Position numbers and translations under genes: made by a program
Part shown: positions 1 through 57,062 of the stretch, in pieces
Position numbering within the stretch: position 1 is the stretch's first letter
Layout of the letters: each line of letters starts with the position of its first letter
IMG/VR virus record: IMGVR_UViG_3300010430_000045
Span: 1-57,062 of that record
DNA: 57,062 bases
Direction: 5' to 3' (one strand)
DNA from: a virus
Notes under the pieces: generated by a model
The model's input: the letters and a program-made list of their open reading frames with translations, nothing else
Told to the model about the DNA's origin: nothing
Database searches by the model: none

Positions 1-123
1 ATCCCGACGTACCTCGCCAGGACTTGACCCGGACCTCGTTCACCGAGCTTCCCGACCACATCGCACCGAGCTCGGGACTCCCTGACCACAACGGCCGCGA
101 AGTCCCACGGATCGAATCCGTAC
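1..123. repeat. Terminal direct repeat, copy A (identical to 56940..57062)
   Basis: Nt 1-123 (atcccgacgtacctcgccagg...ggatcgaatccgtac) recur base-for-base and in the same orientation at 56940-57062. This fits either a circularly closed assembly or a short direct terminal repeat. The unique length is 56,939 bp. Confidence 0.95.
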
Positions 124-230
124 TCAGGTGCGATTGTCTCGATGGCCGCACCGATTTGGCGGACCTCGTTTGCCCTCTCGGGCGTTGTTGCGCTGGTCAT
201 CAACAGCAGTGCGAAAATCAGCTTCGTCAT
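1..230 (-). CDS. Lytic transglycosylase (SLT domain) with a hydrophobic N-terminal signal/SAR-like segment; N-terminal part of a seam-spanning gene
   Basis: The gene is missing from the ORF track because the window edge splits it. A minus-strand ATG at 230-228 lies 5 nt after GGAGG. My translation is MTKLIFALLLMTSATTPERANEVRQIGAAIETIAPEYGFDPWDFAAVVVRES... It is in frame with track ORF 56711..57028(-) once 123 is joined to 57062, giving 152 aa in total. SLT-like motifs are EYGFDP, the catalytic E-S in VVRES, GERGPGQV (~GLMQ) and AWACYASGN (~AYNAG). Confidence 0.7.
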   Translation of the reverse strand, partial: MTKLIFALLLMTSATTPERANEVRQIGAAIETIAPEYGFDPWDFAAVVVRESRARCDVVGKLGERGPGQVLARYVG

Positions 231-243
231 ATCGGCCTCCGTA

Positions 244-867
244 TCATTCGACCGGCGACGCCATCCAGCAATCATCAGCGAGCTCGAACCTCCAGATAAA
301 CCACCAGTCCGTCGAAGCATACACACCGCTCTCGATGTTTCCACCCTCGACCGCTCTCGCATCGCACGGGCCACGGTACCAACGCAACGAATCCTCGGGG
401 ACGAGGAAACAGTTCTGTGCCGCATCGAGGAACGCCTTGACGTAGTTGTCGTAGTCGCCTCGGTTGGTCGGGAGCTTGCCTTTGTTCGGTCCGGACTTCA
501 CCGGGGGGGCGCACACGGCGAGCCCGAAGCGATACGGCTGCTGGATCAACGACAAGCGCGTGGCCGGGAGCAGCCCCTCGAACATGTTCGCCGACTTCTT
601 TCTGGATGCCTGATGGAGCATGAACCGAGACCACGCCCTGTGGTGCGTCTTCGGGGAGTTCGCCTCCGTCCATGCGAAGAACAGGTGCTCGGCCAGGCGG
701 GCCTGGCTCGCCTTGTACTGGACGCCCTGTTTCGTCAGCACGGTCTTCGTGATGGCCCGCCCGTTCTTCATGACGGGGACTCCCGTCTTCTTGTTCACGA
801 CGGGTCGGTCCACGGCCCCGCGGGTGTACGGTTTGATCTTGTCGATGATGCCCTGGACGATAGTCAT
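244..867 (-). CDS. rusA: RusA-like Holliday junction resolvase
   Basis: Track ORF 244..1179(-). I chose the internal ATG at 867 (MTIVQGIIDK...), giving 207 aa. The core NRGDYDNYVKAFLDAAQNCFLVPEDSLR aligns with E. coli RusA [27 protein letters not shown], including the catalytic Asp cluster. Confidence 0.75.
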   Translation of the reverse strand: MTIVQGIIDKIKPYTRGAVDRPVVNKKTGVPVMKNGRAITKTVLTKQGVQYKASQARLAEHLFFAWTEANSPKTHHRAWSRFMLHQASRKKSANMFEGLLPATRLSLIQQPYRFGLAVCAPPVKSGPNKGKLPTNRGDYDNYVKAFLDAAQNCFLVPEDSLRWYRGPCDARAVEGGNIESGVYASTDWWFIWRFELADDCWMASPVE

Positions 868-1115
868 ACGAACGCCCCCGCAATCGTGGCCGCCACCGAG
901 ACCACAGCCAGCACCCACGCCAGCAGGATGATCAGGCAACCGTCCGTGTGGATCTCCCGAGGCTGAAGTGGCTTCGGCTTCGGTGGTCGAGGTGGAGGCT
1001 CGTCCGCGGGCACGGGTTTGTTTCGCTCCGCACAATCGTAGCAGACAGTGGTGCTGCCTGGACGACACCGGATGCGCCGGATGTAGACACATCGGATCGG
1101 TCGGTAGATACCCAT
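864..1115 (-). CDS. Small Cys-rich protein with a C-terminal transmembrane anchor
   Basis: Track ORF 864..1145(-). The ATG at 1115 shares 1 nt with the upstream stop (TGATG), and there is an ATGA overlap with the rusA start. The protein has a Cys-rich N-terminus (CVYIRRIRC...CYDC), a Pro-rich linker and the TM helix CLIILLAWVLAVVSVAATIAGAFV. Confidence 0.45.
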   Translation of the reverse strand: MGIYRPIRCVYIRRIRCRPGSTTVCYDCAERNKPVPADEPPPRPPKPKPLQPREIHTDGCLIILLAWVLAVVSVAATIAGAFV

Positions 1116-1339
1116 CAATCGCCCCTCCCTGTCGCCTTTCGCCAAACCCGTAGGACCGTCCGTCCGGCCCGCCAGCCAACTATGGCGACCACTACTACTC
1201 CGAGACTAAGCACCGCAGCGAAGGCCAGCCTCGCGGGCTGCTTCAACCCATCAGGGCCCACCTCGGAGATCACGCCGAGGCCACAAACGACCACAGCCCA
1301 GATGAAGGCAGCGATCAGCCACCAGTTCAGGTCATGCAT
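1115..1339 (-). CDS. Small membrane protein (2 predicted TM helices)
   Basis: Track ORF of 74 aa. The hydrophobic segments are WWLIAAFIWAVVVCGLGVI and LAFAAVLSLGVVVVAIVGW. Confidence 0.5.
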   Translation of the reverse strand: MHDLNWWLIAAFIWAVVVCGLGVISEVGPDGLKQPARLAFAAVLSLGVVVVAIVGWRAGRTVLRVWRKATGRGD

Positions 1340-1566
1340 CGCCCCTCCCTGATCCGCTGACAGATCGCCTCGAACCCTCGGCCATCGATTCCGGTCGTCC
1401 GGAACACGACCTCGGAGATCTCGCGCGGGGTCATCCGCATGGCGCCGAACTGAAGCGAGGTCACGTACGCGTCGATCGTCGGCAGGTTGTCGTCCTTGAT
1501 TGCTCTCGCCAGCGCACGCCCAACGGGCGACCCGGCTACCATCTCCGCTCGTGTTTTCTGTGTCAC
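1327..1566 (-). CDS. Hypothetical protein
   Basis: Track ORF of 79 aa with an ATGA overlap onto the upstream gene stop (1563). I recognise no motif. Confidence 0.5.
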   Translation of the reverse strand: MTQKTRAEMVAGSPVGRALARAIKDDNLPTIDAYVTSLQFGAMRMTPREISEVVFRTTGIDGRGFEAICQRIREGRCMT

Positions 1567-2318
1567 GTCAGCCCCTCGACTAGTTGTTTCAACAGCCCGT
1601 TCGTCTTGACCGCCGCAGCCCTGATGTCCTCCAGCAGCGAGATGACCAGCGGGTCAGCCTTGCCCTCGATGATCTTGATGGCGCCCAGCAGCTCCATCTG
1701 GTCCGGCCTGGGCTGCAGCTTCGGCTGGTTCATCTCCCGCATGAAGTCCCTGAGCGTGACCGGCGACATTGCCTGCCCGTTGACCGGCTGGTTCATCTCC
1801 GCCAGGTCCTTGTGCGGGATCGGCGACGGCATGAGCCGGGGCTGGTGCTCCAGCTCGGTCTCGGGCTCCGGTTCCGGCTCCGACTTCGGAGGGTGGACCA
1901 ACTGGCGCCAGCGCTGGTAGCACGCCATCGGTGTGACGGTGGCCCCGTGCCACGCCATCACGTGTGACACCCGATCCCAAAGCGAAGAGCTCGGCCCGGT
2001 GCCTTCGCCCTCTTTGATCAGCTTCTCGACGGCCCCGACAACGTTCTTCTCGTCGTCCTTCGACCATCGGTGAGCCTTCCAGCCACCACGACGCCCACCG
2101 ATGCGCCTGCCCTCGACGGTGCGCCTCCCGGTGAGTAGTCCACGGTGCATCGTTTCCACGCCCTTCGCGCTCACGTCAGCGTCGAAGACATCGGCCATTT
2201 GGTCAGCCACCCTCGAGCTCGCATCACGCTTGTTGAGTCGCAAGCCGAGCAGCGTGTTCATCTCGTCGAGCACGAACTGTTTCTCTTCCGGTGTCCACCT
2301 GTGTCGTTTCTCAGCCAT
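1563..2318 (-). CDS. Myb/SANT-like DNA-binding protein
   Basis: Track ORF 1563..2339(-). I prefer the ATG at 2318 (MAEKRHRW...), which has AAGGAG 8 nt upstream. Two Trp-spaced repeats are present: HRWTPEEKQFVLDEM... and HRWSKDDEKNVVGAVEKL...SLWDRVSHVMAWHGATVTPMACYQRWRQL. These match the Myb/SANT W-x19-21-W-x19-21-W pattern. The tail is acidic and Pro-rich. Confidence 0.5.
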   Translation of the reverse strand: MAEKRHRWTPEEKQFVLDEMNTLLGLRLNKRDASSRVADQMADVFDADVSAKGVETMHRGLLTGRRTVEGRRIGGRRGGWKAHRWSKDDEKNVVGAVEKLIKEGEGTGPSSSLWDRVSHVMAWHGATVTPMACYQRWRQLVHPPKSEPEPEPETELEHQPRLMPSPIPHKDLAEMNQPVNGQAMSPVTLRDFMREMNQPKLQPRPDQMELLGAIKIIEGKADPLVISLLEDIRAAAVKTNGLLKQLVEGLT

Positions 2319-2331
2319 GTTGATCGCTCCT

Positions 2332-4215
2332 TCAGTCATCGGTTTCCGTCCAGTGTTGTTTGGGTCCCGTGTTCGTGAACATGGACGAGACGTTGTCGTC
2401 CAGCATCAATGCTGCCTCGACGTCGTAGCGGAACGGCACCCGCCCCTCCATCCCGTCCTCGTCCCGAACCTTCAACAGGTAGACGATCGACGTGCCGTAG
2501 CCGTCATTGCCTACCACCTTCGATCGATCCGCTTTCCTCCCTCGCCATACCGACAGCGTGTTGTCCGTGAACTGTTTGATCGCACTCGTCCCCTTCAAGT
2601 CCGAGAGCTGAACGATGACGTTGTCTCGGTCCTTCGCCCCCTTCGGTGTTGATAGCTGGTGAGGGTGGGCGACGTTGATGATGTGCATATCGGTGTCGAC
2701 CGCGACCTCAGCGAGCATCTGGGACATACCCTCCAGCTCCTCCCGCTCACCCTTGCCTACGTTGACCGAAGCGTGCAGGTGGTCGAGCACTACGAACCGC
2801 ACATTCAGCCTGGTCCGGGCGTACCAGAAGGTGTTGCGCCAGGCTTCGATGTTGCCCTTTTCGCGCGTGTAGAAAATGAACAGCGGGAGGTCAGCGAGCT
2901 TCGTGATGTAGCCGTCGGCGACGGAGCGTTCCAGCTTCCGTGGCGAACACTTGGCGCGTTGTCGCATCCACTTCATCATTTGCCGCACCGGGCCCATCTC
3001 CAGCGGCGCGTACAGGACTCCGTGGCCTACGTGTTCCGCTTGGTACGCGGCGGCCTGCGAGGTGAACGACGTCTTACCGCAACCCGTGTCTCCGGTGACG
3101 ACCGTGACCTCCCCAGGGCGCCATCCGCCAAGCTGGGCATCGAGATCCGCCCATCCCGTTGGCCAGCCCATGGCGAGCTCGCCCGAGAGCATCGAGTGGA
3201 TCCGATCACGCAGCGAGCCGGGCTTGATGATCCCAGCCATCTTCGGCACCGACGCGTCGTTGACGATGGTTTGCATCATGAAGATGTCGAACTCGCTCAA
3301 GTGCTCTTTCAGCACATCGTTCGCGTCGCCACCCTCGATGGTCGTTGGCCACCTGCCGATTCGACAACGGTGGATGCCCAGCGTGTTGACGACCATCTGG
3401 GAACCGTCGCGCCCGGCCTGGTCGTTGTCGTAAATGATCACGATGTCGGGGCAGGCGGCGAGCTGCTTGGTGTAGACGTCCGACCACGAACCCTCGCCCG
3501 TGGTCGGACAGCACACGTTCATCCATTGCGATTGGATCACGGACAGCACATCGATCTCTCCGCCGACCAGGACGATCGGCTTGCTGGGGTCGATGCCGTT
3601 CGGGGCATACAGCACGGACTCTCCCCCGGCGAGCCTCCGGTAACGGTCGCTCTTTGGGACGTCCGGATTCAGCGACCTGACCTTGACCATCGCACAGGTC
3701 TCCGTCTTGCCTGGCTCGGTGAGCACCGGGATCATCAGCATCCCGTAGTCGTGCATCGGCTCACGCCCAGGCCATGCGTGGGACCAACCCAGGCAAGCTC
3801 CCTCAGCCACGCTACGGGAGATCCCCCGGCCGGCGAGATAGTCACGGGCACCTTCGGCCAACGGGTGCGACCATAGGTCTAGCGCCCACCTCTCGACATC
3901 ATTGCGAGCAGCCGCGCGGGCGGCTAGCGCCTCGGCGAACTGCTCGTTGCGGAGACGTTCGAGGTCGATACCATCATTGCCCTGGATGTCGTAGATGTCG
4001 CCCCGCTCGCGCTTCAACACGAGCTCGTTGCCCTTCGCGTCGCACGACCCTGAGAAGCACTGCCACAACCACGTTGCGTTGTTGATCGTGGCCTTATTCT
4101 TCTTGCCGCACTGGGGGCAGTCGAAGGACAGGTTTACCCCGTACGCCCCCGACGACATCCGCTTGTATTTGACACCGTTTCGCCTGAAGTATGACTCGAC
4201 CGTCTCCGTCGTCAT
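2332..4215 (-). CDS. Bifunctional DNA primase/helicase (T7 gp4 / Twinkle-like: Zn-ribbon + TOPRIM + DnaB-type helicase)
   Basis: Track ORF 2332..4236(-). I prefer the ATG at 4215 because GGAGG lies 5 nt upstream and it forms an ATGA overlap. Motifs are the Zn-ribbon CPQCGKKNKA...CFSGSC, TOPRIM VLVGGEIDVLS and IIYDNDQAGRDG, Walker A VVTGDTGCGKTSF and Walker B VVLDHL. Confidence 0.85.
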   Translation of the reverse strand: MTTETVESYFRRNGVKYKRMSSGAYGVNLSFDCPQCGKKNKATINNATWLWQCFSGSCDAKGNELVLKRERGDIYDIQGNDGIDLERLRNEQFAEALAARAAARNDVERWALDLWSHPLAEGARDYLAGRGISRSVAEGACLGWSHAWPGREPMHDYGMLMIPVLTEPGKTETCAMVKVRSLNPDVPKSDRYRRLAGGESVLYAPNGIDPSKPIVLVGGEIDVLSVIQSQWMNVCCPTTGEGSWSDVYTKQLAACPDIVIIYDNDQAGRDGSQMVVNTLGIHRCRIGRWPTTIEGGDANDVLKEHLSEFDIFMMQTIVNDASVPKMAGIIKPGSLRDRIHSMLSGELAMGWPTGWADLDAQLGGWRPGEVTVVTGDTGCGKTSFTSQAAAYQAEHVGHGVLYAPLEMGPVRQMMKWMRQRAKCSPRKLERSVADGYITKLADLPLFIFYTREKGNIEAWRNTFWYARTRLNVRFVVLDHLHASVNVGKGEREELEGMSQMLAEVAVDTDMHIINVAHPHQLSTPKGAKDRDNVIVQLSDLKGTSAIKQFTDNTLSVWRGRKADRSKVVGNDGYGTSIVYLLKVRDEDGMEGRVPFRYDVEAALMLDDNVSSMFTNTGPKQHWTETDD

Positions 4216-4787
4216 CCGGACCTCCGCTTCGCCCATTCAGCTCGTATCTGTTTCACTTGATCGCCACCGAGCTCGTCGTTGTCCACGTACGCGTCGCCCG
4301 TGCTGATGAAGCGCTCAACGGAGTCGGCATCCCGGAACACGACGTCGATGCCGACGTACTTCGTCCGGTTCGGGTTTTGGCCCATGTGCCACGAGCTCTG
4401 GACGATCCCATCGATCGCTCGCTTGAGCTGCCCGGTCTTGAACCCTTCCGCCAACCGTGCCCCGATCTTGCCTCGGCGCTTTGTGGTCAGCCGTGTGCGC
4501 GTCCTCCCGGTCCGGATCTGCCAATGCAGGAACACGTCCTCGACGGAATCTGATGCGACCGCGTGTATCTCCAGCGCGCCATTGTCGAGAACGTTGGTCA
4601 TGATCCCCTCGGAAAGTCGTTGCACGATATCCTTCGCCACCTCCGACTCGGCGTCCCACCCCGGCAGGCAAAGCAGCTTCTCGATGGCTGCCGGGGTGAT
4701 CGTCGAGACGGGCTCGTCGCGGCTGACGGACCAGTAGTACAGCAGCCGCGAGCGGAGCATCGCCAGGTCAGAAGGGGATATCGTCAT
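4212..4787 (-). CDS. Replication-associated protein with the conserved phage C-terminal domain (TIGR02220-like)
   Basis: Track ORF 4212..4823(-). The start is uncertain: ATG at 4787 or GTG at 4823, and neither has a clear SD. The C-terminal pattern IGARLAEGFKTGQLKRAIDGIVQSSWHMG...YVGIDVVFRDADSVERFI resembles the domain found at the C-termini of phage replisome-organiser/DnaD-like proteins. Confidence 0.5.
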   Translation of the reverse strand: MTISPSDLAMLRSRLLYYWSVSRDEPVSTITPAAIEKLLCLPGWDAESEVAKDIVQRLSEGIMTNVLDNGALEIHAVASDSVEDVFLHWQIRTGRTRTRLTTKRRGKIGARLAEGFKTGQLKRAIDGIVQSSWHMGQNPNRTKYVGIDVVFRDADSVERFISTGDAYVDNDELGGDQVKQIRAEWAKRRSG

Positions 4788-5250
4788 GCGTGTTACCGCC
4801 ACCGCCAGCCGGTGCCTGCCCACCGCCCGAGTACGCCCCTGCTGCCTTGATGATCTTGTCGTCCGGATAGAGGTACTGGTCGACCTTGACCTTCGTTCGC
4901 ATCTGGCCGTCGTACTTCTCCTCGTAGTGGATGACGTGCCCGACGAAGATCTTGCCCAGCACGGACGTGTTCACCTCCTGCTGGCTGCGGGGGTCAAAGG
5001 GCCCGACCTTCGGGTGGAGCGAGCGGCACATCTCAGCCAGCTTCCAAAGCGAATTGTCCTTGATTACGAAGTAGTTCCACGGGATCTCAGTCCCCTTGTC
5101 TGGGTCGTCACCGATGACGGTGAACGTGCACTCGATCATGTCGTTCCCGGACTGGGACTTCGTGACCTCGGCCTTCGTAATGCGGAGGATATGGGCTCCG
5201 GGGCTGACCTTGCCGAATGTGTCGTACTTGTTGTCGTTGGGATCAAACAT
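4768..5250 (-). CDS. ssb: Single-stranded DNA-binding protein
   Basis: Track ORF 4768..5313(-). The ATG at 5250 (MFDPNDNKYD...) has AGGAG 7 nt upstream. A Gly-rich linker leads to the canonical acidic SSB tail ...GGGGNTHDDIPF. The gene lies directly downstream of the Sak4-like ATPase. Confidence 0.75.
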   Translation of the reverse strand: MFDPNDNKYDTFGKVSPGAHILRITKAEVTKSQSGNDMIECTFTVIGDDPDKGTEIPWNYFVIKDNSLWKLAEMCRSLHPKVGPFDPRSQQEVNTSVLGKIFVGHVIHYEEKYDGQMRTKVKVDQYLYPDDKIIKAAGAYSGGGQAPAGGGGNTHDDIPF

Positions 5251-6088
5251 CTTCCGTCTCCTGGTTCTGGGTTTCGTTGGTGCGGATGAACTCGGCGCTG
5301 TCGTGCTCCTCATGCGCGACAGCGATGTCGGACTGTTGGGTTGCGAGCATCAGGGAGCCGAGCGATACCCGCCCCGGCTCCCGCGAATTCTCGGTGAGAT
5401 CAGGCCACCCGTGGGGCGGCTTGGTGATGAATCGATCGTCGCCGTTCCAAACGACCACGAACTCGCCGTTGGCGTTCTTCGTGAAGTAGCCGACAGCGTT
5501 GAAGAATTGGCCCATCTCGGCCGGGAGTCGCTTCCCGTACAAGGCGGGGGCCATCATGACCCGATTCAGGTCGTCCTGTGCCATCTCGGCGAGGCAGATA
5601 AACACCGTGTTGCACGGTATCGCTCGCTGATCCTGAAGCACGTGTTCGGTGACGTTGATGATCCGACCCCACTGCTTGATCGAGATGTCGCCCTCGCCCT
5701 CGAGCTCGTTGGAATCGACACCTTTCACGTGCGCGACCATCAGCTTCTGCATGTCGGTGAAGCTGTCCACGACCAGGGATTGGAAGTAGATGCTTTCGCC
5801 GTTCAGCGTGATGTGGCAGGCCGGCTGTCCATTGGAAGCGGTCGTGACCTCAGCCGTCTTGACCAAGCTGTAGACATCGACGAAGTCCTGCCAGGACTCG
5901 ATGACGATGACGGTCGCATCCGGGTTCCGCTCGACGATGGTTGCCAGCCCCTGTTCCTCCCGAAGCAAGATCAAGGGTCGGGGAGCGGCTGCTCCCCAGT
6001 ACGTCTTACCGGTGCCGGTCTTGCCGTACCCCAGCACCTTCATGAAGGGCCGATCCCCCCAAAGTGTCTTACTCGTCCCCACTCGCAT
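5243..6088 (-). CDS. Sak4-like RecA-fold ATPase (AAA_24 family) recombination protein
   Basis: Track ORF 5243..6136(-). The ATG at 6088 has GGAGG 6 nt upstream. Walker A is KVLGYGKTGTGKT and the Walker-B-like strand is SLVVDSF. The size and the adjacent SSB are typical of Sak4-type single-strand annealing ATPases. Confidence 0.7.
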   Translation of the reverse strand: MRVGTSKTLWGDRPFMKVLGYGKTGTGKTYWGAAAPRPLILLREEQGLATIVERNPDATVIVIESWQDFVDVYSLVKTAEVTTASNGQPACHITLNGESIYFQSLVVDSFTDMQKLMVAHVKGVDSNELEGEGDISIKQWGRIINVTEHVLQDQRAIPCNTVFICLAEMAQDDLNRVMMAPALYGKRLPAEMGQFFNAVGYFTKNANGEFVVVWNGDDRFITKPPHGWPDLTENSREPGRVSLGSLMLATQQSDIAVAHEEHDSAEFIRTNETQNQETEDV

Positions 6089-6386
6089 CGCTATCCTCCA
6101 GCATCGCCATGACCAGGCCCAGCACCATGCTGTCATTGGCCTTGGCGTTCTTCATCTTCTGATATCGCTCGGTATGCATGGCCCCGCTGATGTACGAGAT
6201 CTCTCGGTCGAGAGCAGTGTTCCACCAGGCCGACTTTCGCTCCTCCTCGGTCGAAGCCATGATGTTCACGACGACCCGTTCACTCGGTCCGTGTGCCGGG
6301 TGCCTCGGTGGCATCGTCTCCATCGCTGTCAGCAACGACATTGCCAGCATCATCAGGTTCGTTGGTATCTGTTGCACCGTCGCCAT
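6069..6386 (-). CDS. Hypothetical protein (hydrophobic N-terminus, acidic C-terminus)
   Basis: Track ORF of 105 aa. The ATG at 6386 has GGGAGG 6 nt upstream. It overlaps the 3' end of the exonuclease gene by 107 nt in another frame. An alternative internal ATG at 6260 lacks an SD. Confidence 0.45.
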   Translation of the reverse strand: MATVQQIPTNLMMLAMSLLTAMETMPPRHPAHGPSERVVVNIMASTEEERKSAWWNTALDREISYISGAMHTERYQKMKNAKANDSMVLGLVMAMLEDSDASGDE

Positions 6387-7557
6387 TTCTATCCTCCCTG
6401 TACGTCTTGTAGACGTACCGTCCTGCCGCCTCCGGGCTCCAGTGTTTGCACAGCGAGGCGTAGTCGCACTTGCGGTTGAACTGGTGGCACATCGACGGGT
6501 TGCGCGGGTACTCCGCGCCGTGTTTGTGGCAGAGCTCGGACACGGCCTGGGCCATGCCGGACGGGTTGCCCTCCTCGTGCTTCTGCTTGATCTTCGCCCG
6601 CAGCGGTGCCACGCGTTCTCGCATGAGGCGAATGCGTGTGCCTTCGAGGTACAGCTCCCGTTCCGCTCGCGCGAGGTTCTCGTCCGTGATCGGAATCTCG
6701 ATCCGATGGAACCAGAAGTTTCGCTCGTCTCGACGCCGCAACGCCTTCCCGACCGTGATGTAGAAACCGGCCTCGGTGACGCCAGTGCCCTTGTCCAGCT
6801 TGTCGGTGTCGTGGAACCCGAAGCCGTTCTTGATGATGGCCCGGCCCCACTGGTCAGCCGTCGTGTGCGGGATGCCCTGTGGCTTCCGCAAGCGCTTCCC
6901 GGTGTTGATCTTCTCGAAGCTCGTCCACGGCCGAGGCTGGTTCGTGTAGGCGACGTCGAAGATGATTCCGCGCACCCTTCGTCCAGGGAACGCTCGCCGC
7001 ACCAGCCAGGCGTACGTCAGGCCCTGTGGCTTGTCCTGGTTCTTCTCCCGCCAGTCAGCGATGGGGATCGATGTCGACTTGTGGTCCACGACCCAGAGGT
7101 CGCCGTTGATCTCCACCAGCTTATCGAGGTAGCCGAGCCAGCCGGTCTTCGTGGACGGGTGACCGTTGGCCGTGAGGACGGCCGAGTCTAACCGCCTCTC
7201 GCTGAAGATGACCGTGCCGAGGTTTGGCCTGTCCTTCCAATAGCGCACATAGCGCTTCAGCAACCTGCGGGCCTCTCCGAATGCCTCGGCGGTCTCCTCA
7301 ACCCCAGTCAGGAAGTGCTGACCGCGGGAGTCCAGGTGCTCTTTCTCGGCGCGGTCGATCCAGGCCAGGACATCGTCCAGCGTCTCGTCGTCATACCGGT
7401 CCCGGAGTCGGTGCATGATCTGGGACCATAGGATCCCGAGGTACGGCTTCTTGTCCTTCGCCGGGCGGACGAGTCCGAGCCCGTACGAGAGGAACCAGCG
7501 CTGCGAGCAACCGGCGCTCGTGCGTTGGCTGTCACTGATGTATCGTAGCGTGCTCAT
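6280..7557 (-). CDS. PD-(D/E)xK exonuclease, Cas4/RecB/AddB-like with a 4-Cys Fe-S cluster
   Basis: Track ORF 6280..7638(-). The ATG at 7557 has GGAGG 4 nt upstream and forms an ATGA overlap. Nuclease motifs are GYLDKL...DLWVVDHKSTS (D...D-x-K) and QGLTY (QxxxY). There is one N-terminal Cys (SAGCSQRW) and a C-terminal cluster CHQFNRKCDYASLC. Confidence 0.8.
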   Translation of the reverse strand: MSTLRYISDSQRTSAGCSQRWFLSYGLGLVRPAKDKKPYLGILWSQIMHRLRDRYDDETLDDVLAWIDRAEKEHLDSRGQHFLTGVEETAEAFGEARRLLKRYVRYWKDRPNLGTVIFSERRLDSAVLTANGHPSTKTGWLGYLDKLVEINGDLWVVDHKSTSIPIADWREKNQDKPQGLTYAWLVRRAFPGRRVRGIIFDVAYTNQPRPWTSFEKINTGKRLRKPQGIPHTTADQWGRAIIKNGFGFHDTDKLDKGTGVTEAGFYITVGKALRRRDERNFWFHRIEIPITDENLARAERELYLEGTRIRLMRERVAPLRAKIKQKHEEGNPSGMAQAVSELCHKHGAEYPRNPSMCHQFNRKCDYASLCKHWSPEAAGRYVYKTYREDRNGDGATDTNEPDDAGNVVADSDGDDATEAPGTRTE

Positions 7558-7925
7558 ATTTCCTCCGTGGCACGATGGCTTCTGCAAATGTGGGCCGGCA
7601 CTTCGCCGAAGCGAACCTCGACCCAATCCAATGGGCACGGGCCGTCGCCTCGTCCACTCCGTGAGTAGTCAGCGACGGCCCGCAAGTAATCGATAAAGAG
7701 GTGGCGGTTGATGTCGCCCTCGTCCGAGCTCGCCCATCCCTCTTTGCTGCCGTCGGGGGCTACGAAGAACGAGCAGGTGTTATTCGCGGTCGGCCCCACA
7801 ATTTCGCTCACTGGGCCGCCGTCCTCGGTACCTCCGAAGATCTCGACCGCCTTGCGGCGCGCCCCGTAGATGGCGACGACATCCGTGCCGACGACGACGA
7901 TGGCGTTGTGTGCTGTGAGTCCCAT
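7554..7925 (-). CDS. Hypothetical protein
   Basis: Track ORF 7554..7973(-). The ATG at 7925 (MGLTAHNAIVVVG...) has GGAGG 7 nt upstream and a TGATG overlap with the methyltransferase stop. I recognise no family. Confidence 0.55.
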   Translation of the reverse strand: MGLTAHNAIVVVGTDVVAIYGARRKAVEIFGGTEDGGPVSEIVGPTANNTCSFFVAPDGSKEGWASSDEGDINRHLFIDYLRAVADYSRSGRGDGPCPLDWVEVRFGEVPAHICRSHRATEEI

Positions 7926-8590
7926 CAGGGAACCTCCATCAGGTCGAGGGCGAGCTGGCCCACGTGTCGCCACACGTCTCGCGGATGAACCCAGAACGTC
8001 TCGGTGCCACCGTTCGAGGGCGTGCCCCAGATGAACCAGCAGCAGGTTGCCGAGTCCGTCGAACCCTTGAAGCTGCCGGAGGGCAACCCGAAGGTCGGAC
8101 GTGGGATCCAGATCATCCTCGACGGGGGGTCGAGGTCAAAGAGGCTGGCCCGTCCTTCCCAGGGTTCGCGCTCCTCGAGGCACGGCTCGCCCCACGTGCA
8201 CCGCAGCAGGACTGCCACCCGTGTGCACTCGGCCAACAACCGACGGACGATTGCGGTCCCCTGGTTGAAGGGCGGGTTCGTGATCCCCCAGTCCCAGCCG
8301 CCCGACTTCGGTGGCGAAGCGTAGTCCCACGTGTAGTGGTGACCGTAGCGCTCGACCATTTCAGGGTCGATGTCGCCCGTGTTCACGAGCAGCCCTTTGC
8401 TGCGCAACACGGACGTGATGCCATTGGCTCCGGCGCACGGCTCGAGGATGGTATCGGTCGGCTTCGGACCGAGCTCGCCCAGGTTTTCTAGCAGTGCGAG
8501 CGTCGGCCACGGTGGAGTCCAAAACTGGTCGAGGTCCTTAACCTCGCACTCCGCACCAGCCGGTGCGAGCTCGAAGGGCTGGTCAGCCAT
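7925..8590 (-). CDS. N6-adenine DNA methyltransferase (orphan, gamma-type motif order)
   Basis: Track ORF 7925..8863(-). I chose the internal ATG at 8590 (MADQPFEL...), giving 221 aa. Motifs are FWTPP, the SAM-binding ILEPCAGANG and the catalytic ITNPPF. No restriction endonuclease partner is present. Confidence 0.75.
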   Translation of the reverse strand: MADQPFELAPAGAECEVKDLDQFWTPPWPTLALLENLGELGPKPTDTILEPCAGANGITSVLRSKGLLVNTGDIDPEMVERYGHHYTWDYASPPKSGGWDWGITNPPFNQGTAIVRRLLAECTRVAVLLRCTWGEPCLEEREPWEGRASLFDLDPPSRMIWIPRPTFGLPSGSFKGSTDSATCCWFIWGTPSNGGTETFWVHPRDVWRHVGQLALDLMEVP

Positions 8591-9035
8591 TCTTGCCACC
8601 CTCAGTGCACGATGGGCAATAGCCGTCAGTCTCCATGTGCCCGCCCTTCGAGACGATGCGCACCGTGCCCGTGCCTCCACAATCCACGCACACGCAATCC
8701 GGGCAGACTGACTGTAGGGCGTTGCACGCCATGCATCCACGCTGCTCGGCGATGTCCGACTCCAGCATTCGCCCGAGGCGAGACAAGTGAATCGCAGCGC
8801 GGGCGATGGAGCCCATGCACTGGTCGAGCTCGGCCTGTTGCCTGAGTGACAACGGGACGCCATTCATCGTGTCGTCCGAGTCGAGTTCTCGGAGGCTGTT
8901 CCGGACAGCGATGAGCTGAAGGCGGTGACCGTTCATGCGGAGCACGCGCGCGGTCTGCGGGTCCGCTATCTTCTCCTCGCGCGGGTCAGGCGTGATCGCT
9001 TGCGTGAGCATTTCTCGTGGGATGTTCAGATCCAT
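8583..9035 (-). CDS. DnaJ-type zinc-finger protein (four CxxC pairs)
   Basis: Track ORF 8583..9122(-). I chose the ATG at 9035 (MDLNIPREM...), which has GGAGGG upstream. The C-terminus carries CMAC...CPDC.CVDCGGTG...CPSC, and CVDCGGTG fits the DnaJ CxxCxGxG repeat. Confidence 0.55.
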   Translation of the reverse strand: MDLNIPREMLTQAITPDPREEKIADPQTARVLRMNGHRLQLIAVRNSLRELDSDDTMNGVPLSLRQQAELDQCMGSIARAAIHLSRLGRMLESDIAEQRGCMACNALQSVCPDCVCVDCGGTGTVRIVSKGGHMETDGYCPSCTEGGKNG

Positions 9036-9364
9036 TTCTCGTTGCCCTCCTCGATCACGCGCTCGATGTACTTGCTGAACGGGATGCTTCCGAGGCGGCT
9101 GAAGTCTTCGAGGTACGACCACGCCGGGATCGGCCTGGAGGTCACGGCACCCACGTCATCGCTGACGAGGTGCTCGGGGTCGCACGCCAGGACCCAGGCC
9201 ACGGAGGCGAGGATGTCGATGCCCGAGAACTCGCCATTGCGGTACCGACGCCAGGTGTGTTTCGCCCAGCCGGTCCGCCTCATGACCTCCTCGTCCGACC
9301 AGTGGCCGGTGACCGAGTGTTCGAGCATGGCGGCTCGGATTGCTACGTTGCGTTTGATGTTCAT
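9026..9364 (-). CDS. Putative helix-turn-helix DNA-binding protein
   Basis: Track ORF of 112 aa with AGGAG 5 nt upstream of the ATG. The N-terminal NIKRNVAIRAAMLEHSVTGHWSDEEVMRRTGWAKHTWRRYRNGE resembles an XRE-like HTH. Confidence 0.45.
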   Translation of the reverse strand: MNIKRNVAIRAAMLEHSVTGHWSDEEVMRRTGWAKHTWRRYRNGEFSGIDILASVAWVLACDPEHLVSDDVGAVTSRPIPAWSYLEDFSRLGSIPFSKYIERVIEEGNEKWI

Positions 9365-9437
9365 GCGGTCTCCTGTGTTGCTGGTGGACGTGCGACGACC
9401 GCCACGTACAACCCCGTGGCACCCAGCGGCCGTCAGC

Positions 9438-11177
9438 TTATTCTGGTCGAGCAGCCCCGATCGCCATCGTCGCGAGCTCGCTCATGTTCTCGAAGTTGTC
9501 GGTAGTCAGGACCTGTACCGCCTCTCGGGCGAGTCCGTTGTTCGGGTGGCCGTGGCCGATGTGGATGTAGTGAAGCTGTGACCCTTCGGGGAGGTACTCG
9601 AGACCGTCGCCGATCTCGCACTCGCCATCGGTGATGAACAGCACATCCGTCTTGGCGTCCATATACTCCGCCGCCACACGTAGGGCGCTCACGAAGTCAG
9701 TGCCGCCGCGAGCGCTCACCGAGGCCACGTCCCTGATCGTCTTGACCCGATCCCCAGGAGTGCCGAGGGCAACAGGGACGAGGAACGCATGGCTGTTGAA
9801 CTCGACGAGGTGGATATCTCGGCCGTGGATCGTAGCCGTTTGCATGGCAGCGATGGCGAACGCCTTGGCGGCCATCAGCCTCTCGTCTCGCATCGAGCTC
9901 GACGTGTCCATGCAGACCACGAACGGACCATGGGCCTTCGGCTCTTTGGACCTCACGTCGTAGCACAGCGTTTGCTTCTGCATGAAGCGGTACATCGTTT
10001 GTAGCTTCGTCGCGGGGTGGGCCAACCGCATCCGCTCGGACGGAAGCAGGCGCCGGAGGTCGTTGTCAGGCGTGATGGAATATGGGGTCGTCCCGCGACC
10101 GCCGTACTCGTTGTCTTCGATCGCCTTGAACGACCGCATCAGCCTCCCGACCCGCTCCATCAGCTCACGCATCCCGCGGTCTTTGGCGAGGAGGTCAGCC
10201 AACGCCATGGCCTCGGCCGGGTTCGCATCGGTACCTCGTTGGGCGGCCTCGCTACCCCAGGCGAAGCTCATCGCCGATTCGGCCTGGTCGAGGGCGTTGT
10301 GGGCTTCCTGTAGTCCCTGGGCCAGTGAGGCACGCATCCTGGCTTTGTCGCTCGCCGAGAGGTCGCCCGCTGGGTCCGGCTGCCCATTGGCATCGCCCTG
10401 GGGTTGCTGGTCTCCTCCGCTGCCTCCGGGGCTTCCAGGGTCACCCGGTTCGGTGGGCGGAGGCGTGGGCTCCGGCTCGGGGAATTCGCCGATGGCTGGA
10501 GCGACCACGTGCTCGGCAAGGTGGCGGGCGCACACGGTTGCCATCGCCGCGTCACGCCGGCAGCGCTCCTGGAGCTTCTGCCACTCGGGAAGCTGGTCGA
10601 GCTGCTCGTGGAGTGTCGACCGAGCCGGGCTCGTGTCGTCCTTCGCTTCCTGGCGCTCGGCCGTGGGTTCGTACAACCGACCCCAGAGCTCGTTGGTCAT
10701 CCGCCCCTCGTCCTCGGTAGCGAAGCGCTGCTCGAAGGCGAGGTCGATGATCTGCTGGGCGGACGACATGGATTGGTAGCGGTCCGTCGCCAGCCGGCTC
10801 ATCGCCCGAGTCACGCGCGAGAGGTTGAACAGGAGGTCGCCGTACGAGTTCGCATCCCGCATCCGCTGGACGTTGCTCCGTCGTGCCTTGCGGGCAGCAA
10901 CCCGGAGGTCCGTCAGCTTCTGTTGCGTGGCGACCACATCGTCTCGGACGTAGACGTAACCCTTCTTGATCCGTATCTCGACGATCCGCTGGGCGACCAG
11001 CTTCGCCTTGTGCTCGGTCGACACTGACTGCGTCTTCGTTTGGCCGGCGGAGCCGTTTCGTCCCCAGCGCTGCTCGACGACCCAGAGCCCGGTGGTCGGG
11101 TCGAAGCGCGTGGCCACGTCGTAGAACTTGTCCGTGTTCGTGGCGGGGTCGATCTTTTGGAGTCGGATGTTCGTCAT
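9438..11177 (-). CDS. WGR-domain / von Willebrand factor A (VWA, CoxE-like) fusion protein
   Basis: Track ORF of 579 aa with GGGAGGG upstream of the ATG. The N-terminal WGR domain is NTDKFYDV...VVEQRWGRNGSAGQTKT...RIKKGYVYV. A Pro/Gly-rich linker follows. The C-terminal VWA has the MIDAS motif FVVCMDTSSSM (nt 9908-9894) plus GGTDF and VLFITDGE. Confidence 0.8.
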   Translation of the reverse strand: MTNIRLQKIDPATNTDKFYDVATRFDPTTGLWVVEQRWGRNGSAGQTKTQSVSTEHKAKLVAQRIVEIRIKKGYVYVRDDVVATQQKLTDLRVAARKARRSNVQRMRDANSYGDLLFNLSRVTRAMSRLATDRYQSMSSAQQIIDLAFEQRFATEDEGRMTNELWGRLYEPTAERQEAKDDTSPARSTLHEQLDQLPEWQKLQERCRRDAAMATVCARHLAEHVVAPAIGEFPEPEPTPPPTEPGDPGSPGGSGGDQQPQGDANGQPDPAGDLSASDKARMRASLAQGLQEAHNALDQAESAMSFAWGSEAAQRGTDANPAEAMALADLLAKDRGMRELMERVGRLMRSFKAIEDNEYGGRGTTPYSITPDNDLRRLLPSERMRLAHPATKLQTMYRFMQKQTLCYDVRSKEPKAHGPFVVCMDTSSSMRDERLMAAKAFAIAAMQTATIHGRDIHLVEFNSHAFLVPVALGTPGDRVKTIRDVASVSARGGTDFVSALRVAAEYMDAKTDVLFITDGECEIGDGLEYLPEGSQLHYIHIGHGHPNNGLAREAVQVLTTDNFENMSELATMAIGAARPE

Positions 11178-11203
11178 GGTTCAGCCCTCCCGTTGCGTGT
11201 GAC

Positions 11204-12367
11204 TCACAGGCTCAGTGCAGCGTGCATCTCGGCCATCATCTCGGCGCGGACTTCCTTCAGCCTCGCGATGACACGCCGAACCTCGTCGTGGTCCACCGTC
11301 TTCGGGTCACGGTCGAGCCGCTCCAGCTCTTTGATATTCGCGTTCACGGTCTTGATCAGGTCGTGCATCACGTTTGGTCGGTCGGCGCTGGACCGCGGGA
11401 GGTTACTGAAGGTCGCCAGGGTATCCTCGATCTCGGCCTCGATGTTGAGTGCCACCGCGGTCTCGGGCGCGCCGGATTGCATCACGGCATCGGCCACGGC
11501 CTCACGTTGCTCGGGCGTGCCCCAGAGGACATGTCGCAGCACCTTCAGGTGAGCGAACTTGATGGCATCGTCGCCGCAAACGACCGCGTACCCAGCCAGG
11601 GCCTTGCTGGCTTTGTACCAGCGCCGCGAGGAGACGTGCACGCCGTTGATGACCAGGCGGCTGCGGATGTCCAGGAGGGCGTTGATGATGCCGTCGCTTA
11701 TGTTCTCGTGGAGCTTCACGCACTTGTCTTCAAGCTCCGTGAGGTCCGCCGCGCTGAGCACAGGCGCGCTCGGTCCGGGGAGCGAGTTACGGATGATCGC
11801 CTTGAAGGTGGAGTCGGCCTGCGGTTGCTGGATCTCCAGCCGGAGCACGAAGCGATCCCACAATGGGAGCAGGGACTCGTCGTCGCCGGAACGGTCGAGG
11901 GAGTCGATGGAGCGAGGCCACTCGTTCGAGAGTCCGACCAGCGTCCTGAGCTTGCACGGGATGCCATCGACGACCCGCTCGTTCATCATGCCCAGCAGCG
12001 AGTTCAGCATGGGCGAGTTCGCCTTGAACACTTCGTCGAGAACGACGAGCTCGGCTTCCGGCGCACGGCCAACCGTCCGGCGCTCGTAGATGTCCTGCTG
12101 GAGCTTCGCCAGACTGTGATGGCCGAGCACCTCGTCCGGAGCCGAGAAACGACTCAGCAGGTGGTAGAACAGGTCGCCCGGGATGTAGTGAGCCAGCCGC
12201 TCGGCCAGGAACGTCTTGCCCTCACCCTGCGGCCCGACGAGTGCGACGTGGTCGTTCATCACGACAGCGGTGAGGCACAGGTCGATGGCTTCGGACTGGT
12301 CGAGGACCTGGAGGTTCAGGTCGGCCCGGATTCCGGCGAGCTTCTGAGGTGCGATTGAGGTTGCCAT
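11204..12367 (-). CDS. MoxR/CbbQ/CobS-type AAA+ ATPase
   Basis: Track ORF of 387 aa with GGAG 6 nt upstream. Walker A is VALVGPQGEGKTFLAERL and Walker B is ELVVLDEVFKANSPMLNSLLGMMNER. It has a single AAA+ module and lies immediately upstream of its VWA partner. Confidence 0.8.
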   Translation of the reverse strand: MATSIAPQKLAGIRADLNLQVLDQSEAIDLCLTAVVMNDHVALVGPQGEGKTFLAERLAHYIPGDLFYHLLSRFSAPDEVLGHHSLAKLQQDIYERRTVGRAPEAELVVLDEVFKANSPMLNSLLGMMNERVVDGIPCKLRTLVGLSNEWPRSIDSLDRSGDDESLLPLWDRFVLRLEIQQPQADSTFKAIIRNSLPGPSAPVLSAADLTELEDKCVKLHENISDGIINALLDIRSRLVINGVHVSSRRWYKASKALAGYAVVCGDDAIKFAHLKVLRHVLWGTPEQREAVADAVMQSGAPETAVALNIEAEIEDTLATFSNLPRSSADRPNVMHDLIKTVNANIKELERLDRDPKTVDHDEVRRVIARLKEVRAEMMAEMHAALSL

Positions 12368-12408
12368 GATCGTCTCCGTTCTCGGGGTTAGCTGGCGCGT
12401 GGCCAGGC

Positions 12409-12425
12409 TGAGCCAGCGTGGCTCA
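12409..12425 (-). other. Perfect 7-bp hairpin in the intergenic spacer between the 498-aa orphan gene and the AAA+ gene
   Basis: TGAGCCA-gcg-TGGCTCA. It overlaps an alternative pairing, GCTGGC(12391-96)/GCCAGC(12412-17). GCGTGGC also occurs twice (12396, 12416). Confidence 0.4.
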
Positions 12426-12471
12426 CGGAGGCCGGTGGAGTATGCACCCCATCGGCTACCGTGAAGCTACG

Positions 12472-13968
12472 TCAGCCTTGGACGGCTCCCAGCACGGAGT
12501 CGATCACCGCCGCTTGGCTGGGGAGGTGACTCGAGCCGAAGGTCACGCCCTCGGCCTTGACCTCCCAGGCGTACCCGTGCTCGTCCTTCGTGATGATGAC
12601 CCGGCCGGCGATCCCGACCCCGCTCCCCTTTGCGTCCTTGGCCGCAGCCCGGAGCTGACTCGGAGTCGGGAGGCTGAAGTCTTCGACATCAGCGAGGCAC
12701 GTGGCGGGCTCAGGTCCGACCTCGGTCTCGGGCTCGACCAGGGGCGACTCCATCAGCTCGGCCATCAACTCAGCCCGGATGCGCTCACGCTCGGCTGCCA
12801 TCTCGGCCTTGACCTCCTCGCGGATTCGCTGGCGCTCGGCCTCAGCGTCGAAGGCAGGTTTCTTCTCGCGCTTCGTCGTCTTCTTGGCCGCCTTCGCCTC
12901 TTTGCGCTCGTTGATGACGTCGGTCAGGTGGGTCTCGACTTGCGTGATGCGCTCCCGGAGGTGGTCAGCCTTGAACTCGACGAGGTCAGCGTAGACGTTG
13001 GCCGTTTCCATCACGTTCTTGATGTGCCCGAGCTTCGAGGCCAGCGCGGACGCCCTGCTGATCTCCTCGATGGACTTCATCTGCTCCTCGAGCTCGGCGA
13101 TCTTCGAGCCCAGCGTTTCGTTGGCCCCGGCCTGAATCGCCTTGATCGTCCCCTCTTTGGCGAACTGCGGGATCAGGTACAACGTGTTGTCTCCGACGCG
13201 CTCGACGAGCTCGCCCAGAAGCCGCATGAGGTGGGCTGGGTTCTCGTCTCCTCGTGCCTCGATGTTCGGGACGAAGTAGATACCGCCCGTGGCGCGGAGG
13301 TTCAGGATGTGCATCTCACCCGCATACAGCAGGCGCCGGATCAGCCCGTGAATCCTGCTGTTGTCCACCTTGCCACCCTCGTTCCGGATGCGCTCGCACG
13401 CGGACGAGATCAGCTTCCCGGTGACCTGTACGTCGTGGGGCGTGACCTCTTTGTAAGTGCTGGCGTAGCCCGTGACCTCCATGCGAGCGAGGTACGCGTC
13501 GTCCGCCTCGTCCCTGAGCCTCGCCTCGTTCATGAACTTCCAGCTGACCTCCAGGGACTTGTTGTCGAGCTCGACGATGGCGAGCTGAGCCAGAGAGTGC
13601 GAGCGCTTCCCGGTGGCCTTGCCAACGTGGACAGCGTAGCGGGCGATGTCGCCATCCTCGGGAAGCTCGAGGCAGAACACCTTGCGGCTGTTGTCCTTCG
13701 CCTCGTCCTTCGTGTAGCGATGATTGATGGCGCGGAGTCGGCGGCGGAACACGGTGCCGTGCTCGACGCCCGTGACCTCCCAGCCCGAGAACGCCTCGAC
13801 CTTGATGGCATCCAGGGCATCGTTGACCACGTCGGCCTCGATGTAAGTGCTGGCGAGCGTGTGGTAGGCGATGTAACCGATCATCTCCTGGTCGGGAGTG
13901 GAGGCGAGCTCGGCAGTCGCGTTCGAGGTCTCGATGGTGGAGGTGGGGGCGTTGGTAGCGTTCGTCAT
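12472..13968 (-). CDS. Large hypothetical protein (globular N-domain + charged coiled coil)
   Basis: Track ORF 12472..14070(-) starts at a TTG. I prefer the ATG at 13968 (MTNATNAP...), which has AAGGA upstream and gives 498 aa. It contains ...LRATGGIYFVPNIEARG... and a Lys/Glu/Arg-rich coiled coil (EAKAAKKTTKREKK...ERQRIREEVKAEMAAERERIRAEL). I recognise no family. Confidence 0.6.
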   Translation of the reverse strand: MTNATNAPTSTIETSNATAELASTPDQEMIGYIAYHTLASTYIEADVVNDALDAIKVEAFSGWEVTGVEHGTVFRRRLRAINHRYTKDEAKDNSRKVFCLELPEDGDIARYAVHVGKATGKRSHSLAQLAIVELDNKSLEVSWKFMNEARLRDEADDAYLARMEVTGYASTYKEVTPHDVQVTGKLISSACERIRNEGGKVDNSRIHGLIRRLLYAGEMHILNLRATGGIYFVPNIEARGDENPAHLMRLLGELVERVGDNTLYLIPQFAKEGTIKAIQAGANETLGSKIAELEEQMKSIEEISRASALASKLGHIKNVMETANVYADLVEFKADHLRERITQVETHLTDVINERKEAKAAKKTTKREKKPAFDAEAERQRIREEVKAEMAAERERIRAELMAELMESPLVEPETEVGPEPATCLADVEDFSLPTPSQLRAAAKDAKGSGVGIAGRVIITKDEHGYAWEVKAEGVTFGSSHLPSQAAVIDSVLGAVQG

Positions 13969-14066
13969 GGTGTCATCCTTGTCGCCCGTGGCGACGGTTG
14001 GGGTTGATGGTGCGAAGTGCACCAGGGAGGGGGCGAGAGTATGTGCTCGCCCCGAACCCGGTGGAC

Positions 14067-14807
14067 TCAACGCCAGAGGTTCTCGTCAGCAGCGATGGCG
14101 GCCGCCGCCCCGTGCCTCGCCTTGATGGCGACGCGGGCGGAGCACAGCAGCATGTTGGAGCTACGGAGCTTCGCATCAAAGAAGCCCGTCTGCGGGTTGG
14201 TCTCGATGTCGATCAGGATGGGGCCGTCGATGCCGCGCATCTCCAACAGCCCAGCGCCATTCTCGATGGCGGTCATCGCCTTCAGCTCGAAGCTCAGGTG
14301 CTCCTCGTGGTGACTGGCCGTAACATCCAGGCCCCTCGCTGTGTTCTGGATGATGTCGTACAACGCGGTCGATGCCTTGTCGCACCAGAAGCGCCACTCG
14401 TCCACGCCTTTCTCGTACTCACGCCTGAGGTGCTCGAGCTCGTTGGCGTTGTGGCACTGGACCTCGTCCATCAAGCACGAGGGGCAGAGGGGCCAGTAAC
14501 CTTCCTCGTCACACTCTTCGCAATGGGGATCTTCGTCGAGGACGAGGAAGCGTTGCCCGCGGGCGTTCTCTTCAAGGGTAAGGCCGTGCTCGGTGGCGAG
14601 CTCGATGATGGAGGCGGCCGAGGTGCAAACGATGGTGCCGCGACCGAGGCTCCACTTGCGCCCGGACTCGGGGAGGTGGGCGGCGCGGGAGGAGTGTCGG
14701 AGGCCGTCGATGACTTTAGAGATAGATTCGCGCCCGCCCTCCTGGGCCACGAGGGAGCGGATGTCAGCAGCGAGGTCGGACTGGATGCGGGTGGAAGCGT
14801 TGTTCAT
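14067..14807 (-). CDS. Hypothetical protein, first gene of the leftward operon
   Basis: Track ORF of 246 aa with a strong SD (GAAGGAGA) 6 nt upstream of the ATG at 14807. It carries the Cys cluster CEECDEEGYWPLCPSC. Confidence 0.65.
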   Translation of the reverse strand: MNNASTRIQSDLAADIRSLVAQEGGRESISKVIDGLRHSSRAAHLPESGRKWSLGRGTIVCTSAASIIELATEHGLTLEENARGQRFLVLDEDPHCEECDEEGYWPLCPSCLMDEVQCHNANELEHLRREYEKGVDEWRFWCDKASTALYDIIQNTARGLDVTASHHEEHLSFELKAMTAIENGAGLLEMRGIDGPILIDIETNPQTGFFDAKLRSSNMLLCSARVAIKARHGAAAAIAADENLWR

Positions 14808-14861
14808 CGTGTCTCCTTCAGACTCGGGGTTGGTCGCCCAATCGACAACTTGGGTCGCTCA

Positions 14862-14891
14862 ATTTATGGGGCCTGGCGTGTTCAAAGTCAA
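14862..14891 (-). promoter_or_regulatory. Candidate sigma70-like promoter for the leftward operon
   Basis: The minus strand reads TTGACT (14891-14886), an 18-nt spacer, then ATAAAT (14867-14862). This lies about 55 nt upstream of the ATG at 14807 in the AT-rich control region. It is a motif match only. Confidence 0.35.
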
Positions 14892-15003
14892 CATAGAAAT
14901 GTAAATCAGTTACAATCAGTCAGAAACACGCCTTTTCTCAACACGTTGGCTGGACGTCGTCAGCGGCGGGGTCGTGTGTGCACTGTCCCACATTTCAGCA
15001 ACC

Positions 15004-15108
15004 TGCGGGAACCTCGGCTGATTGCTGTGTGTTACGGGAATCTGTAAATGCTGTGTACTACGGGATCCTGATATTCCCGTATGTAGAATCTCGAGCTCGT
15101 AGGATCTC
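15004..15108. repeat. Array of degenerate operator/iteron-like repeats in the divergent control region
   Basis: T(A/G)CGGGAAyCT-like copies occur at 15004-14, 15033-43 and 15059-69. A 20-mer, ctgtgtgttacgggaatctg (15025-44), matches ctgtgtactacgggatcctg (15051-70) at 16 of 20 positions. An inverted copy, ATTCCCGTA, lies at 15073-81. GTAGrATCTC occurs at 15083-92 and 15099-108, and CTCGTA occurs three times. Confidence 0.7.
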
Positions 15109-15146
15109 TCCTCGTAGCTCATACAAAGTATCTCGTATATCCCCCC

Positions 15147-15152
15147 TATAAT
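15147..15152 (+). promoter_or_regulatory. Perfect TATAAT hexamer (possible -10 for the rightward operon)
   Basis: The sequence is ccccccTATAATcccccc. No convincing -35 element lies 16-18 nt upstream, so this is weak. Confidence 0.25.
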
Positions 15153-15308
15153 CCCCCCAGACCCACCCGGACCGAACCCGCTTGCGGACCTCGCGCCTGG
15201 TCGGCTAGACTCGCCCGCGAAGGAGGATGAAGGAGTTCGCCAGCCGCTGTGCTCCGACCTCCCCGAAAACCCACCCGCCGCGTAGCGGCGCACACGGAGG
15301 TCACGCAC

Positions 15309-15932
15309 GTGAAGCTCAACAGCCAGAAATACAAGCTCGAGGACGTGGACTCGCTCGTCGTCCACCCCGAGAACCCGCGCACAGGCGACACCCGTAAGAT
15401 CCGGGAGTCTATCAAGGCCAACGGATTCTACGGGGTGCTCGTAGTCCAGAAGTCCACCCGCTGCGTACTCGCGGGGAACCATCGGCTGATCGCCGCTCGT
15501 GAAATGGGCGCCAAGAAGCTGCCGGTGATCTGGGTTGAGTGTTCCGACGATGAAGCGCTTCGCATCATGCTCGCCGACAACCGCACCTCGGATCTCGCCA
15601 CGTACGACAACGCGAAGCTCGCTGAGCTTCTGGAATACGTCCAGCAGGATGTTGGGACCCTGATCGGTACGGGGTACACGCTCGCTGAGTTGAGTGCACT
15701 CGCTGGGGACGTAGATCAGGACGTGGACCCGGAAGCGATGTGGACCGGGATGCCTGAGTTTCAGCAGGACGACCTCACGGCCCACCGAACGATCACAGTT
15801 TCCTTCGCCTCGGACGAGGACGTGGAGGAGTTCGCCAAGCGCCTGGAGCTGAAGACCGTCTCCGCCAAGACGAACAAGGTCTGGTTCCCGTGGCGGGAGC
15901 GCATGTACCTGACTGACAAGGTGATGAAGTGA
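15309..15932 (+). CDS. ParB/Srx-like nuclease-domain protein
   Basis: Track ORF 15249..15932(+) starts at a GTG. I prefer the GTG at 15309, which has GGAGG 8 nt upstream. ParB N-domain motifs are LVVHPENPR and AGNHRLIAAREMG. The C-terminal MPEF...ITVSF..DEDVEEFAKRL region resembles the linker of phage ParB-methylase fusions, but no methylase domain follows. Confidence 0.75.
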   Translation: MKLNSQKYKLEDVDSLVVHPENPRTGDTRKIRESIKANGFYGVLVVQKSTRCVLAGNHRLIAAREMGAKKLPVIWVECSDDEALRIMLADNRTSDLATYDNAKLAELLEYVQQDVGTLIGTGYTLAELSALAGDVDQDVDPEAMWTGMPEFQQDDLTAHRTITVSFASDEDVEEFAKRLELKTVSAKTNKVWFPWRERMYLTDKVMK

Positions 15933-16855
15933 AGATCGAGCAGCCACGATACCCGATCTACCTGCCCTCGAAGGGTCGCTACGAGACCCGGCTCACGATG
16001 AAGCAACTGGAGTGGATGCAAACGCCCCACCACATCGTCGTCGAAGAGCAGGAATACGACCAGTACGCTGCCGTCACCGACCCGAAGTTCGGCACGATTC
16101 TCGTGGTCCCGCGACGGTACTTCGAGGAGTACGAGGTTTGCGACGAGCACGGGCTGACGAAGTCCACCGGTCCAGGCCCAGCCCGGAACTTCGCCTGGGA
16201 CCACTCGACGGAGACGTACGGCGCGAAGCGGCACTGGGTTATGGACGACAACATTCGCGGGTTCGCTCGCTTCCACCGGAACCAGATCGTCAAGTGCGGC
16301 AACGGCGTGCCGTTCGCTGCCATGGAGGATTTCTGCGACCGCTACAAGAACGTCGCCATGGCTGGGCCACAGTACGAGATGTTTGCGATGGTGCGTAAGA
16401 AGTATCCACCGTTCGCGGTCAACCGCCGGATCTTCTCGTGCAACCTGATTCTGAACGAGATCCCGATGCGTTGGCGCGGCCGCTTCAACGACGACGTCAT
16501 CCTCTCGATCGACATCATGGAGGCTGGCTGGTGCACGCTGCTCTTCTACGCCTTCCTGCAGATGAAGGTTCAAACCATGCGTGTCCCGGGAGGGATGTTC
16601 GATCTGTACAAGGACGGCACGTACGAGAAGTCGAAGATGCTGGTGGACCTGTTCCCGCAGTATGCGAAGATCGTGAAGCGCTACGGGCGTGTTCATCACA
16701 GTGTCGACTACAGCCCGTTCAAGCGCAACAAGCTGGTGCCCATCGAGGGTGACATTCCGAAGCGCGAATACGCCTGCGACCTGCGCTACCGTGAGTCGGG
16801 CGAGCTCGTTGGCGACACCAGCACCAAACTCGCACCAGGGAAGGTCCATACATGA
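15929..16855 (+). CDS. Putative GT-A-fold nucleotide-sugar transferase (motif-level call only)
   Basis: Track ORF of 308 aa with a GTG start in a GTGA overlap with the ParB gene stop. An N-terminal strand, PIYLPSKGR, and an acidic VMDDN about 90 aa later match the spacing of the GT-A N-terminal motif and DxD. The protein resembles phage TET/JBP-associated-type glycosyltransferases only loosely. Confidence 0.4.
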   Translation: MKIEQPRYPIYLPSKGRYETRLTMKQLEWMQTPHHIVVEEQEYDQYAAVTDPKFGTILVVPRRYFEEYEVCDEHGLTKSTGPGPARNFAWDHSTETYGAKRHWVMDDNIRGFARFHRNQIVKCGNGVPFAAMEDFCDRYKNVAMAGPQYEMFAMVRKKYPPFAVNRRIFSCNLILNEIPMRWRGRFNDDVILSIDIMEAGWCTLLFYAFLQMKVQTMRVPGGMFDLYKDGTYEKSKMLVDLFPQYAKIVKRYGRVHHSVDYSPFKRNKLVPIEGDIPKREYACDLRYRESGELVGDTSTKLAPGKVHT

Positions 16856-17832
16856 AAGCGCTCGTCACAGGTAACCTCGGCTTCATCGGCTCGCACCTCA
16901 CTCGTGCCCTTCTGGATGCTGGCTGGGAGGTCGTCGGCATCGACAACGGGTGCACAGGCAGCGAGGCAAACCTCCGTCGCCTCGATATACCACCTGGGGC
17001 CGTCCACCAGCTCGGAGGATTGCTCGACGTGGCTGATTTGGACATTGGACCGGGGTCGTTGGCGCTGGACATCCTGCGGGATGTGACGGTCATTTTCCAC
17101 CTGGCGTGCCCCGCCTCCCCGAAGATGTATGCGGCCCACCCTCGCGCCACCTTTCGGGCGCTTTGTCAGGGCACGATGGTGCTGGCTCAGCTCAGTCAGC
17201 TGACTGACTCCACCCTCGTTCTCGCCTCGACCTCCGAGGTGTACGGCGACCCCGACTGCCATCCTCAGGAGGAGTCGTATCGGGGCGCGGTGAACACGCT
17301 CGGCCCACGCTCGATCTACGACGAGGGCAAGCGTCTCGCTGAAGCGCTGCTGTACCACTTTGCGAGCTCGTGGGTCGTGGTCCGGCTGTTCAACACCTAC
17401 GGCCCGAACATGGCCTGGGACGACGGACGGTTGCTCCCGAACCTCTTTGCTCAGGGCATCAGCGGCCACCCGTTGACGGTCTACGGAGATGGGTCGCAGA
17501 CCAGGAGCTTCTGCTACGTGAGCGATACCGTTCGGGGCATCGTCCAAGCGTACGCCTCGCCCTTGATGTTGGAGAGTCAGCACGAGCCCTGGGGCGTGTT
17601 CAACATCGGCAACGATGACGAGCGCACCGTGCTTTCGGTGGCCGAGCGCATCGCCGAGATGTACGGGGTCGAGATTGCCCGTGAAGCGCTTCCGCAAGAT
17701 GACCCCGTGAGGCGCCGCCCGGACATCACGCTCGCCCGTGAGTGCCTGGGCTGGCAACCCCGCGTCGCCTTCGATGAAGGTCTCCAGCACACGCGCGAAT
17801 ACTTCGAGCGCCTCGCCATGGAGCTGAAATGA
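16852..17832 (+). CDS. NAD-dependent SDR, UDP-glucuronate decarboxylase (UDP-xylose synthase)-like
   Basis: Track ORF of 326 aa with an ATGA overlap. The Rossmann motif is GNLGFIGSH and the catalytic residues are STSEVYGDP / YDEGK. UXS-diagnostic strings are HPQEESYRGAVNTLGPRSIYDEGKRLAE, RLFNTYGPNM..DGRLL, GDGSQTRSFCYVSD and DDPVRRRPDI. Confidence 0.8.
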   Translation: MKALVTGNLGFIGSHLTRALLDAGWEVVGIDNGCTGSEANLRRLDIPPGAVHQLGGLLDVADLDIGPGSLALDILRDVTVIFHLACPASPKMYAAHPRATFRALCQGTMVLAQLSQLTDSTLVLASTSEVYGDPDCHPQEESYRGAVNTLGPRSIYDEGKRLAEALLYHFASSWVVVRLFNTYGPNMAWDDGRLLPNLFAQGISGHPLTVYGDGSQTRSFCYVSDTVRGIVQAYASPLMLESQHEPWGVFNIGNDDERTVLSVAERIAEMYGVEIAREALPQDDPVRRRPDITLARECLGWQPRVAFDEGLQHTREYFERLAMELK

Positions 17833-19304
17833 ATATCTGCCTCGTGATCCCCCCGTCGCCATTCCTGCTGGACGAGCGGGTCTTCGCCAGCCTCGGAGTG
17901 CTGCGTGTGGCGTCCTCGCTAGAGGCCGCTGGGCACGCCGTCACCGTGCTCGATCTCAGCGGTGTTGAAAATCACCTCGACGCCGTTGTCGCCTGCCTAT
18001 CAACCGTGGGGCCGTCCATCGTCGGCATAACTGCCACTACTCCACAAGTGCCCGCGGCCCTGGAGCTCGCCACGGTTATCCGAGACACTTCCCCGGAGGT
18101 CCGACTTATCCTCGGCGGCCCCCACGCCACCCTCGTCTACGCCTCCCGGCGCGTGAGCAGTGGCCGAGCGGAGCGACACATCCGCCAAGTCGAGGACGCG
18201 TTCGACGTCATCGTTGTCGGCGACGGCGACTTCGCCATCCACACAGCCATCGGCGACGACCCACCGAAGGTCGTGGACGCCGACGACACGAAGAGCCCGC
18301 ACTGGATGTCCAGCAAGGACTTCGACGAGCTTCCGCTCCCCGCCCGCCACCTGATCGACATGAGCTCGTACCACTACGAGATTGACGGGAGGAAGGCGAC
18401 GAGCATCATCAGCCAGCTGGGCTGCCCCTTCCGCTGCGGCTTTTGCGGTGGGCGAAGCTCCAGGGCGTTCCGGGTCATACGGTCGAGGAGTGCCGCGTCC
18501 GTGGTGCGTGAGATTGCCCACCTGCACCAGGTCTACGGCTACGAAGGTTTCATGTTCCAAGATGACGAGCTGAACGTGAACCGTGGCTTCGTGGACCTCC
18601 TGAAGGCGATTTGCGAATACCAGGACGCACACGGCGTCGAGTTCCGCATGCGGGGCTTTATCAAGTCGCAACTGCTCACCGAGGAACAGGCGGAGTGGAT
18701 GTATCGTGCAGGCTGGCGCTGGATTCTGACGGGCTTCGAGGCGGCCGACGACGGCATCCTCGAGAGTATCTCCAAAGGTGCAACGCTGGAGGAAAATACG
18801 AGGTGCGTCCGCATCGTCAAAGCCGCTGGCATGAAGATCAAAGCGTTGATGTCCGTCGGCCACCCCGGCGAGTCGCGCGAGTCCATCGCCGCCATCTCGG
18901 AATGGCTCATCGCCGAGGACGTGGACGACTTCGACTGCACCGTGATCACTTGCTACCCCGGCACGCCTTACTACGACCAGGCCATCAAGCACGAGACGCT
19001 GGATGGCGTGTGGACGTACACCCACGCCAAGACGGGTGAGCGCTTGCACTCCATCGACCTCGACTACACGTCCACGCCTGACTACTACAAAGGCGACCCC
19101 AACGATGGATATCGAGCGTACGTCTTCACCGACCATCTCGACCAGGCTGAGATTGTTGAGCTTCGCGACGAGGTCGAGGCAACGGTGCGTCGCGAGCTTG
19201 GAATTCCGTACTATCAGGCCTCAGCAGCGCTCCGATACGAGCATTCGATGGGGCAGGGATTGCCTGGTTTCATGCTGAAATACGACCCTCGCGCCAATGC
19301 GTGA
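17829..19304 (+). CDS. B12-binding-domain radical SAM enzyme (class B rSAM)
   Basis: Track ORF of 491 aa with an ATGA overlap. The N-terminal cobalamin-binding-like Rossmann region is ICLVIPP...GVLRVASSLEAAGHAVTVLDL...IVGITATT...ILGGPHAT. The radical SAM cluster motif CPFRCGFC lies at nt 18423-18446. Confidence 0.8.
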   Translation: MNICLVIPPSPFLLDERVFASLGVLRVASSLEAAGHAVTVLDLSGVENHLDAVVACLSTVGPSIVGITATTPQVPAALELATVIRDTSPEVRLILGGPHATLVYASRRVSSGRAERHIRQVEDAFDVIVVGDGDFAIHTAIGDDPPKVVDADDTKSPHWMSSKDFDELPLPARHLIDMSSYHYEIDGRKATSIISQLGCPFRCGFCGGRSSRAFRVIRSRSAASVVREIAHLHQVYGYEGFMFQDDELNVNRGFVDLLKAICEYQDAHGVEFRMRGFIKSQLLTEEQAEWMYRAGWRWILTGFEAADDGILESISKGATLEENTRCVRIVKAAGMKIKALMSVGHPGESRESIAAISEWLIAEDVDDFDCTVITCYPGTPYYDQAIKHETLDGVWTYTHAKTGERLHSIDLDYTSTPDYYKGDPNDGYRAYVFTDHLDQAEIVELRDEVEATVRRELGIPYYQASAALRYEHSMGQGLPGFMLKYDPRANA

Positions 19305-19388
19305 GAATGTGCGCTGGATCGGGGGTTGATGTTCAACTACGATAAGTGTGCGAGACGATAGAGGAAAGTCGAGCTGGAGGGCGAACAC

Positions 19389-19922
19389 ATGGCGGGCGAA
19401 CACTTGAACAAGACGGTTCCACGGAGGCCGAAGAGAGCGCCGTCGAAGGCTGTGAGGCTACGTCGGTCGAAGGTCGCTTCGATGCTGGCAATGCGCATCA
19501 CGCAAGGCAAGATCGCCGAGGCGTTGAAGGTCTCGCGCGGCACCATCGTCAAGGACGTGAAGGCGCTCGAGGTTGAGTGGCGAGAGGCGATGCTCGGCAA
19601 CATCACGGACATCAAGGCGAGGGAGCTTCAGGAGCTTTCGGTCATCGAGGGCGAGGCGTGGGTCGGCTTCCAACGGACCCGTCGTCCGCTCACGAAGGGC
19701 GGCCCCCCGTCTCCTGGCGACCCGAAGTGGCTACGTGTCGTCCTCGACGTGAAGCGGAGACGAGCTGAGCTACTGGGCCTCGACGAACCCATCGAGATCC
19801 GTCATGGGCTGGCCGACAAAGACCTTCGGACGATGACCGATGACGAGCTCGATGCGCTGGAGCAACAGCTACGGATCACGGGTGATCCTGGCGGGAACGG
19901 TGCGCACCCGACAGTTCATTAG
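19389..19922 (+). CDS. HTH DNA-binding protein (possible small terminase subunit or regulator)
   Basis: Track ORF of 177 aa with GGAGGG 8 nt upstream. It has a basic N-terminus and the HTH ITQGKIAEALKVSRGTIVKDVKAL. The RRAELLGLDEP segment is reminiscent of small terminases. The gene lies 6.4 kb upstream of terL, so its function is uncertain. Confidence 0.4.
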   Translation: MAGEHLNKTVPRRPKRAPSKAVRLRRSKVASMLAMRITQGKIAEALKVSRGTIVKDVKALEVEWREAMLGNITDIKARELQELSVIEGEAWVGFQRTRRPLTKGGPPSPGDPKWLRVVLDVKRRRAELLGLDEPIEIRHGLADKDLRTMTDDELDALEQQLRITGDPGGNGAHPTVH

Positions 19923-19958
19923 CTCACGCTAGACGCCCAACACGACAACGTTTTTTCG

Positions 19959-19988
19959 TTGGACATGTTTGCGGTGACGATGTATCTT
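19959..19988 (+). promoter_or_regulatory. Candidate sigma70-like promoter for the middle genes
   Basis: TTGGAC (19959-64), an 18-nt spacer, then TATCTT (19983-88). It is preceded by a small hairpin, CAACG-tttttt-CGTTG (19946-61). This is a motif match only. Confidence 0.3.
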
Positions 19989-20022
19989 CGTCCTCGAGTC
20001 TCCAGGAGACACGGAGGGCAGC

Positions 20023-20991
20023 ATGGGCAAGAAGTCTAGAGCGAAGGCCGCCAGACGGGCGCGCCGCCGAATCCCACTACAAGTCGACGACGAGGTTGCA
20101 CAGGCAGCCCTACGGACCGCTCAACCACGGTCGCATGTCGTGGTGCGAGATGGGTACGTCGAGGAGATCGTCGAGGTCACCGACGACCAGGCGAGGTACC
20201 TCCTCGAACGAGGTGCCACCGTTGACCCCATCGGCTTCAATCTGGACGCCAACGCCCGGGCTGACATCCGCAACCAGCTCGGACCGAGCTTCGACTTGAG
20301 CGATGCCGAGATGGAACACGCCGCGAACCTTCGTCGGCAATTCGGTCCGACCTTCACGAAGGGCCCGAACCCAGACAACTTCGAGCTGGGGTTCGATGTC
20401 CAGCCCGCGAGGCAAGCCCAACTACGGAACTGGGAGGCGCAGTACGACCTCCGGTTCGAGGGTATGCCCATCGATACGAGGCACGGGTTCAGCGTCGGTG
20501 ATACCGTCGAGCTTCCCGAGGTCATGACCAACGCCACACGAGCCAGCGTGGTCGAGTTCGACATCACGATGACGGAGGAGCAGCGAGAGGAATTCCAGCG
20601 CTTCGCCGATGCCATGATGGACGAGAACACCAGGCAGATCCGGGCGGCGTTCGACCGAGTGTCGCGTGCCACGTTGGGGATCTTCGGTGAGGCATGGCGA
20701 GGCATGGTCGGACCACCACAGCACGTGCAGTGCCGGTCTACGGTCACCCGTCGGGGCTTCGGTGTCTCGGTGGACTCCGCGAATCAGTGGCGGCACACGG
20801 ACAGGGCAGCCCGACGCAGGCGCATCGCCCACCTCATTGGTGAGGACGAGGCCGACGTGATGTTGCGGCCGTACAGGCCCCTGAGCCTGCACAGTGCTCG
20901 GGAGGTCATGATCAGGAGGACGGCACCGAAGATCCCCAACGTGGCCCCGCCTCCGAAGTGGGTGCCGCTGGACCCGTACGGAGGTGACTGA
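20023..20991 (+). CDS. Hypothetical protein (basic N-terminus)
   Basis: Track ORF of 322 aa with GGAGGG 4-5 nt upstream. It begins MGKKSRAKAARRARRR... I recognise no family. Confidence 0.6.
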   Translation: MGKKSRAKAARRARRRIPLQVDDEVAQAALRTAQPRSHVVVRDGYVEEIVEVTDDQARYLLERGATVDPIGFNLDANARADIRNQLGPSFDLSDAEMEHAANLRRQFGPTFTKGPNPDNFELGFDVQPARQAQLRNWEAQYDLRFEGMPIDTRHGFSVGDTVELPEVMTNATRASVVEFDITMTEEQREEFQRFADAMMDENTRQIRAAFDRVSRATLGIFGEAWRGMVGPPQHVQCRSTVTRRGFGVSVDSANQWRHTDRAARRRRIAHLIGEDEADVMLRPYRPLSLHSAREVMIRRTAPKIPNVAPPPKWVPLDPYGGD

Positions 20992-21257
20992 TGGGACAGG
21001 GAGCGCAGATCATCATAGGCACCGACACCCGCACCGCCCTACGGATGCGACGCTTGATGGCCCTGTATTACCGAGGGGGCTGGTGTACGCGTGGGCCGCA
21101 GCCCGGCTACGGCTACCGCTTCCTGCATCGGACCGAGAGGCTGGGCGGGGCCAGCCGCCCACTGTGGTGGATAGCTGCCCGCGAGAAGTTCGCCCGGCGC
21201 AACGCACCCGAGATACCGAACCCACCCTCATCGTTTCGCTCGGAGGGATGGGCGTGA
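20991..21257 (+). CDS. Hypothetical Arg/Trp-rich protein
   Basis: Track ORF of 88 aa with a TGATG overlap and GGAGG upstream. By my count of this frame, third-codon-position GC is about 80%, which favours it over the overlapping 20984..21364 frame. Confidence 0.5.
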   Translation: MGQGAQIIIGTDTRTALRMRRLMALYYRGGWCTRGPQPGYGYRFLHRTERLGGASRPLWWIAAREKFARRNAPEIPNPPSSFRSEGWA

Positions 21258-21364
21258 CCGACATTCTCATACAAGCCCTGGCATACGGCCTCGGCATCGC
21301 CGTCCCGGTCGCAGCACTGGGACTCATTGCGTACTGGTCCCAACGGGACATGGAGGACAGATGA
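21248..21364 (+). CDS. Small membrane peptide (38 aa, 1 TM)
   Basis: This is the tail of track ORF 20984..21364: MGVTDILIQALAYGLGIAVPVAALGLIAYWSQRDMEDR. GGAGGG lies upstream, and a GTG at 21254 is an alternative start. Confidence 0.4.
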   Translation: MGVTDILIQALAYGLGIAVPVAALGLIAYWSQRDMEDR

Positions 21365-21525
21365 ACCTCGAAGGATTGTTTCCCGCGGTCGCCTTGGTCA
21401 CCACGGCTTTAATCGTCGGGCTTCTCATCGCCCTGCTCAAGATCGCCACCCTTGAAGGGCGGGTCGAGGCGTTGAGTGACATTACACAGGACCGGGCTCG
21501 CCGGTGCGCCTGCATTGTGGAGTGA
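21361..21525 (+). CDS. Small membrane protein (54 aa, 1 TM + short coiled segment)
   Basis: It is below the 60-aa track cut-off, so I translated it by hand: MNLEGLFPAVALVTTALIVGLLIALLKIATLEGRVEALSDITQDRARRCACIVE. It has an ATGA overlap with the previous stop. Confidence 0.4.
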   Translation: MNLEGLFPAVALVTTALIVGLLIALLKIATLEGRVEALSDITQDRARRCACIVE

Positions 21526-21527
21526 CC

Positions 21528-22400
21528 ATGAGTAAGAGCAAAATCGAGTGGACCGACCGGACGTGGAACCCGACCATCGGGTGCGCCCGGATGTCGGAAG
21601 GTTGCCGGAACTGCTACGCCGAGCGCATGGCCCACCGCCACGCATCGAACCCTGGGACTCCGGCGTACCATGGGCTGACGAAGGACGGACGCTGGACCGG
21701 AGAGGTGCGACTACTTCCTGGGCGACTCGGGCAACCGAAGCGCTGGCGTAAGCCGTCGATGATCTTCGTGGACTCCATGTCGGACCTGTTCCAGCACACG
21801 ATTCACGATGACTACATCGTGAAGGTGTTCGAGGTCATGGCCGAGACGCCTCGGCACACGTACCAGATCTTGACGAAGCGCCCGGCGAGGATGCAACGGT
21901 TCCTCTCAGCCCACTATCCCGAGCCGCTGCCCAACGTTTGGCTGGGCGTCTCGGTCGAGGACCAGGAGACGGCAAACAAGCGCGTCCCGTTGCTGCTCGC
22001 CACTCCGGCGGCTGTGCGGTGGATCAGCCTAGAACCGATGTTGGGGCCCGTGGATCTGCGTCCCTGGCTTGGCCGGGGTCTGCTGACGCCCGGTGTGCGC
22101 TCACGGCGATGGCTCAACTGGGTGGTCCTGGGTGGCGAGTCGGGACCGGGCGCCCGACCGATGCACCCGCAGTGGGCGCGAGACGTGCGAGACCAGTGCA
22201 AACGTGCCGGCGTCCCGTTCATGTTCAAGCAGTGGGGCGAGTGGGTGACATACCGTCAACAGGCGCCCGGCGCTCTCGGCGGCAAGACGGAGCGCAAGCC
22301 GGGCTGGATGTTGGATTGCCCGGACGACTTCTACCGCGTCGGCAAACGCAAGGCCGGACGGATGCTCGATGGCGAGCTGCACGACGGATATCCGAAGTGA
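21528..22400 (+). CDS. Phage Gp37/Gp68 family protein (DUF5131, three-Cys motif)
   Basis: Track ORF 21504..22400(+). The ATG at 21528 has GGAG 6 nt upstream. It begins MSKSKIEWTDRTWNPTIGCARMSEGCRNCYAE, which carries a C-x5-C-x2-C motif. Other family strings are IFVDSMSDLF, QILTKRP, WLGVSVEDQ, WISLEPMLGP, VVLGGESGPGARPMHPQWAR and PFMFKQWGEW. Confidence 0.8.
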   Translation: MSKSKIEWTDRTWNPTIGCARMSEGCRNCYAERMAHRHASNPGTPAYHGLTKDGRWTGEVRLLPGRLGQPKRWRKPSMIFVDSMSDLFQHTIHDDYIVKVFEVMAETPRHTYQILTKRPARMQRFLSAHYPEPLPNVWLGVSVEDQETANKRVPLLLATPAAVRWISLEPMLGPVDLRPWLGRGLLTPGVRSRRWLNWVVLGGESGPGARPMHPQWARDVRDQCKRAGVPFMFKQWGEWVTYRQQAPGALGGKTERKPGWMLDCPDDFYRVGKRKAGRMLDGELHDGYPK

Positions 22401-22597
22401 CATTCGAGGATGCAGCCATGCTGGTGCTGAACCACGGCATCGCCGTCGTACGGCACAACCGGAAGGGCGGCCGAGTCATCGTCAAGTCGAAGGCCCAGGC
22501 GTATGCGAAGCTCGGGCTCGAGGACTGGATGGCTGACGATTGGGAGATCTGGGAGGGCAAGGGCGAACCATTGGGGCCGAACTGGCTCCCGTTTTGA
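22397..22597 (+). CDS. Small DUF2829-like protein (weak)
   Basis: This is the tail of track ORF 21938..22597. The start is either the GTG at 22397 (GTGA overlap) or the ATG at 22418 (GAGGA 7 nt upstream). TFEDAAMLVLNHGIAVVRHNRKGG...EDWMADDWEIWE resembles the DUF2829 pattern F..A...L..G..V.R..W.G...LAEDWEI, but the protein is shorter than typical members. Confidence 0.35.
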   Translation: MTFEDAAMLVLNHGIAVVRHNRKGGRVIVKSKAQAYAKLGLEDWMADDWEIWEGKGEPLGPNWLPF

Positions 22598-22604
22598 CGG
22601 AGGG

Positions 22605-22847
22605 ATGATGGCTGACCATGGCTGGGGCTGGGGCATCGGAGCGCCCGACAATTCACCGGGCATAGGACCACGGGACGTTGAGGTGGACGGCTGCCTACGT
22701 GGCTGTCCGTTTGCCGAGAATCGCACCAGGGGCGCGTCGTGTGTCCTGCTCCGTCGACTCGTCACCAAACCACCGACCGATTGTCCGCTCCGACGCGGGC
22801 ACACCGTACACAAGCGCTACGTTCTGAAGGAGGACAAAGCAACATGA
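22605..22847 (+). CDS. Hypothetical small Cys-containing protein
   Basis: This is the tail of track ORF 22503..22847, MMADHGWGWG... GGAGGG abuts the ATG and a second ATG lies at 22608. It has an ATGA overlap with the next gene. Confidence 0.4.
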   Translation: MMADHGWGWGIGAPDNSPGIGPRDVEVDGCLRGCPFAENRTRGASCVLLRRLVTKPPTDCPLRRGHTVHKRYVLKEDKAT

Positions 22848-24097
22848 ACAAGCACGACAGGGACTCCGTCCTGAATCACCTCGACGCGGTAGCGGACGAG
22901 CTACAAGAGCACGCCGATGCCATTGGCCACGAGGGGACGTTGGCCATGCGGATGCTGTGTATGCATATCGGGCACAGCGTTCGCCTGCTTCGCACGTGTT
23001 CCGCCTCACGAGCCGAGACTAAGCACCGCAGCGAGCGCATCGAGGAGCTGACCCAGGCACTCCTCGGGAGGCAGAACTCGATCGCCGGGCTGGAGACGGT
23101 CATCGATGGCCTGCACCGTGAGATCGAGAGGCTGAAGGCCGAGTGCTTTCACGATGCGTCGAGGCCGTTCACGCCCTTGCTGCCCATCGTTGCCACGGAG
23201 CCGTGCACCGGGGACGAGCCGCACTTCAATCAGCGGATCGTGTGCGATGGCGAGTGCTCGAATCACTACGTCGCGACCGGTGCGTACTGGACGAAGGACG
23301 GCGAGGGTGCGTGGCGAATCGACCTCCTGTTGCACAAGCACTGGTGCTCGGTGCTGGTCTCGTTGGACGGTGCTGAGCTCGCCCACGTGGACGTGAAGCT
23401 CTGCGGTCGCAACGACCACCTGCTCGCGGAAGGTCGAGAGGTCGGTGCCGCCATCCTATGGTCGGGCATCCGCTCGGTCTGGATGAAGGCAGCCGCTGAT
23501 GTGCCGTCGGCCATCGCTAGCATGAAAGCACAGCTCGACTCGGCGAAGCATGAGCGGGACGGGATACACCAAATCGTCCTGACCACGCACCGCCACCTCA
23601 ACGAGCACAGCGTCCGAGATGGTCCGTTGCCGGAGCGCATCGAGTGGCTGGTCGAGGACTGGGAGACGAAGCGCGAGGAAGCGATGCTGCTCAGAGCGAG
23701 GGATCTCGACGAGGGTGGGCTGGCGCTCCGACGGGAGGTGCTGGCGCACGATGCGCTCACCGCTGCTGGGGTACGGAGTGGCGACAGCACCATCGTGGGG
23801 CGCATTGGTCTTCTCGTTGCCGAGCGCGACACCCACAGGGGCGAGATGCTTCGCCCCCCATGCCCCGACTGCTCGCCGGTACCGGTGCGGTGCGAGGAGT
23901 GCGAGATCGTCTACGGCGACGGGTGCCTGCCGTCCGAGGTGGATGGCGGGTTGTGTCGTGGGTGCGGCAGGCGTTGGGCGTTGTGCCCATGTTCGGTAAA
24001 CCCAGTTATTTCCAAAACGGAAACAGGTGGCGACCCCGTCGTGGGCCCGTGCGATGTGTGCAACGGTGCAGGGTGTGCCGAGTGCGAGGTGGACTGA
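22844..24097 (+). CDS. Hypothetical coiled-coil protein with a Cys-rich (Zn-ribbon-like) C-terminus
   Basis: Track ORF 22739..24097(+). The ATG at 22844 (MNKHDRDSV...) has AAGGAGG 9 nt upstream. The C-terminus reads CPDC...CEEC...CRGC...CPC...CDVCNGAGCAEC. Confidence 0.6.
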   Translation: MNKHDRDSVLNHLDAVADELQEHADAIGHEGTLAMRMLCMHIGHSVRLLRTCSASRAETKHRSERIEELTQALLGRQNSIAGLETVIDGLHREIERLKAECFHDASRPFTPLLPIVATEPCTGDEPHFNQRIVCDGECSNHYVATGAYWTKDGEGAWRIDLLLHKHWCSVLVSLDGAELAHVDVKLCGRNDHLLAEGREVGAAILWSGIRSVWMKAAADVPSAIASMKAQLDSAKHERDGIHQIVLTTHRHLNEHSVRDGPLPERIEWLVEDWETKREEAMLLRARDLDEGGLALRREVLAHDALTAAGVRSGDSTIVGRIGLLVAERDTHRGEMLRPPCPDCSPVPVRCEECEIVYGDGCLPSEVDGGLCRGCGRRWALCPCSVNPVISKTETGGDPVVGPCDVCNGAGCAECEVD

Positions 24098-24468
24098 TGG
24101 GCGTGAAGAACGACAAGGCCGAGGCCACCGACCGACTCGCCTCGGCTCTCCGCGCGTTCAGCGTGGGCTTCGAAGCGCTATCGATTGCGATGCGCGAGAT
24201 GGCCGAGCAGGTGGAGCTACTGGGACCAGGGCTCGGCAACGAAGTGTTCTCGCCCGAGACCTTCTGCCCAGTCTGCGGAATCGAAGATCCGGACCTCAAC
24301 GTGGACTACGAGGCGGGCAAGGTCACGGGCTGCTCGGCGTGTGAGGCTGGGCCGGATATTTCCCCCGGGGGAATGAACGAGCTCGCCTACGTTTGCACGG
24401 ATTGCGGGGCCATGTGGACTGGGTCGATCAAGTGTCCGAACGGATGCGAGGACGAAGGCGAGACGTGA
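24097..24468 (+). CDS. Hypothetical Zn-ribbon protein
   Basis: This is the tail of track ORF 23644..24468 with a TGATG overlap, beginning MGVKNDKAEA... Cys pairs are CPVC, CSAC, CTDC and CPNGC. Confidence 0.55.
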   Translation: MGVKNDKAEATDRLASALRAFSVGFEALSIAMREMAEQVELLGPGLGNEVFSPETFCPVCGIEDPDLNVDYEAGKVTGCSACEAGPDISPGGMNELAYVCTDCGAMWTGSIKCPNGCEDEGET

Positions 24469-24548
24469 GCACGAGCACCCTCGCAATCCTGTGGATCATC
24501 ATCATTGGCCTTGCCACCTGGTGGGCCATCGAGAACGAATGGGAGTGA
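24465..24548 (+). CDS. Possible 27-aa transmembrane peptide
   Basis: Hand translation from the GTG at 24465 (GTGA overlap) gives VSTSTLAILWIIIIGLATWWAIENEWE. It exactly fills the gap to the next gene. It is very short and therefore tentative. Confidence 0.3.
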   Translation: MSTSTLAILWIIIIGLATWWAIENEWE

Positions 24549-24550
24549 CC

Positions 24551-24793
24551 ATGAGCGACTTACCGAGACGCGCCTACGAGGCGTACATGTTGGCGTTCCC
24601 TCCCGGAATGCTGGGACCGTGGGAGTGCCTGTCCGACACAGCCAAGCTGGGCTGGACGAAGGCGACAGCGACCATCGTTGGCGACCTCCTGCCAGACCGT
24701 GAGACGGAGTATGGACCGTGCCCCGAGTGCGAGGCTGATGGCGCGGCATCCTGCACGTGTGATGGCGGGACCGTTGTTCCGCTGCGGAGGTGA
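24551..24793 (+). CDS. Hypothetical protein with a C-terminal Cys cluster
   Basis: Track ORF 24491..24793(+). The ATG at 24551 has GGGAG 6 nt upstream. It begins MSDLPRRAYEAY and contains CPECEADGAASCTCDG. Confidence 0.5.
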   Translation: MSDLPRRAYEAYMLAFPPGMLGPWECLSDTAKLGWTKATATIVGDLLPDRETEYGPCPECEADGAASCTCDGGTVVPLRR

Positions 24794-24794
24794 C

Positions 24795-25049
24795 ATGAAC
24801 GAGAACCCAGGGCCGGGCCAAACAACCGTGAGCGGTGGCGACCTCGTCATGGTCGACCACAAGTGGTATGCGGTCGTCGTCGGGTACGTGAGCGTGGCGG
24901 GCCTCGAGCTCGTCAAGATTGCCTACGACACGGGCATGCTGAATCGGGACGGGACGCGTCGCGTCAAGCGGATGTCCGTCAAGCGTGAGCGGATCTCGGT
25001 CCCGATCGGGGTCACGGGAGGTGGGGACGATGCTCCAGATCAAACGTAG
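24795..25049 (+). CDS. Hypothetical protein
   Basis: Track ORF 24678..25049(+). The ATG at 24795 has GGAGG 5 nt upstream. It begins MNENPGPGQTTVSGGDLVMVDHKWYAVVVGYV... Confidence 0.5.
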   Translation: MNENPGPGQTTVSGGDLVMVDHKWYAVVVGYVSVAGLELVKIAYDTGMLNRDGTRRVKRMSVKRERISVPIGVTGGGDDAPDQT

Positions 25050-25314
25050 GATCGGAGAGTCGGTCCGGATTGGCGAGCTGCTCGTTACGCACGTCATGGT
25101 CGGAACCCGTCACGCCCTCCGCATCGAGGTCGATGGAGGTGGCGAACCTGCCTTCATCGTCCCAGGGACTCCCCGCTCGCAATGGCGCCTGGGGATTGTG
25201 GCCGACGGACAAGCCATCGAGAGGTGCGATGCACCCAATGTGCCCGCCAACATCAGCCGTGCTACTGTGCGAGTGTACCGGGCTCCTGACGTGGGGCCGA
25301 AGGAGGACAGATGA
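25030..25314 (+). CDS. CsrA-like (carbon storage regulator family) RNA-binding protein candidate
   Basis: Track ORF 24985..25314(+). The ATG at 25030 has GGGAGG 8 nt upstream. The N-terminus MLQIKRRIGESVRIGELLVTHVMVGTRHALRIEVDG parallels E. coli CsrA [36 protein letters not shown]. At 94 aa the protein is longer than CsrA. Confidence 0.45.
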   Translation: MLQIKRRIGESVRIGELLVTHVMVGTRHALRIEVDGGGEPAFIVPGTPRSQWRLGIVADGQAIERCDAPNVPANISRATVRVYRAPDVGPKEDR

Positions 25315-26294
25315 ACCATCGAGCGCAGAGATACAACGCCGTCCAACCGTGGACCGTCGAGGGGCTTCCGGGCCGCTTCGTTGAGCTGATCCCGTACGTG
25401 GACGACCACCCGGACAACGGCCTGGTCAGCAAGAGCTCGTACGAGTTCGCAGAGCTCGTCCAGGACTTCCAGTCGAGCTTCGGGCTTCATCCGGACGGGA
25501 TGCTGGGGCCCCGCACCCTGAAGGCGTTGTCCAAAGAGTACGCCGTCGTCTCCGACCATACCCAGGTCGAGCGGTGCGTCATGGTCAATAAGGGCATGAG
25601 GCCGGCGCCGTTCGAGGTGTATCACGGGGCGCCCTTCTGGTGCCGTGTGCGACCCGTGGCTCCGACCCGTGTCGATGTCCACGAATCCGTCACGGACGAC
25701 CCGGACATCTTCGACGAGGACGACACCACGGAACGCATCCTCCGCCGCAAGAAGTGTGGCGTGCACCTCATGCTCGGACCGGACGGCTCGGTGGTCCAGC
25801 ACAACGACCTCGTGACGGAGAGCCCGAACCACGTCTCGAAGCACAACAAACACAGCATCGGCATCGAGGTCGTCGGCCCGTACTACAAAGCCAGCGGGCG
25901 GTACTGGACCAACGTCATCGACGCGCCGTGGGCGCACAAAGGCAAGTACGCCGTGCCGCCCCTCACACAGCTCGAGATGCTGTACCTCGTCATCCGGTGG
26001 ATATGGGAGCAGTCCGAGTATGACGGCTCACCGCTGTCCGTGAGTAAGACCCACCGAGGGGTTCGTCCGGATCCCAACTACTCCGACCGGCGTCGGGTGA
26101 ACATGGGGCGGACGAAGAGCGGTAGCGGTAGCGGCATTTGGGCTCACGGCTACACCGGGCACGCTGACGGCTACTTCCCGCTGCTCTACGTGTACCTCCG
26201 GATGTGCGGACGGACTCAGCTCAACGCCTACCGAGAAGCGATCATGCTCGCCACCGGGGCGAAGAAATACGTCGTGGTCGACCTGAATGTATGA
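25311..26294 (+). CDS. Endolysin: PG_binding_1 domain + N-acetylmuramoyl-L-alanine amidase (Amidase_2/PGRP-like)
   Basis: Track ORF of 327 aa with AGGAGG 4 nt upstream. The peptidoglycan-binding repeat is VQDFQSSFGLHPDGMLGPRTLKAL. The amidase core is VDVHESVTDD...GVHLMLGPDGSVVQHNDL...NKHSIGIEVVGP. Confidence 0.75.
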   Translation: MNHRAQRYNAVQPWTVEGLPGRFVELIPYVDDHPDNGLVSKSSYEFAELVQDFQSSFGLHPDGMLGPRTLKALSKEYAVVSDHTQVERCVMVNKGMRPAPFEVYHGAPFWCRVRPVAPTRVDVHESVTDDPDIFDEDDTTERILRRKKCGVHLMLGPDGSVVQHNDLVTESPNHVSKHNKHSIGIEVVGPYYKASGRYWTNVIDAPWAHKGKYAVPPLTQLEMLYLVIRWIWEQSEYDGSPLSVSKTHRGVRPDPNYSDRRRVNMGRTKSGSGSGIWAHGYTGHADGYFPLLYVYLRMCGRTQLNAYREAIMLATGAKKYVVVDLNV

Positions 26295-27835
26295 GCGGAC
26301 CCAGCATCAACGACATCCTCCGCGAACGGGTGCGGAGGGAGCGGGTTCGGCGTAGCGCACGTGGCGACTTCCTGTCGTTCACCGAGTACACGAAGCCGAA
26401 CTACGAGACGAACTGGCACCACGCAGCACTGGCCAGAAAGCTCGAGTGGTGGGTCGATACCCCTGGGGCGAAGCTGATCGTTTGTATGCCGCCGCGGCAT
26501 GGCAAGTCCGAGCTCGTCTCCCGGCGCCTCCCAGCGTACATCTTCGGCCGTCACCCAAACTCCGACATCATCGCCACGAGCTACGCCCAGGACCTGGCGA
26601 ACTCCATGTCGCGAGACGTCCAGTCCATCATGGACGATGCGGCATACCTGAGCCTGTTCCCAGGCTCCCGGAGGCCGTTTCGAGGCGGGACGCGAAAGTC
26701 GAAGGACACAATCTCCGAGTGGGGACTGGCGCACCGCACCGGGTCTTACAAGGCCGCTGGCGTGGGTGCTGGTATCACCGGTCGAGGGTTCGACTTCGGC
26801 ATCATCGACGACCCGATTAAGAACGACGACGAGGCCCAGTCACCCAGGGCCCGAGACCGGGTTTGGTACTGGTATCACTCGACCTTCGCCACGAGACGTG
26901 AACCGGGGGCCCGCACCCTGATCACGATGACCCGCTGGCATCAGGACGATCTCGTTGGCCGACTCCTCGACTCCGAGGATGACTGGGAGACGATCATCCT
27001 GCCGTGCGTCAAAGAGGACGCACCGACCATCGACGAGGATCCCCGAGAGGTGGGCGGGCTGTTGTGGCCGTCACGCTTCGGGCCTGAGCGGGTTGCCGAA
27101 GCTCAGAAGATCCAGCGTGTTTGGAATGCGGCGTATCGCCAGTCCCCGAGCGAGGGCGAGGGCAACGTCTTCAAGAAAGGCATGTTCCAGCGCTACGACC
27201 ACCTCCCCGCAGGGGACGAGGCGATCGTCGAGTACGTGCTGTCCATCGATGCCGCCTTCAAGGATACGGCGGCGAGCTCCAGGGTCTCGCTCCAGCTGTG
27301 GGGTCGAGGTGCTGGCAAGCCCCGCTACTTCCTTCTCGAAGACGACACCGACCAGATGGGCTTCCTGGCGACGATCAAGCGCTCGAAGGAAATCGTCGAG
27401 CGCTGGCCGGAGTCGAAGGGTCGGCTCGTCGTCCTGATCGAGGACAAGGCCAACGGGCCAGCCATCATCGAGGCGATGGGCAGGACGTTCCCGTCCATCA
27501 TCCCTGTCACGCCGAGGGAGTCCAAAGTCGCACGAGCCCAGGCCGTACTCCCGGTCTTCGTCTCCCGTTGCGTCTACGTACCTACCGAGAGTTACCTGGT
27601 CCGTGGTACGTCTCCAGCGTTCTGGGCTCGACCCTATATCGACGAGCTAAAAGAATTCCCGTACCATGCGTACAACGACCGGGTCGATGCGACCTCGCAA
27701 GTGCTGCTGTACTTCATCGAGAACGCCTGGGACCTGAACTTCGGTCGCCTCGATCAGCTCGAAGACGACGAGTCCGAGATGTTGATCGGGGACGACTCAC
27801 CGAATGGAAACGCGACATGGCTGACACCTTTCTGA
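26291..27835 (+). CDS. terL: Terminase large subunit
   Basis: Track ORF 26204..27835(+). The ATG at 26291 forms an ATGA overlap. Motifs are Walker A CMPPRHGKSE, Walker B FGIIDDP and the coupling motif MTRWHQDDL. Nuclease acidic residues are LSIDAAFK, VLIEDKANG and NDRVDATSQ. Confidence 0.9.
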   Translation: MSGPSINDILRERVRRERVRRSARGDFLSFTEYTKPNYETNWHHAALARKLEWWVDTPGAKLIVCMPPRHGKSELVSRRLPAYIFGRHPNSDIIATSYAQDLANSMSRDVQSIMDDAAYLSLFPGSRRPFRGGTRKSKDTISEWGLAHRTGSYKAAGVGAGITGRGFDFGIIDDPIKNDDEAQSPRARDRVWYWYHSTFATRREPGARTLITMTRWHQDDLVGRLLDSEDDWETIILPCVKEDAPTIDEDPREVGGLLWPSRFGPERVAEAQKIQRVWNAAYRQSPSEGEGNVFKKGMFQRYDHLPAGDEAIVEYVLSIDAAFKDTAASSRVSLQLWGRGAGKPRYFLLEDDTDQMGFLATIKRSKEIVERWPESKGRLVVLIEDKANGPAIIEAMGRTFPSIIPVTPRESKVARAQAVLPVFVSRCVYVPTESYLVRGTSPAFWARPYIDELKEFPYHAYNDRVDATSQVLLYFIENAWDLNFGRLDQLEDDESEMLIGDDSPNGNATWLTPF

Positions 27836-29187
27836 CACGACTCTTCGGCTGGATGAATGGACCCGCCCGCCGGGAGGAGCAGCCCGATCCCGAGGGTGCG
27901 AAGCTGATCAACGAGATGTTCGAGAAGAACGTCAGCATCGCCGAGAGCTTCGGTGTCCAGGAAGGTCGCCCGGTCTGGTCCGAGTGGGCGACGGAGCGGG
28001 CCATCAAGGACGGGATGAAAGCCAGCGTCTACGTCTACCGGTGCGCTGGGCTCAACGCAAAGTCGGTGGCATCAGTGCCCATCAGGCACGTGGACGAGAA
28101 CGGAGAAGCTCTCGGCGAGACTCCTGTCCAAATGCTGATGAACAAGCCCAACGACTACTGGACCCGCCAAACGTTTATGGCGCGGCTCATGTACTTCCTG
28201 ATGCTGGGCGGGAACGCCATCATCCACAAGAACCGTGGAGGTCGCCCAGCACCAGCCCCCGTCCTCGAGCTGTGGCTTATCCACCCGGACCAGATCAAGC
28301 CCGTTCCGAGCAAAGAGAAGATCGTCTCGCACTACGAGTTCAAGGACGCCAACGGGAGGAAGCGGAACATCCCGGCCGAGGACATCATCCACCTGATGCT
28401 GGTCGATCCGTCGAACATGTACTGGGGACTCTCCGTGATCCAGGCCGCGGCGAAGACCATCGACACCGAGGTCGAGGCGATCACGTGGAACAAGGTCGCC
28501 ATGCAGAAGCGCGCGGTCGCCGACGGCATGTTCGCCTTCGACCAGAAGCTCTCCCGCGAGCAATGGATTGAAGCTCGGATGCGCATCCGCACCCAGCACG
28601 CAGGAGCGAAGAACGCCCGCGAGCCCTGGGTCATGGGCAACAACGTCAAGTGGGTCCCGATGCAGATGACCCCGGTCGAGATGGACTTCATCAAGAGCCG
28701 CAAGATGGGCCGCGAGGAGATCTGCACGGCCTTCGGTGTGCCGCCGGTCCTCGTGGGGTCGGAGGAGAAGTCCACATACAACAACTACGTCACAGCCCGC
28801 TTGGCGTACTGGGAGGACACGGTCGTTCCGTTGCTCGTCATGGTCGAGCAGGCCATCACGCTCGGGCTGACGGACGACTTCCAGCTCGGCTCAACGAACC
28901 TCGTCTTCGACCTCTCGAAGAACAAAGTCCTGAACCAGCTCACGCCAGATACCATCACCGTCGCCTCCGGCCTCCAACAAATGGGCGTGCCGTTCAACAT
29001 CATCAACGAGCGGCTCTCGATGGGCATCGACGAGTTCGTGGGCTGGGATGTGTCGTACCTCGCCTCGGGGTTGGTCCCGGCCTCCCAGCTCCAGGTGGAT
29101 CCGTTTACGATGATGGGCGAGTCCGAGATGAAAGCGGTTGCGATGATCCTCGCACAGCAGCGTGAAGCGTACCTGCTCGAAGCATGA
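27817..29187 (+). CDS. Portal protein (HK97-type Phage_portal family)
   Basis: Track ORF 27121..29187(+). The in-frame ATG at 27817 (MADTFLTRLFGW...) gives 456 aa. The gene lies immediately after terL and has the typical portal length and pattern (...AVADGMFAFDQKLS..., ...FGVPPVLVG...). Confidence 0.85.
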   Translation: MADTFLTRLFGWMNGPARREEQPDPEGAKLINEMFEKNVSIAESFGVQEGRPVWSEWATERAIKDGMKASVYVYRCAGLNAKSVASVPIRHVDENGEALGETPVQMLMNKPNDYWTRQTFMARLMYFLMLGGNAIIHKNRGGRPAPAPVLELWLIHPDQIKPVPSKEKIVSHYEFKDANGRKRNIPAEDIIHLMLVDPSNMYWGLSVIQAAAKTIDTEVEAITWNKVAMQKRAVADGMFAFDQKLSREQWIEARMRIRTQHAGAKNAREPWVMGNNVKWVPMQMTPVEMDFIKSRKMGREEICTAFGVPPVLVGSEEKSTYNNYVTARLAYWEDTVVPLLVMVEQAITLGLTDDFQLGSTNLVFDLSKNKVLNQLTPDTITVASGLQQMGVPFNIINERLSMGIDEFVGWDVSYLASGLVPASQLQVDPFTMMGESEMKAVAMILAQQREAYLLEA

Positions 29188-31031
29188 CCCGAGTATCGGA
29201 CAGGCGAACCATCGAGGGGCTGTGGCGACGCTACCTCTCGAAGAACCAGCCACAGCTGCAACGTGATCTCGGCTCCGTTTGGAAGTCCCAGAAGGAATCG
29301 CTCACGTTCGCTGATGTTCAAATGGCAGTGCGGAATGGCCGACTCCCAGCCTCCGTCGCCAAGCGCTGGTCGAAGTCCTATGCGAAGTTCGTCCGGGGCG
29401 ACCTCTCGAAATCCTGGAAGGATGCCGCCGCCCAGAACTCGAACATGGTCCGGCGCGGGCTGACCCAGGTAGGGTTCCCCAGGATCCACAGGACGGCCGA
29501 TCAGGACGACGACTACTTGATGAACATGGACGATTGGGCCCACAAGCGAGCGGGCACGTCCATGGCAGATCTGAATACGTACCAAGCGATCACGATGAAC
29601 CGTGTGCTGCACTGGCACACCGTCAACGAGCCACTCTCGCCGCGTCGCATGGCCCAGGTCATCAAGCCGTTCGTTCCGCTGACCCCGAGGCAAACGAGCT
29701 ACGTTCTCGGCTACCGACAAAAGCTGATCGACGATGGCGTGACCGGCGATGAGCTCGACAAGAAGATGGCGAGGTACGCCGACCGCCAAGCCAACATCCG
29801 GGCCAAGCGGATCGCGCGGACGGAGCTCGCCACCGCGTACAATACGGGCGGCCTGATCACTGTCCAGGGGTACGTGGCCAACGGCACCCTCGGACCCGGA
29901 GCTACGAAGGAGTGGCTGACGGCCGAGGACGAGCGCGTATGCCGCATTTGCGGGCCGCTCGACAATCCGCCGGGCAATGTTAAACCCCTCGACCAGGAGT
30001 TTACCTCGGGCGGGCTCTCGACCCAGGCGCCGCCCATTCATCCGAACTGCCGATGCACGTTGCTCTATGACGTCGAGGAGGGCGAGTTCGAGGAAGTCGA
30101 CGACAGCTTGAAGTTGTCCGACGACGAACGCCAAACCTTCATCGACGATACGTACGATGGCGGGCGTGGGTTCCCGCAAGACTACCCGACGCCCGACGAT
30201 ATGGACGATGCCAAGCTGGCGAAGTCCATCGAGGATCAGTTCCGGTTTGCCAGGCCGAATGGCAGCGACGGTGCGCAAGACGGAATGTTCCCGGATCAAG
30301 CTCGGGCGCGCAGGCAGCTCAACCAGTTGATGACCGAGTACGGTGTCCCGTCCCGTGACCTCCTGAATGCCGACTACCGCTCGAAGCCATTGTTGCCACC
30401 AGGCAAGAACCGAAAGCACCTCATGCCGACATCGAGCTCGGCCCTGAAGATGGACTTCAAAGACGACCTGGGTCGAGGCGAGGCGTGGCACTCTTGGCGT
30501 GGCCACATCCGCATGCGGAAGGACAGGCTCGAGGGTGCAGCACAATTCCTTCGTGGGAGTCGGAGCCAGTACGATTCGTCCTCCATGTCATTCCTGATTC
30601 ACGAGCAGATGCACGGCCAGGGATTCATCACCCCGCAGCAGTACACGACTTCGAAGTTCTGGGCTGGCATGGAGGAATTTACGACCGAGGGTTCGGCTCG
30701 CTACATCATGCGAGACCGTTGGCTCGGAGGTCCGCCGCGGACCCAGGGCGGGTACGCCAGGATGATGAACTCGATGGACGAGGCATTGTCGCGGGCATCG
30801 GGCTGGGACCTGGAGACGTCGAGAGGTCGGTTGCACAAGGCAGCACTGCTCTTCAAGCGCCTGCCGGACTCCACACCAGGAGCTATAAGCAGTTGGCAAC
30901 GCATCGAGACACCAGGCAAGGCACTGAACCTGTTGCTCGAGGGCGTGGACGGGTACGGCGACCTGACACCAGCCCAACGCAAAGCAGTCAAAGAAGATCT
31001 GCGGAAGGTCTTGAAGCGAGGTCCGTCGTGA
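29184..31031 (+). CDS. MuF/SPP1-gp7-like minor head protein with a ~315-aa C-terminal extension carrying an HExxH motif
   Basis: Track ORF of 615 aa with an ATGA overlap. The MuF core is RIARTELATAYNTGG...EWLTAEDERVCRICGPLD...PPIHPNCRCTLLY (about aa 130-295). The extension contains LIHEQMHGQG (HEQMH at nt 30600-30614) and a downstream GMEEFTTEG. Confidence 0.8.
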   Translation: MTRVSDRRTIEGLWRRYLSKNQPQLQRDLGSVWKSQKESLTFADVQMAVRNGRLPASVAKRWSKSYAKFVRGDLSKSWKDAAAQNSNMVRRGLTQVGFPRIHRTADQDDDYLMNMDDWAHKRAGTSMADLNTYQAITMNRVLHWHTVNEPLSPRRMAQVIKPFVPLTPRQTSYVLGYRQKLIDDGVTGDELDKKMARYADRQANIRAKRIARTELATAYNTGGLITVQGYVANGTLGPGATKEWLTAEDERVCRICGPLDNPPGNVKPLDQEFTSGGLSTQAPPIHPNCRCTLLYDVEEGEFEEVDDSLKLSDDERQTFIDDTYDGGRGFPQDYPTPDDMDDAKLAKSIEDQFRFARPNGSDGAQDGMFPDQARARRQLNQLMTEYGVPSRDLLNADYRSKPLLPPGKNRKHLMPTSSSALKMDFKDDLGRGEAWHSWRGHIRMRKDRLEGAAQFLRGSRSQYDSSSMSFLIHEQMHGQGFITPQQYTTSKFWAGMEEFTTEGSARYIMRDRWLGGPPRTQGGYARMMNSMDEALSRASGWDLETSRGRLHKAALLFKRLPDSTPGAISSWQRIETPGKALNLLLEGVDGYGDLTPAQRKAVKEDLRKVLKRGPS

Positions 31032-31243
31032 GCATCGAAGACGAAATCTACAGCATCGAGATCGGCGACATCGATGGTGCCGTTGCCTGGATCCGCGAGT
31101 TTGCGGAGTCCGAGGGTGAAATGCCTGGACCCGAGCTGAGCGAGATGTTATTCATGCGGGCGTTGGAACCCGAGGACTGGGAACGAATTCAGGTGGCCTT
31201 CGACGAAGTCGCCGCTGAGTTCGGATACTCGCTCGCACCGTAG
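31028..31243 (+). CDS. Small acidic hypothetical protein
   Basis: This is the tail of track ORF 30485..31243. The GTG at 31028 forms a GTGA overlap. The sequence begins VSIEDEIYSIEIGDIDGAVAWIREFAESEGE... Confidence 0.45.
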   Translation: MSIEDEIYSIEIGDIDGAVAWIREFAESEGEMPGPELSEMLFMRALEPEDWERIQVAFDEVAAEFGYSLAP

Positions 31244-31263
31244 CCTGAAGGAGGGCAGAAGGA

Positions 31264-31728
31264 ATGAAGGTCAAAGACGAAGCCACGAAGATTCGGAAGC
31301 TCACGGTCAAGGACAGCGAATACACGGAGGCCGTTGGATTTGTGGCAACCGTTGTCGTCGATATCGAGGTACGCCTCGCCGACCAGAAGCAGCTTCTCGA
31401 TACCAACCTGAAGAACGCTATCCACCAGCTTCTCGTTGTCGGTCGCGCCGCCGAGAATGACGATGGGCCAAACACGTACGTGCTGAAGGCGAAGCGGAAG
31501 TTCGGGGCCATCGAGCACACGTTCTCGACCGAGAAGAACGAGGTCGTTTGCGTCGGCACTCCGAAGTACGTGACGTATCACGTGGTCGAGGGCGAGTTCT
31601 ACGTCCGCTACGCCATGACGACCCTGATCGCCGTCGCCCACCTCGCAGCCCTCGCGACGTTTATGGACAGCGAGGTTCAGCTCACGACGACCTCGGCCCA
31701 GCAAGACCTGTTCGAGGAAGCGGCCTGA
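31264..31728 (+). CDS. Hypothetical protein
   Basis: Track ORF of 154 aa with GAAGGAGGG upstream. A strong intrinsic terminator follows it. Confidence 0.6.
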   Translation: MKVKDEATKIRKLTVKDSEYTEAVGFVATVVVDIEVRLADQKQLLDTNLKNAIHQLLVVGRAAENDDGPNTYVLKAKRKFGAIEHTFSTEKNEVVCVGTPKYVTYHVVEGEFYVRYAMTTLIAVAHLAALATFMDSEVQLTTTSAQQDLFEEAA

Positions 31729-31791
31729 GTCAACTATTGGGCCCCGTCACTCTTTGCGAGCAGGCGTTGGCATAGGCGGTTCTGGGGCCCA

Positions 31792-31826
31792 GCCCTCGGC
31801 GGTAGTCGTCGGGGGCTTTCGCTTTT
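31792..31826 (+). terminator. Rho-independent terminator
   Basis: GCCCTCGGC-ggtagtc-GTCGGGGGC forms a 9-bp stem with two G-U pairs. It is followed by TTTCGCTTTT. Confidence 0.65.
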
Positions 31827-31874
31827 GACAAATACTCGCTGGCGTGCTCGACTGGATACCAGCGAGGTGACCTC

Positions 31875-32942
31875 ATGAGCGATAAGTCGTCAAGCCTGTG
31901 GCTGCAAAAGAAAACCGATACGAGGGAGGTCGGCGACCGCGTCGTCAAAGATCTCTCGCTGCCCATCGAAATCAAGGCCGACATCCAGAAGCGCGAGTTG
32001 ACCGCGTACGCGTCGGTCTTCGACGTCCTCGATCGACAGGGCGATATCGTCCGCCGGGGCGCCTTCGAGAAGACGATCAAAGAAGACTTCAACCGCGTGA
32101 AGGTGCTGTATCAGCACGACACGCACCGCCCCATCGGCAAGCCCGTGTTTATGGGCGAAGACTCGAAGGGGTTGCTCACCGTCAGCCGCATCGCCCAGGT
32201 GCCCGATGGTGATCTCGCTCTCAGGCTTGCTGCCGAGGGTATCCTCGACCGGATGTCCATTGGCTTCGAGGTTCGGGAGGCGAAGGAATTCGAGGACGAG
32301 GAGCTTCGCTCTCAGCTCAGCGGGATCGCCGCCCTGTTCCCGATGTTCAACCTCCTTGACCTGAAGCTGTGGGAGTACAGCCCGGTCACGTTCGCTGCCA
32401 ACGACGAGGCCGACATCTTGGCCGTCCGTAGTGCGGGTGGGCTCTGGGTCGGCATGTCGTACAAGGGGCAAACCGTCGTGGCTCCTGATCCGGGCGTTGC
32501 CGTCTCGACCGAGGTCGTTGGGGCTGAGGTCAAAGACGACAAGCTCGTGGCGACCGTCGAGGTCAAGGTCTTCGTCGCCGGCGACATGGTCGCCTGGGGC
32601 GAGAGGTCCGGGCGTGTCCTCTCGGTGAGCGACGACGGGCTCTCGGTCAGCCTCCAGATCTACGAGGACGGAGAGCCGACCTCCGAGGTCGAAGATGTCC
32701 GTAGTGCGGAACTATCCGAGGTCGAAGTGGAGGTGGCGGAGGCGGCTTCTCCGGACCAGGAAACCACCGATACTGACGCCGACCCGGCGACCCCGGAAGG
32801 GGCTGATGCCCCCGACGACACACATTGCACGGCTTGCGGCAAAGCGCTTGCGGTGCTATCCGTAGATGATGAAACCAAGGCCGACGACCTGTCATGGGCG
32901 AGCGGTCTCGTGAACGAACTGCGCTCGCTCGCGCGGTCTTGA
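31875..32942 (+). CDS. HK97-family prohead protease (S78) with a C-terminal acidic, scaffold-like extension
   Basis: Track ORF of 355 aa with GAGGTGA upstream. Protease motifs are LTAYASVFDVLDRQGDIVRRGAF, LYQHDTHRPIGK and DRMSIGF. The gene lies directly upstream of the capsid gene. Confidence 0.8.
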   Translation: MSDKSSSLWLQKKTDTREVGDRVVKDLSLPIEIKADIQKRELTAYASVFDVLDRQGDIVRRGAFEKTIKEDFNRVKVLYQHDTHRPIGKPVFMGEDSKGLLTVSRIAQVPDGDLALRLAAEGILDRMSIGFEVREAKEFEDEELRSQLSGIAALFPMFNLLDLKLWEYSPVTFAANDEADILAVRSAGGLWVGMSYKGQTVVAPDPGVAVSTEVVGAEVKDDKLVATVEVKVFVAGDMVAWGERSGRVLSVSDDGLSVSLQIYEDGEPTSEVEDVRSAELSEVEVEVAEAASPDQETTDTDADPATPEGADAPDDTHCTACGKALAVLSVDDETKADDLSWASGLVNELRSLARS

Positions 32943-32949
32943 ACAGGGA

Positions 32950-34401
32950 ATGGACATGAGCCAAACGACACCCGAGCAGGTCAAAGAAGATCTCGCGGTC
33001 GCCGTCAAGGATCTGGGCGTGAAGCTCGGGACCTACGAGGAGCGCATCGCCAACAACGCCAAGATCGGCGACGATCTCCGCGAGGAGATGAAGTCGGTCG
33101 AGACCCGCGTCAAAGAGCTGCACACGACTCTCGTCGAGATGCAGAAGGAAGCGGGACGCCTCGATCCCAACATCCGGAACGAGGCCGTCACCATTGGCCA
33201 GCTCCTGGTCAGCCACGACAGCTACAAGTCGTTCAAGCCTGGCAGCGGACCGCAGAACGAGTCCAGCAACATCCCTGTCGAGGGCGGGTTCAACCAGTAC
33301 CGCAAGGACCTCACGACCACGACCGGCGGTGCTGGCATCGTGGCTCACCGAGACCCGCGGATGGTCGACGTCAGGTTTCGCCCCCTGACTCTCCGCGACG
33401 TCATCCCGACTTTTCCGATCGGCAGCAACGCCGTGGACTACGTCAAAGAGACGCGGTTCAACCAGCTGATGGGCCAGCTCACCGCGACCGCCGCGGCTGC
33501 CCAGGACACCATCGCAGTCGACAACGTCAACGGATTCTACGTGGGTCAGTCCGTGACCCTCGCTCCTGGTGAGGCGGACGAAGAGACGCTGATCATCAAG
33601 GCGGCAGGGATCACGATCACCGACACCGACACCAGTGCCGGTACCATCGAGTTCACAACGAACCTCGCCAACGAGCAAACCGCCGACACGCTGGTCGTCT
33701 CCGATACCTTCGTGTTCACGCCCGAGGCGAAGCTGAAGCCTCGAGCCGACATGGAGGTCGAGCTGCTCACCGCCAGCGTCAAGACCCTGGCTCACTACAT
33801 GGCGGCCACTCGGCAGATCCTCGCCGACGAGCCCGGTCTCCGTCAGCACGTGGACATGAGGCTGATGCAGGGTCTCGGCCTCGCCGAAGAGACCCAGCTG
33901 CTCTACGGTGACGGCACCACGCAGCAGCTCCAGGGCATCATGACCGACAGCGACACGCAGACCTACAGCTGGTCTTCGGGTCTCTCGGGCGACAGCAAGC
34001 TGGACGCCATCCGTCGGGCCATGACGCTGTCGATGTTGGCTCACCTGCCGGTCGATTCCGTGGTCGTTCACCCGTCCGACTGGGAGCAGATCGAGACGGT
34101 CAAGGGTTCCGACGGCCACTACATTTGGCAGGCGGTTCCTGGCGGCGGCATCACCCCGATGGTGTGGCGCGTGCCCGTCATCGTCACCACGGCGATCAAC
34201 AGCGGTGACGCCCTGGTCGGCTCGTTCAATCTCGGCTGCACCCTCTGGGACCGCGAGGATTCGAACATCCGCCTGAGCGAATCCCACAAGGATTTCTTCC
34301 AGCGGAATATGGTCGCGATTCTGGCCGAGCAGCGGCTGGCCTTCACGATGAACCGTCCGGAAGCTTTCGTCGCCATCGACTTCGACAGCGCCCCGGCGTG
34401 A
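32950..34401 (+). CDS. Major capsid protein, HK97 fold, with an N-terminal coiled-coil delta domain
   Basis: Track ORF of 483 aa. The second ATG, at 32956, has better SD spacing. The N-terminus is coiled-coil, and the position and size are typical of an HK97-like capsid protein. Confidence 0.85.
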   Translation: MDMSQTTPEQVKEDLAVAVKDLGVKLGTYEERIANNAKIGDDLREEMKSVETRVKELHTTLVEMQKEAGRLDPNIRNEAVTIGQLLVSHDSYKSFKPGSGPQNESSNIPVEGGFNQYRKDLTTTTGGAGIVAHRDPRMVDVRFRPLTLRDVIPTFPIGSNAVDYVKETRFNQLMGQLTATAAAAQDTIAVDNVNGFYVGQSVTLAPGEADEETLIIKAAGITITDTDTSAGTIEFTTNLANEQTADTLVVSDTFVFTPEAKLKPRADMEVELLTASVKTLAHYMAATRQILADEPGLRQHVDMRLMQGLGLAEETQLLYGDGTTQQLQGIMTDSDTQTYSWSSGLSGDSKLDAIRRAMTLSMLAHLPVDSVVVHPSDWEQIETVKGSDGHYIWQAVPGGGITPMVWRVPVIVTTAINSGDALVGSFNLGCTLWDREDSNIRLSESHKDFFQRNMVAILAEQRLAFTMNRPEAFVAIDFDSAPA

Positions 34402-34413
34402 TGACCTGAGTCC

Positions 34414-34472
34414 GTAGGGGAGTCGCGGTGCTGTACCGCCACTCTCAGGGAATGTTCGGCGACGACCCCTAC
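34414..34472 (+). other. Nested stem-loops after the capsid gene
   Basis: An outer GTAGGGG (34414-20) / CCCCTAC (34466-72) pairing encloses GCGGT-gctgt-ACCGC (34425-39). There is no U-tract. Confidence 0.3.
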
Positions 34473-34494
34473 TGACTCCACCTGAGGAACGACC

Positions 34495-34971
34495 ATGGCG
34501 AACACACTCGACAACAACGCCATCGGAGAAGGTCTGCGATCAGCCCTCGCCCCGGTGGGCCATAGCGGAAGCCAGGAGATGCTGGCGCAACAGAAGCGTG
34601 TGGCCGCGGCTCTCACGCCGAAGCTCACGCTCGCGTTCGGCACCGAGGCGGCCAACGTCATCGAGGCCACGCTGGCACTCAAGAACGGTGCTGGCGTTGC
34701 CATCACTGAGGCGGCTCACGTCCGCATCCAGATCTTCGAGGCAGCAACCGGGCTGGCCGCAGCTGTGGCCGCGGTGTCCGCGACGGTGACCACAGGAACG
34801 GCGATCCTCGGTGACGCCCTTCCGCACGGCATCTTCGAGACGACCGCGGCAGGAGCACTGGTGCTCGACATCACTGACGAGGCTGGTGCCAGCGGCAAGA
34901 CCTTCTGGGTCTTCGCTCAGGTCACTGGTGTCAACGGTGCCGTCGCGTACGGGACCGTAACCTTCGACTAA
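34495..34971 (+). CDS. Post-capsid structural protein, paralog 1 (possible head decoration protein)
   Basis: Track ORF of 158 aa with GAGGA upstream. It shares an identical 15-aa block, LDITDEAGASGKTFW, and overall similarity with the next gene. Confidence 0.6.
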   Translation: MANTLDNNAIGEGLRSALAPVGHSGSQEMLAQQKRVAAALTPKLTLAFGTEAANVIEATLALKNGAGVAITEAAHVRIQIFEAATGLAAAVAAVSATVTTGTAILGDALPHGIFETTAAGALVLDITDEAGASGKTFWVFAQVTGVNGAVAYGTVTFD

Positions 34972-35009
34972 TCGCGATCTGACAAGCGGCGGAACGCCCA
35001 GGAGTAAAC

Positions 35010-35501
35010 ATGGCTCTCGATAATGACGCACTCGGTGTTCTGCTCGCAGACACCCGAATCGACACCGACGCCGGAACTGACATCGAGGTTCAGGCTTTTC
35101 AAGAGAACATCACGCTCGCGACGGCCGAGGTTGCGGCGCTGTCGCCGTCCATCGCGCTGACCGTTGGCGACGAGGCGGCGGACATTCGCATCGTGACCGG
35201 CCAGCTCCAACAGGGCGACGGCACCGCCATCGCCGAGATCGTGGACTTTCACGCCTGGTTGGTCGAGGACGCGACGGGCATTCTCGCTCTCGTTGCAGCC
35301 GCATCCATCAAGGACGGCGGCGTCGGTACCGAAGTCTACGGCGAAGCGACGCCGAACTACTACGGCAAGACCGATGCCAGTGGTAACTTCGACCTCGACA
35401 TCACGGACGAGGCGGGCGCGAGCGGCAAGACGTTCTGGCTCCACGTCCAGCCTGTCGGCATCCTCGGTGTCGAGACTCGCGCGTCGATGGCGTTCGACTA
35501 A
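35010..35501 (+). CDS. Post-capsid structural protein, paralog 2
   Basis: Track ORF of 163 aa with AGGAG 5 nt upstream. It is a paralog of 34495..34971 (LDITDEAGASGKTFW; both end in ...FD). Confidence 0.6.
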   Translation: MALDNDALGVLLADTRIDTDAGTDIEVQAFQENITLATAEVAALSPSIALTVGDEAADIRIVTGQLQQGDGTAIAEIVDFHAWLVEDATGILALVAAASIKDGGVGTEVYGEATPNYYGKTDASGNFDLDITDEAGASGKTFWLHVQPVGILGVETRASMAFD

Positions 35502-35666
35502 GAACGAGCCCCGTCGGCCTGTGGCAGTGCACGGCCCGAACGACGGTGACCACGGGGAAAGTCCTGAAGACGCTTGCGGCCGAGTGGCCGCTCACCGGAC
35601 ACTGCGCTTCGGTGGTCAACGGGGTCGCACCCTGGAGTGTCGCTGGAAATTGAAGGAGGAGAATAA

Positions 35667-36005
35667 ATGCCAGTCATCGAGCTTTTGAAGCCTACCGTCA
35701 TCAGGGGGCGCAAGCGCCTGAAGGGTGAGAAGATCACCGTCTCGAAGTGGGTCGCCCAGGCGATGCTCGGCAGCAATCCTCCACGGGCCATCAAGCCCGG
35801 CACTCCGACCCACGTGAAGTCGAAGAAGGTCGCCCCTCGGCTCGGCTACCGAATCTCGATGGAACGGTTGCTCGAGATGCGTAAGGCCGAGGAGTTCAAG
35901 GCGGCCCGCCAGATCATGCGCGCCCACTACGGAATCAAGGCAGCCGGCTGGGACGACTTGCTGGAGAAGGCAGCCCTCGTTGTGCCGAAGACTGACGCTG
36001 GGTAA
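35667..36005 (+). CDS. Hypothetical basic protein
   Basis: Track ORF of 112 aa with a strong SD (GAAGGAGGAG) 6 nt upstream. Confidence 0.6.
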   Translation: MPVIELLKPTVIRGRKRLKGEKITVSKWVAQAMLGSNPPRAIKPGTPTHVKSKKVAPRLGYRISMERLLEMRKAEEFKAARQIMRAHYGIKAAGWDDLLEKAALVVPKTDAG

Positions 36006-36011
36006 CGGCCC

Positions 36012-36572
36012 ATGACCACGTCGATCCCCGAGAAGATCACTGCCGTCTACGACCGATACGAACTCACGGTCTCGGAAGCGCGCAAGATCCTGAAGGTCGA
36101 GGACTGTGAGTCGGACGAGCTGATTCGACTCGCCATCGATGCCGCCAAAGAGGAAGCGGACGCCTACTTGAACAACCCGTTCTGGGAGGTCGCCTCGCTG
36201 AGCTTCGACGACATGACGAACTGGCCTGGCAACCGGGTCGTGTCCGACCTCGAAACCCAGGGGTCCGAGACCGACCCAGGCACGGACATAATCTACAATA
36301 CCGAGGCCGCTCAACTCTCCTCGCCGAGGCTGAATCACTCCGTCCCCGACATTTGGTCGTACCCCAGGGTCGAGCTCGACATTCCGGCGCCCGTCAGGCT
36401 GGGCGTCATCAAGTACGTCGAGCTTATCCTCAACGCTCCGCCGGAGGGCGTGTCCGAGGAGAAGATCGGAGACTGGTCCGTGAAGTACCTGAACTTCGTT
36501 TCCAATACCGACCGGGCCGCCTTCGTCCGGGCAACCTTCTGGGATCAATTTCGCCTCAACGTAGGGTTCTGA
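36012..36572 (+). CDS. Head-tail connector (gp6-like adaptor)
   Basis: Track ORF of 186 aa. The N-terminal pattern TVSEARKILKVEDCESDELIRLAIDAAKEEADAYLNNPF is typical of Phage_connect_1 / gp6-like proteins. Confidence 0.6.
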   Translation: MTTSIPEKITAVYDRYELTVSEARKILKVEDCESDELIRLAIDAAKEEADAYLNNPFWEVASLSFDDMTNWPGNRVVSDLETQGSETDPGTDIIYNTEAAQLSSPRLNHSVPDIWSYPRVELDIPAPVRLGVIKYVELILNAPPEGVSEEKIGDWSVKYLNFVSNTDRAAFVRATFWDQFRLNVGF

Positions 36573-36705
36573 GATGGCCCGGAGAAGCACGGAGAAGCCA
36601 GGTAGATTCGCCGAGGCTAAAGTGCACTCCGGGAGTCCGCACCACAGCCTCGCTGTGTGACACGTCCAGCTCGGGGTGCTACAGTCCCACCTGGGAGGTG
36701 ACTCG

Positions 36706-37182
36706 GTGCCGATCGTCAAGCCAATCGTCAAAACGAAGATCACGGACCACGGGTGGAACATGGCTCTGCGGGCCATGACGAAAAGCCCAGTGGCTGACCT
36801 CGAGGTTGGTCTTCTGGACGACACAAGCGACATCGCCGAATATGGCTACTACAACGAGTTCGGCCTGGGCGTTCCTGAGCGCTCGTTCATCCGGAGCACG
36901 TTCGACGAGAACCGCACCAAGTACGAGGCGATGCTGGAGAAGGCGTTGGAGCAGGGGCAGAGGCGAGGCGTTCCTCCGACCCGTGGCTTCCTGAAGCTCG
37001 CGATCAAAATGCACAACGACATCAAGCGCAAGATCACGAAGCTCCGCTCCCCGAAGAACGCTGACGCGACGGTCGCAGCGAAGGGCAGCTCGAACCCGTT
37101 GATCGATACCGGGGCCATGCGGAACGCGATCCGTTGGCGAATCTTGGCGAAGGGTTCGCAAGTAAGTTCAGGTGGTAGCTGA
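36706..37182 (+). CDS. HK97 gp10-like head-tail joining / neck protein
   Basis: Track ORF 36676..37182(+). The GTG at 36706 has GGAGG 7 nt upstream. Motifs are YYNEFGLGVPERSFIRSTF and NPLIDTGAMRNAI. Confidence 0.6.
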   Translation: MPIVKPIVKTKITDHGWNMALRAMTKSPVADLEVGLLDDTSDIAEYGYYNEFGLGVPERSFIRSTFDENRTKYEAMLEKALEQGQRRGVPPTRGFLKLAIKMHNDIKRKITKLRSPKNADATVAAKGSSNPLIDTGAMRNAIRWRILAKGSQVSSGGS

Positions 37183-37541
37183 TGCTGGGTGAACAGCCGC
37201 TCAACGGTAGACGCTACGGCGAGGGTTCGTACGTCAACGGAGACTGGGTAAACGGACCCTGGGAGGACATCGCCTTTCGTGGTGCGATCCAGCCCTTGTC
37301 CGACCGAGACACGCAACAGCTCCCCGAAGCGTGGAGGACATCAGCCCGCTGGAAGCTGTACACCAGGACCCGCTTGCGGCCAGTGTCCGTGAACGACCAA
37401 ACCACCGGAGACCGCATCTACTGGGACGGCAAAGAGCTGCTCGTCGCGGCTGAGTCCAACCAGTTCGGCACACCGCGCGGACGCCGGTTGAAGCACTATC
37501 GCTATGCCCTGATCGAGCAGGAGCTTGACGATGAGCCGTAA
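37182..37541 (+). CDS. Probable head-closure / neck protein
   Basis: Track ORF of 119 aa with a TGATG overlap. The call rests on position and on a GAIQPLSDRD...WKLYTR pattern resembling head-tail adaptor families. Confidence 0.4.
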   Translation: MLGEQPLNGRRYGEGSYVNGDWVNGPWEDIAFRGAIQPLSDRDTQQLPEAWRTSARWKLYTRTRLRPVSVNDQTTGDRIYWDGKELLVAAESNQFGTPRGRRLKHYRYALIEQELDDEP

Positions 37542-38028
37542 CGTCGAGCGCACCGCATACGAGCTCGCCCTTCATGCGTGGGCCGAGTCCGTGGTCCCGT
37601 CCGGCTGGGACGTCATCTTCGCCGATGCCGACGGGGCGAGACCGAAGGCCAAATACGTGCTGCTCAACGTGATCGCTTTCTCGATGGTCGGACACGGCGA
37701 GAATCGTGTGCTGGACCAGGTGTTCGGTGACGAATGCCTCGGCGAGCTCCAGCACCACTACGAAGGCACGTGTTCGGTGGCAATCTTCGGCAGCTCCGCA
37801 AGGACGGTTGTCGAGACCCTGCGGAGATCGATCGACCTCCCGAGCGTGCAGGAATCAACCGGGGATGACGACTTGTCTTTGGTAGGTTCGTCCGATAGCT
37901 TGAATCAAACGGAGCTGGAAGGCACACGTTCGGTGCCGCGATTCCAGACCGATGTGTTTTTTCACTGGTCCGATGTCACCTATTACGAGGCCGAGGTGAT
38001 CGAGACTGTAACGATGACGAGGACCTGA
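37531..38028 (+). CDS. Probable tail terminator / neck protein
   Basis: Track ORF 37525..38028(+) begins at a TTG. The ATG at 37531 (MSRNVERTAYE...) is preferred. The gene lies immediately upstream of the sheath gene. Confidence 0.4.
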   Translation: MSRNVERTAYELALHAWAESVVPSGWDVIFADADGARPKAKYVLLNVIAFSMVGHGENRVLDQVFGDECLGELQHHYEGTCSVAIFGSSARTVVETLRRSIDLPSVQESTGDDDLSLVGSSDSLNQTELEGTRSVPRFQTDVFFHWSDVTYYEAEVIETVTMTRT

Positions 38029-38029
38029 G

Positions 38030-39379
38030 ATGGCAACCTTTGACGGAAACATCGTAGTTAACATCTCGCTCGATCCGGCTCCGGTCACCGAGCAGAACTT
38101 CAACGTCGTGCTGGTCGCCGGGTCCACGATGGGCGCTGGATTCACGGAGCGCTTGCGCCGCTACTCCAATGCGGCCGAAGCCGCAGCGGACACCGACCTC
38201 TCGGCAGCCCTGATCGCCGAGGTCGCCCAGGCATTCAGCCAGCGCCTGACCCCGAAGGAAGTCGCCATCGGTCGGGTCGACGGGACCACCGCCGCGGACG
38301 ACTACCTGGTGGACGGACTCGCCTCGGGAGCCATCGGAGACACGATCACGACCACCGTCTACGGACAATCCTACGTGTGGACCTCCGCGACCGGAGTCGA
38401 GACCGCAGGCGACATCACGGACGCCATCAAGATCGGACTCGATGCGCTGTCGATTCCTGGGCTCACCGTCACCGACAACGGCAACGACTTCAACTGCACC
38501 ACCGCCAACGCCGGGCAGCGGTTGAACGTCTCCGTCGCCGTGACCGGTGCTGCCACCGCAACCGCCACCCAGGCGGGCACCGGAGTCACGCTCTACGACG
38601 AGCTCGGCACCGTGGCGGCCGAGGATAATGACTGGTACTACGTCGTCCTCGAAAGCCGCGACGCCTGGGATATCTGGGAGGCCGCTCGCTACACCGAAGC
38701 GAACCGGAACTTCGGCGTGTTCCAATCCAACGACGCTGGCATCATCGCCGCGACCACGACCGACATCGCCGAGACCCTGAAGGACCTGAGCTACAGCAAG
38801 TGCTCGATCTGGTACTTCAGCTCCGACACCACGTACCTCGACACCGGCCTCGCCGCGAACCGGAGCGTGGTCGACCCGGACCTCGACTCCAGCACCTTCG
38901 CCAACGTCATCGTCTCCGGAGCAACGGCCGACGATGACAACCTGACCTCGACCCAAAAGTCGAACGCGCTGGGCAAGAACGCCAACCTGTTCCTGACCAA
39001 CCGCGGCACGGCCGTCACCGGAAACGGCAAGACTCCGTCCGGTGAGTGGATCGACGTGGTCATCTCGGCGGACTGGCTCGAGGCTCGCCTCGGTGAGGAT
39101 GCGTCGAACGCGATCATCGCCTACACGAACCGCGGCGAAAAGATCCCGTATACCGACCAGGGCATCAACGCGCTGGCAGCCTTGATCGAAGCTCGCCTCG
39201 ACCAGGGAGTCGCGGCCGGTCACTTCGTCGAGGACACGGCCAGCGTCAATCCTCCACTGCTCGCCGACGTGACCGCTGCTACCAGGGCCGCGCGTGAGCT
39301 GACTATCCCGTTCTCCGTGGAGCCGGCAGGGGCGATCCAGTTCCCGACGTTCAACGGTTACATCTCGCTGACCACGTAA
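38030..39379 (+). CDS. Tail sheath protein (DUF3383-like)
   Basis: Track ORF of 449 aa with GAGGA upstream. The C-terminal pattern GEWIDVVISADWLEARL...GEKIPYTDQGINALAALIEARL is sheath-like. A tube-like gene, a terminator, a chaperone and the tape measure follow, and baseplate J and spike genes are present. Confidence 0.65.
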   Translation: MATFDGNIVVNISLDPAPVTEQNFNVVLVAGSTMGAGFTERLRRYSNAAEAAADTDLSAALIAEVAQAFSQRLTPKEVAIGRVDGTTAADDYLVDGLASGAIGDTITTTVYGQSYVWTSATGVETAGDITDAIKIGLDALSIPGLTVTDNGNDFNCTTANAGQRLNVSVAVTGAATATATQAGTGVTLYDELGTVAAEDNDWYYVVLESRDAWDIWEAARYTEANRNFGVFQSNDAGIIAATTTDIAETLKDLSYSKCSIWYFSSDTTYLDTGLAANRSVVDPDLDSSTFANVIVSGATADDDNLTSTQKSNALGKNANLFLTNRGTAVTGNGKTPSGEWIDVVISADWLEARLGEDASNAIIAYTNRGEKIPYTDQGINALAALIEARLDQGVAAGHFVEDTASVNPPLLADVTAATRAARELTIPFSVEPAGAIQFPTFNGYISLTT

Positions 39380-39392
39380 TCAGGAGCAGGAC

Positions 39393-39821
39393 ATGGGCGC
39401 CAAGACCTACAGCTTCAAGCGATTCGCCATCGCCGTAAACAACGTGCCCGTCGAAGGGTTCCAGGACGGCGATGGTGTCGTCGCCGAACGTGCCGCGGAC
39501 GACACCGCCATGGTCCAGGGCAACGACGGCGAAACGATGTTCTCTCAGCTCAACAACACGTCGGGAACGATCACGTTCACGCTGCTCTATTCCTCGCTCT
39601 CGAACGACAAGTTCCGCGAGATCGCAGCGAACGGATCTCTCGTTTCCATCCTGATCCGGGACCTCGTCGGAGGCACGAAGATCAAAGGGACGAACTGCCG
39701 CGTGATGAAAGTTCCGAGCGTGACACTCGGCCGCGAAGGCGGAACCCTGGAATGGGGTTTCAACGTCGCCGAGCTCGTCATCGAAACCCGCGGTCTCAAG
39801 AACGAGACGGCAACCCCATGA
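39393..39821 (+). CDS. Tail tube protein (DUF3277-like)
   Basis: Track ORF of 142 aa with AGGAG upstream. Its size and its position directly after the sheath gene support the call. Confidence 0.55.
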   Translation: MGAKTYSFKRFAIAVNNVPVEGFQDGDGVVAERAADDTAMVQGNDGETMFSQLNNTSGTITFTLLYSSLSNDKFREIAANGSLVSILIRDLVGGTKIKGTNCRVMKVPSVTLGREGGTLEWGFNVAELVIETRGLKNETATP

Positions 39822-39860
39822 CGGGGTAGCGCCGCACTTGCGTTTGCGGTAATCCTACGG

Positions 39861-39891
39861 CCCCGGTCGAGCGCAAGCGACCGGGGTTTTT
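39861..39891 (+). terminator. Rho-independent terminator
   Basis: CCCCGGTCG-agcgcaag-CGACCGGGG forms a perfect 9-bp stem and is followed by TTTTT. Confidence 0.85.
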
Positions 39892-39900
39892 CTGTACCTG

Positions 39901-40416
39901 ATGGAGGACAACATGCGGCAAGAACACACGACGATCATCAACGATTGCGACGGCACGAAGCATACCTACGAGCTGCTCCAGCACCCGGCCACGAAGGGCC
40001 TGATCCTGTTCCAGCGAATCCTCTCTTCCGTGGCTCACCCGCTCGGAGCGCTGGTCTCAGCCTTCCAGAAGTCCGGCTCCCTTCCCGACTCGTTCGAGGG
40101 CGAGGCGATGGTGAAGCTGTTGCTCGACGACGGCCTGGACGCACAAGTCCTTGGCGTGGCCGCTGACCTCATGATCCAGAAGGTCGGCGACAACATGGAC
40201 CTGTTCCACGAGCTGCTCCGCTACACGACCCGAGATGGTATGGCGCTGTCCGACCAATCGGTCTTCGACGAGGCGTACCAGGGGAACTACGGCGAGCTGA
40301 TGCAGGCCATCTCCTGGTCAGTCAAAATCAACTTCTCGTCGATGATGGGGGCGGCCTCGTTCCCTTTCGGACGAAAGGCCGGAGCCGTCTCGGCCCTGAC
40401 GGGCAAGCAAAGCTGA
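39901..40416 (+). CDS. Tail assembly chaperone (gpG-like)
   Basis: Track ORF of 171 aa. The ATG at 39913 has better SD spacing (GGAGGA then 4 nt). It lies immediately upstream of the tape measure gene and carries a slippery heptamer near its 3' end. Confidence 0.65.
   Translation: MEDNMRQEHTTIINDCDGTKHTYELLQHPATKGLILFQRILSSVAHPLGALVSAFQKSGSLPDSFEGEAMVKLLLDDGLDAQVLGVAADLMIQKVGDNMDLFHELLRYTTRDGMALSDQSVFDEAYQGNYGELMQAISWSVKINFSSMMGAASFPFGRKAGAVSALTGKQS
40362..40395 (+). promoter_or_regulatory. -1 programmed ribosomal frameshift signal (slippery heptamer + downstream hairpin)
   Basis: C_CCT_TTC lies at 40362-68 in the zero frame (F154-P155-F156) and fits X_XXY_YYZ. After an 8-nt spacer, GGCCG (40377-81) pairs with CGGCC (40391-95). 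Confidence 0.55.
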
Positions 40417-40619
40417 GCGCCATCTACGGCCAGGGTGACGACCTCGACATCAATTGGCTGATATGGCGACCCGTGCTCAACGGTGCCGCCACGTTGGTCG
40501 AGGTGGAGCGTCACTGGTCGGCTCTCGATGTACTCCAGTACGTCTGCGTAGTTGAAATCGAGAACGAAGCCGAGGAGTATAGAACGAAGCTCGCAGAACG
40601 GATCGCGGGCGAGGAGTAG
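40362..40619 (+). CDS. -1 frame extension of the tail assembly chaperone (gpGT-like fusion product)
   Basis: The -1 frame is open from 40167 to the TAG at 40617-19 and has no start codon of its own. Its translation, ...SAIYGQGDDLDINWLIWRPVLNGAATLVEVERHWSALDVLQYVCVVEIENEAEEYRTKLAERIAGEE, ends 2 nt before the tape measure ATG. Confidence 0.5.
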   Translation, partial: PFRTKGRSRLGPDGQAKLSAIYGQGDDLDINWLIWRPVLNGAATLVEVERHWSALDVLQYVCVVEIENEAEEYRTKLAERIAGEE

Positions 40620-40621
40620 GA

Positions 40622-42454
40622 ATGCCTGTCGTTCGCGAGCTCGTCACCCGTCTCGGCTACAAAATCGACGACCGCGACATGAAGCGGTACGACTCCCAGC
40701 TCGGCGGACTCACGTCGAGCCTGGGGGGGCTGGCCACCGCTGCCATCGCTGCCGCCGCCGCAATGGCGACCATCGGTGGCAAGATGTTCCTGGAGAAGCT
40801 GGTCCAGACAAACATCGGCTTCGAGAAGATGAAGGCGAGCCTCGAGACCGTCACCGGCTCGGCCGCCAACGCTGACAAGGCGTTCGAGTTCATCCAGAAC
40901 TTCGCCAGCACCACACCGTTCCAGCTTCAGGAGGTGGCGCAAGCTTTCATCAAGCTGAAGGCGCTCGGCATCGAGCCAACCGAGGAGCGACTTCGCTCCT
41001 TCGGCAACACGGCCTCGGCCATGGGCAAGGACCTCGACCAGTACATCGAGGCGGTTGCCGATGCCAGCACGGGCGAGTTCGAACGGCTGAAGGAATTCGG
41101 CATCAAGGCGAAGTCGGAGGGCGACAAAGTCTCGTTCACGTTCCAAGGCGTGACGACCACGGTCAAGAAGAACAGCGAAGAGATCACAAAGTACCTGACG
41201 GACATCGGGCAAACGAAGTTCGCCGGCGCGATGGAAAAGCAGATGAATACCCTCGGCGGTATCATCTCCAACATCCAGGACAACATCTCGAAGTTCCTGG
41301 TCAAGGTCGGCGAGTCCGGATTCAACGATGCGTTGCGTGAGCTGCTGAAAGTGGTGCGTGACCTGATTGGAGGCGGTGACGATCTCGCCGTCACCATCGG
41401 CCAGGGTCTCGGCGCCGCGCTGGTGAAGATCACTGAGTACATCCGCTGGATCTCCGACCCCGCCACACAGGCCCAGTTCGCCAAGTGGGCGAAGGTCATG
41501 CGGATGGTGCTGGATCCGTTCTACCGCCTGTATCTCGTCCTCGACGACATCGTGACCTTTTTCCAGGGCGGGGACTCCCTGATCGAGCGTGTCTGGGGGA
41601 GCCAGGCCGCGGATCGTGTGCGGTCGATTGGCAAGTCGATCTGGAAGTTCCTCGTCAAAGGCTTCATCGCCTGGAAGGATGCGCTCGTCGAGCTCTGGCC
41701 GTTCTACAAGCGGGCGTTCCTCTCGCTCCTCCCGGCCTTGAAAGATCTCTGGAAAGCAGCAAAGAGGCTGGTCGAGGAGTTCATCGCACCGATGCAAGAT
41801 GCCGACGAGAATCTCCTCGTCAACCTGGTGCGCGCTGCCATCCCGTTCGCGAAGTTGATGACCGTGCTCCTGACGAAGCTCCTCGACCTGACGGTCAGGT
41901 GGCTGACGGGCTTCATGCGTTTCGTCACCTGGCTGCTCCCGATCTTGCGTGTGTCGTGGACGACCTTCGAGATCTTCATGAGGTTCTCGATCGACCGCAT
42001 CCGCCAGAACTGGTTTTTCCTCAACGGGTTCGTCCGTGGGCAATGGGATACGACCATCGCTTTCATGCGAGGACTGCTCGCACTCTTCACCGGGGACATC
42101 GACGGGGCCGTGCAGAACTGGTCCGCCGCGATCCGGACCTTCGTGAACCAGCTCAAGTCGGTCGGCATCGACGTGGGTGCGGTCAACGGCCTGGTCAACG
42201 ACATCAACACCGTTCGGACCAACCCGCTCGGCGCGGCGGGAGCCATCGCACCGGCTGGAGCAGGTGCCCCAGCATCGCAATCGAGCCTCGCCTCGACGTT
42301 GTCCTCAACGGTCAGCAACCTGATCGTCAACGTCACGGGCTCGGCCAACATGGGCCCGGACCAGGTCGGCAATGTTGTCCGTCAGGGCGTGGGCAATGCC
42401 CTGAAGGATCAGCTCGCTGACGCTTCCCGTAACTCCGCCGGAGCGGTGACATGA
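40622..42454 (+). CDS. Tape measure protein
   Basis: Track ORF of 610 aa. It has the N-terminal tape-measure domain pattern (...TTPFQLQEVAQAFIKLKALGIEPTE...GEFERLKEFGIKA...), is helical and hydrophobic, and has Trp/Phe-rich repeats. Confidence 0.85.
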   Translation: MPVVRELVTRLGYKIDDRDMKRYDSQLGGLTSSLGGLATAAIAAAAAMATIGGKMFLEKLVQTNIGFEKMKASLETVTGSAANADKAFEFIQNFASTTPFQLQEVAQAFIKLKALGIEPTEERLRSFGNTASAMGKDLDQYIEAVADASTGEFERLKEFGIKAKSEGDKVSFTFQGVTTTVKKNSEEITKYLTDIGQTKFAGAMEKQMNTLGGIISNIQDNISKFLVKVGESGFNDALRELLKVVRDLIGGGDDLAVTIGQGLGAALVKITEYIRWISDPATQAQFAKWAKVMRMVLDPFYRLYLVLDDIVTFFQGGDSLIERVWGSQAADRVRSIGKSIWKFLVKGFIAWKDALVELWPFYKRAFLSLLPALKDLWKAAKRLVEEFIAPMQDADENLLVNLVRAAIPFAKLMTVLLTKLLDLTVRWLTGFMRFVTWLLPILRVSWTTFEIFMRFSIDRIRQNWFFLNGFVRGQWDTTIAFMRGLLALFTGDIDGAVQNWSAAIRTFVNQLKSVGIDVGAVNGLVNDINTVRTNPLGAAGAIAPAGAGAPASQSSLASTLSSTVSNLIVNVTGSANMGPDQVGNVVRQGVGNALKDQLADASRNSAGAVT

Positions 42455-43119
42455 GCCAGACAACTTTCCTCAGGCCACGCCAGCGATGGGGTGCGAGCAT
42501 CCACGAGGCTGACGGGTCGTTCTTCTTGTTCGACGCTACGGTCTCCGAGTCGCCGACCCACGAGGGTAGCCTGACGAAGCATCCGGTCGAAGATGGCGCT
42601 GATGTGTCCGACCACTACCAGAACGAGCCGGACACGCTGGCGTTGGTGTGCGGCCTGACGAACTCGCCCCTGCCAGCCCAGGGTGAGCCCGAGCAGAACC
42701 GAGACGTGGTGCTTTACAAAGATCTCGTCGCCATCAAGGACCGGGGAGAGCCCATCACGGTCGTCACCGGCATCGACGTCTACGAGAATATGGTCATCAC
42801 CCGGATCACGTTCACCCGAGACCCACAGACCGGGCAAGCGTTGCTGTTGAATCTCGACCTCGAGGAAGTGATCCTGACCACGACCGAGTCCGTGGATATC
42901 CCCCCAGAACGCCAGCGGCGGAAGGGCGGAAGGCAGAACGCTGCCCCGGTTCACTCCGAGGGCGACATCACCGCCGAGGAAGCGGCACTTGCACAGACCG
43001 AGGGATTGCAGGCAAGCGTAGAATCGTCGGCCGCCGCTGAGCAGGCAGCCGAGGATCCGGAGGCGAAGGCCACCCGGGACAAGAACACCAGCGAGCTCGC
43101 TGCGACCTTCGGGAGCTGA
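42451..43119 (+). CDS. Tail/baseplate protein (Dit-like domain)
   Basis: Track ORF of 222 aa with an ATGA overlap. The pattern THEGSLTKHPVEDGADVSDHYQNEPDTLALVCGL resembles a Dit-like or baseplate distal protein. Confidence 0.45.
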   Translation: MSQTTFLRPRQRWGASIHEADGSFFLFDATVSESPTHEGSLTKHPVEDGADVSDHYQNEPDTLALVCGLTNSPLPAQGEPEQNRDVVLYKDLVAIKDRGEPITVVTGIDVYENMVITRITFTRDPQTGQALLLNLDLEEVILTTTESVDIPPERQRRKGGRQNAAPVHSEGDITAEEAALAQTEGLQASVESSAAAEQAAEDPEAKATRDKNTSELAATFGS

Positions 43120-43121
43120 CC

Positions 43122-43490
43122 ATGACGATTTACCGCGTGCCCGTATTCATCGATGTCCCGGCGTACACGTACACGGTCCAGTTCGAGGGCGAGACCTATC
43201 GCTTCGTGTTCACCTTCAACAGCCGAAGTCAGTCTTGGTACGTGGACATCGCCGACGACAACGACATCCTGATCGTCGCCGGGCAGCGACTCTCGAACGA
43301 CTTCCCGCTCTTCCGAACCCGCAACCAGTCCGCCCCTCCCGGGATGTTGGTATGCATCTCGCTCGAAGACGATAATGCTGACCCGGACCTCGCCGCCCTG
43401 GGCCGTCGGGTGCGGTTCCTATACTTTGAAGCATCGGAACTTCCGGAGGCCGCAGCGACCGTCTCCGGGCTTACCATTACGCCCAGCTGA
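43122..43490 (+). CDS. Hypothetical tail/baseplate protein
   Basis: Track ORF of 122 aa. The call is based on position only. Confidence 0.45.
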   Translation: MTIYRVPVFIDVPAYTYTVQFEGETYRFVFTFNSRSQSWYVDIADDNDILIVAGQRLSNDFPLFRTRNQSAPPGMLVCISLEDDNADPDLAALGRRVRFLYFEASELPEAAATVSGLTITPS

Positions 43491-43499
43491 GGTAGTGCT

Positions 43500-44312
43500 A
43501 TGGGTCTCGGTGGTACCAGGCAATACGGTCGAGTCGTCTACGCCATCGTCGGCCAAGCTGGCAAGGCTGGCTCTCGCTTCGAGGGTCTCCGCATCTCGTT
43601 CAACGTCAAGAAGACGAGCAGCAAGAAGCCGTCGAAGGGCAAGGTCCAGATCTTCAACCTGAGCGAGGTCAGCCGCTCCACTCTCGAGCTCGAAGACGCG
43701 AAGGTGTTTCTGTTCGCTGGATACGAGAATGCGGACCTGATCTTCGCGGGCGACATCGATGATGTCGAGCACGCCAAGGACGACCAGGATATGGTGTCGA
43801 CCATCGAGGCCGCGGACGGTCGCCGAGTCTACCAGTCCGGGTCGTTGTTCGAGACGTACAACCCACCGCTCGACTCGGCGATTCTCCTCCGCCGGCTTGC
43901 CGCCGCGATGCCCATCAAGATCGGCCACGTGGCTCCGTCGTTGGAGGTCGTGAACTACACCCAAGGCTATACGGTGGCGGGCCCGGTGCGTGATGCGCTC
44001 GACGAGGTCTGCACCTCCATCGGCGCCGAGTGGTCGATTCAGGATGACGAGCTCGTCGTCGTCCCCGCTGGCGCCGGAACACCACAGCTCGCGTTTCTCG
44101 TCTCGCCGACGACCGGGCTCGTGGGCAAGCCGAAGAAAACCAAGAAGGGGATCAAGTTCACGATGCTGCTGAACGCCCAGGTGAAGCCCAGCCGCATCGT
44201 CCGTTTGGAGTCCCGCGACTTCAAGGGGTTCTACGTTTGCCGGAAGGTCACGCTCGTAGGTGACTCTCACGGATCCAGTTTCTACTGCGAGGTCGAGGCA
44301 AAAGAGCGATGA
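43500..44312 (+). CDS. Baseplate hub-like protein (XkdQ/gp27-like)
   Basis: Track ORF of 270 aa. It has the pattern LRISFNVKKT....KGKVQIFNLSE and lies before the spike gene. Confidence 0.45.
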   Translation: MGLGGTRQYGRVVYAIVGQAGKAGSRFEGLRISFNVKKTSSKKPSKGKVQIFNLSEVSRSTLELEDAKVFLFAGYENADLIFAGDIDDVEHAKDDQDMVSTIEAADGRRVYQSGSLFETYNPPLDSAILLRRLAAAMPIKIGHVAPSLEVVNYTQGYTVAGPVRDALDEVCTSIGAEWSIQDDELVVVPAGAGTPQLAFLVSPTTGLVGKPKKTKKGIKFTMLLNAQVKPSRIVRLESRDFKGFYVCRKVTLVGDSHGSSFYCEVEAKER

Positions 44313-44983
44313 CCGTTGAAGTCGTAGACGAGCCTGAAGAGCTGGAGGACATCATCGAGGAGATGATCCGGCTCGGCGTGGCGAAGATGAACGTCGGATG
44401 TTTCGCGCGCGTCGAGTCGTACAGTGCCGCCAAGCAAACCTGTACGTGTCGTCCCGTCGTCCGAGCGTCCATCAAGGGTGGTAACTCGGTCCAATATCCG
44501 AGCATCGCCAACGTGCCCGTGCGGTTCCCAGCGGGCGGTGGCTTCAGCATTACGTGGCCGTTGTCCGCTGGCGATCAGGTGTGGCTGGACTTTGGGGACC
44601 GGTCGATCGACGAGTGGATGAACAGCTCCGCACCGAAGGATATCCAGGCCAGGTCGAAGCGCCGATTCCACATCACGGATGCTGTTGCTTATCCCGGAGG
44701 ACGGCCCGGGACGAAGCCGCTGAAGCGCGCCGGATCCACGGATCTCGTCATCGCCCAGGACGACTACGACACGGCGATCAACAATGACCTGGGCAAGGCC
44801 GACCGCTTCGAGATTCGCATCGGCCCGGCCGGCATGGGCATCGGTGACGGGGGCACGACCAACGACCTTCTGAACATCCTGCTCCGCATGCTCCAGCGCC
44901 TCGCCATCGACACCAACGTCAACGCCGCGACGAACACGGTCGCCGCTGACGAAGCTGTGAAGCTGCTCACGCTCGTTCGCTGA
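44309..44983 (+). CDS. Baseplate central spike (Gp138-N / gpV-like)
   Basis: Track ORF of 224 aa with an ATGA overlap. The pattern is CFARVESY...CTCRPVV...YPSIANVPVRFPAGGGFSITWPLSAGDQVWLDFGDRSIDEW. Confidence 0.6.
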   Translation: MTVEVVDEPEELEDIIEEMIRLGVAKMNVGCFARVESYSAAKQTCTCRPVVRASIKGGNSVQYPSIANVPVRFPAGGGFSITWPLSAGDQVWLDFGDRSIDEWMNSSAPKDIQARSKRRFHITDAVAYPGGRPGTKPLKRAGSTDLVIAQDDYDTAINNDLGKADRFEIRIGPAGMGIGDGGTTNDLLNILLRMLQRLAIDTNVNAATNTVAADEAVKLLTLVR

Positions 44984-45022
44984 CACTTGCGGATCGCCCT
45001 CCGAGGTGCAACGATAGGCCGT

Positions 45023-45484
45023 ATGGACGTTCTGCTCGACAGCACAGGTGATCTGTACCTCGGCGACGATGGCCGTATGGACCTCACGAGCTCGACGGCC
45101 GAGGTCGTCAAGCAGCGGCTGGAGCTTCGCCTCGATTCGCAGCGTGGCTCCTGGTTCCTCGACGAGACCTGGGGCGTCCGCTATATCGACATGGGCGACA
45201 ACGACGCTGCGACCATCCTCGTCAAGAACCCGAACATCATCGCCATCGTCAGCGAGCTGAAGGCGATCATCACCAGCATCGAGGGCGTGGAGCGAATCAC
45301 GTCTTTTACTCAACAGTTCGTACCCGCGACCAGGTCGTTCGACATCACGTTCACGGTGACCACCGAAGACGATGACGTCGTGGGCGTAGTCCACATCGGG
45401 GACAGCGAAGACGCCCTGTTCGACCCGGACGGTTCGGCGATCGCGCTCTTCGAGTTGACGGTGAGGTCAGTATGTCCGGTCTGA
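45023..45484 (+). CDS. Baseplate wedge protein (gp25/W / DUF2634-like)
   Basis: Track ORF 44987..45484(+) begins at a TTG. I prefer the ATG at 45023 (MDVLLDSTGDLYLGDDG...). It contains RLELRLDSQRGSWFLDETWG. Confidence 0.5.
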   Translation: MDVLLDSTGDLYLGDDGRMDLTSSTAEVVKQRLELRLDSQRGSWFLDETWGVRYIDMGDNDAATILVKNPNIIAIVSELKAIITSIEGVERITSFTQQFVPATRSFDITFTVTTEDDDVVGVVHIGDSEDALFDPDGSAIALFELTVRSVCPV

Positions 45485-46629
45485 CGACAGCGGGCTTCGA
45501 GTCGAAGACCCTGGAAGAGGTCATCGCCAACCAGCAATCGCGGGCGGTTGCCGAGTTCGGCGACAACATCAAGACCGGCCCCGACGAGGTCGTTGGCCAC
45601 ATCATCGGCATCCAGGCTGAGGGGTTGCACTCAGTCTGGGAGCAGCTCGCCGTCATCTACGATTCGTTCAACCCGGACAACGCCGAAGGCCAAATGCTCG
45701 ACAACGTATCTCGCCTCGTCGGCGTGACCCGTGAGCCAGCAACCAAGGCCACCGGAACGGTCACCGCCAGCGGCACAGCGGCGACGGTCATCCCGGCCGG
45801 CTCCATCGTCGCAGCACCGACCCTCGATGATGCCCAGTTCGTGACACTTGCTGAGGCGACGATCGAGGGTGGCGGCACTGTGGACATCGCCATCGAGGCT
45901 GAGGAAGCTGGCGCTCTCACGGTGCTCGCCACCGAGGTCGATACCATCATCACGCCTGTGTCCGGCTGGGACTCCGTATCCAACGCTGCCGACCTCACGC
46001 CAGGTGAAGGGGTCGAGACCGATGCTGCGCTTCGAGCTCGACGTGAGGAGTCGCTTCAGATCATCGGCTCCGGTACCGACGGTGCGATCCGGTCGAAGGT
46101 GGCCGAGCTCGACGATGTGTCCTCCGCGGCCGTGATCAGCAACCGCACCCTGGTGGCGGATGTCAACGGCATCCCTGGCAAGGCATTCCGCACCATCGTC
46201 CACCCGAGCACGGCGGATGGTGAGGCAATCGCAGCCGTCATCTTCGAGAACATGCCAGCCGGCATCGAGCCCGATGGCTCCACGAGCTACGACGTCACCG
46301 ACGAGCAGGGTATCACCCAGGTGGTCAAGTTCACCTTCGCCTCGTTTCTGTATCTCACGGTGGCCATCACGGTCACGACGAGCGAGGCCGACTTCCCGGC
46401 TGATGGAACGGACCAGATCGAGGCGGCGATCATCGCCCTCGAGGTCGGCCTGTCTCCGGGCGAAGAGATCAAAGAGGCCGACCTCGTCAAAGCGATCCTC
46501 AGCATCCCGGGATACGACACGTACTCCGTAGATACCTTCGAGAAGAAAGGCGGAGGCTCGACTGTTCCGGACATCGACGAGGTGCCGGCCTTCCAGCTCG
46601 CTGCTGACGTGACGGTGACGAAGACATGA
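45472..46629 (+). CDS. Baseplate J-like protein
   Basis: Track ORF of 385 aa. It begins MSGLTTAGFESKTLEEVIANQQ and contains AEGQMLDNVSRLVGVTREPATKATG, a typical gpJ / T4 gp6-like pattern. Confidence 0.75.
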   Translation: MSGLTTAGFESKTLEEVIANQQSRAVAEFGDNIKTGPDEVVGHIIGIQAEGLHSVWEQLAVIYDSFNPDNAEGQMLDNVSRLVGVTREPATKATGTVTASGTAATVIPAGSIVAAPTLDDAQFVTLAEATIEGGGTVDIAIEAEEAGALTVLATEVDTIITPVSGWDSVSNAADLTPGEGVETDAALRARREESLQIIGSGTDGAIRSKVAELDDVSSAAVISNRTLVADVNGIPGKAFRTIVHPSTADGEAIAAVIFENMPAGIEPDGSTSYDVTDEQGITQVVKFTFASFLYLTVAITVTTSEADFPADGTDQIEAAIIALEVGLSPGEEIKEADLVKAILSIPGYDTYSVDTFEKKGGGSTVPDIDEVPAFQLAADVTVTKT

Positions 46630-47189
46630 GCGACATCCCGACATACATTCACGATCAGGTGGATCGGTTGCTCGCCCTCCTCGTGACGAAGCTCAAGAAG
46701 CCTCGCATCGAATCGCTGCTACGCATGTACGGCCAGGAGCTTCAGGAGCTTGAAGACTCCGCGTACGCCATGATCGTCGAGCGGTACCTGGACGTCGCCG
46801 TCGGTGCACAGCTTGACCAGTACGGGGTGCTGGTGGGCGAGGATCGCGACGGGCTCACCGACGACGAATATCGCTCGTTCATCGAGGCCCGTATCCTCTC
46901 GAATTTGTCGAGGGGCGAGATCAACCGCATGACCCAGATCCTGTCGATCATCGGACGGGCCGTGGGTGCCGTCCGCTACTTCCCGCTGTACCCGGCTGGG
47001 ATGTGGTTCGACTTCGAGACCGAGGCCACGTTGAGCGACACAGCCTTGACGAAGATCGTCGAGCAGATGACCGAGGTCGCACCGGCTGGCGTTGAGGTCC
47101 AGGCCATCGTACAAGGGCCGACGGGCATGTTCCGATTCGACACCGAGGGTCTCGGTCTCGACCAGGGCAAATTCGGGAGGACGCTGTAA
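46626..47189 (+). CDS. Baseplate/tail protein (DUF2612 / gpI-like)
   Basis: Track ORF of 187 aa with an ATGA overlap. It contains AQLDQYGVLVGEDRDGLTDDEYRSFIEARI. Confidence 0.55.
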   Translation: MSDIPTYIHDQVDRLLALLVTKLKKPRIESLLRMYGQELQELEDSAYAMIVERYLDVAVGAQLDQYGVLVGEDRDGLTDDEYRSFIEARILSNLSRGEINRMTQILSIIGRAVGAVRYFPLYPAGMWFDFETEATLSDTALTKIVEQMTEVAPAGVEVQAIVQGPTGMFRFDTEGLGLDQGKFGRTL

Positions 47190-48515
47190 ATGGCAACACG
47201 ACCAACGCAAACGCCCGCCTGGGCAACATCAGGCACGAAGACCGACCCCGGCGCAACGAAGCAGGACCAGGGGTTCGCCTTCGAGGAAGCGCCAGGACAC
47301 GACGTCGTCAATTGGCTCCTGAACCTGATCGGGCTGTGGGTCATCTACTTCGCCGACATCGGTTACGTCCAGTGGGACGACCTTCAGGACCTGATCGACA
47401 ACACGGCGATCGGTCGCGTCGCGACTCTCCTCCCGGCGGCGAATGCACCGCAATGGTTCCCGACCATGGTTCTCGAGGAGTCTGACCTCGGCGGCGCTGG
47501 CTACCATGCGGTGTCGGTTGCGACCGACGGTGTCCAGCTCTTCGTTGCCACGGCGGCCTCGGGTGGCGAGACCTACCTCCGCGCGTTCGATGTCGAGAGT
47601 GACACCCAGAACTGGGTTGTCGCCGCGGGCGTGGCCGAGACGACCCTGTTCATGATCTACAACGGGCGGCACGTTCTCTGGGGTGTCACTGGCAGCGGCG
47701 ATGCCGTGCGAGTCTACGACCCGTCGGATGGCAACCTCCTGAACACCGTCAGCGTCAGCAACCTTGTGGACGGGTGCAGCGATGGCACGTACCTGAACAT
47801 CCTGACCACGACGAACCTGATCTCCAAATACAACTACTGGGACAACGGCACCATCGCCGACCTGTTCGATGTCGCACACTCGGTCACGCCCGGGTGCGTG
47901 GCGTGCAACGGCCAGTACATCTACATCGGAGGCGCGTCCGGATCCAACCTGAAAGTCTACCCAGCGAACGGCGCCAGCAGCGCAACGACCAACGTCAAGA
48001 ACAACGGCGCGGGAACGCCAGCCATAACCAAGATTGTGGTCGATGACGAGTACGCCTGGTGTTCGTTGGACGACAACACGTGCGTGCAGTTTCCAGCCAC
48101 GATCCCCCTCAGTTCGGTCGTGGGTGCGTACCCGTACAACTACGCACCCGGAACCAATGCCCACGACGTTGAGCTGTCCGGCGGGCTGTCGATCACCAAC
48201 GTGTTCGGCGAAGCTCCGGCGCTCGGAATGGGGTACGTGGTCAGCATCGTCAACGGCGGCGACAAGTCGATCCGAATTTCCCCGGCCGGCCTCGGCCAGC
48301 AATACCTCACGCCGTCGTTTTATATGAACGGCAGCACTGACTATCTCGACGCCTGTGTTGGCCCGCAGTGGATCGCCTATTGCTGTGATGAAAACAGCGA
48401 CGGGGAGTCCGTTGTCGTCCGCACGCTACCCCAGAAGGCGAGGACGCTGACCAGGGTCGACCCGACCGCAGACCGATACCGCGCGCCCATGTGGCTCGAC
48501 GTCAAAGAAGGTTGA
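47190..48515 (+). CDS. Tail fibre protein
   Basis: Track ORF of 441 aa with GGGAGGA upstream. The N-terminus PAWATSGTKTDPGATKQDQGFAFEEAPGHDVVNWLLNLIGLWVIY is typical of fibre N-termini. The rest is rich in beta-type repeats. Confidence 0.6.
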   Translation: MATRPTQTPAWATSGTKTDPGATKQDQGFAFEEAPGHDVVNWLLNLIGLWVIYFADIGYVQWDDLQDLIDNTAIGRVATLLPAANAPQWFPTMVLEESDLGGAGYHAVSVATDGVQLFVATAASGGETYLRAFDVESDTQNWVVAAGVAETTLFMIYNGRHVLWGVTGSGDAVRVYDPSDGNLLNTVSVSNLVDGCSDGTYLNILTTTNLISKYNYWDNGTIADLFDVAHSVTPGCVACNGQYIYIGGASGSNLKVYPANGASSATTNVKNNGAGTPAITKIVVDDEYAWCSLDDNTCVQFPATIPLSSVVGAYPYNYAPGTNAHDVELSGGLSITNVFGEAPALGMGYVVSIVNGGDKSIRISPAGLGQQYLTPSFYMNGSTDYLDACVGPQWIAYCCDENSDGESVVVRTLPQKARTLTRVDPTADRYRAPMWLDVKEG

Positions 48516-48518
48516 ACA

Positions 48519-49640
48519 ATGACTGAGATCGGATACGCACTTCTGAAGGAGCTGGCCGTACTCGGAGCCGGCCGTCAGCCCGTCATCCAGCCGCAAGGGT
48601 CGTGGGCGTACCAGTCCGGGAACGGCAAACCCACAACATCGAACCAGGGCATCGCAACCGAAGGTGCACGGGTTGCCTGGGTTGGCTGTCGAGCCGCCCT
48701 ATCGTCCGGCCGGGCGTCTCACTATTTCCGCATCGATGGCTACGATGTGGCCACGACCTACGATGCCAGGGTCGGCGCCGGTTCCGTCTACGCCAACGAG
48801 ACCAGCGTCGCTGCTGGGTCGGCAGCCCTGGCGCTCGCCGAGCTCAAGACTGACTTCGAGGGTGCGGCCGAGCTCGCCGGCCTCAACCCCGTCGGCGCTG
48901 TCGTGTCCAGCCCGTACGACATCTTGACGCTCACGCTCGATGTTCCGCTTCTCCAGCAGGCCGTAGACACCGGTGGCACTGGGAAGCTGTACTGTGTGGG
49001 CGATGCCCGCGCCTTCGCATACCGTGTCTGGGGTTTGCCATTGTGGCGATCGGACCCTGACGACGAGCCCGTTTGGCAACCCATCGACGAGGGGCTTGTC
49101 CGAATCGGCACCTGGCCTGCATACCGCTCGCTAGTTTGCGCCGCAGGGTACAGCCGAATCTACGTCGAGACCCTGGGAGCGGATGGGCTGTATGTGCCAT
49201 TTGTTGGACCGTGCGCATCCGAGGCAAGCGCCACCGACCTTAGTGGACCACTGGCATCGGCCGATCAAGCGTGGGCGGCAATCGAGTCACAGCGGCTCGA
49301 GCTTATCGACGAGATCGGTACCTACGGCGAGGTCGACCAACCGGCCAACGTCGCTGGCTCCGGTGCCGGCCCAGGGCTCGACATCCCGTTGCCGTATCCA
49401 GGCATGGACTACCCGATCCACTTGCCACCGTTCGACCTGATGGTGCGCAACAACGGCGCCGAGAGCGTGTCCGTCTACGACCGAGAGGTCAACGGCTCGA
49501 ACCCGGACTCGTTGCTGGAGGTCCCGCCCGGCTCGACGATGACTTTCGGACCGTTCGGAAATTTGCCGCATCGCATGACGGCTCTCGAGCCTGTCTTCGG
49601 CAACAACATCGACTTCGATGTACGATTCAGGTGGAGGTGA
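48519..49640 (+). CDS. Hypothetical tail-fibre-region protein
   Basis: Track ORF of 373 aa with GAAGG upstream. Confidence 0.55.
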   Translation: MTEIGYALLKELAVLGAGRQPVIQPQGSWAYQSGNGKPTTSNQGIATEGARVAWVGCRAALSSGRASHYFRIDGYDVATTYDARVGAGSVYANETSVAAGSAALALAELKTDFEGAAELAGLNPVGAVVSSPYDILTLTLDVPLLQQAVDTGGTGKLYCVGDARAFAYRVWGLPLWRSDPDDEPVWQPIDEGLVRIGTWPAYRSLVCAAGYSRIYVETLGADGLYVPFVGPCASEASATDLSGPLASADQAWAAIESQRLELIDEIGTYGEVDQPANVAGSGAGPGLDIPLPYPGMDYPIHLPPFDLMVRNNGAESVSVYDREVNGSNPDSLLEVPPGSTMTFGPFGNLPHRMTALEPVFGNNIDFDVRFRWR

Positions 49641-49645
49641 TATTC

Positions 49646-49993
49646 ATGCCCCAGCAAAGCAACGTCATCCCGTACAATTCGCCTGTCGAAGCCTGGTCCG
49701 GTGACGAGACCGCATTCGTCAGCGCGGGCGACGGATTCGATTGTAGTGAGGCGGACTGGGCAACGCCGAAGTGGATCCCTGCCGCTGGTACCTTCACGAC
49801 CCTGACTATCACCCCGATGGGCTATCACCCGACCGCTGGCTGGATGGAGCTGGAGGACGACGAGCAGGTCTTCACCGACAACGAGACTCACGTCCTCGCC
49901 CCGATCTGGATTCGGGACTTCCTCCGCTTCGGGTTCTACGTGCACACGTCCGCGGGTGGTACCGCCGCGTCGAAGTTCGTCATCTTCAGTTGA
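49646..49993 (+). CDS. Hypothetical tail-fibre-region protein
   Basis: This is the tail of track ORF 49271..49993. The ATG at 49646 has GGAGG 6-7 nt upstream. It begins MPQQSNVIPYNSPVEAW... Confidence 0.5.
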   Translation: MPQQSNVIPYNSPVEAWSGDETAFVSAGDGFDCSEADWATPKWIPAAGTFTTLTITPMGYHPTAGWMELEDDEQVFTDNETHVLAPIWIRDFLRFGFYVHTSAGGTAASKFVIFS

Positions 49994-50002
49994 GGTGCGG
50001 CC

Positions 50003-51070
50003 ATGCGCTCACGCAGCACACGACGGTCGGCGCTACCACGGCGCCAGTTCAGGGGACTTGTCGCGCTCCATGCTGGAGTCGCTGGTATGGTGCCCGGCCA
50101 GGTCTGGGACTACTTCCTGAAGGGCGACGGGTCGTATTGGTGCTCGGGCACCGTGGACTCGAACGGGTACCTTGATCCGCACCCCATCGAGCAGGCTCGC
50201 GACAACGAACTCCACCCGCTCGACTCGGCGAACACCGAGATGCGAGTGGTCGATGTCACGCTCAACAATCCAGGCACCGGCTACACCCTGAACGAAGTCC
50301 TGACGTTGTCCAACGGCACCTTCGGGACGACGCCGAAGGTCAAGGTTACCGGCGTCCTTGCCGGTGCCATCACCAGTATTGAGATCCACACCGAGGGGCG
50401 CAACTGCTCCGTGTGTCCGGCCGATGCTTCGCTTGCGACCGGGTCAGCCGGAGCCAACGATGCGACCTTCGACTTTGTCTGGGGTGCGTGCGAGGACGGG
50501 TTCGTTGAGCCGGGCCGAAGCTGGGACGGACAGGTCGAACATACCTCCGACGGTGTCGAGATCGACGACCCCAACGACGGGAACACTCGGATCGTGTACG
50601 CGCCTGGTTCGTTCCGTCGTCCCCTCGGCATGACCATGCAAAGCGACATCGCGCTCGTGGACACCCTCGCCACGATCCGCTACATGCTCGTCATGCAGTC
50701 CACCCAGGCGGCCGGTGCCGAAGACGGTTCCGGGGTGACCTTGTACGAGAGCACCGGGTGGCTGCTCATTGGTCAAAAGATCGTCGGTGGTGCGCTGTCG
50801 TCCGCGTCAGGGTCTCGCACGTGCCCGGCCACCAACGAGCGGCGCATCTGCTACATCCGCCCGTTCAACACCACGTCCAGCACGGCCCACGTGCAGGTCA
50901 ACTCGTGGCAGCAGGACGACCCACAATGGGCTGACCTCGCACAAGCCGATACCGCACCCGACTTCACCGACCCGAACGAGCGCTTCCTCGCCGCCATCAT
51001 CAGCAAGTCTGCGACGGGCGTGAGTAAGACGAAGGCGATCCGCATCCTCGATGCAAGGGGGCTGGGCTGA
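50003..51070 (+). CDS. Hypothetical tail-fibre-region protein
   Basis: Track ORF of 355 aa. An alternative start is the ATG at 50087. Confidence 0.5.
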   Translation: MRSRSTRRSALPRRQFRGLVALHAGVAGMVPGQVWDYFLKGDGSYWCSGTVDSNGYLDPHPIEQARDNELHPLDSANTEMRVVDVTLNNPGTGYTLNEVLTLSNGTFGTTPKVKVTGVLAGAITSIEIHTEGRNCSVCPADASLATGSAGANDATFDFVWGACEDGFVEPGRSWDGQVEHTSDGVEIDDPNDGNTRIVYAPGSFRRPLGMTMQSDIALVDTLATIRYMLVMQSTQAAGAEDGSGVTLYESTGWLLIGQKIVGGALSSASGSRTCPATNERRICYIRPFNTTSSTAHVQVNSWQQDDPQWADLAQADTAPDFTDPNERFLAAIISKSATGVSKTKAIRILDARGLG

Positions 51071-52290
51071 TGGTCATGATGTCCAGGGCGTTCTACCGAC
51101 GGCCTTTGCCGACGGTGGACAATCGCGAGACGGTTCCGATGTGGGTGCCCGAGTACACCCCGGGCGAGTGCGATGCTCTCGCTGACGACCACGTCTCGGC
51201 GGGTGTCCTCGACCTCTCCGCCGCTTGCACGGCAGCCGGGGTGAATGGGGTGCTTGGGTTCACGGGTGCGACCGAGTACATCCTCGACCGCATGGCGGCG
51301 ACCCTCTCCGGCCAAACCTTGACCTCGGTTGGATCCAACGACCGAGCCATCGTCAAGCGCATCGACACTCCGACGACGACCCTCTCGGTGGCAGCCAGCA
51401 TCACTGACACCAGCATCTCGGTTGTCGATTCGAGCGTGTTCAAAGTCGGCCAGTACATCTCGCCCGTTGACGGTAGTGGCGATGGTGACCGTGACGCGCT
51501 GCACCAGATCACCGACATCACTGGGCCGGTCATCACGTTCGGCAACGGGCTCGACAAAGGGTACCTGATCGGCGACTCGGTCGTGCTCAGCAACCCGATG
51601 ATCAAGCTGACCACCGACAACGACATCGCTGGCTTGCTGATCGATGGCAACACAGCAAACAACTCGCTCTTCAGGGCGTGGGAGCGGCACTACAGCCTGT
51701 GGGTCCAGACACTCCTGACCGGCATCGTCATCCGGAATAATCACTTCCGGAACGGCCAGGCCGACGACATCAACATGCACGGCACGGGCACGCACATCCG
51801 AGACAACTTCTCGTTCGATTGCTCGTCCGCGCTGATCCACTTCAGCGGTGCTGACGGTACCCGTGTCTACCGGAACACGATCGTTCGCTCGAACCAGGAC
51901 GCCGCGCAGGTCCAGCACTCGGAAGCGGCCGTCGTGTGGAGTCAGGGCAACACTGACATCGAAGTCTACGAGAACGTCATCATCGATGGCCTCGCCGACG
52001 CGTTCGGGAACATCAACTGCGGGGACGTCGGCAACGAGGGTCACAGCATCCACGAAAACCTGGCGTTCAACGTGGCCCGGTTCTTCTACGCCTACGGCAC
52101 GAGCACCGCGACCGATCCGGACATCGACATTCGAGACAACGTCGGCATCGGCCTGACCGATGACTTGTCCGTTGAGGTCCTGTCGGGCGTTGACAATGTG
52201 ACCGTCGAGGACAATGTTTTCGACAAGCCGATCTCTCTCGAAGGACCAGGCAACGTAGCCAACAGGAACTACAGCAGGTATCCACAATGA
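51070..52290 (+). CDS. Right-handed beta-helix (pectate-lyase-fold) tailspike / depolymerase-like protein
   Basis: Track ORF of 406 aa with a TGATG overlap. The coil signatures are periodic: IVIRNNHFRNGQADDI, HIRDNFSF, RVYRNTIVRS, EVYENVIIDG, SIHENLAFN, DIRDNVGIG and TVEDNVFDK. Confidence 0.6.
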   Translation: MVMMSRAFYRRPLPTVDNRETVPMWVPEYTPGECDALADDHVSAGVLDLSAACTAAGVNGVLGFTGATEYILDRMAATLSGQTLTSVGSNDRAIVKRIDTPTTTLSVAASITDTSISVVDSSVFKVGQYISPVDGSGDGDRDALHQITDITGPVITFGNGLDKGYLIGDSVVLSNPMIKLTTDNDIAGLLIDGNTANNSLFRAWERHYSLWVQTLLTGIVIRNNHFRNGQADDINMHGTGTHIRDNFSFDCSSALIHFSGADGTRVYRNTIVRSNQDAAQVQHSEAAVVWSQGNTDIEVYENVIIDGLADAFGNINCGDVGNEGHSIHENLAFNVARFFYAYGTSTATDPDIDIRDNVGIGLTDDLSVEVLSGVDNVTVEDNVFDKPISLEGPGNVANRNYSRYPQ

Positions 52291-53021
52291 CTGCACAAAC
52301 ACTCTCAGGCGTTGACCGCGGCGTCACGAAATTCGGTCAGAACACCGACATCGACACTGGCACAGCCGAGGATGTTTGGACCGGGCCAACCGCTACGTTG
52401 GTACCGCCGACCCAGGCACGCATCCACTCGCTTGCCTCCACCGACAACGTGGACGACAAGGCTGGTGGCGATGGGGCGCTGACGGTCGAGGTGCAATACC
52501 TCGACACGGACTGGCTCGAGGCTACCGAGGTTGTCACACTCGACGGAACCACTCCGGTCGCGATGACCGGTGCAGCGGTGTTCATCAACCGCATGTTCGT
52601 CAAGACTGCTGGCGCCAACGGCATCAACACTGGTGTCATTTCGGCGACGGCCGCGGTCGATGCCACGGTCAGCTCGACCATTCCGGCTGGCGAGGGGCAA
52701 ACCCAGCAGGCGGTCTACGCCATCCCCGCGAACAAACATGGGCTGGTGTGCGGGCTCTATTGCTCAGTCAACCCCGGCTCTCCAGCTGGTGTTTACGGCA
52801 CGGTAAAGTTCATCGCACGGGCGGACGCCGACACGGCCAACGCCGTCGATTTGGTCAAGCGCATCGATGGCGTCAGCGACAGCGCGCCACTTCAGGTCGA
52901 CATCGGCAGCGGTTTGCTCAACCGCTACGAGGGTAAGACCATTCTCCGTTTGCGCGTGTCGGTCTCGGCCAACAATACGAGCGTGAGCGGCGGCTTCGAT
53001 GTCGTCCTTCGGAACACCTGA
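52287..53021 (+). CDS. Hypothetical virion/fibre-region protein
   Basis: Track ORF of 244 aa with an ATGA overlap. Confidence 0.5.
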   Translation: MTAQTLSGVDRGVTKFGQNTDIDTGTAEDVWTGPTATLVPPTQARIHSLASTDNVDDKAGGDGALTVEVQYLDTDWLEATEVVTLDGTTPVAMTGAAVFINRMFVKTAGANGINTGVISATAAVDATVSSTIPAGEGQTQQAVYAIPANKHGLVCGLYCSVNPGSPAGVYGTVKFIARADADTANAVDLVKRIDGVSDSAPLQVDIGSGLLNRYEGKTILRLRVSVSANNTSVSGGFDVVLRNT

Positions 53022-53030
53022 GGTAAGCCC

Positions 53031-53750
53031 ATGGGCGCCGCCCGCCTCGACCTGACAAAGAAGAACGGCCTGGAGATCAACCAGGGCTACGACTATGGGC
53101 CGGTCCGGTTCAAGGTCCGAGAGTCCGACTTCGAGCAGCTCACCCTGGAGATCGATACCGTGGGTGCTGTCGGCGATGTGTTCTCGCTCGTGCTCTTCGG
53201 GTCGAACTCGGACCGCCCAGAGGTCATCACGACCTTGACGCACACGGTCACCTCCACCGACACCGCGGCCACGATTGCTGAGGATTTTGTCGAGCAGCTC
53301 AACGAGCTCGTTGTCGAGTACGACATCCCGTCCGGTGGCACGGACGTGTATCGCTTCACTGCCACGAGGGCAGCTGGTGTCGTCACCTTCTCGCCTGACG
53401 AGGTGGGTTTTCACCTCGACGCCACGGAGTCTACAACGGGCACGGCAGCGGCCACCCTGACGGTTGTTGTCGAAGTGCTCGTGGACCTCACGGGGGCTAC
53501 GGTCGAGGCCAGTGGGAAGCTCGAGGCAAGCGATACGACCAAGCTGTTCTTTTGGTCGAACGATCCCGGCTCCGAGTTCAGCCTCGCTGATGCCCTCCGT
53601 GGGGTCATCGACCTCGACGTTCCAGCGGCGACGACGGCCACGTACGAATGGGACGCATGCTCCTGGGAGATGTCCGTCGAGACTCCAACCGACTCCCGCA
53701 AGCGGATCTACTTCACGGGCTGCGCCGAGAACCGACTGACGTTGCAATGA
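53031..53750 (+). CDS. Hypothetical virion/fibre-region protein
   Basis: Track ORF of 239 aa with GAGGTAA upstream. Confidence 0.5.
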   Translation: MGAARLDLTKKNGLEINQGYDYGPVRFKVRESDFEQLTLEIDTVGAVGDVFSLVLFGSNSDRPEVITTLTHTVTSTDTAATIAEDFVEQLNELVVEYDIPSGGTDVYRFTATRAAGVVTFSPDEVGFHLDATESTTGTAAATLTVVVEVLVDLTGATVEASGKLEASDTTKLFFWSNDPGSEFSLADALRGVIDLDVPAATTATYEWDACSWEMSVETPTDSRKRIYFTGCAENRLTLQ

Positions 53751-54139
53751 CGAGGATCCACATCGAGATCGAGAATGACGATCTGGTCGTCCGTGAAGGC
53801 GGCCCGTCGGTCTCGCCCATCCCGATCCCACCGGACTCGCTCAAGACCGAGGAGACGTTGCACTCGTCCATGCAGCTGCTCGGCGCCGATGATCATACCC
53901 AGTACATCCTGCACGACGACGTCCCGGAAGCCACGGGTCGGGTCGAGCGCACCGGCGACGTCTCGGGGTCGGAGACGTACCGCGCCATCAAGGACAACGA
54001 GACCACGAGCGATCCCGGCTCGACGGACGACTCCTCGAAGGGCTACACTGTTGGCAGCCGATGGACGAACACGGCCACACCGAAGCTGTTTGTTTGCCTC
54101 GACGCATCCGTTGGCGCCGCTGTCTGGAAGGGTCACTAG
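53747..54139 (+). CDS. Short receptor-binding-type protein with the HxQY module (paralog A)
   Basis: This is the tail of track ORF 53648..54139. The ATG at 53747 forms an ATGA overlap. It shares LLGADDHTQYILHDDV...VERTG...YRAIK...GYTVGSRWTNTATPKLFVCLDASVGAAVW with the N-terminus of the next gene. Confidence 0.55.
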   Translation: MTRIHIEIENDDLVVREGGPSVSPIPIPPDSLKTEETLHSSMQLLGADDHTQYILHDDVPEATGRVERTGDVSGSETYRAIKDNETTSDPGSTDDSSKGYTVGSRWTNTATPKLFVCLDASVGAAVWKGH

Positions 54140-54141
54140 TC

Positions 54142-55323
54142 ATGAGCACGACGAGAATCATCACCCAGCGCTCCGGCATTATCACTCGCGCTGGGCAGCG
54201 CACCGACGCGCGCATCGTCCGTCTCGGACTCACCCGCTCGAACGTTGGGGGCGTGTCCGTCCATGGCTTGCTGGGCGGACTCGATGCCGACGACCATCCA
54301 CAGTACGTCCTGCACGACGACATCAGCGGCGCCATCGGCATCGTCGAGAAGACGGGTGTCGGAACGTACGGCGTGATCAAGACCCTGTATTCGCAAGGTG
54401 TCGCCCCCACCGTCAACGATGATAGCGACTCGGACTTCGGCGTTGGCTCAACGTGGTTCACGACTGCACCAGCTGGGTACATTTGCGTGGACGCCTCGGT
54501 GGGCGCAGCGGTCTGGGTTCGCATCGGTGGCACGTTCACTGAGTACGCCACCTTGCGAGCCTTCTGGGCAGCGCTCCCCGGCCTCTCACCTGGAGACGCC
54601 TGGGGCATTGCCACCCCGAAGCGAGCTGGCGTCATCGACATCTACGGCCACCCGTGCCCCCACCCGTACGTCTCGAAAGGGGGCGAAGGCGTCGCGGTCA
54701 ACGATACCAATTTCCTGAAGGGTCTCGTCGCGGATGGCGACATCGCCGACATTGCTGGCACATCCGTGCTGGCAGCCAACGGCCTGACCATCTCGGGCTC
54801 GTTCGACCACGTCCGCTTCCCGTTCCCGATCAGGCGCCCCCACGTCCTCGGGGTGGCGTTCATCATGGATACCTATTCGAATGCGAATATCCGCATCATG
54901 GGATCCCGCGTCGCGTCCGACACGAACAAGGCCACCATCGGCGCACAGATCGGCTCGGCGAATCGCATCCAGGCGTTCCGGTTCGACGGCGGTTCGCAAT
55001 CGTTCTTCAGCTTCGGCAGCACGGGCGGCTACACCGCTTGGAAGACGGCAGCCGACGAGGCGTTCCTGTACGCCAAGCTTCGCCCACCCCTGACGGCTGG
55101 CACCGTCGTGCCTGGAGCCGGTCTCGCAGGCTTCGGCAAATACAAGGGTCTCGGCACAGCGGGTCAGCCGGTGCTGTCGGTGGGCTCGGGTGTCGGGCCG
55201 GCCGCATGGGACTGGTCATCAATCAGCGATGACGAATGCACCCAGATTGAAGTCGTCCTGGTCTCGACCGGTACCCTACGGGTCACCAGGATCTGGGCGA
55301 CCGAACATGCGGGGATGCTATGA
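54142..55323 (+). CDS. Receptor-binding-type protein with the HxQY module (paralog B, long form)
   Basis: Track ORF 54061..55323(+). The ATG at 54142 (MSTTRIITQRSG...) is used. It contains LLGGLDADDHPQYVLHDDISGAIGIVEKTGVGTYGVIK...GVGSTWFTTAPAGYICVDASVGAAVW, followed by a unique ~270-aa C-terminal domain. Confidence 0.6.
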   Translation: MSTTRIITQRSGIITRAGQRTDARIVRLGLTRSNVGGVSVHGLLGGLDADDHPQYVLHDDISGAIGIVEKTGVGTYGVIKTLYSQGVAPTVNDDSDSDFGVGSTWFTTAPAGYICVDASVGAAVWVRIGGTFTEYATLRAFWAALPGLSPGDAWGIATPKRAGVIDIYGHPCPHPYVSKGGEGVAVNDTNFLKGLVADGDIADIAGTSVLAANGLTISGSFDHVRFPFPIRRPHVLGVAFIMDTYSNANIRIMGSRVASDTNKATIGAQIGSANRIQAFRFDGGSQSFFSFGSTGGYTAWKTAADEAFLYAKLRPPLTAGTVVPGAGLAGFGKYKGLGTAGQPVLSVGSGVGPAAWDWSSISDDECTQIEVVLVSTGTLRVTRIWATEHAGML

Positions 55324-55661
55324 GCGAGCGCGAAGTCGTCTTCAGCAGCCGGGTCGTGACCAACGAAACGATCACCGAATACATGCCCGACGACATCCCG
55401 TTGCGACGTGCGATCGTGCGCGTGGTCCGCAACCTCGCAAGGCGAGATGACCTGGGCCGCTTGCTGAGAGTCGAAGTAGACGGTACCGTTGTCGCGTGGC
55501 TCGGTGCCCCGTCGAAGGTGCCAGCCGGAGCGCACCCGAAGGCTGTGCTATTTGGCCAACGCATCCGAGCCCATCTCGACCAGCGACTACCACCGAACAT
55601 TCGAGGCGAGCGCCTACTCCCTGACGGCGTGCCCGAGATGACTGAGGACGACTTCACATGA
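55320..55661 (+). CDS. Hypothetical protein
   Basis: Track ORF of 113 aa with an ATGA overlap. Confidence 0.5.
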   Translation: MSEREVVFSSRVVTNETITEYMPDDIPLRRAIVRVVRNLARRDDLGRLLRVEVDGTVVAWLGAPSKVPAGAHPKAVLFGQRIRAHLDQRLPPNIRGERLLPDGVPEMTEDDFT

Positions 55662-56215
55662 GCCCGCCGCCTGACAACGAAGAGACCGGAGGCACGAACC
55701 CGATGCCCATGTTGCCGAATGACCCCAACGCACAACCACCGAGGCCGTTGTCCCCGGTCGGGTTCCTCGACATCCTCCGCGATAGCCGTGTGCTCGCTCT
55801 CCTCCTGACGGCGCTGTTCGGTGGGCCAGCTGTGACCGGGACGGTGCTCTCGTACAACGGTGACGCCCAGAACGCACCCATCACGGAAGCGCTCGACGAG
55901 CAGAAGTCCACCGACGAGCGCATCCTCGAGAAGCTGGACGACCACAACGCCAAGCTCGGCGAGGTGGACAACCGTGTCAGCGATATCGTCACCGAGCAAC
56001 GGGCCATCAAGGTCAGCATCAACGGCGACCCGACGAGCGTGAACAAGCCAGGGATCAAAGGGCTGCTCAGGCAACATGAGCGAAAGCTGAACTCGCTCCG
56101 CAAGGACGTGATCCAGATCAAGAAGCGAGACGGCGCACGGGACGACGAAACGGGCATGTCGAAGAAGCTCGACAGGACCGCGCCGCTGGAGCGAGACGAG
56201 GTCTGGGACCCGTAA
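55658..56215 (+). CDS. Type-II membrane protein with an extracytoplasmic coiled coil (possible lysis accessory protein)
   Basis: Track ORF of 185 aa with an ATGA overlap. It has a Pro-rich N-terminus, one TM helix (VLALLLTALFGGPAVTGTVL) and then a coiled coil (DERILEKLDDHNAKLGEVDNRVSDIVTEQRAIK...). Confidence 0.5.
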   Translation: MSPPPDNEETGGTNPMPMLPNDPNAQPPRPLSPVGFLDILRDSRVLALLLTALFGGPAVTGTVLSYNGDAQNAPITEALDEQKSTDERILEKLDDHNAKLGEVDNRVSDIVTEQRAIKVSINGDPTSVNKPGIKGLLRQHERKLNSLRKDVIQIKKRDGARDDETGMSKKLDRTAPLERDEVWDP

Positions 56216-56260
56216 CCCCTTGCCATTGCTCTGAAATCCTGCCACGCTTTGGTAAACCAA

Positions 56261-56270
56261 GGGGGGGGGG
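56261..56270 (+). repeat. G10 homopolymer tract
   Basis: In ccaaGGGGGGGGGGcaggaggcagtATG, the tract ends 2 nt before the AGGAGG SD of the last rightward gene. Confidence 0.9.
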
Positions 56271-56281
56271 CAGGAGGCAGT

Positions 56282-56635
56282 ATGTTCTACGAAGTAGAAG
56301 GGCAATGCTCCGTCGCCGCCGTTCTGGACGGCGACTCCGATCTCACGTTCAACCTACCACTCGGACCCTGGACAGTGCGCATGCCGACGGCGCTGTTCGA
56401 GGGTTCCCACATGGCCGCCGAGTGGTCGCTACGATTCCACCATACCGACCCAGAAGCGGACATCTTCAAGCGCCTCGATGTTGAGCACTTGAACAGGGAC
56501 GCGAACGACTACCTGTGTGTGCGATTCTGCGGGTGTGCCGACGACCTGATCATGGTCCCGACCGAGGCTGAGGTTATGGTCGACTTCGCCCATGGCTTCG
56601 AGGAAGCTGTGTGGCTGGAGTTCGTCGAGATGTAA
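56282..56635 (+). CDS. Hypothetical protein, last rightward gene
   Basis: Track ORF 56249..56635(+). The ATG at 56282 has AGGAGG 5 nt upstream. It begins MFYEVEGQCSVAAVLDG... Confidence 0.55.
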   Translation: MFYEVEGQCSVAAVLDGDSDLTFNLPLGPWTVRMPTALFEGSHMAAEWSLRFHHTDPEADIFKRLDVEHLNRDANDYLCVRFCGCADDLIMVPTEAEVMVDFAHGFEEAVWLEFVEM

Positions 56636-56641
56636 AGCGAA

Positions 56642-56674
56642 ATGCCCCTGTCCACCGAAGCGGAGCAGGGGCAT
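56642..56674. terminator. Bidirectional terminator hairpin between the convergent operons
   Basis: ATGCCCCTG (56642-50) pairs with CAGGGGCAT (56666-74), and further inner pairs close around a CGAA loop. The minus-strand side is followed by TTCGCTTT. The plus-strand side lacks a U-tract. Confidence 0.6.
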
Positions 56675-56710
56675 ACCCGATGCTGAAGGAGGACAAAGGG
56701 TGAGGCCACG

Positions 56711-57061
56711 CTACAGGTGGAGCCCTGACGTGTCAACCAGCATCGGGACGGTGAGCGTGACGCTCTTGAGCTGGCGCTTTATGCGTTTCATCTCCCGCAA
56801 CGAGAACCCGGCACGGCAGATATTTCCTGAGGCGTAGCACGCCCAGGCGTTCTCCTCCGGACGAGCTCTGCGCCAGCGGTCAAGGGCAATCGCCATCGCC
56901 CGGACTCCACCCTCCGGCGTCGCCACCTCGGCATTCGACATCCCGACGTACCTCGCCAGGACTTGACCCGGACCTCGTTCACCGAGCTTCCCGACCACAT
57001 CGCACCGAGCTCGGGACTCCCTGACCACAACGGCCGCGAAGTCCCACGGATCGAATCCGTA
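56711..57061 (-). CDS. Lytic transglycosylase (SLT domain), C-terminal part of the seam-spanning gene (the repeat duplicates 56940-57061 of it)
   Basis: Track ORF 56711..57028(-) starts at an internal GTG only because the window ends there. The frame stays open to the window edge and continues into 124..230 after circularisation. It contains VVRESRARCDVVGKLGERGPGQVLARYVG...GGVRAMAIAL...AWACYASGN. Confidence 0.7.
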   Translation of the reverse strand, partial: YGFDPWDFAAVVVRESRARCDVVGKLGERGPGQVLARYVGMSNAEVATPEGGVRAMAIALDRWRRARPEENAWACYASGNICRAGFSLREMKRIKRQLKSVTLTVPMLVDTSGLHL

Positions 57062-57062
57062 C
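56940..57062. repeat. Terminal direct repeat, copy B (identical to 1..123)
   Basis: See copy A. Both copies run to the window edges, so the true repeat length cannot be bounded from one side. Confidence 0.95.

Follow-up and report, generated by a model that had tools for sequence, protein, structure and literature searches.

A DUF6744–MoxR–VWA gene cassette in an early phage replication operon: a possible DNA-tethered protein-remodelling machine

What might a MoxR-family ATPase, a VWA partner bearing a WGR domain and two further large proteins do for an uncultured phage at the head of its early replication genes? The locus that raises this question lies in IMG/VR virus record IMGVR_UViG_3300010430_000045, of which positions 1 to 57,062 (the 57,062-nt stretch referred to here as the window) were analysed (Table 1). 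An ORF check found all four minus-strand genes within 9438–14807 where the first-pass annotation had placed them. Each has a Shine-Dalgarno-like GGAG or AAGGA 5–9 nt 5′ of its ATG; an alternative TTG start at 14070 has no such motif upstream. Their GC3 (0.82–0.88) and GC2 (0.39–0.47) match those of the terminase and capsid genes. The location claimed for them, at the head of an early replication/recombination operon, is borne out by the replication genes downstream and by a 441-nt divergent region between the 246-aa gene and a plus-strand ParB-like gene. This region contains two 22-nt direct repeats (15023–15070) and a single weak promoter-like match, on the plus strand, such that a promoter is only presumed.

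Table 1. Features of the cassette locus and its operon (window coordinates)
Feature	Position	Strand	Remark
246-aa ORFan, CxxC...CxxC motif	14067-14807	minus	first gene of operon
498-aa DUF6744-family protein (length from ATG)	12472-13968	minus	proposed third subunit of cassette
387-aa MoxR-family AAA+ ATPase (proposed motor)	11204-12367	minus	Pfam bpMoxR, AAA_5, AAA_lid_8
579-aa WGR-ViaA-like VWA protein (proposed adaptor)	9438-11177	minus	Pfam WGR + VWA_2
WGR domain, residues 3-77 of 579-aa protein	10947-11171	minus	Pfam WGR
VWA domain, ~residues 366-560 of 579-aa protein	9498-10082	minus	complete MIDAS site
Divergent intergenic region	14808-15248	none	presumed promoter/operator
Downstream genes, same operon (context)	2332-9364	minus	
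HTH protein	9026-9364	minus	downstream in early operon
Zinc-finger protein	8583-9122	minus	downstream in early operon
DNA methyltransferase	7925-8863	minus	downstream in early operon
phrog_11375 protein, SSB, replication initiator	within 2332-9364	minus	downstream in early operon
PD-(D/E)XK exonuclease	6280-7638	minus	downstream in early operon
Sak4 annealase	5243-6136	minus	downstream in early operon
Primase/helicase	2332-4236	minus	downstream in early operon

The 387-aa protein is an AAA+ ATPase as claimed, with Walker A (GPQGEGKT, residues 45–52, nt 12212–12235) and Walker B (LVVLDE, residues 107–112, nt 12032–12049) motifs located by motif scan. Its best Pfam match is bpMoxR (6.3e-32), followed by AAA_5 (1.3e-16) and AAA_lid_8 (2.4e-9), and it is 65–70% identical to the ATPases of three related loci (L001–L003). 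In the 579-aa protein, the WGR domain is followed by a basic helix, a helical middle whose acidic linker is rich in proline and glycine, and, at the C-terminus, a VWA domain (VWA_2, 1.5e-11, residues 420–519); nearly all of the top 50 Foldseek matches to its AlphaFold2 model (pLDDT 79.4) are VWA-domain structures. Its MIDAS site comprises DTSSS (424–428, nt 9894–9908), GGTD (491) and TDG (516), with D424, S426, S428, G491, G492 and D517 invariant across 22 homologues. Thus, the VWA domain and complete MIDAS of the earlier description stand, but its CoxE label is loose, because VWA_CoxE gives no match to this protein at E ≤ 0.01 and is seen on homologues only.

For both proteins the best named match is E. 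coli RavA-ViaA, with the NCBIfam RavA model matching the AAA+ module of the ATPase (9.5e-36) and the ViaA model matching the helical and VWA regions of its partner (1.6e-16, residues 294–509), although the scores are far below the equivalog cut-offs (123.9 vs 681 bits and 60.6 vs 500 bits, respectively) and only residues 9–288 of the ATPase align to the 498-position RavA model. In both systems the ATPase gene comes before the VWA gene, and the VWA protein has a long helical region at its N-terminus and its MIDAS domain at the C-terminus. A CobS/CobT-type metabolic pair was ruled out, as the CobS, CobT and CbbQ families gave no match and the nearest named models were RavA and ViaA. Judged by these profiles, the window pair resembles RavA/ViaA and not CobS/CobT. 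Unlike RavA-ViaA, which belongs to enterobacterial respiration and membrane biology, the window system resides in the recombination module of a mobile element and adds a DUF6744 partner and a WGR domain on the adaptor.

The 498-aa protein had been taken for an orphan, which it is not: it is a diverged member of DUF6744 and a conserved third partner of the MoxR-VWA pair. It is 37% identical (2e-93) to the protein encoded at L003:1587-2954, which scores 43.1 bits on Pfam DUF6744 (3.3e-11; cut-off 27), and it shares 45% identity with the N-terminal half of a 935-aa ORF in which DUF6744 and MoxR are fused (L001). This fusion occurs on a single metagenomic contig and may be an assembly or indel artefact. 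An exhaustive phmmer search with the 498-aa protein gave 33 representatives, and 25 of the 31 aligned sequences gave a match to DUF6744. The AlphaFold2 model (pLDDT 83.7) supports the long coiled coil noted earlier and predicts an N-terminal alpha/beta domain (residues 29–145), a helical region carrying a conserved LRxTGGIYFVP motif (225–234), a long coiled-coil hairpin (272–407), an acidic, disordered linker and, at the C-terminus, an alpha-beta4-alpha domain (436–497) that is confined to the clade with WGR. Structure searches with this model matched four uncharacterised viral proteins and no PDB fold. Because it has no solved structural relative, the role of the DUF6744 protein as a third subunit acting directly with the motor is only a guess.

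DUF6744, MoxR and VWA form a conserved three-gene cassette, of which our own profile HMMs and annotation identified approximately 30 examples; they come from phages, plasmids, conjugative elements and metagenomes. It is present in the window and a near-identical contig (L004), in L001–L003, L007 and L010, in the IMG/VR contigs L011 and L012, in four Bacillota genomes (L016–L019), in Moorella phage MTATph1 (CDS0119/0115/0114) and at 18 metagenomic loci; among the close relatives with at least 2.4 kb of sequence upstream of MoxR, 15 of 17 contain DUF6744. On a Brevibacillus marinus plasmid, RefSeq annotates the three proteins as “DUF6744 family protein”, AAA ATPase and VWA. Mobile carriers thus include phages, plasmids and elements with a relaxase/T4CP or TcpC. 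The cassettes of MTATph1, of the Brevibacillus plasmid and of uncultured phages and conjugative elements constitute a true family with that of the window, having three homologous genes, usually in the same order, but their adaptors have no WGR domain and their DUF6744 proteins lack the alpha-beta4-alpha domain. We found no literature on members of this family; in the databases they go by the names hypothetical, ATPase or VWA protein.

The association is not absolute. In L013, L014 and halovirus HVTV-1, the DUF6744 gene has no MoxR-VWA pair beside it; HVTV-1 does have an AAA/vWA pair, but this is unrelated and 15 kb away. MoxR-VWA occurs without DUF6744 in L047, Acaryochloris pREB2 and Bacillus phage 0305phi8-36, which has no DUF6744 within 6 kb of its pair (gp66/gp63). 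Other viral AAA+ ATPase/VWA pairs are found in halovirus Hardycor1 and Acidianus two-tailed virus (ATV; p618/p892), and such pairs often reside in a replication or accessory module (PMC2147016, PMC7911831).

The usual neighbours of the cassette are recombination and replication genes, namely those for PD-(D/E)XK exonuclease, a Rad52 or Sak4 annealase, the beta clamp DnaN and RadC, as is often the case in the MTATph1, Brevibacillus and uncultured copies. At 14 of the metagenomic loci, neighbouring ORFs on the strand of the cassette encode Rad52/22 (7), PDDEXK_1 (5), DnaN (5) and RadC (3), and PD-(D/E)XK, RadC and Rad52 genes adjoin the cassette in L007 and L008. Most of the window gene order is kept in a distant viral contig (L011: ParB, DUF6744, MoxR, VWA, PD-(D/E)XK, Sak4, replication initiator, primase/helicase) whose DUF6744 protein is only ~21% identical. 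We read the cassette as part of the recombination/replication module that phages and other mobile elements carry. Neighbourhood alone cannot tell a role in recombination from early anti-defence.

What sets the window cassette apart is the WGR domain of the adaptor, whose presence at the N-terminus was confirmed (Pfam WGR, 4.6e-13, 49.5 bits vs a cut-off of 22). It is modelled as four strands and one helix at pLDDT about 90, and a profile built from this segment recovers the WGR structures of PARP3, PARP2 and PARP1 (5e-7 to 3e-3; the homologous structures 2eoc, 6f1k and 2cr9 at 5e-7 to 6e-4) as well as structure 2ra8. The W-G-R signature of the PARP domains is kept, and W38-G39-R40, G42, Q46 and K72-G73-Y74 are invariant in all four homologues with the WGR-VWA fusion. 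The domain has a net charge of +7 and a pI of 10.2; the module of residues 1–112 has a net charge of +11, while the rest of the protein is acidic. This basic module fits the idea of a DNA-directed machine. The fusion had been thought unusual, and its rarity is borne out: it is known from four loci, a word-indexed search of 5.8 billion clusters having retrieved three other proteins, and it is found in none of 80 metagenomic relatives. The WGR domain appears to be a rare gain by the adaptor in this phage lineage.

In PARPs the WGR domain contacts the DNA break. The 579-aa protein lacks the catalytic and helical regulatory domains of PARPs, and its output module is instead a VWA/MIDAS adaptor for an AAA+ motor; break binding by its WGR domain is putative. 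Bacterial MolR-like WGR domains, and likewise phage WGR proteins, are read as transcription factors, the former as DNA-binding domains and not break sensors (PMC7824862). A cellular precedent for the link between WGR and MoxR-VWA is the yehF-yehH(molR)-yehI-yehK-yehL-yehM-yehP-yehQ cluster of E. coli K-12, in which WGR (YehF carries a PF05406 family annotation), MoxR (YehL) and VWA (YehP) occur in one neighbourhood. In contrast to the window protein, the WGR domains of this cluster are on separate proteins, DUF6744 is absent, and YehL and YehP are remote from the window proteins (2e-8 and 2e-6 to our profiles).

The gene that opens the operon probably does not belong to the machine. The 246-aa protein was rightly called an orphan, having no match in Pfam, PHROG, NCBIfam or PADLOC, and it has a good coding signal, but among 18 loci (L001–L014 and L016–L019; phmmer against their ORFs) it was found only in L004, a contig 99.96% identical to the window. 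The four genes are thus not a single co-occurring unit, whereas DUF6744, MoxR and VWA do occur together. The 246-aa gene adjoins the cassette but is not conserved with it, and we take it for an unrelated, lineage-specific ORFan. The earlier suggestion of a DNA-directed MoxR-VWA machine retains the pair and a genuine WGR domain on the VWA partner, and loses the 246-aa gene.

With moderate confidence, we propose that the cassette encodes a DNA-tethered AAA+ remodeller for recombination or replication, which may clear host protein off DNA. Coupling of a motor to a MIDAS adaptor is established for CbbQ-CbbO, Rea1/midasin and RavA-ViaA (PMC7159879, PMC7911831). By analogy, the three proteins would form a RavA/ViaA-like, ATP-driven protein-remodelling machine, with the MoxR ATPase as motor, the VWA protein as an adaptor whose intact MIDAS would grip an acidic residue of the target protein, and the coiled-coil DUF6744 protein as a third subunit working directly with the motor. 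The basic N-terminal WGR domain would anchor the machine on DNA, at sites such as ends, nicks or gaps. Early in infection, it would remodel or strip protein on DNA ends or on replication and recombination intermediates, giving the phage exonuclease, annealase and replisome access. The analysis shows the domain identities, the conserved catalytic and MIDAS residues, the conserved three-gene cassette with its genomic neighbours, and how rare the WGR fusion is; that the three proteins assemble, that the WGR domain binds DNA, what the target is and what the machine does for the phage are inferred.

An alternative that we regard as possible, if rather unlikely, is that the cassette is a dedicated counter-defence device, which would dismantle or disable an immune complex of the host, perhaps one that forms on DNA, and would be dispensable for replication in a defenceless host. 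Its location right at the head of the early operon, its spread over several kinds of mobile element and the nearby RadC, methyltransferase and ParB-like genes, typical of establishment and anti-restriction regions (PMC5512222), are consistent with this idea, and coliphage Bas54 offers an experimental precedent, because its MoxR ATPase gene bas54_0063 is needed for overcoming a predicted defence system, DS-28 (bioRxiv 10.1101/2025.11.20.689424). However, the Bas54 ATPase is absent from the 25 tblastn matches to the window ATPase and has no detectable kinship with it, no VWA or DUF6744 partner is mentioned in the preprint, and the conserved neighbours are recombination and replication genes, not known anti-defence genes. 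Across very distant phages, the cassette keeps its place in most of a gene order shared with replication genes, which fits a core accessory better than a fast-turnover anti-defence gene.

It is improbable that the cassette is a classical MoxR metallochaperone on the model of CoxD-CoxE, NorQ-NorD and CobS-CobT, inserting or repairing the metal cofactor of, for example, ribonucleotide reductase (RNR) or a radical SAM enzyme. MoxR-VWA pairs often have such a role (PMC7159879), an RNR large-subunit gene precedes the cassette in MTATph1, RNR precedes the DUF6744 gene in HVTV-1, and a B12-binding radical SAM gene lies ~3 kb from the cassette in the window. This last gene, however, belongs to another module and is read from the opposite strand; most loci have no RNR or radical SAM neighbour, whereas recombination genes recur; the NorD and CoxE models, like those noted above, gave no match to the window proteins; and a nucleic acid-binding WGR domain would have no obvious use in cofactor insertion.

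We also give little credence to an element-borne defence or exclusion system in which a sensor and chaperone would guard the infected or lysogenic cell against competitors. The MoxR-vWA ternary conflict systems described by Kaur, Burroughs, Iyer and Aravind in 2020 (PMC7159879) likewise combine a MoxR and vWA core with one conserved third protein, the bpMoxR family that best matches our ATPase represents their MoxR, and there is a weak match to PADLOC WGR_XIII (2.8e-6). But the third protein in those systems is VMAP, iSTAND, FtsH or a beta-propeller, not DUF6744, and they are enriched in the chromosomes of multicellular bacteria, whereas the window cassette sits beside recombination genes on mobile elements. 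It also lacks EAD domains, and no effector domain (peptidase, nuclease, TIR etc.) is present on the three proteins or consistently nearby; PADLOC system models gave nothing beyond P-loop noise, and the cassette is co-transcribed with replication genes in an apparently lytic-type early operon. A virion-assembly chaperone resembling ATV p618 (MoxR)/p892 (VWA), which acts in tail development, or the MoxR-vWA-peptidase pair proposed for group 2.2 jumbo phages is very improbable: although published work connects MoxR-VWA pairs of viruses with the assembly of tails and virions (PMC7824862, PMC7911831), this cassette has no peptidase domain, lies in an early operon on the strand opposite to the structural genes, and is also carried by plasmids and conjugative elements, which make no virions.

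Returning to the proposed remodeller, the PARP-like WGR domain on the adaptor suggests that in this phage the machine acts on DNA. Because most cassettes have neither WGR nor another recognisable DNA-binding domain, such DNA targeting may be a lineage-specific property of a cassette that is otherwise shared among phages and other mobile elements.

The MoxR-VWA pair of this phage is really a three-gene cassette, the third member of which is a domain of unknown function (DUF6744), and the cassette is tied to the recombination/replication module across phages, conjugative elements and plasmids. The ATPase belongs to the MoxR family of AAA+ proteins, as the first-pass annotation had recognized (Pfam bpMoxR, 6.3e-32, 110.8 bits, cut-off 27; AAA_5, 61.3 bits, cut-off 22; AAA_lid_8, 37.3 bits, cut-off 22.8), with a Walker A motif (GPQGEGKT) at residues 45-52 and a Walker B motif (LVVLDE) at residues 107-112. 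The VWA gene begins 26 nt past the ATPase stop codon, and the pairing of a MoxR gene with an adjacent VWA gene is kept in all related loci. The nearest named NCBIfam models for the pair are RavA and ViaA, both matched far below their equivalog cut-offs. The ATPase scores 123.9 bits against RavA (NF010054; 9.5e-36), residues 9-288 of its 387 aligning with positions 10-291 of the 498-position model, and the 579-aa protein scores 60.6 bits against ViaA (NF008230; 1.6e-16, cut-off 500), residues 294-509 aligning with model positions 175-413. At 123.9 bits against a cut-off of 681, the ATPase was rejected as a full RavA equivalog with the C-terminal LARA part included; the 579-aa protein is, judged by sequence, ViaA-like and not a ViaA orthologue. 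Because the CobS, CobT and CbbQ-type families were absent from the Pfam and NCBIfam matches at E<=0.01, the alternative raised in the first-pass annotation, an ordinary CobS/CobT auxiliary metabolic pair, falls away and was rejected.

Both domains ascribed to the 579-aa protein are present: a WGR domain at residues 3-77 (PF05406, 4.6e-13, 49.5 bits, cut-off 22, spanning positions 2-75 of the 79 in the model) and a VWA_2 domain at residues 420-519 (Pfam, 45.3 bits, cut-off 27). The MIDAS is likewise complete, with D424, S426, S428, T493 and D517 invariant or nearly so among 22 homologues. An AlphaFold2 model (pLDDT 79.4) consists of N-terminal strands plus a helix, a helical middle and a C-terminal VWA fold, the WGR segment being modelled as four strands (3-52) and a helix (55-71) with a pLDDT of ~90. 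The top 50 Foldseek matches of this model in the PDB are almost all VWA-domain structures (probability 1.00), and this whole-chain list, filled by VWA matches, contains no structural WGR match. A PDB sequence search with the whole protein gave nothing significant, and a profile of the WGR segment matched the solved WGR domains of PARP3, PARP2 and PARP1 (5e-7 to 3e-3) as well as a Bacteroides protein (2ra8). W38-G39-R40, K72-G73-Y74 and the signature G and Q are invariant in four fused proteins. The WGR domain adds ~100 residues cleanly to the N-terminus of a ViaA-like protein of ~480 residues, the VWA family profile starting at residue 107, and residues 1-112 (WGR plus the next helix) carry a net charge of +11 and have a pI above 10, the remainder of the protein being acidic.

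When 5.8 billion protein clusters were searched by word index, only three full-length WGR-VWA relatives were recovered (50%, 47% and 39% identity), all on short metagenomic contigs (L001-L003), and the fusion was seen only in these and in the window and its near-identical contig L004, a count that stems from the word-indexed search and pattern-seeded scans rather than from an exhaustive architecture census. The WGR profile does reach remote WGR domains, those of E. coli YehF (1e-8) and of a stand-alone viral protein (8e-7), and among 80 metagenomic VWA-family loci it found no WGR domain even at E<=1. PADLOC returned only a weak WGR_XIII match and P-loop noise. The WGR-VWA protein of L002, P0002, has an extra N-terminal extension of ~180 aa with CxxCxGxG zinc-finger motifs before the WGR domain, a layout that recalls the zinc fingers followed by WGR of PARP1. 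The stand-alone WGR protein (191 aa) lies on L013, a viral contig of 180 kb from IMG/VR, ~7.5 kb from a lone DUF6744 gene, with MoxR and VWA genes absent within 10 kb.

The 498-aa protein had been described as an orphan, but its homologue in L003 (37% identity, 2e-93) scores on Pfam DUF6744 (PF20529; 3.3e-11, 43.1 bits, gathering cut-off 27). The window protein itself has no direct Pfam match even at E<=10, and its DUF6744 homology, drawn from sequence comparison, appears transitive but strong. When this protein or an alignment of 5 DUF6744 sequences served as query, word-indexed searches recovered the identical sequence only, probably because coiled-coil words swamped the candidate list, and an exhaustive phmmer search was needed. 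With the first 345 residues as query, the latter found only 33 relatives among 1.84 billion representative proteins, and 25 of the 31 sequences aligned from it score on DUF6744. Searches by tblastn with the 498-aa protein against phages, and with the DUF6744 protein of another cassette contig (L007) against plasmids, gave no match, and we found no mention of DUF6744 in the literature; the family is small, divergent and uncharacterised. The AlphaFold2 model of the 498-aa protein (pLDDT 83.7) comprises an N-terminal alpha/beta domain, a helical region bearing the conserved family motif LRxTGGIYFVP, a coiled-coil hairpin of ~135 residues, an acidic disordered linker and a small C-terminal alpha-beta4-alpha domain, and this extra C-terminal domain occurs only in the same loci as the WGR fusion. 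Since Foldseek found no PDB match better than E = 0.12, and hence no solved structure alike, we draw no function from the fold; a PDB sequence search with the DUF6744 profile also gave nothing significant. Four uncharacterised viral proteins resemble the model, one of them gene 25 of halovirus HVTV-1. In L001, a DUF6744 homologue (45% identical) is fused in frame with MoxR through a linker of ~60 aa, giving a protein of 935 aa, a single observation from one metagenomic contig, JGI 3300045269.

The proposal that four genes co-occur held for DUF6744, MoxR and VWA, which are found together in many loci, and failed for the 246-aa gene. The 246-aa protein, an orphan already in the first-pass annotation, matches nothing in any family library, and among 18 related loci (L001-L014, L016-L019) its only homologue is in L004. 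It carries a CxxC...CxxC motif and looks real but is lineage-specific; as a fourth subunit it was rejected for its lack of conservation.

We tracked the cassette with profile HMMs built for DUF6744, MoxR, the VWA protein and WGR. The three genes occur together in the window, in L004 and in L001-L003, in each of which a DUF6744 homologue precedes MoxR and MoxR lies directly before the WGR-VWA gene. All three are also carried by Moorella phage MTATph1, where they follow the RNR large-subunit gene; by L007, a contig that also has a relaxase, a coupling protein and RadC; by L010, an NCBI genome contig with a serine recombinase; by two IMG/VR viral contigs (L011 and L012); and by four Bacillota genomes (Thermovenabulum, Lysinibacillus, Ureibacillus and Bacillus). 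The metagenome scan seeded with the VWA family yielded 80 loci, using patterns from a 10-sequence alignment; a 22-sequence alignment was too diverse, and neither viral nor metagenome contigs gave a match in pattern scans with single proteins or with an alignment of the WGR-VWA clade. Among the closer metagenomic relatives with at least 2.4 kb of sequence upstream of MoxR, DUF6744 was present in 15 of 17, and three further metagenomic loci show it on shorter flanks. RefSeq independently lists a DUF6744 family protein, an AAA family ATPase and a VWA domain-containing protein consecutively on a Brevibacillus marinus plasmid. A small DUF6573 protein adjoins the cassette on this plasmid (L101) and in L010, and may be an occasional fourth partner.

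There are exceptions in both directions. Two large viral contigs carry DUF6744 without its cassette partners, as does HVTV-1, whose AAA/vWA pair lies 15 kb from the DUF6744 gene and belongs to a different subfamily. In both HVTV-1 and MTATph1, the DUF6744 gene is found shortly downstream of the RNR large-subunit gene. Conversely, MoxR-VWA pairs without DUF6744 are present in phage 0305phi8-36, in locus L047, in Acaryochloris pREB2 and in a distant, tight group of human-gut contigs (L064-L100; VWA ~1e-38 and MoxR ~1e-62 to our profiles), where DUF6744 is absent within ~5.7 kb upstream of the pair. The pair of the gut group is probably a separate chromosomal RavA/ViaA-like lineage.

The first 123 nt of the window and its last 123 are 100% identical, which makes the window a complete genome of ~56.9 kb, either circularly closed or terminally redundant. 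Its source is an uncultured tailed phage with a contractile tail, of ~63% G+C, whose large terminase shares at most 38% identity with any GenBank phage; megablast of the cassette region against GenBank phages gave no nucleotide match, L004 is a 5.4-kb ENA metagenome contig 99.96% identical to the window, and a search for tRNA genes found none. The four ORFs sit exactly where the first-pass annotation had placed them, each with a Shine-Dalgarno-like sequence before its ATG and with the same GC3-rich codon signature as genes of this phage that are beyond doubt; a TTG start at 14070 was rejected for want of a ribosome-binding site. The operon context also stands, with a divergent intergenic region of 441 nt upstream and, downstream on the same strand, genes for HTH, zinc-finger and methyltransferase proteins, a PD-(D/E)XK exonuclease, a Sak4-like annealase, SSB, a replication initiator and a primase/helicase. 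A promoter/terminator scan gave no usable operon boundaries.

Coordinates of the features discussed, in the window and in the loci compared with it
Sequence	Position	Strand	Feature	Remark
Window	1-123 and 56940-57062		Identical ends	
Window	8583-9122	-	179-aa zinc-finger protein	
Window	9026-9364	-	112-aa HTH protein	HTH_26, 0.0055
Window	9438-14807	-	Four ORFs studied	
Window	9438-11177	-	WGR-VWA protein, 579 aa	
Window	11204-12367	-	MoxR ATPase, 387 aa	
Window	15023-15070		Two 22-nt direct repeats	
Window	15249-22400	+	Probable DNA-hypermodification cluster	
Window	15249-15932	+	ParB-like protein	In cluster
Window	15929-16855	+	TET-associated glycosyltransferase TAGT	In cluster; PF20691, 1.3e-38
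Window	16852-17832	+	NAD-dependent sugar epimerase	In cluster
Window	17829-19304	+	B12-binding radical SAM enzyme	In cluster
Window	within 15249-22400	+	HTH_11 protein	In cluster
Window	20023-20991		ORF	No family match
Window	21504-22400	+	DUF5131	In cluster
Window	22739-24097		ORF	No family match
Window	from ~26 kb on	+	Large terminase, portal, head protease, major capsid protein, tail sheath, tape measure	
L001	1402-4209		DUF6744-MoxR fusion	
L002	1470-3779		P0002, WGR-VWA protein	
L005 (MTATph1)	4364-5269		DUF6744 gene	
L010	6606-6980		DUF6573 protein	
L013	1599-2174		Stand-alone WGR protein	8e-7, WGR profile
L013	9650-10750		Lone DUF6744 gene	
L015 (E. coli K-12)	4475-18945		yeh cluster	
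L020 (HVTV-1)	9815-10966		DUF6744 gene	
L101 (B. marinus plasmid)	8115-8540		DUF6573 protein	

Several features surround the cassette in the window. The divergent region that separates the early operon from the ParB-like gene is AT-richer and contains a pair of direct repeats of 22 nt, set 26 nt apart: TGCTGTGTGTTACGGGAATCTG and a copy of it with 82% identity. Both may be operators or iterons. The WGR-VWA gene is closely followed downstream by that of a 112-aa HTH protein with a weak family match, which has a homologue in L001 (1.8e-20) and a weak one in L002 and may be a regulator that travels with the phage lineage rather than with the cassette. Two genes past the cassette, a 179-aa protein is encoded whose C-terminal end is a DnaJ-type zinc finger (CxxC...CxxCxGxG...CxxC) and of which L002 has a homologue (8e-8). 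Facing the early operon is a probable DNA-hypermodification cluster, in which no TET/JBP dioxygenase was identified.

The association with recombination and replication genes extends well beyond this phage. Among same-strand ORFs within ~5-6 kb of 14 metagenomic cassette loci, the commonest Pfam families, based on simple ORF calls, were Rad52/22 (7), PDDEXK_1 (5), the DnaN beta clamp (5) and RadC (3). The genes of L007 run RadC, DUF6744, MoxR, VWA and PD-(D/E)XK, and those of L008 run MoxR, VWA and RadC, with Rad52 and a Cas4-like PD-(D/E)XK nuclease further downstream and DnaN later. The viral contig L011 (49% G+C), whose DUF6744 protein is only ~21% identical to that of the window, has the order ParB-like, DUF6744, MoxR, VWA, PD-(D/E)XK, Sak4, replication initiator and primase/helicase, which agrees with most of the window's. 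Genes for TcpC, actin-like segregation proteins, resolvase and holin, which mark conjugative transposons, plasmids and prophages, occur in the Bacillota loci. These recurring neighbours indicate that the cassette has long served several kinds of mobile element as an accessory to their early DNA-handling module.

In the general model of MoxR-VWA systems (CbbQ-CbbO, Rea1/midasin, NorQ-NorD and RavA-ViaA), a VWA adaptor grips an acidic residue of the target through its MIDAS-bound metal, and a hexameric AAA+ motor, by pulling on the adaptor, remodels the target (PMC7159879, PMC7911831). All of the residues needed by this motor-plus-MIDAS-adaptor model are conserved in the window proteins. DUF6744 may bind the MoxR motor, as suggested by the one fusion and the consistent adjacency of the genes; the WGR domain would tether the VWA adaptor to DNA; and the target would be a protein on DNA ends or on replication/recombination intermediates. 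The gene neighbours suggest that the cassette is a helper of the phage exonuclease-annealase pathway. Lambda and P22 keep RecBCD inhibitors in the niche beside their exonuclease/annealase genes, which we offer as a lead. A bolder reading, which we consider rather improbable, is that the cassette is an unrecognised AAA+ "stripper" of mobile elements that acts at DNA ends or gaps to oust a host end-binding or end-degrading complex, the WGR domain being a viral DNA-break sensor. Candidate targets would then be RecBCD/AddAB or a DNA-bound defence complex, removal of which would let the element's own exonuclease and annealase take over; the cassette would be an enzymatic counterpart of Gam-type inhibitors, with a PARP-like WGR domain.

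The main rival to a helper of the exonuclease-annealase pathway is a machine dedicated to counter-defence. According to a recent preprint, coliphage Bas54 needs its MoxR ATPase gene to overcome the predicted defence system DS-28 (10.1101/2025.11.20.689424). The Bas54 ATPase is not detectably related to that of the window. The contexts of the cassette are fitted less well by a metallochaperone, and also by defence borne by the element itself. Three-component MoxR-vWA systems are known in bacteria, their third part being VMAP, iSTAND, a two-domain FtsH or a beta-propeller, with variable effector/EAD domains on the vWA or third component (PMC7159879). Against membership of such ternary conflict systems, the third component here is DUF6744, and the VMAP, STAND, FtsH and propeller models were scoreless on it at E<=10; nor were effector/EAD domains found, the 579-aa protein consisting of WGR and VWA alone and the 498-aa protein showing none. 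A virion-assembly chaperone, which also fits the contexts less well, was rejected because the cassette lies in the wrong genomic module and is plasmid-borne as well.

A cellular precedent for the association of WGR with MoxR-VWA is found in E. coli K-12 (yehF-yehH-yehI-yehK-yehL-yehM-yehP-yehQ), where the WGR protein YehF and the molR/yehH pseudogene adjoin yehL (MoxR), yehM, yehP (VWA) and yehQ, and a SWIM zinc-finger protein is present. The proteins of this cluster are only remotely related to those of the window, and we found no functional description of yehL/P/Q in the literature. Reports of MoxR-VWA pairs in phages and archaeal viruses go back to 2007, a pair is known in ATV, and to our knowledge no function has been assigned to any such pair in viral replication modules. 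Pairs have been described in phage 0305phi8-36 (PMC2147016), haloviruses (PMC7911831) and jumbo phages (PMC7824862), and WGR domains are known in phage proteins (PMC7824862). Our literature searches found no description of the DUF6744-MoxR-VWA cassette, of its link with recombination modules (MoxR with RadC/Rad52 included) or of a WGR-VWA fusion.

The anatomy of the cassette is solid, and the WGR fusion is an uncommon branch of a wider family that is no better explained. This rare natural fusion points to DNA as the site of action, and a vague "chaperone" label can be exchanged for experimentally tractable questions. Should a nuclease or an immune complex of the host prove to be the target, the cassette would represent a new energy-driven route by which mobile elements establish themselves in the cell.
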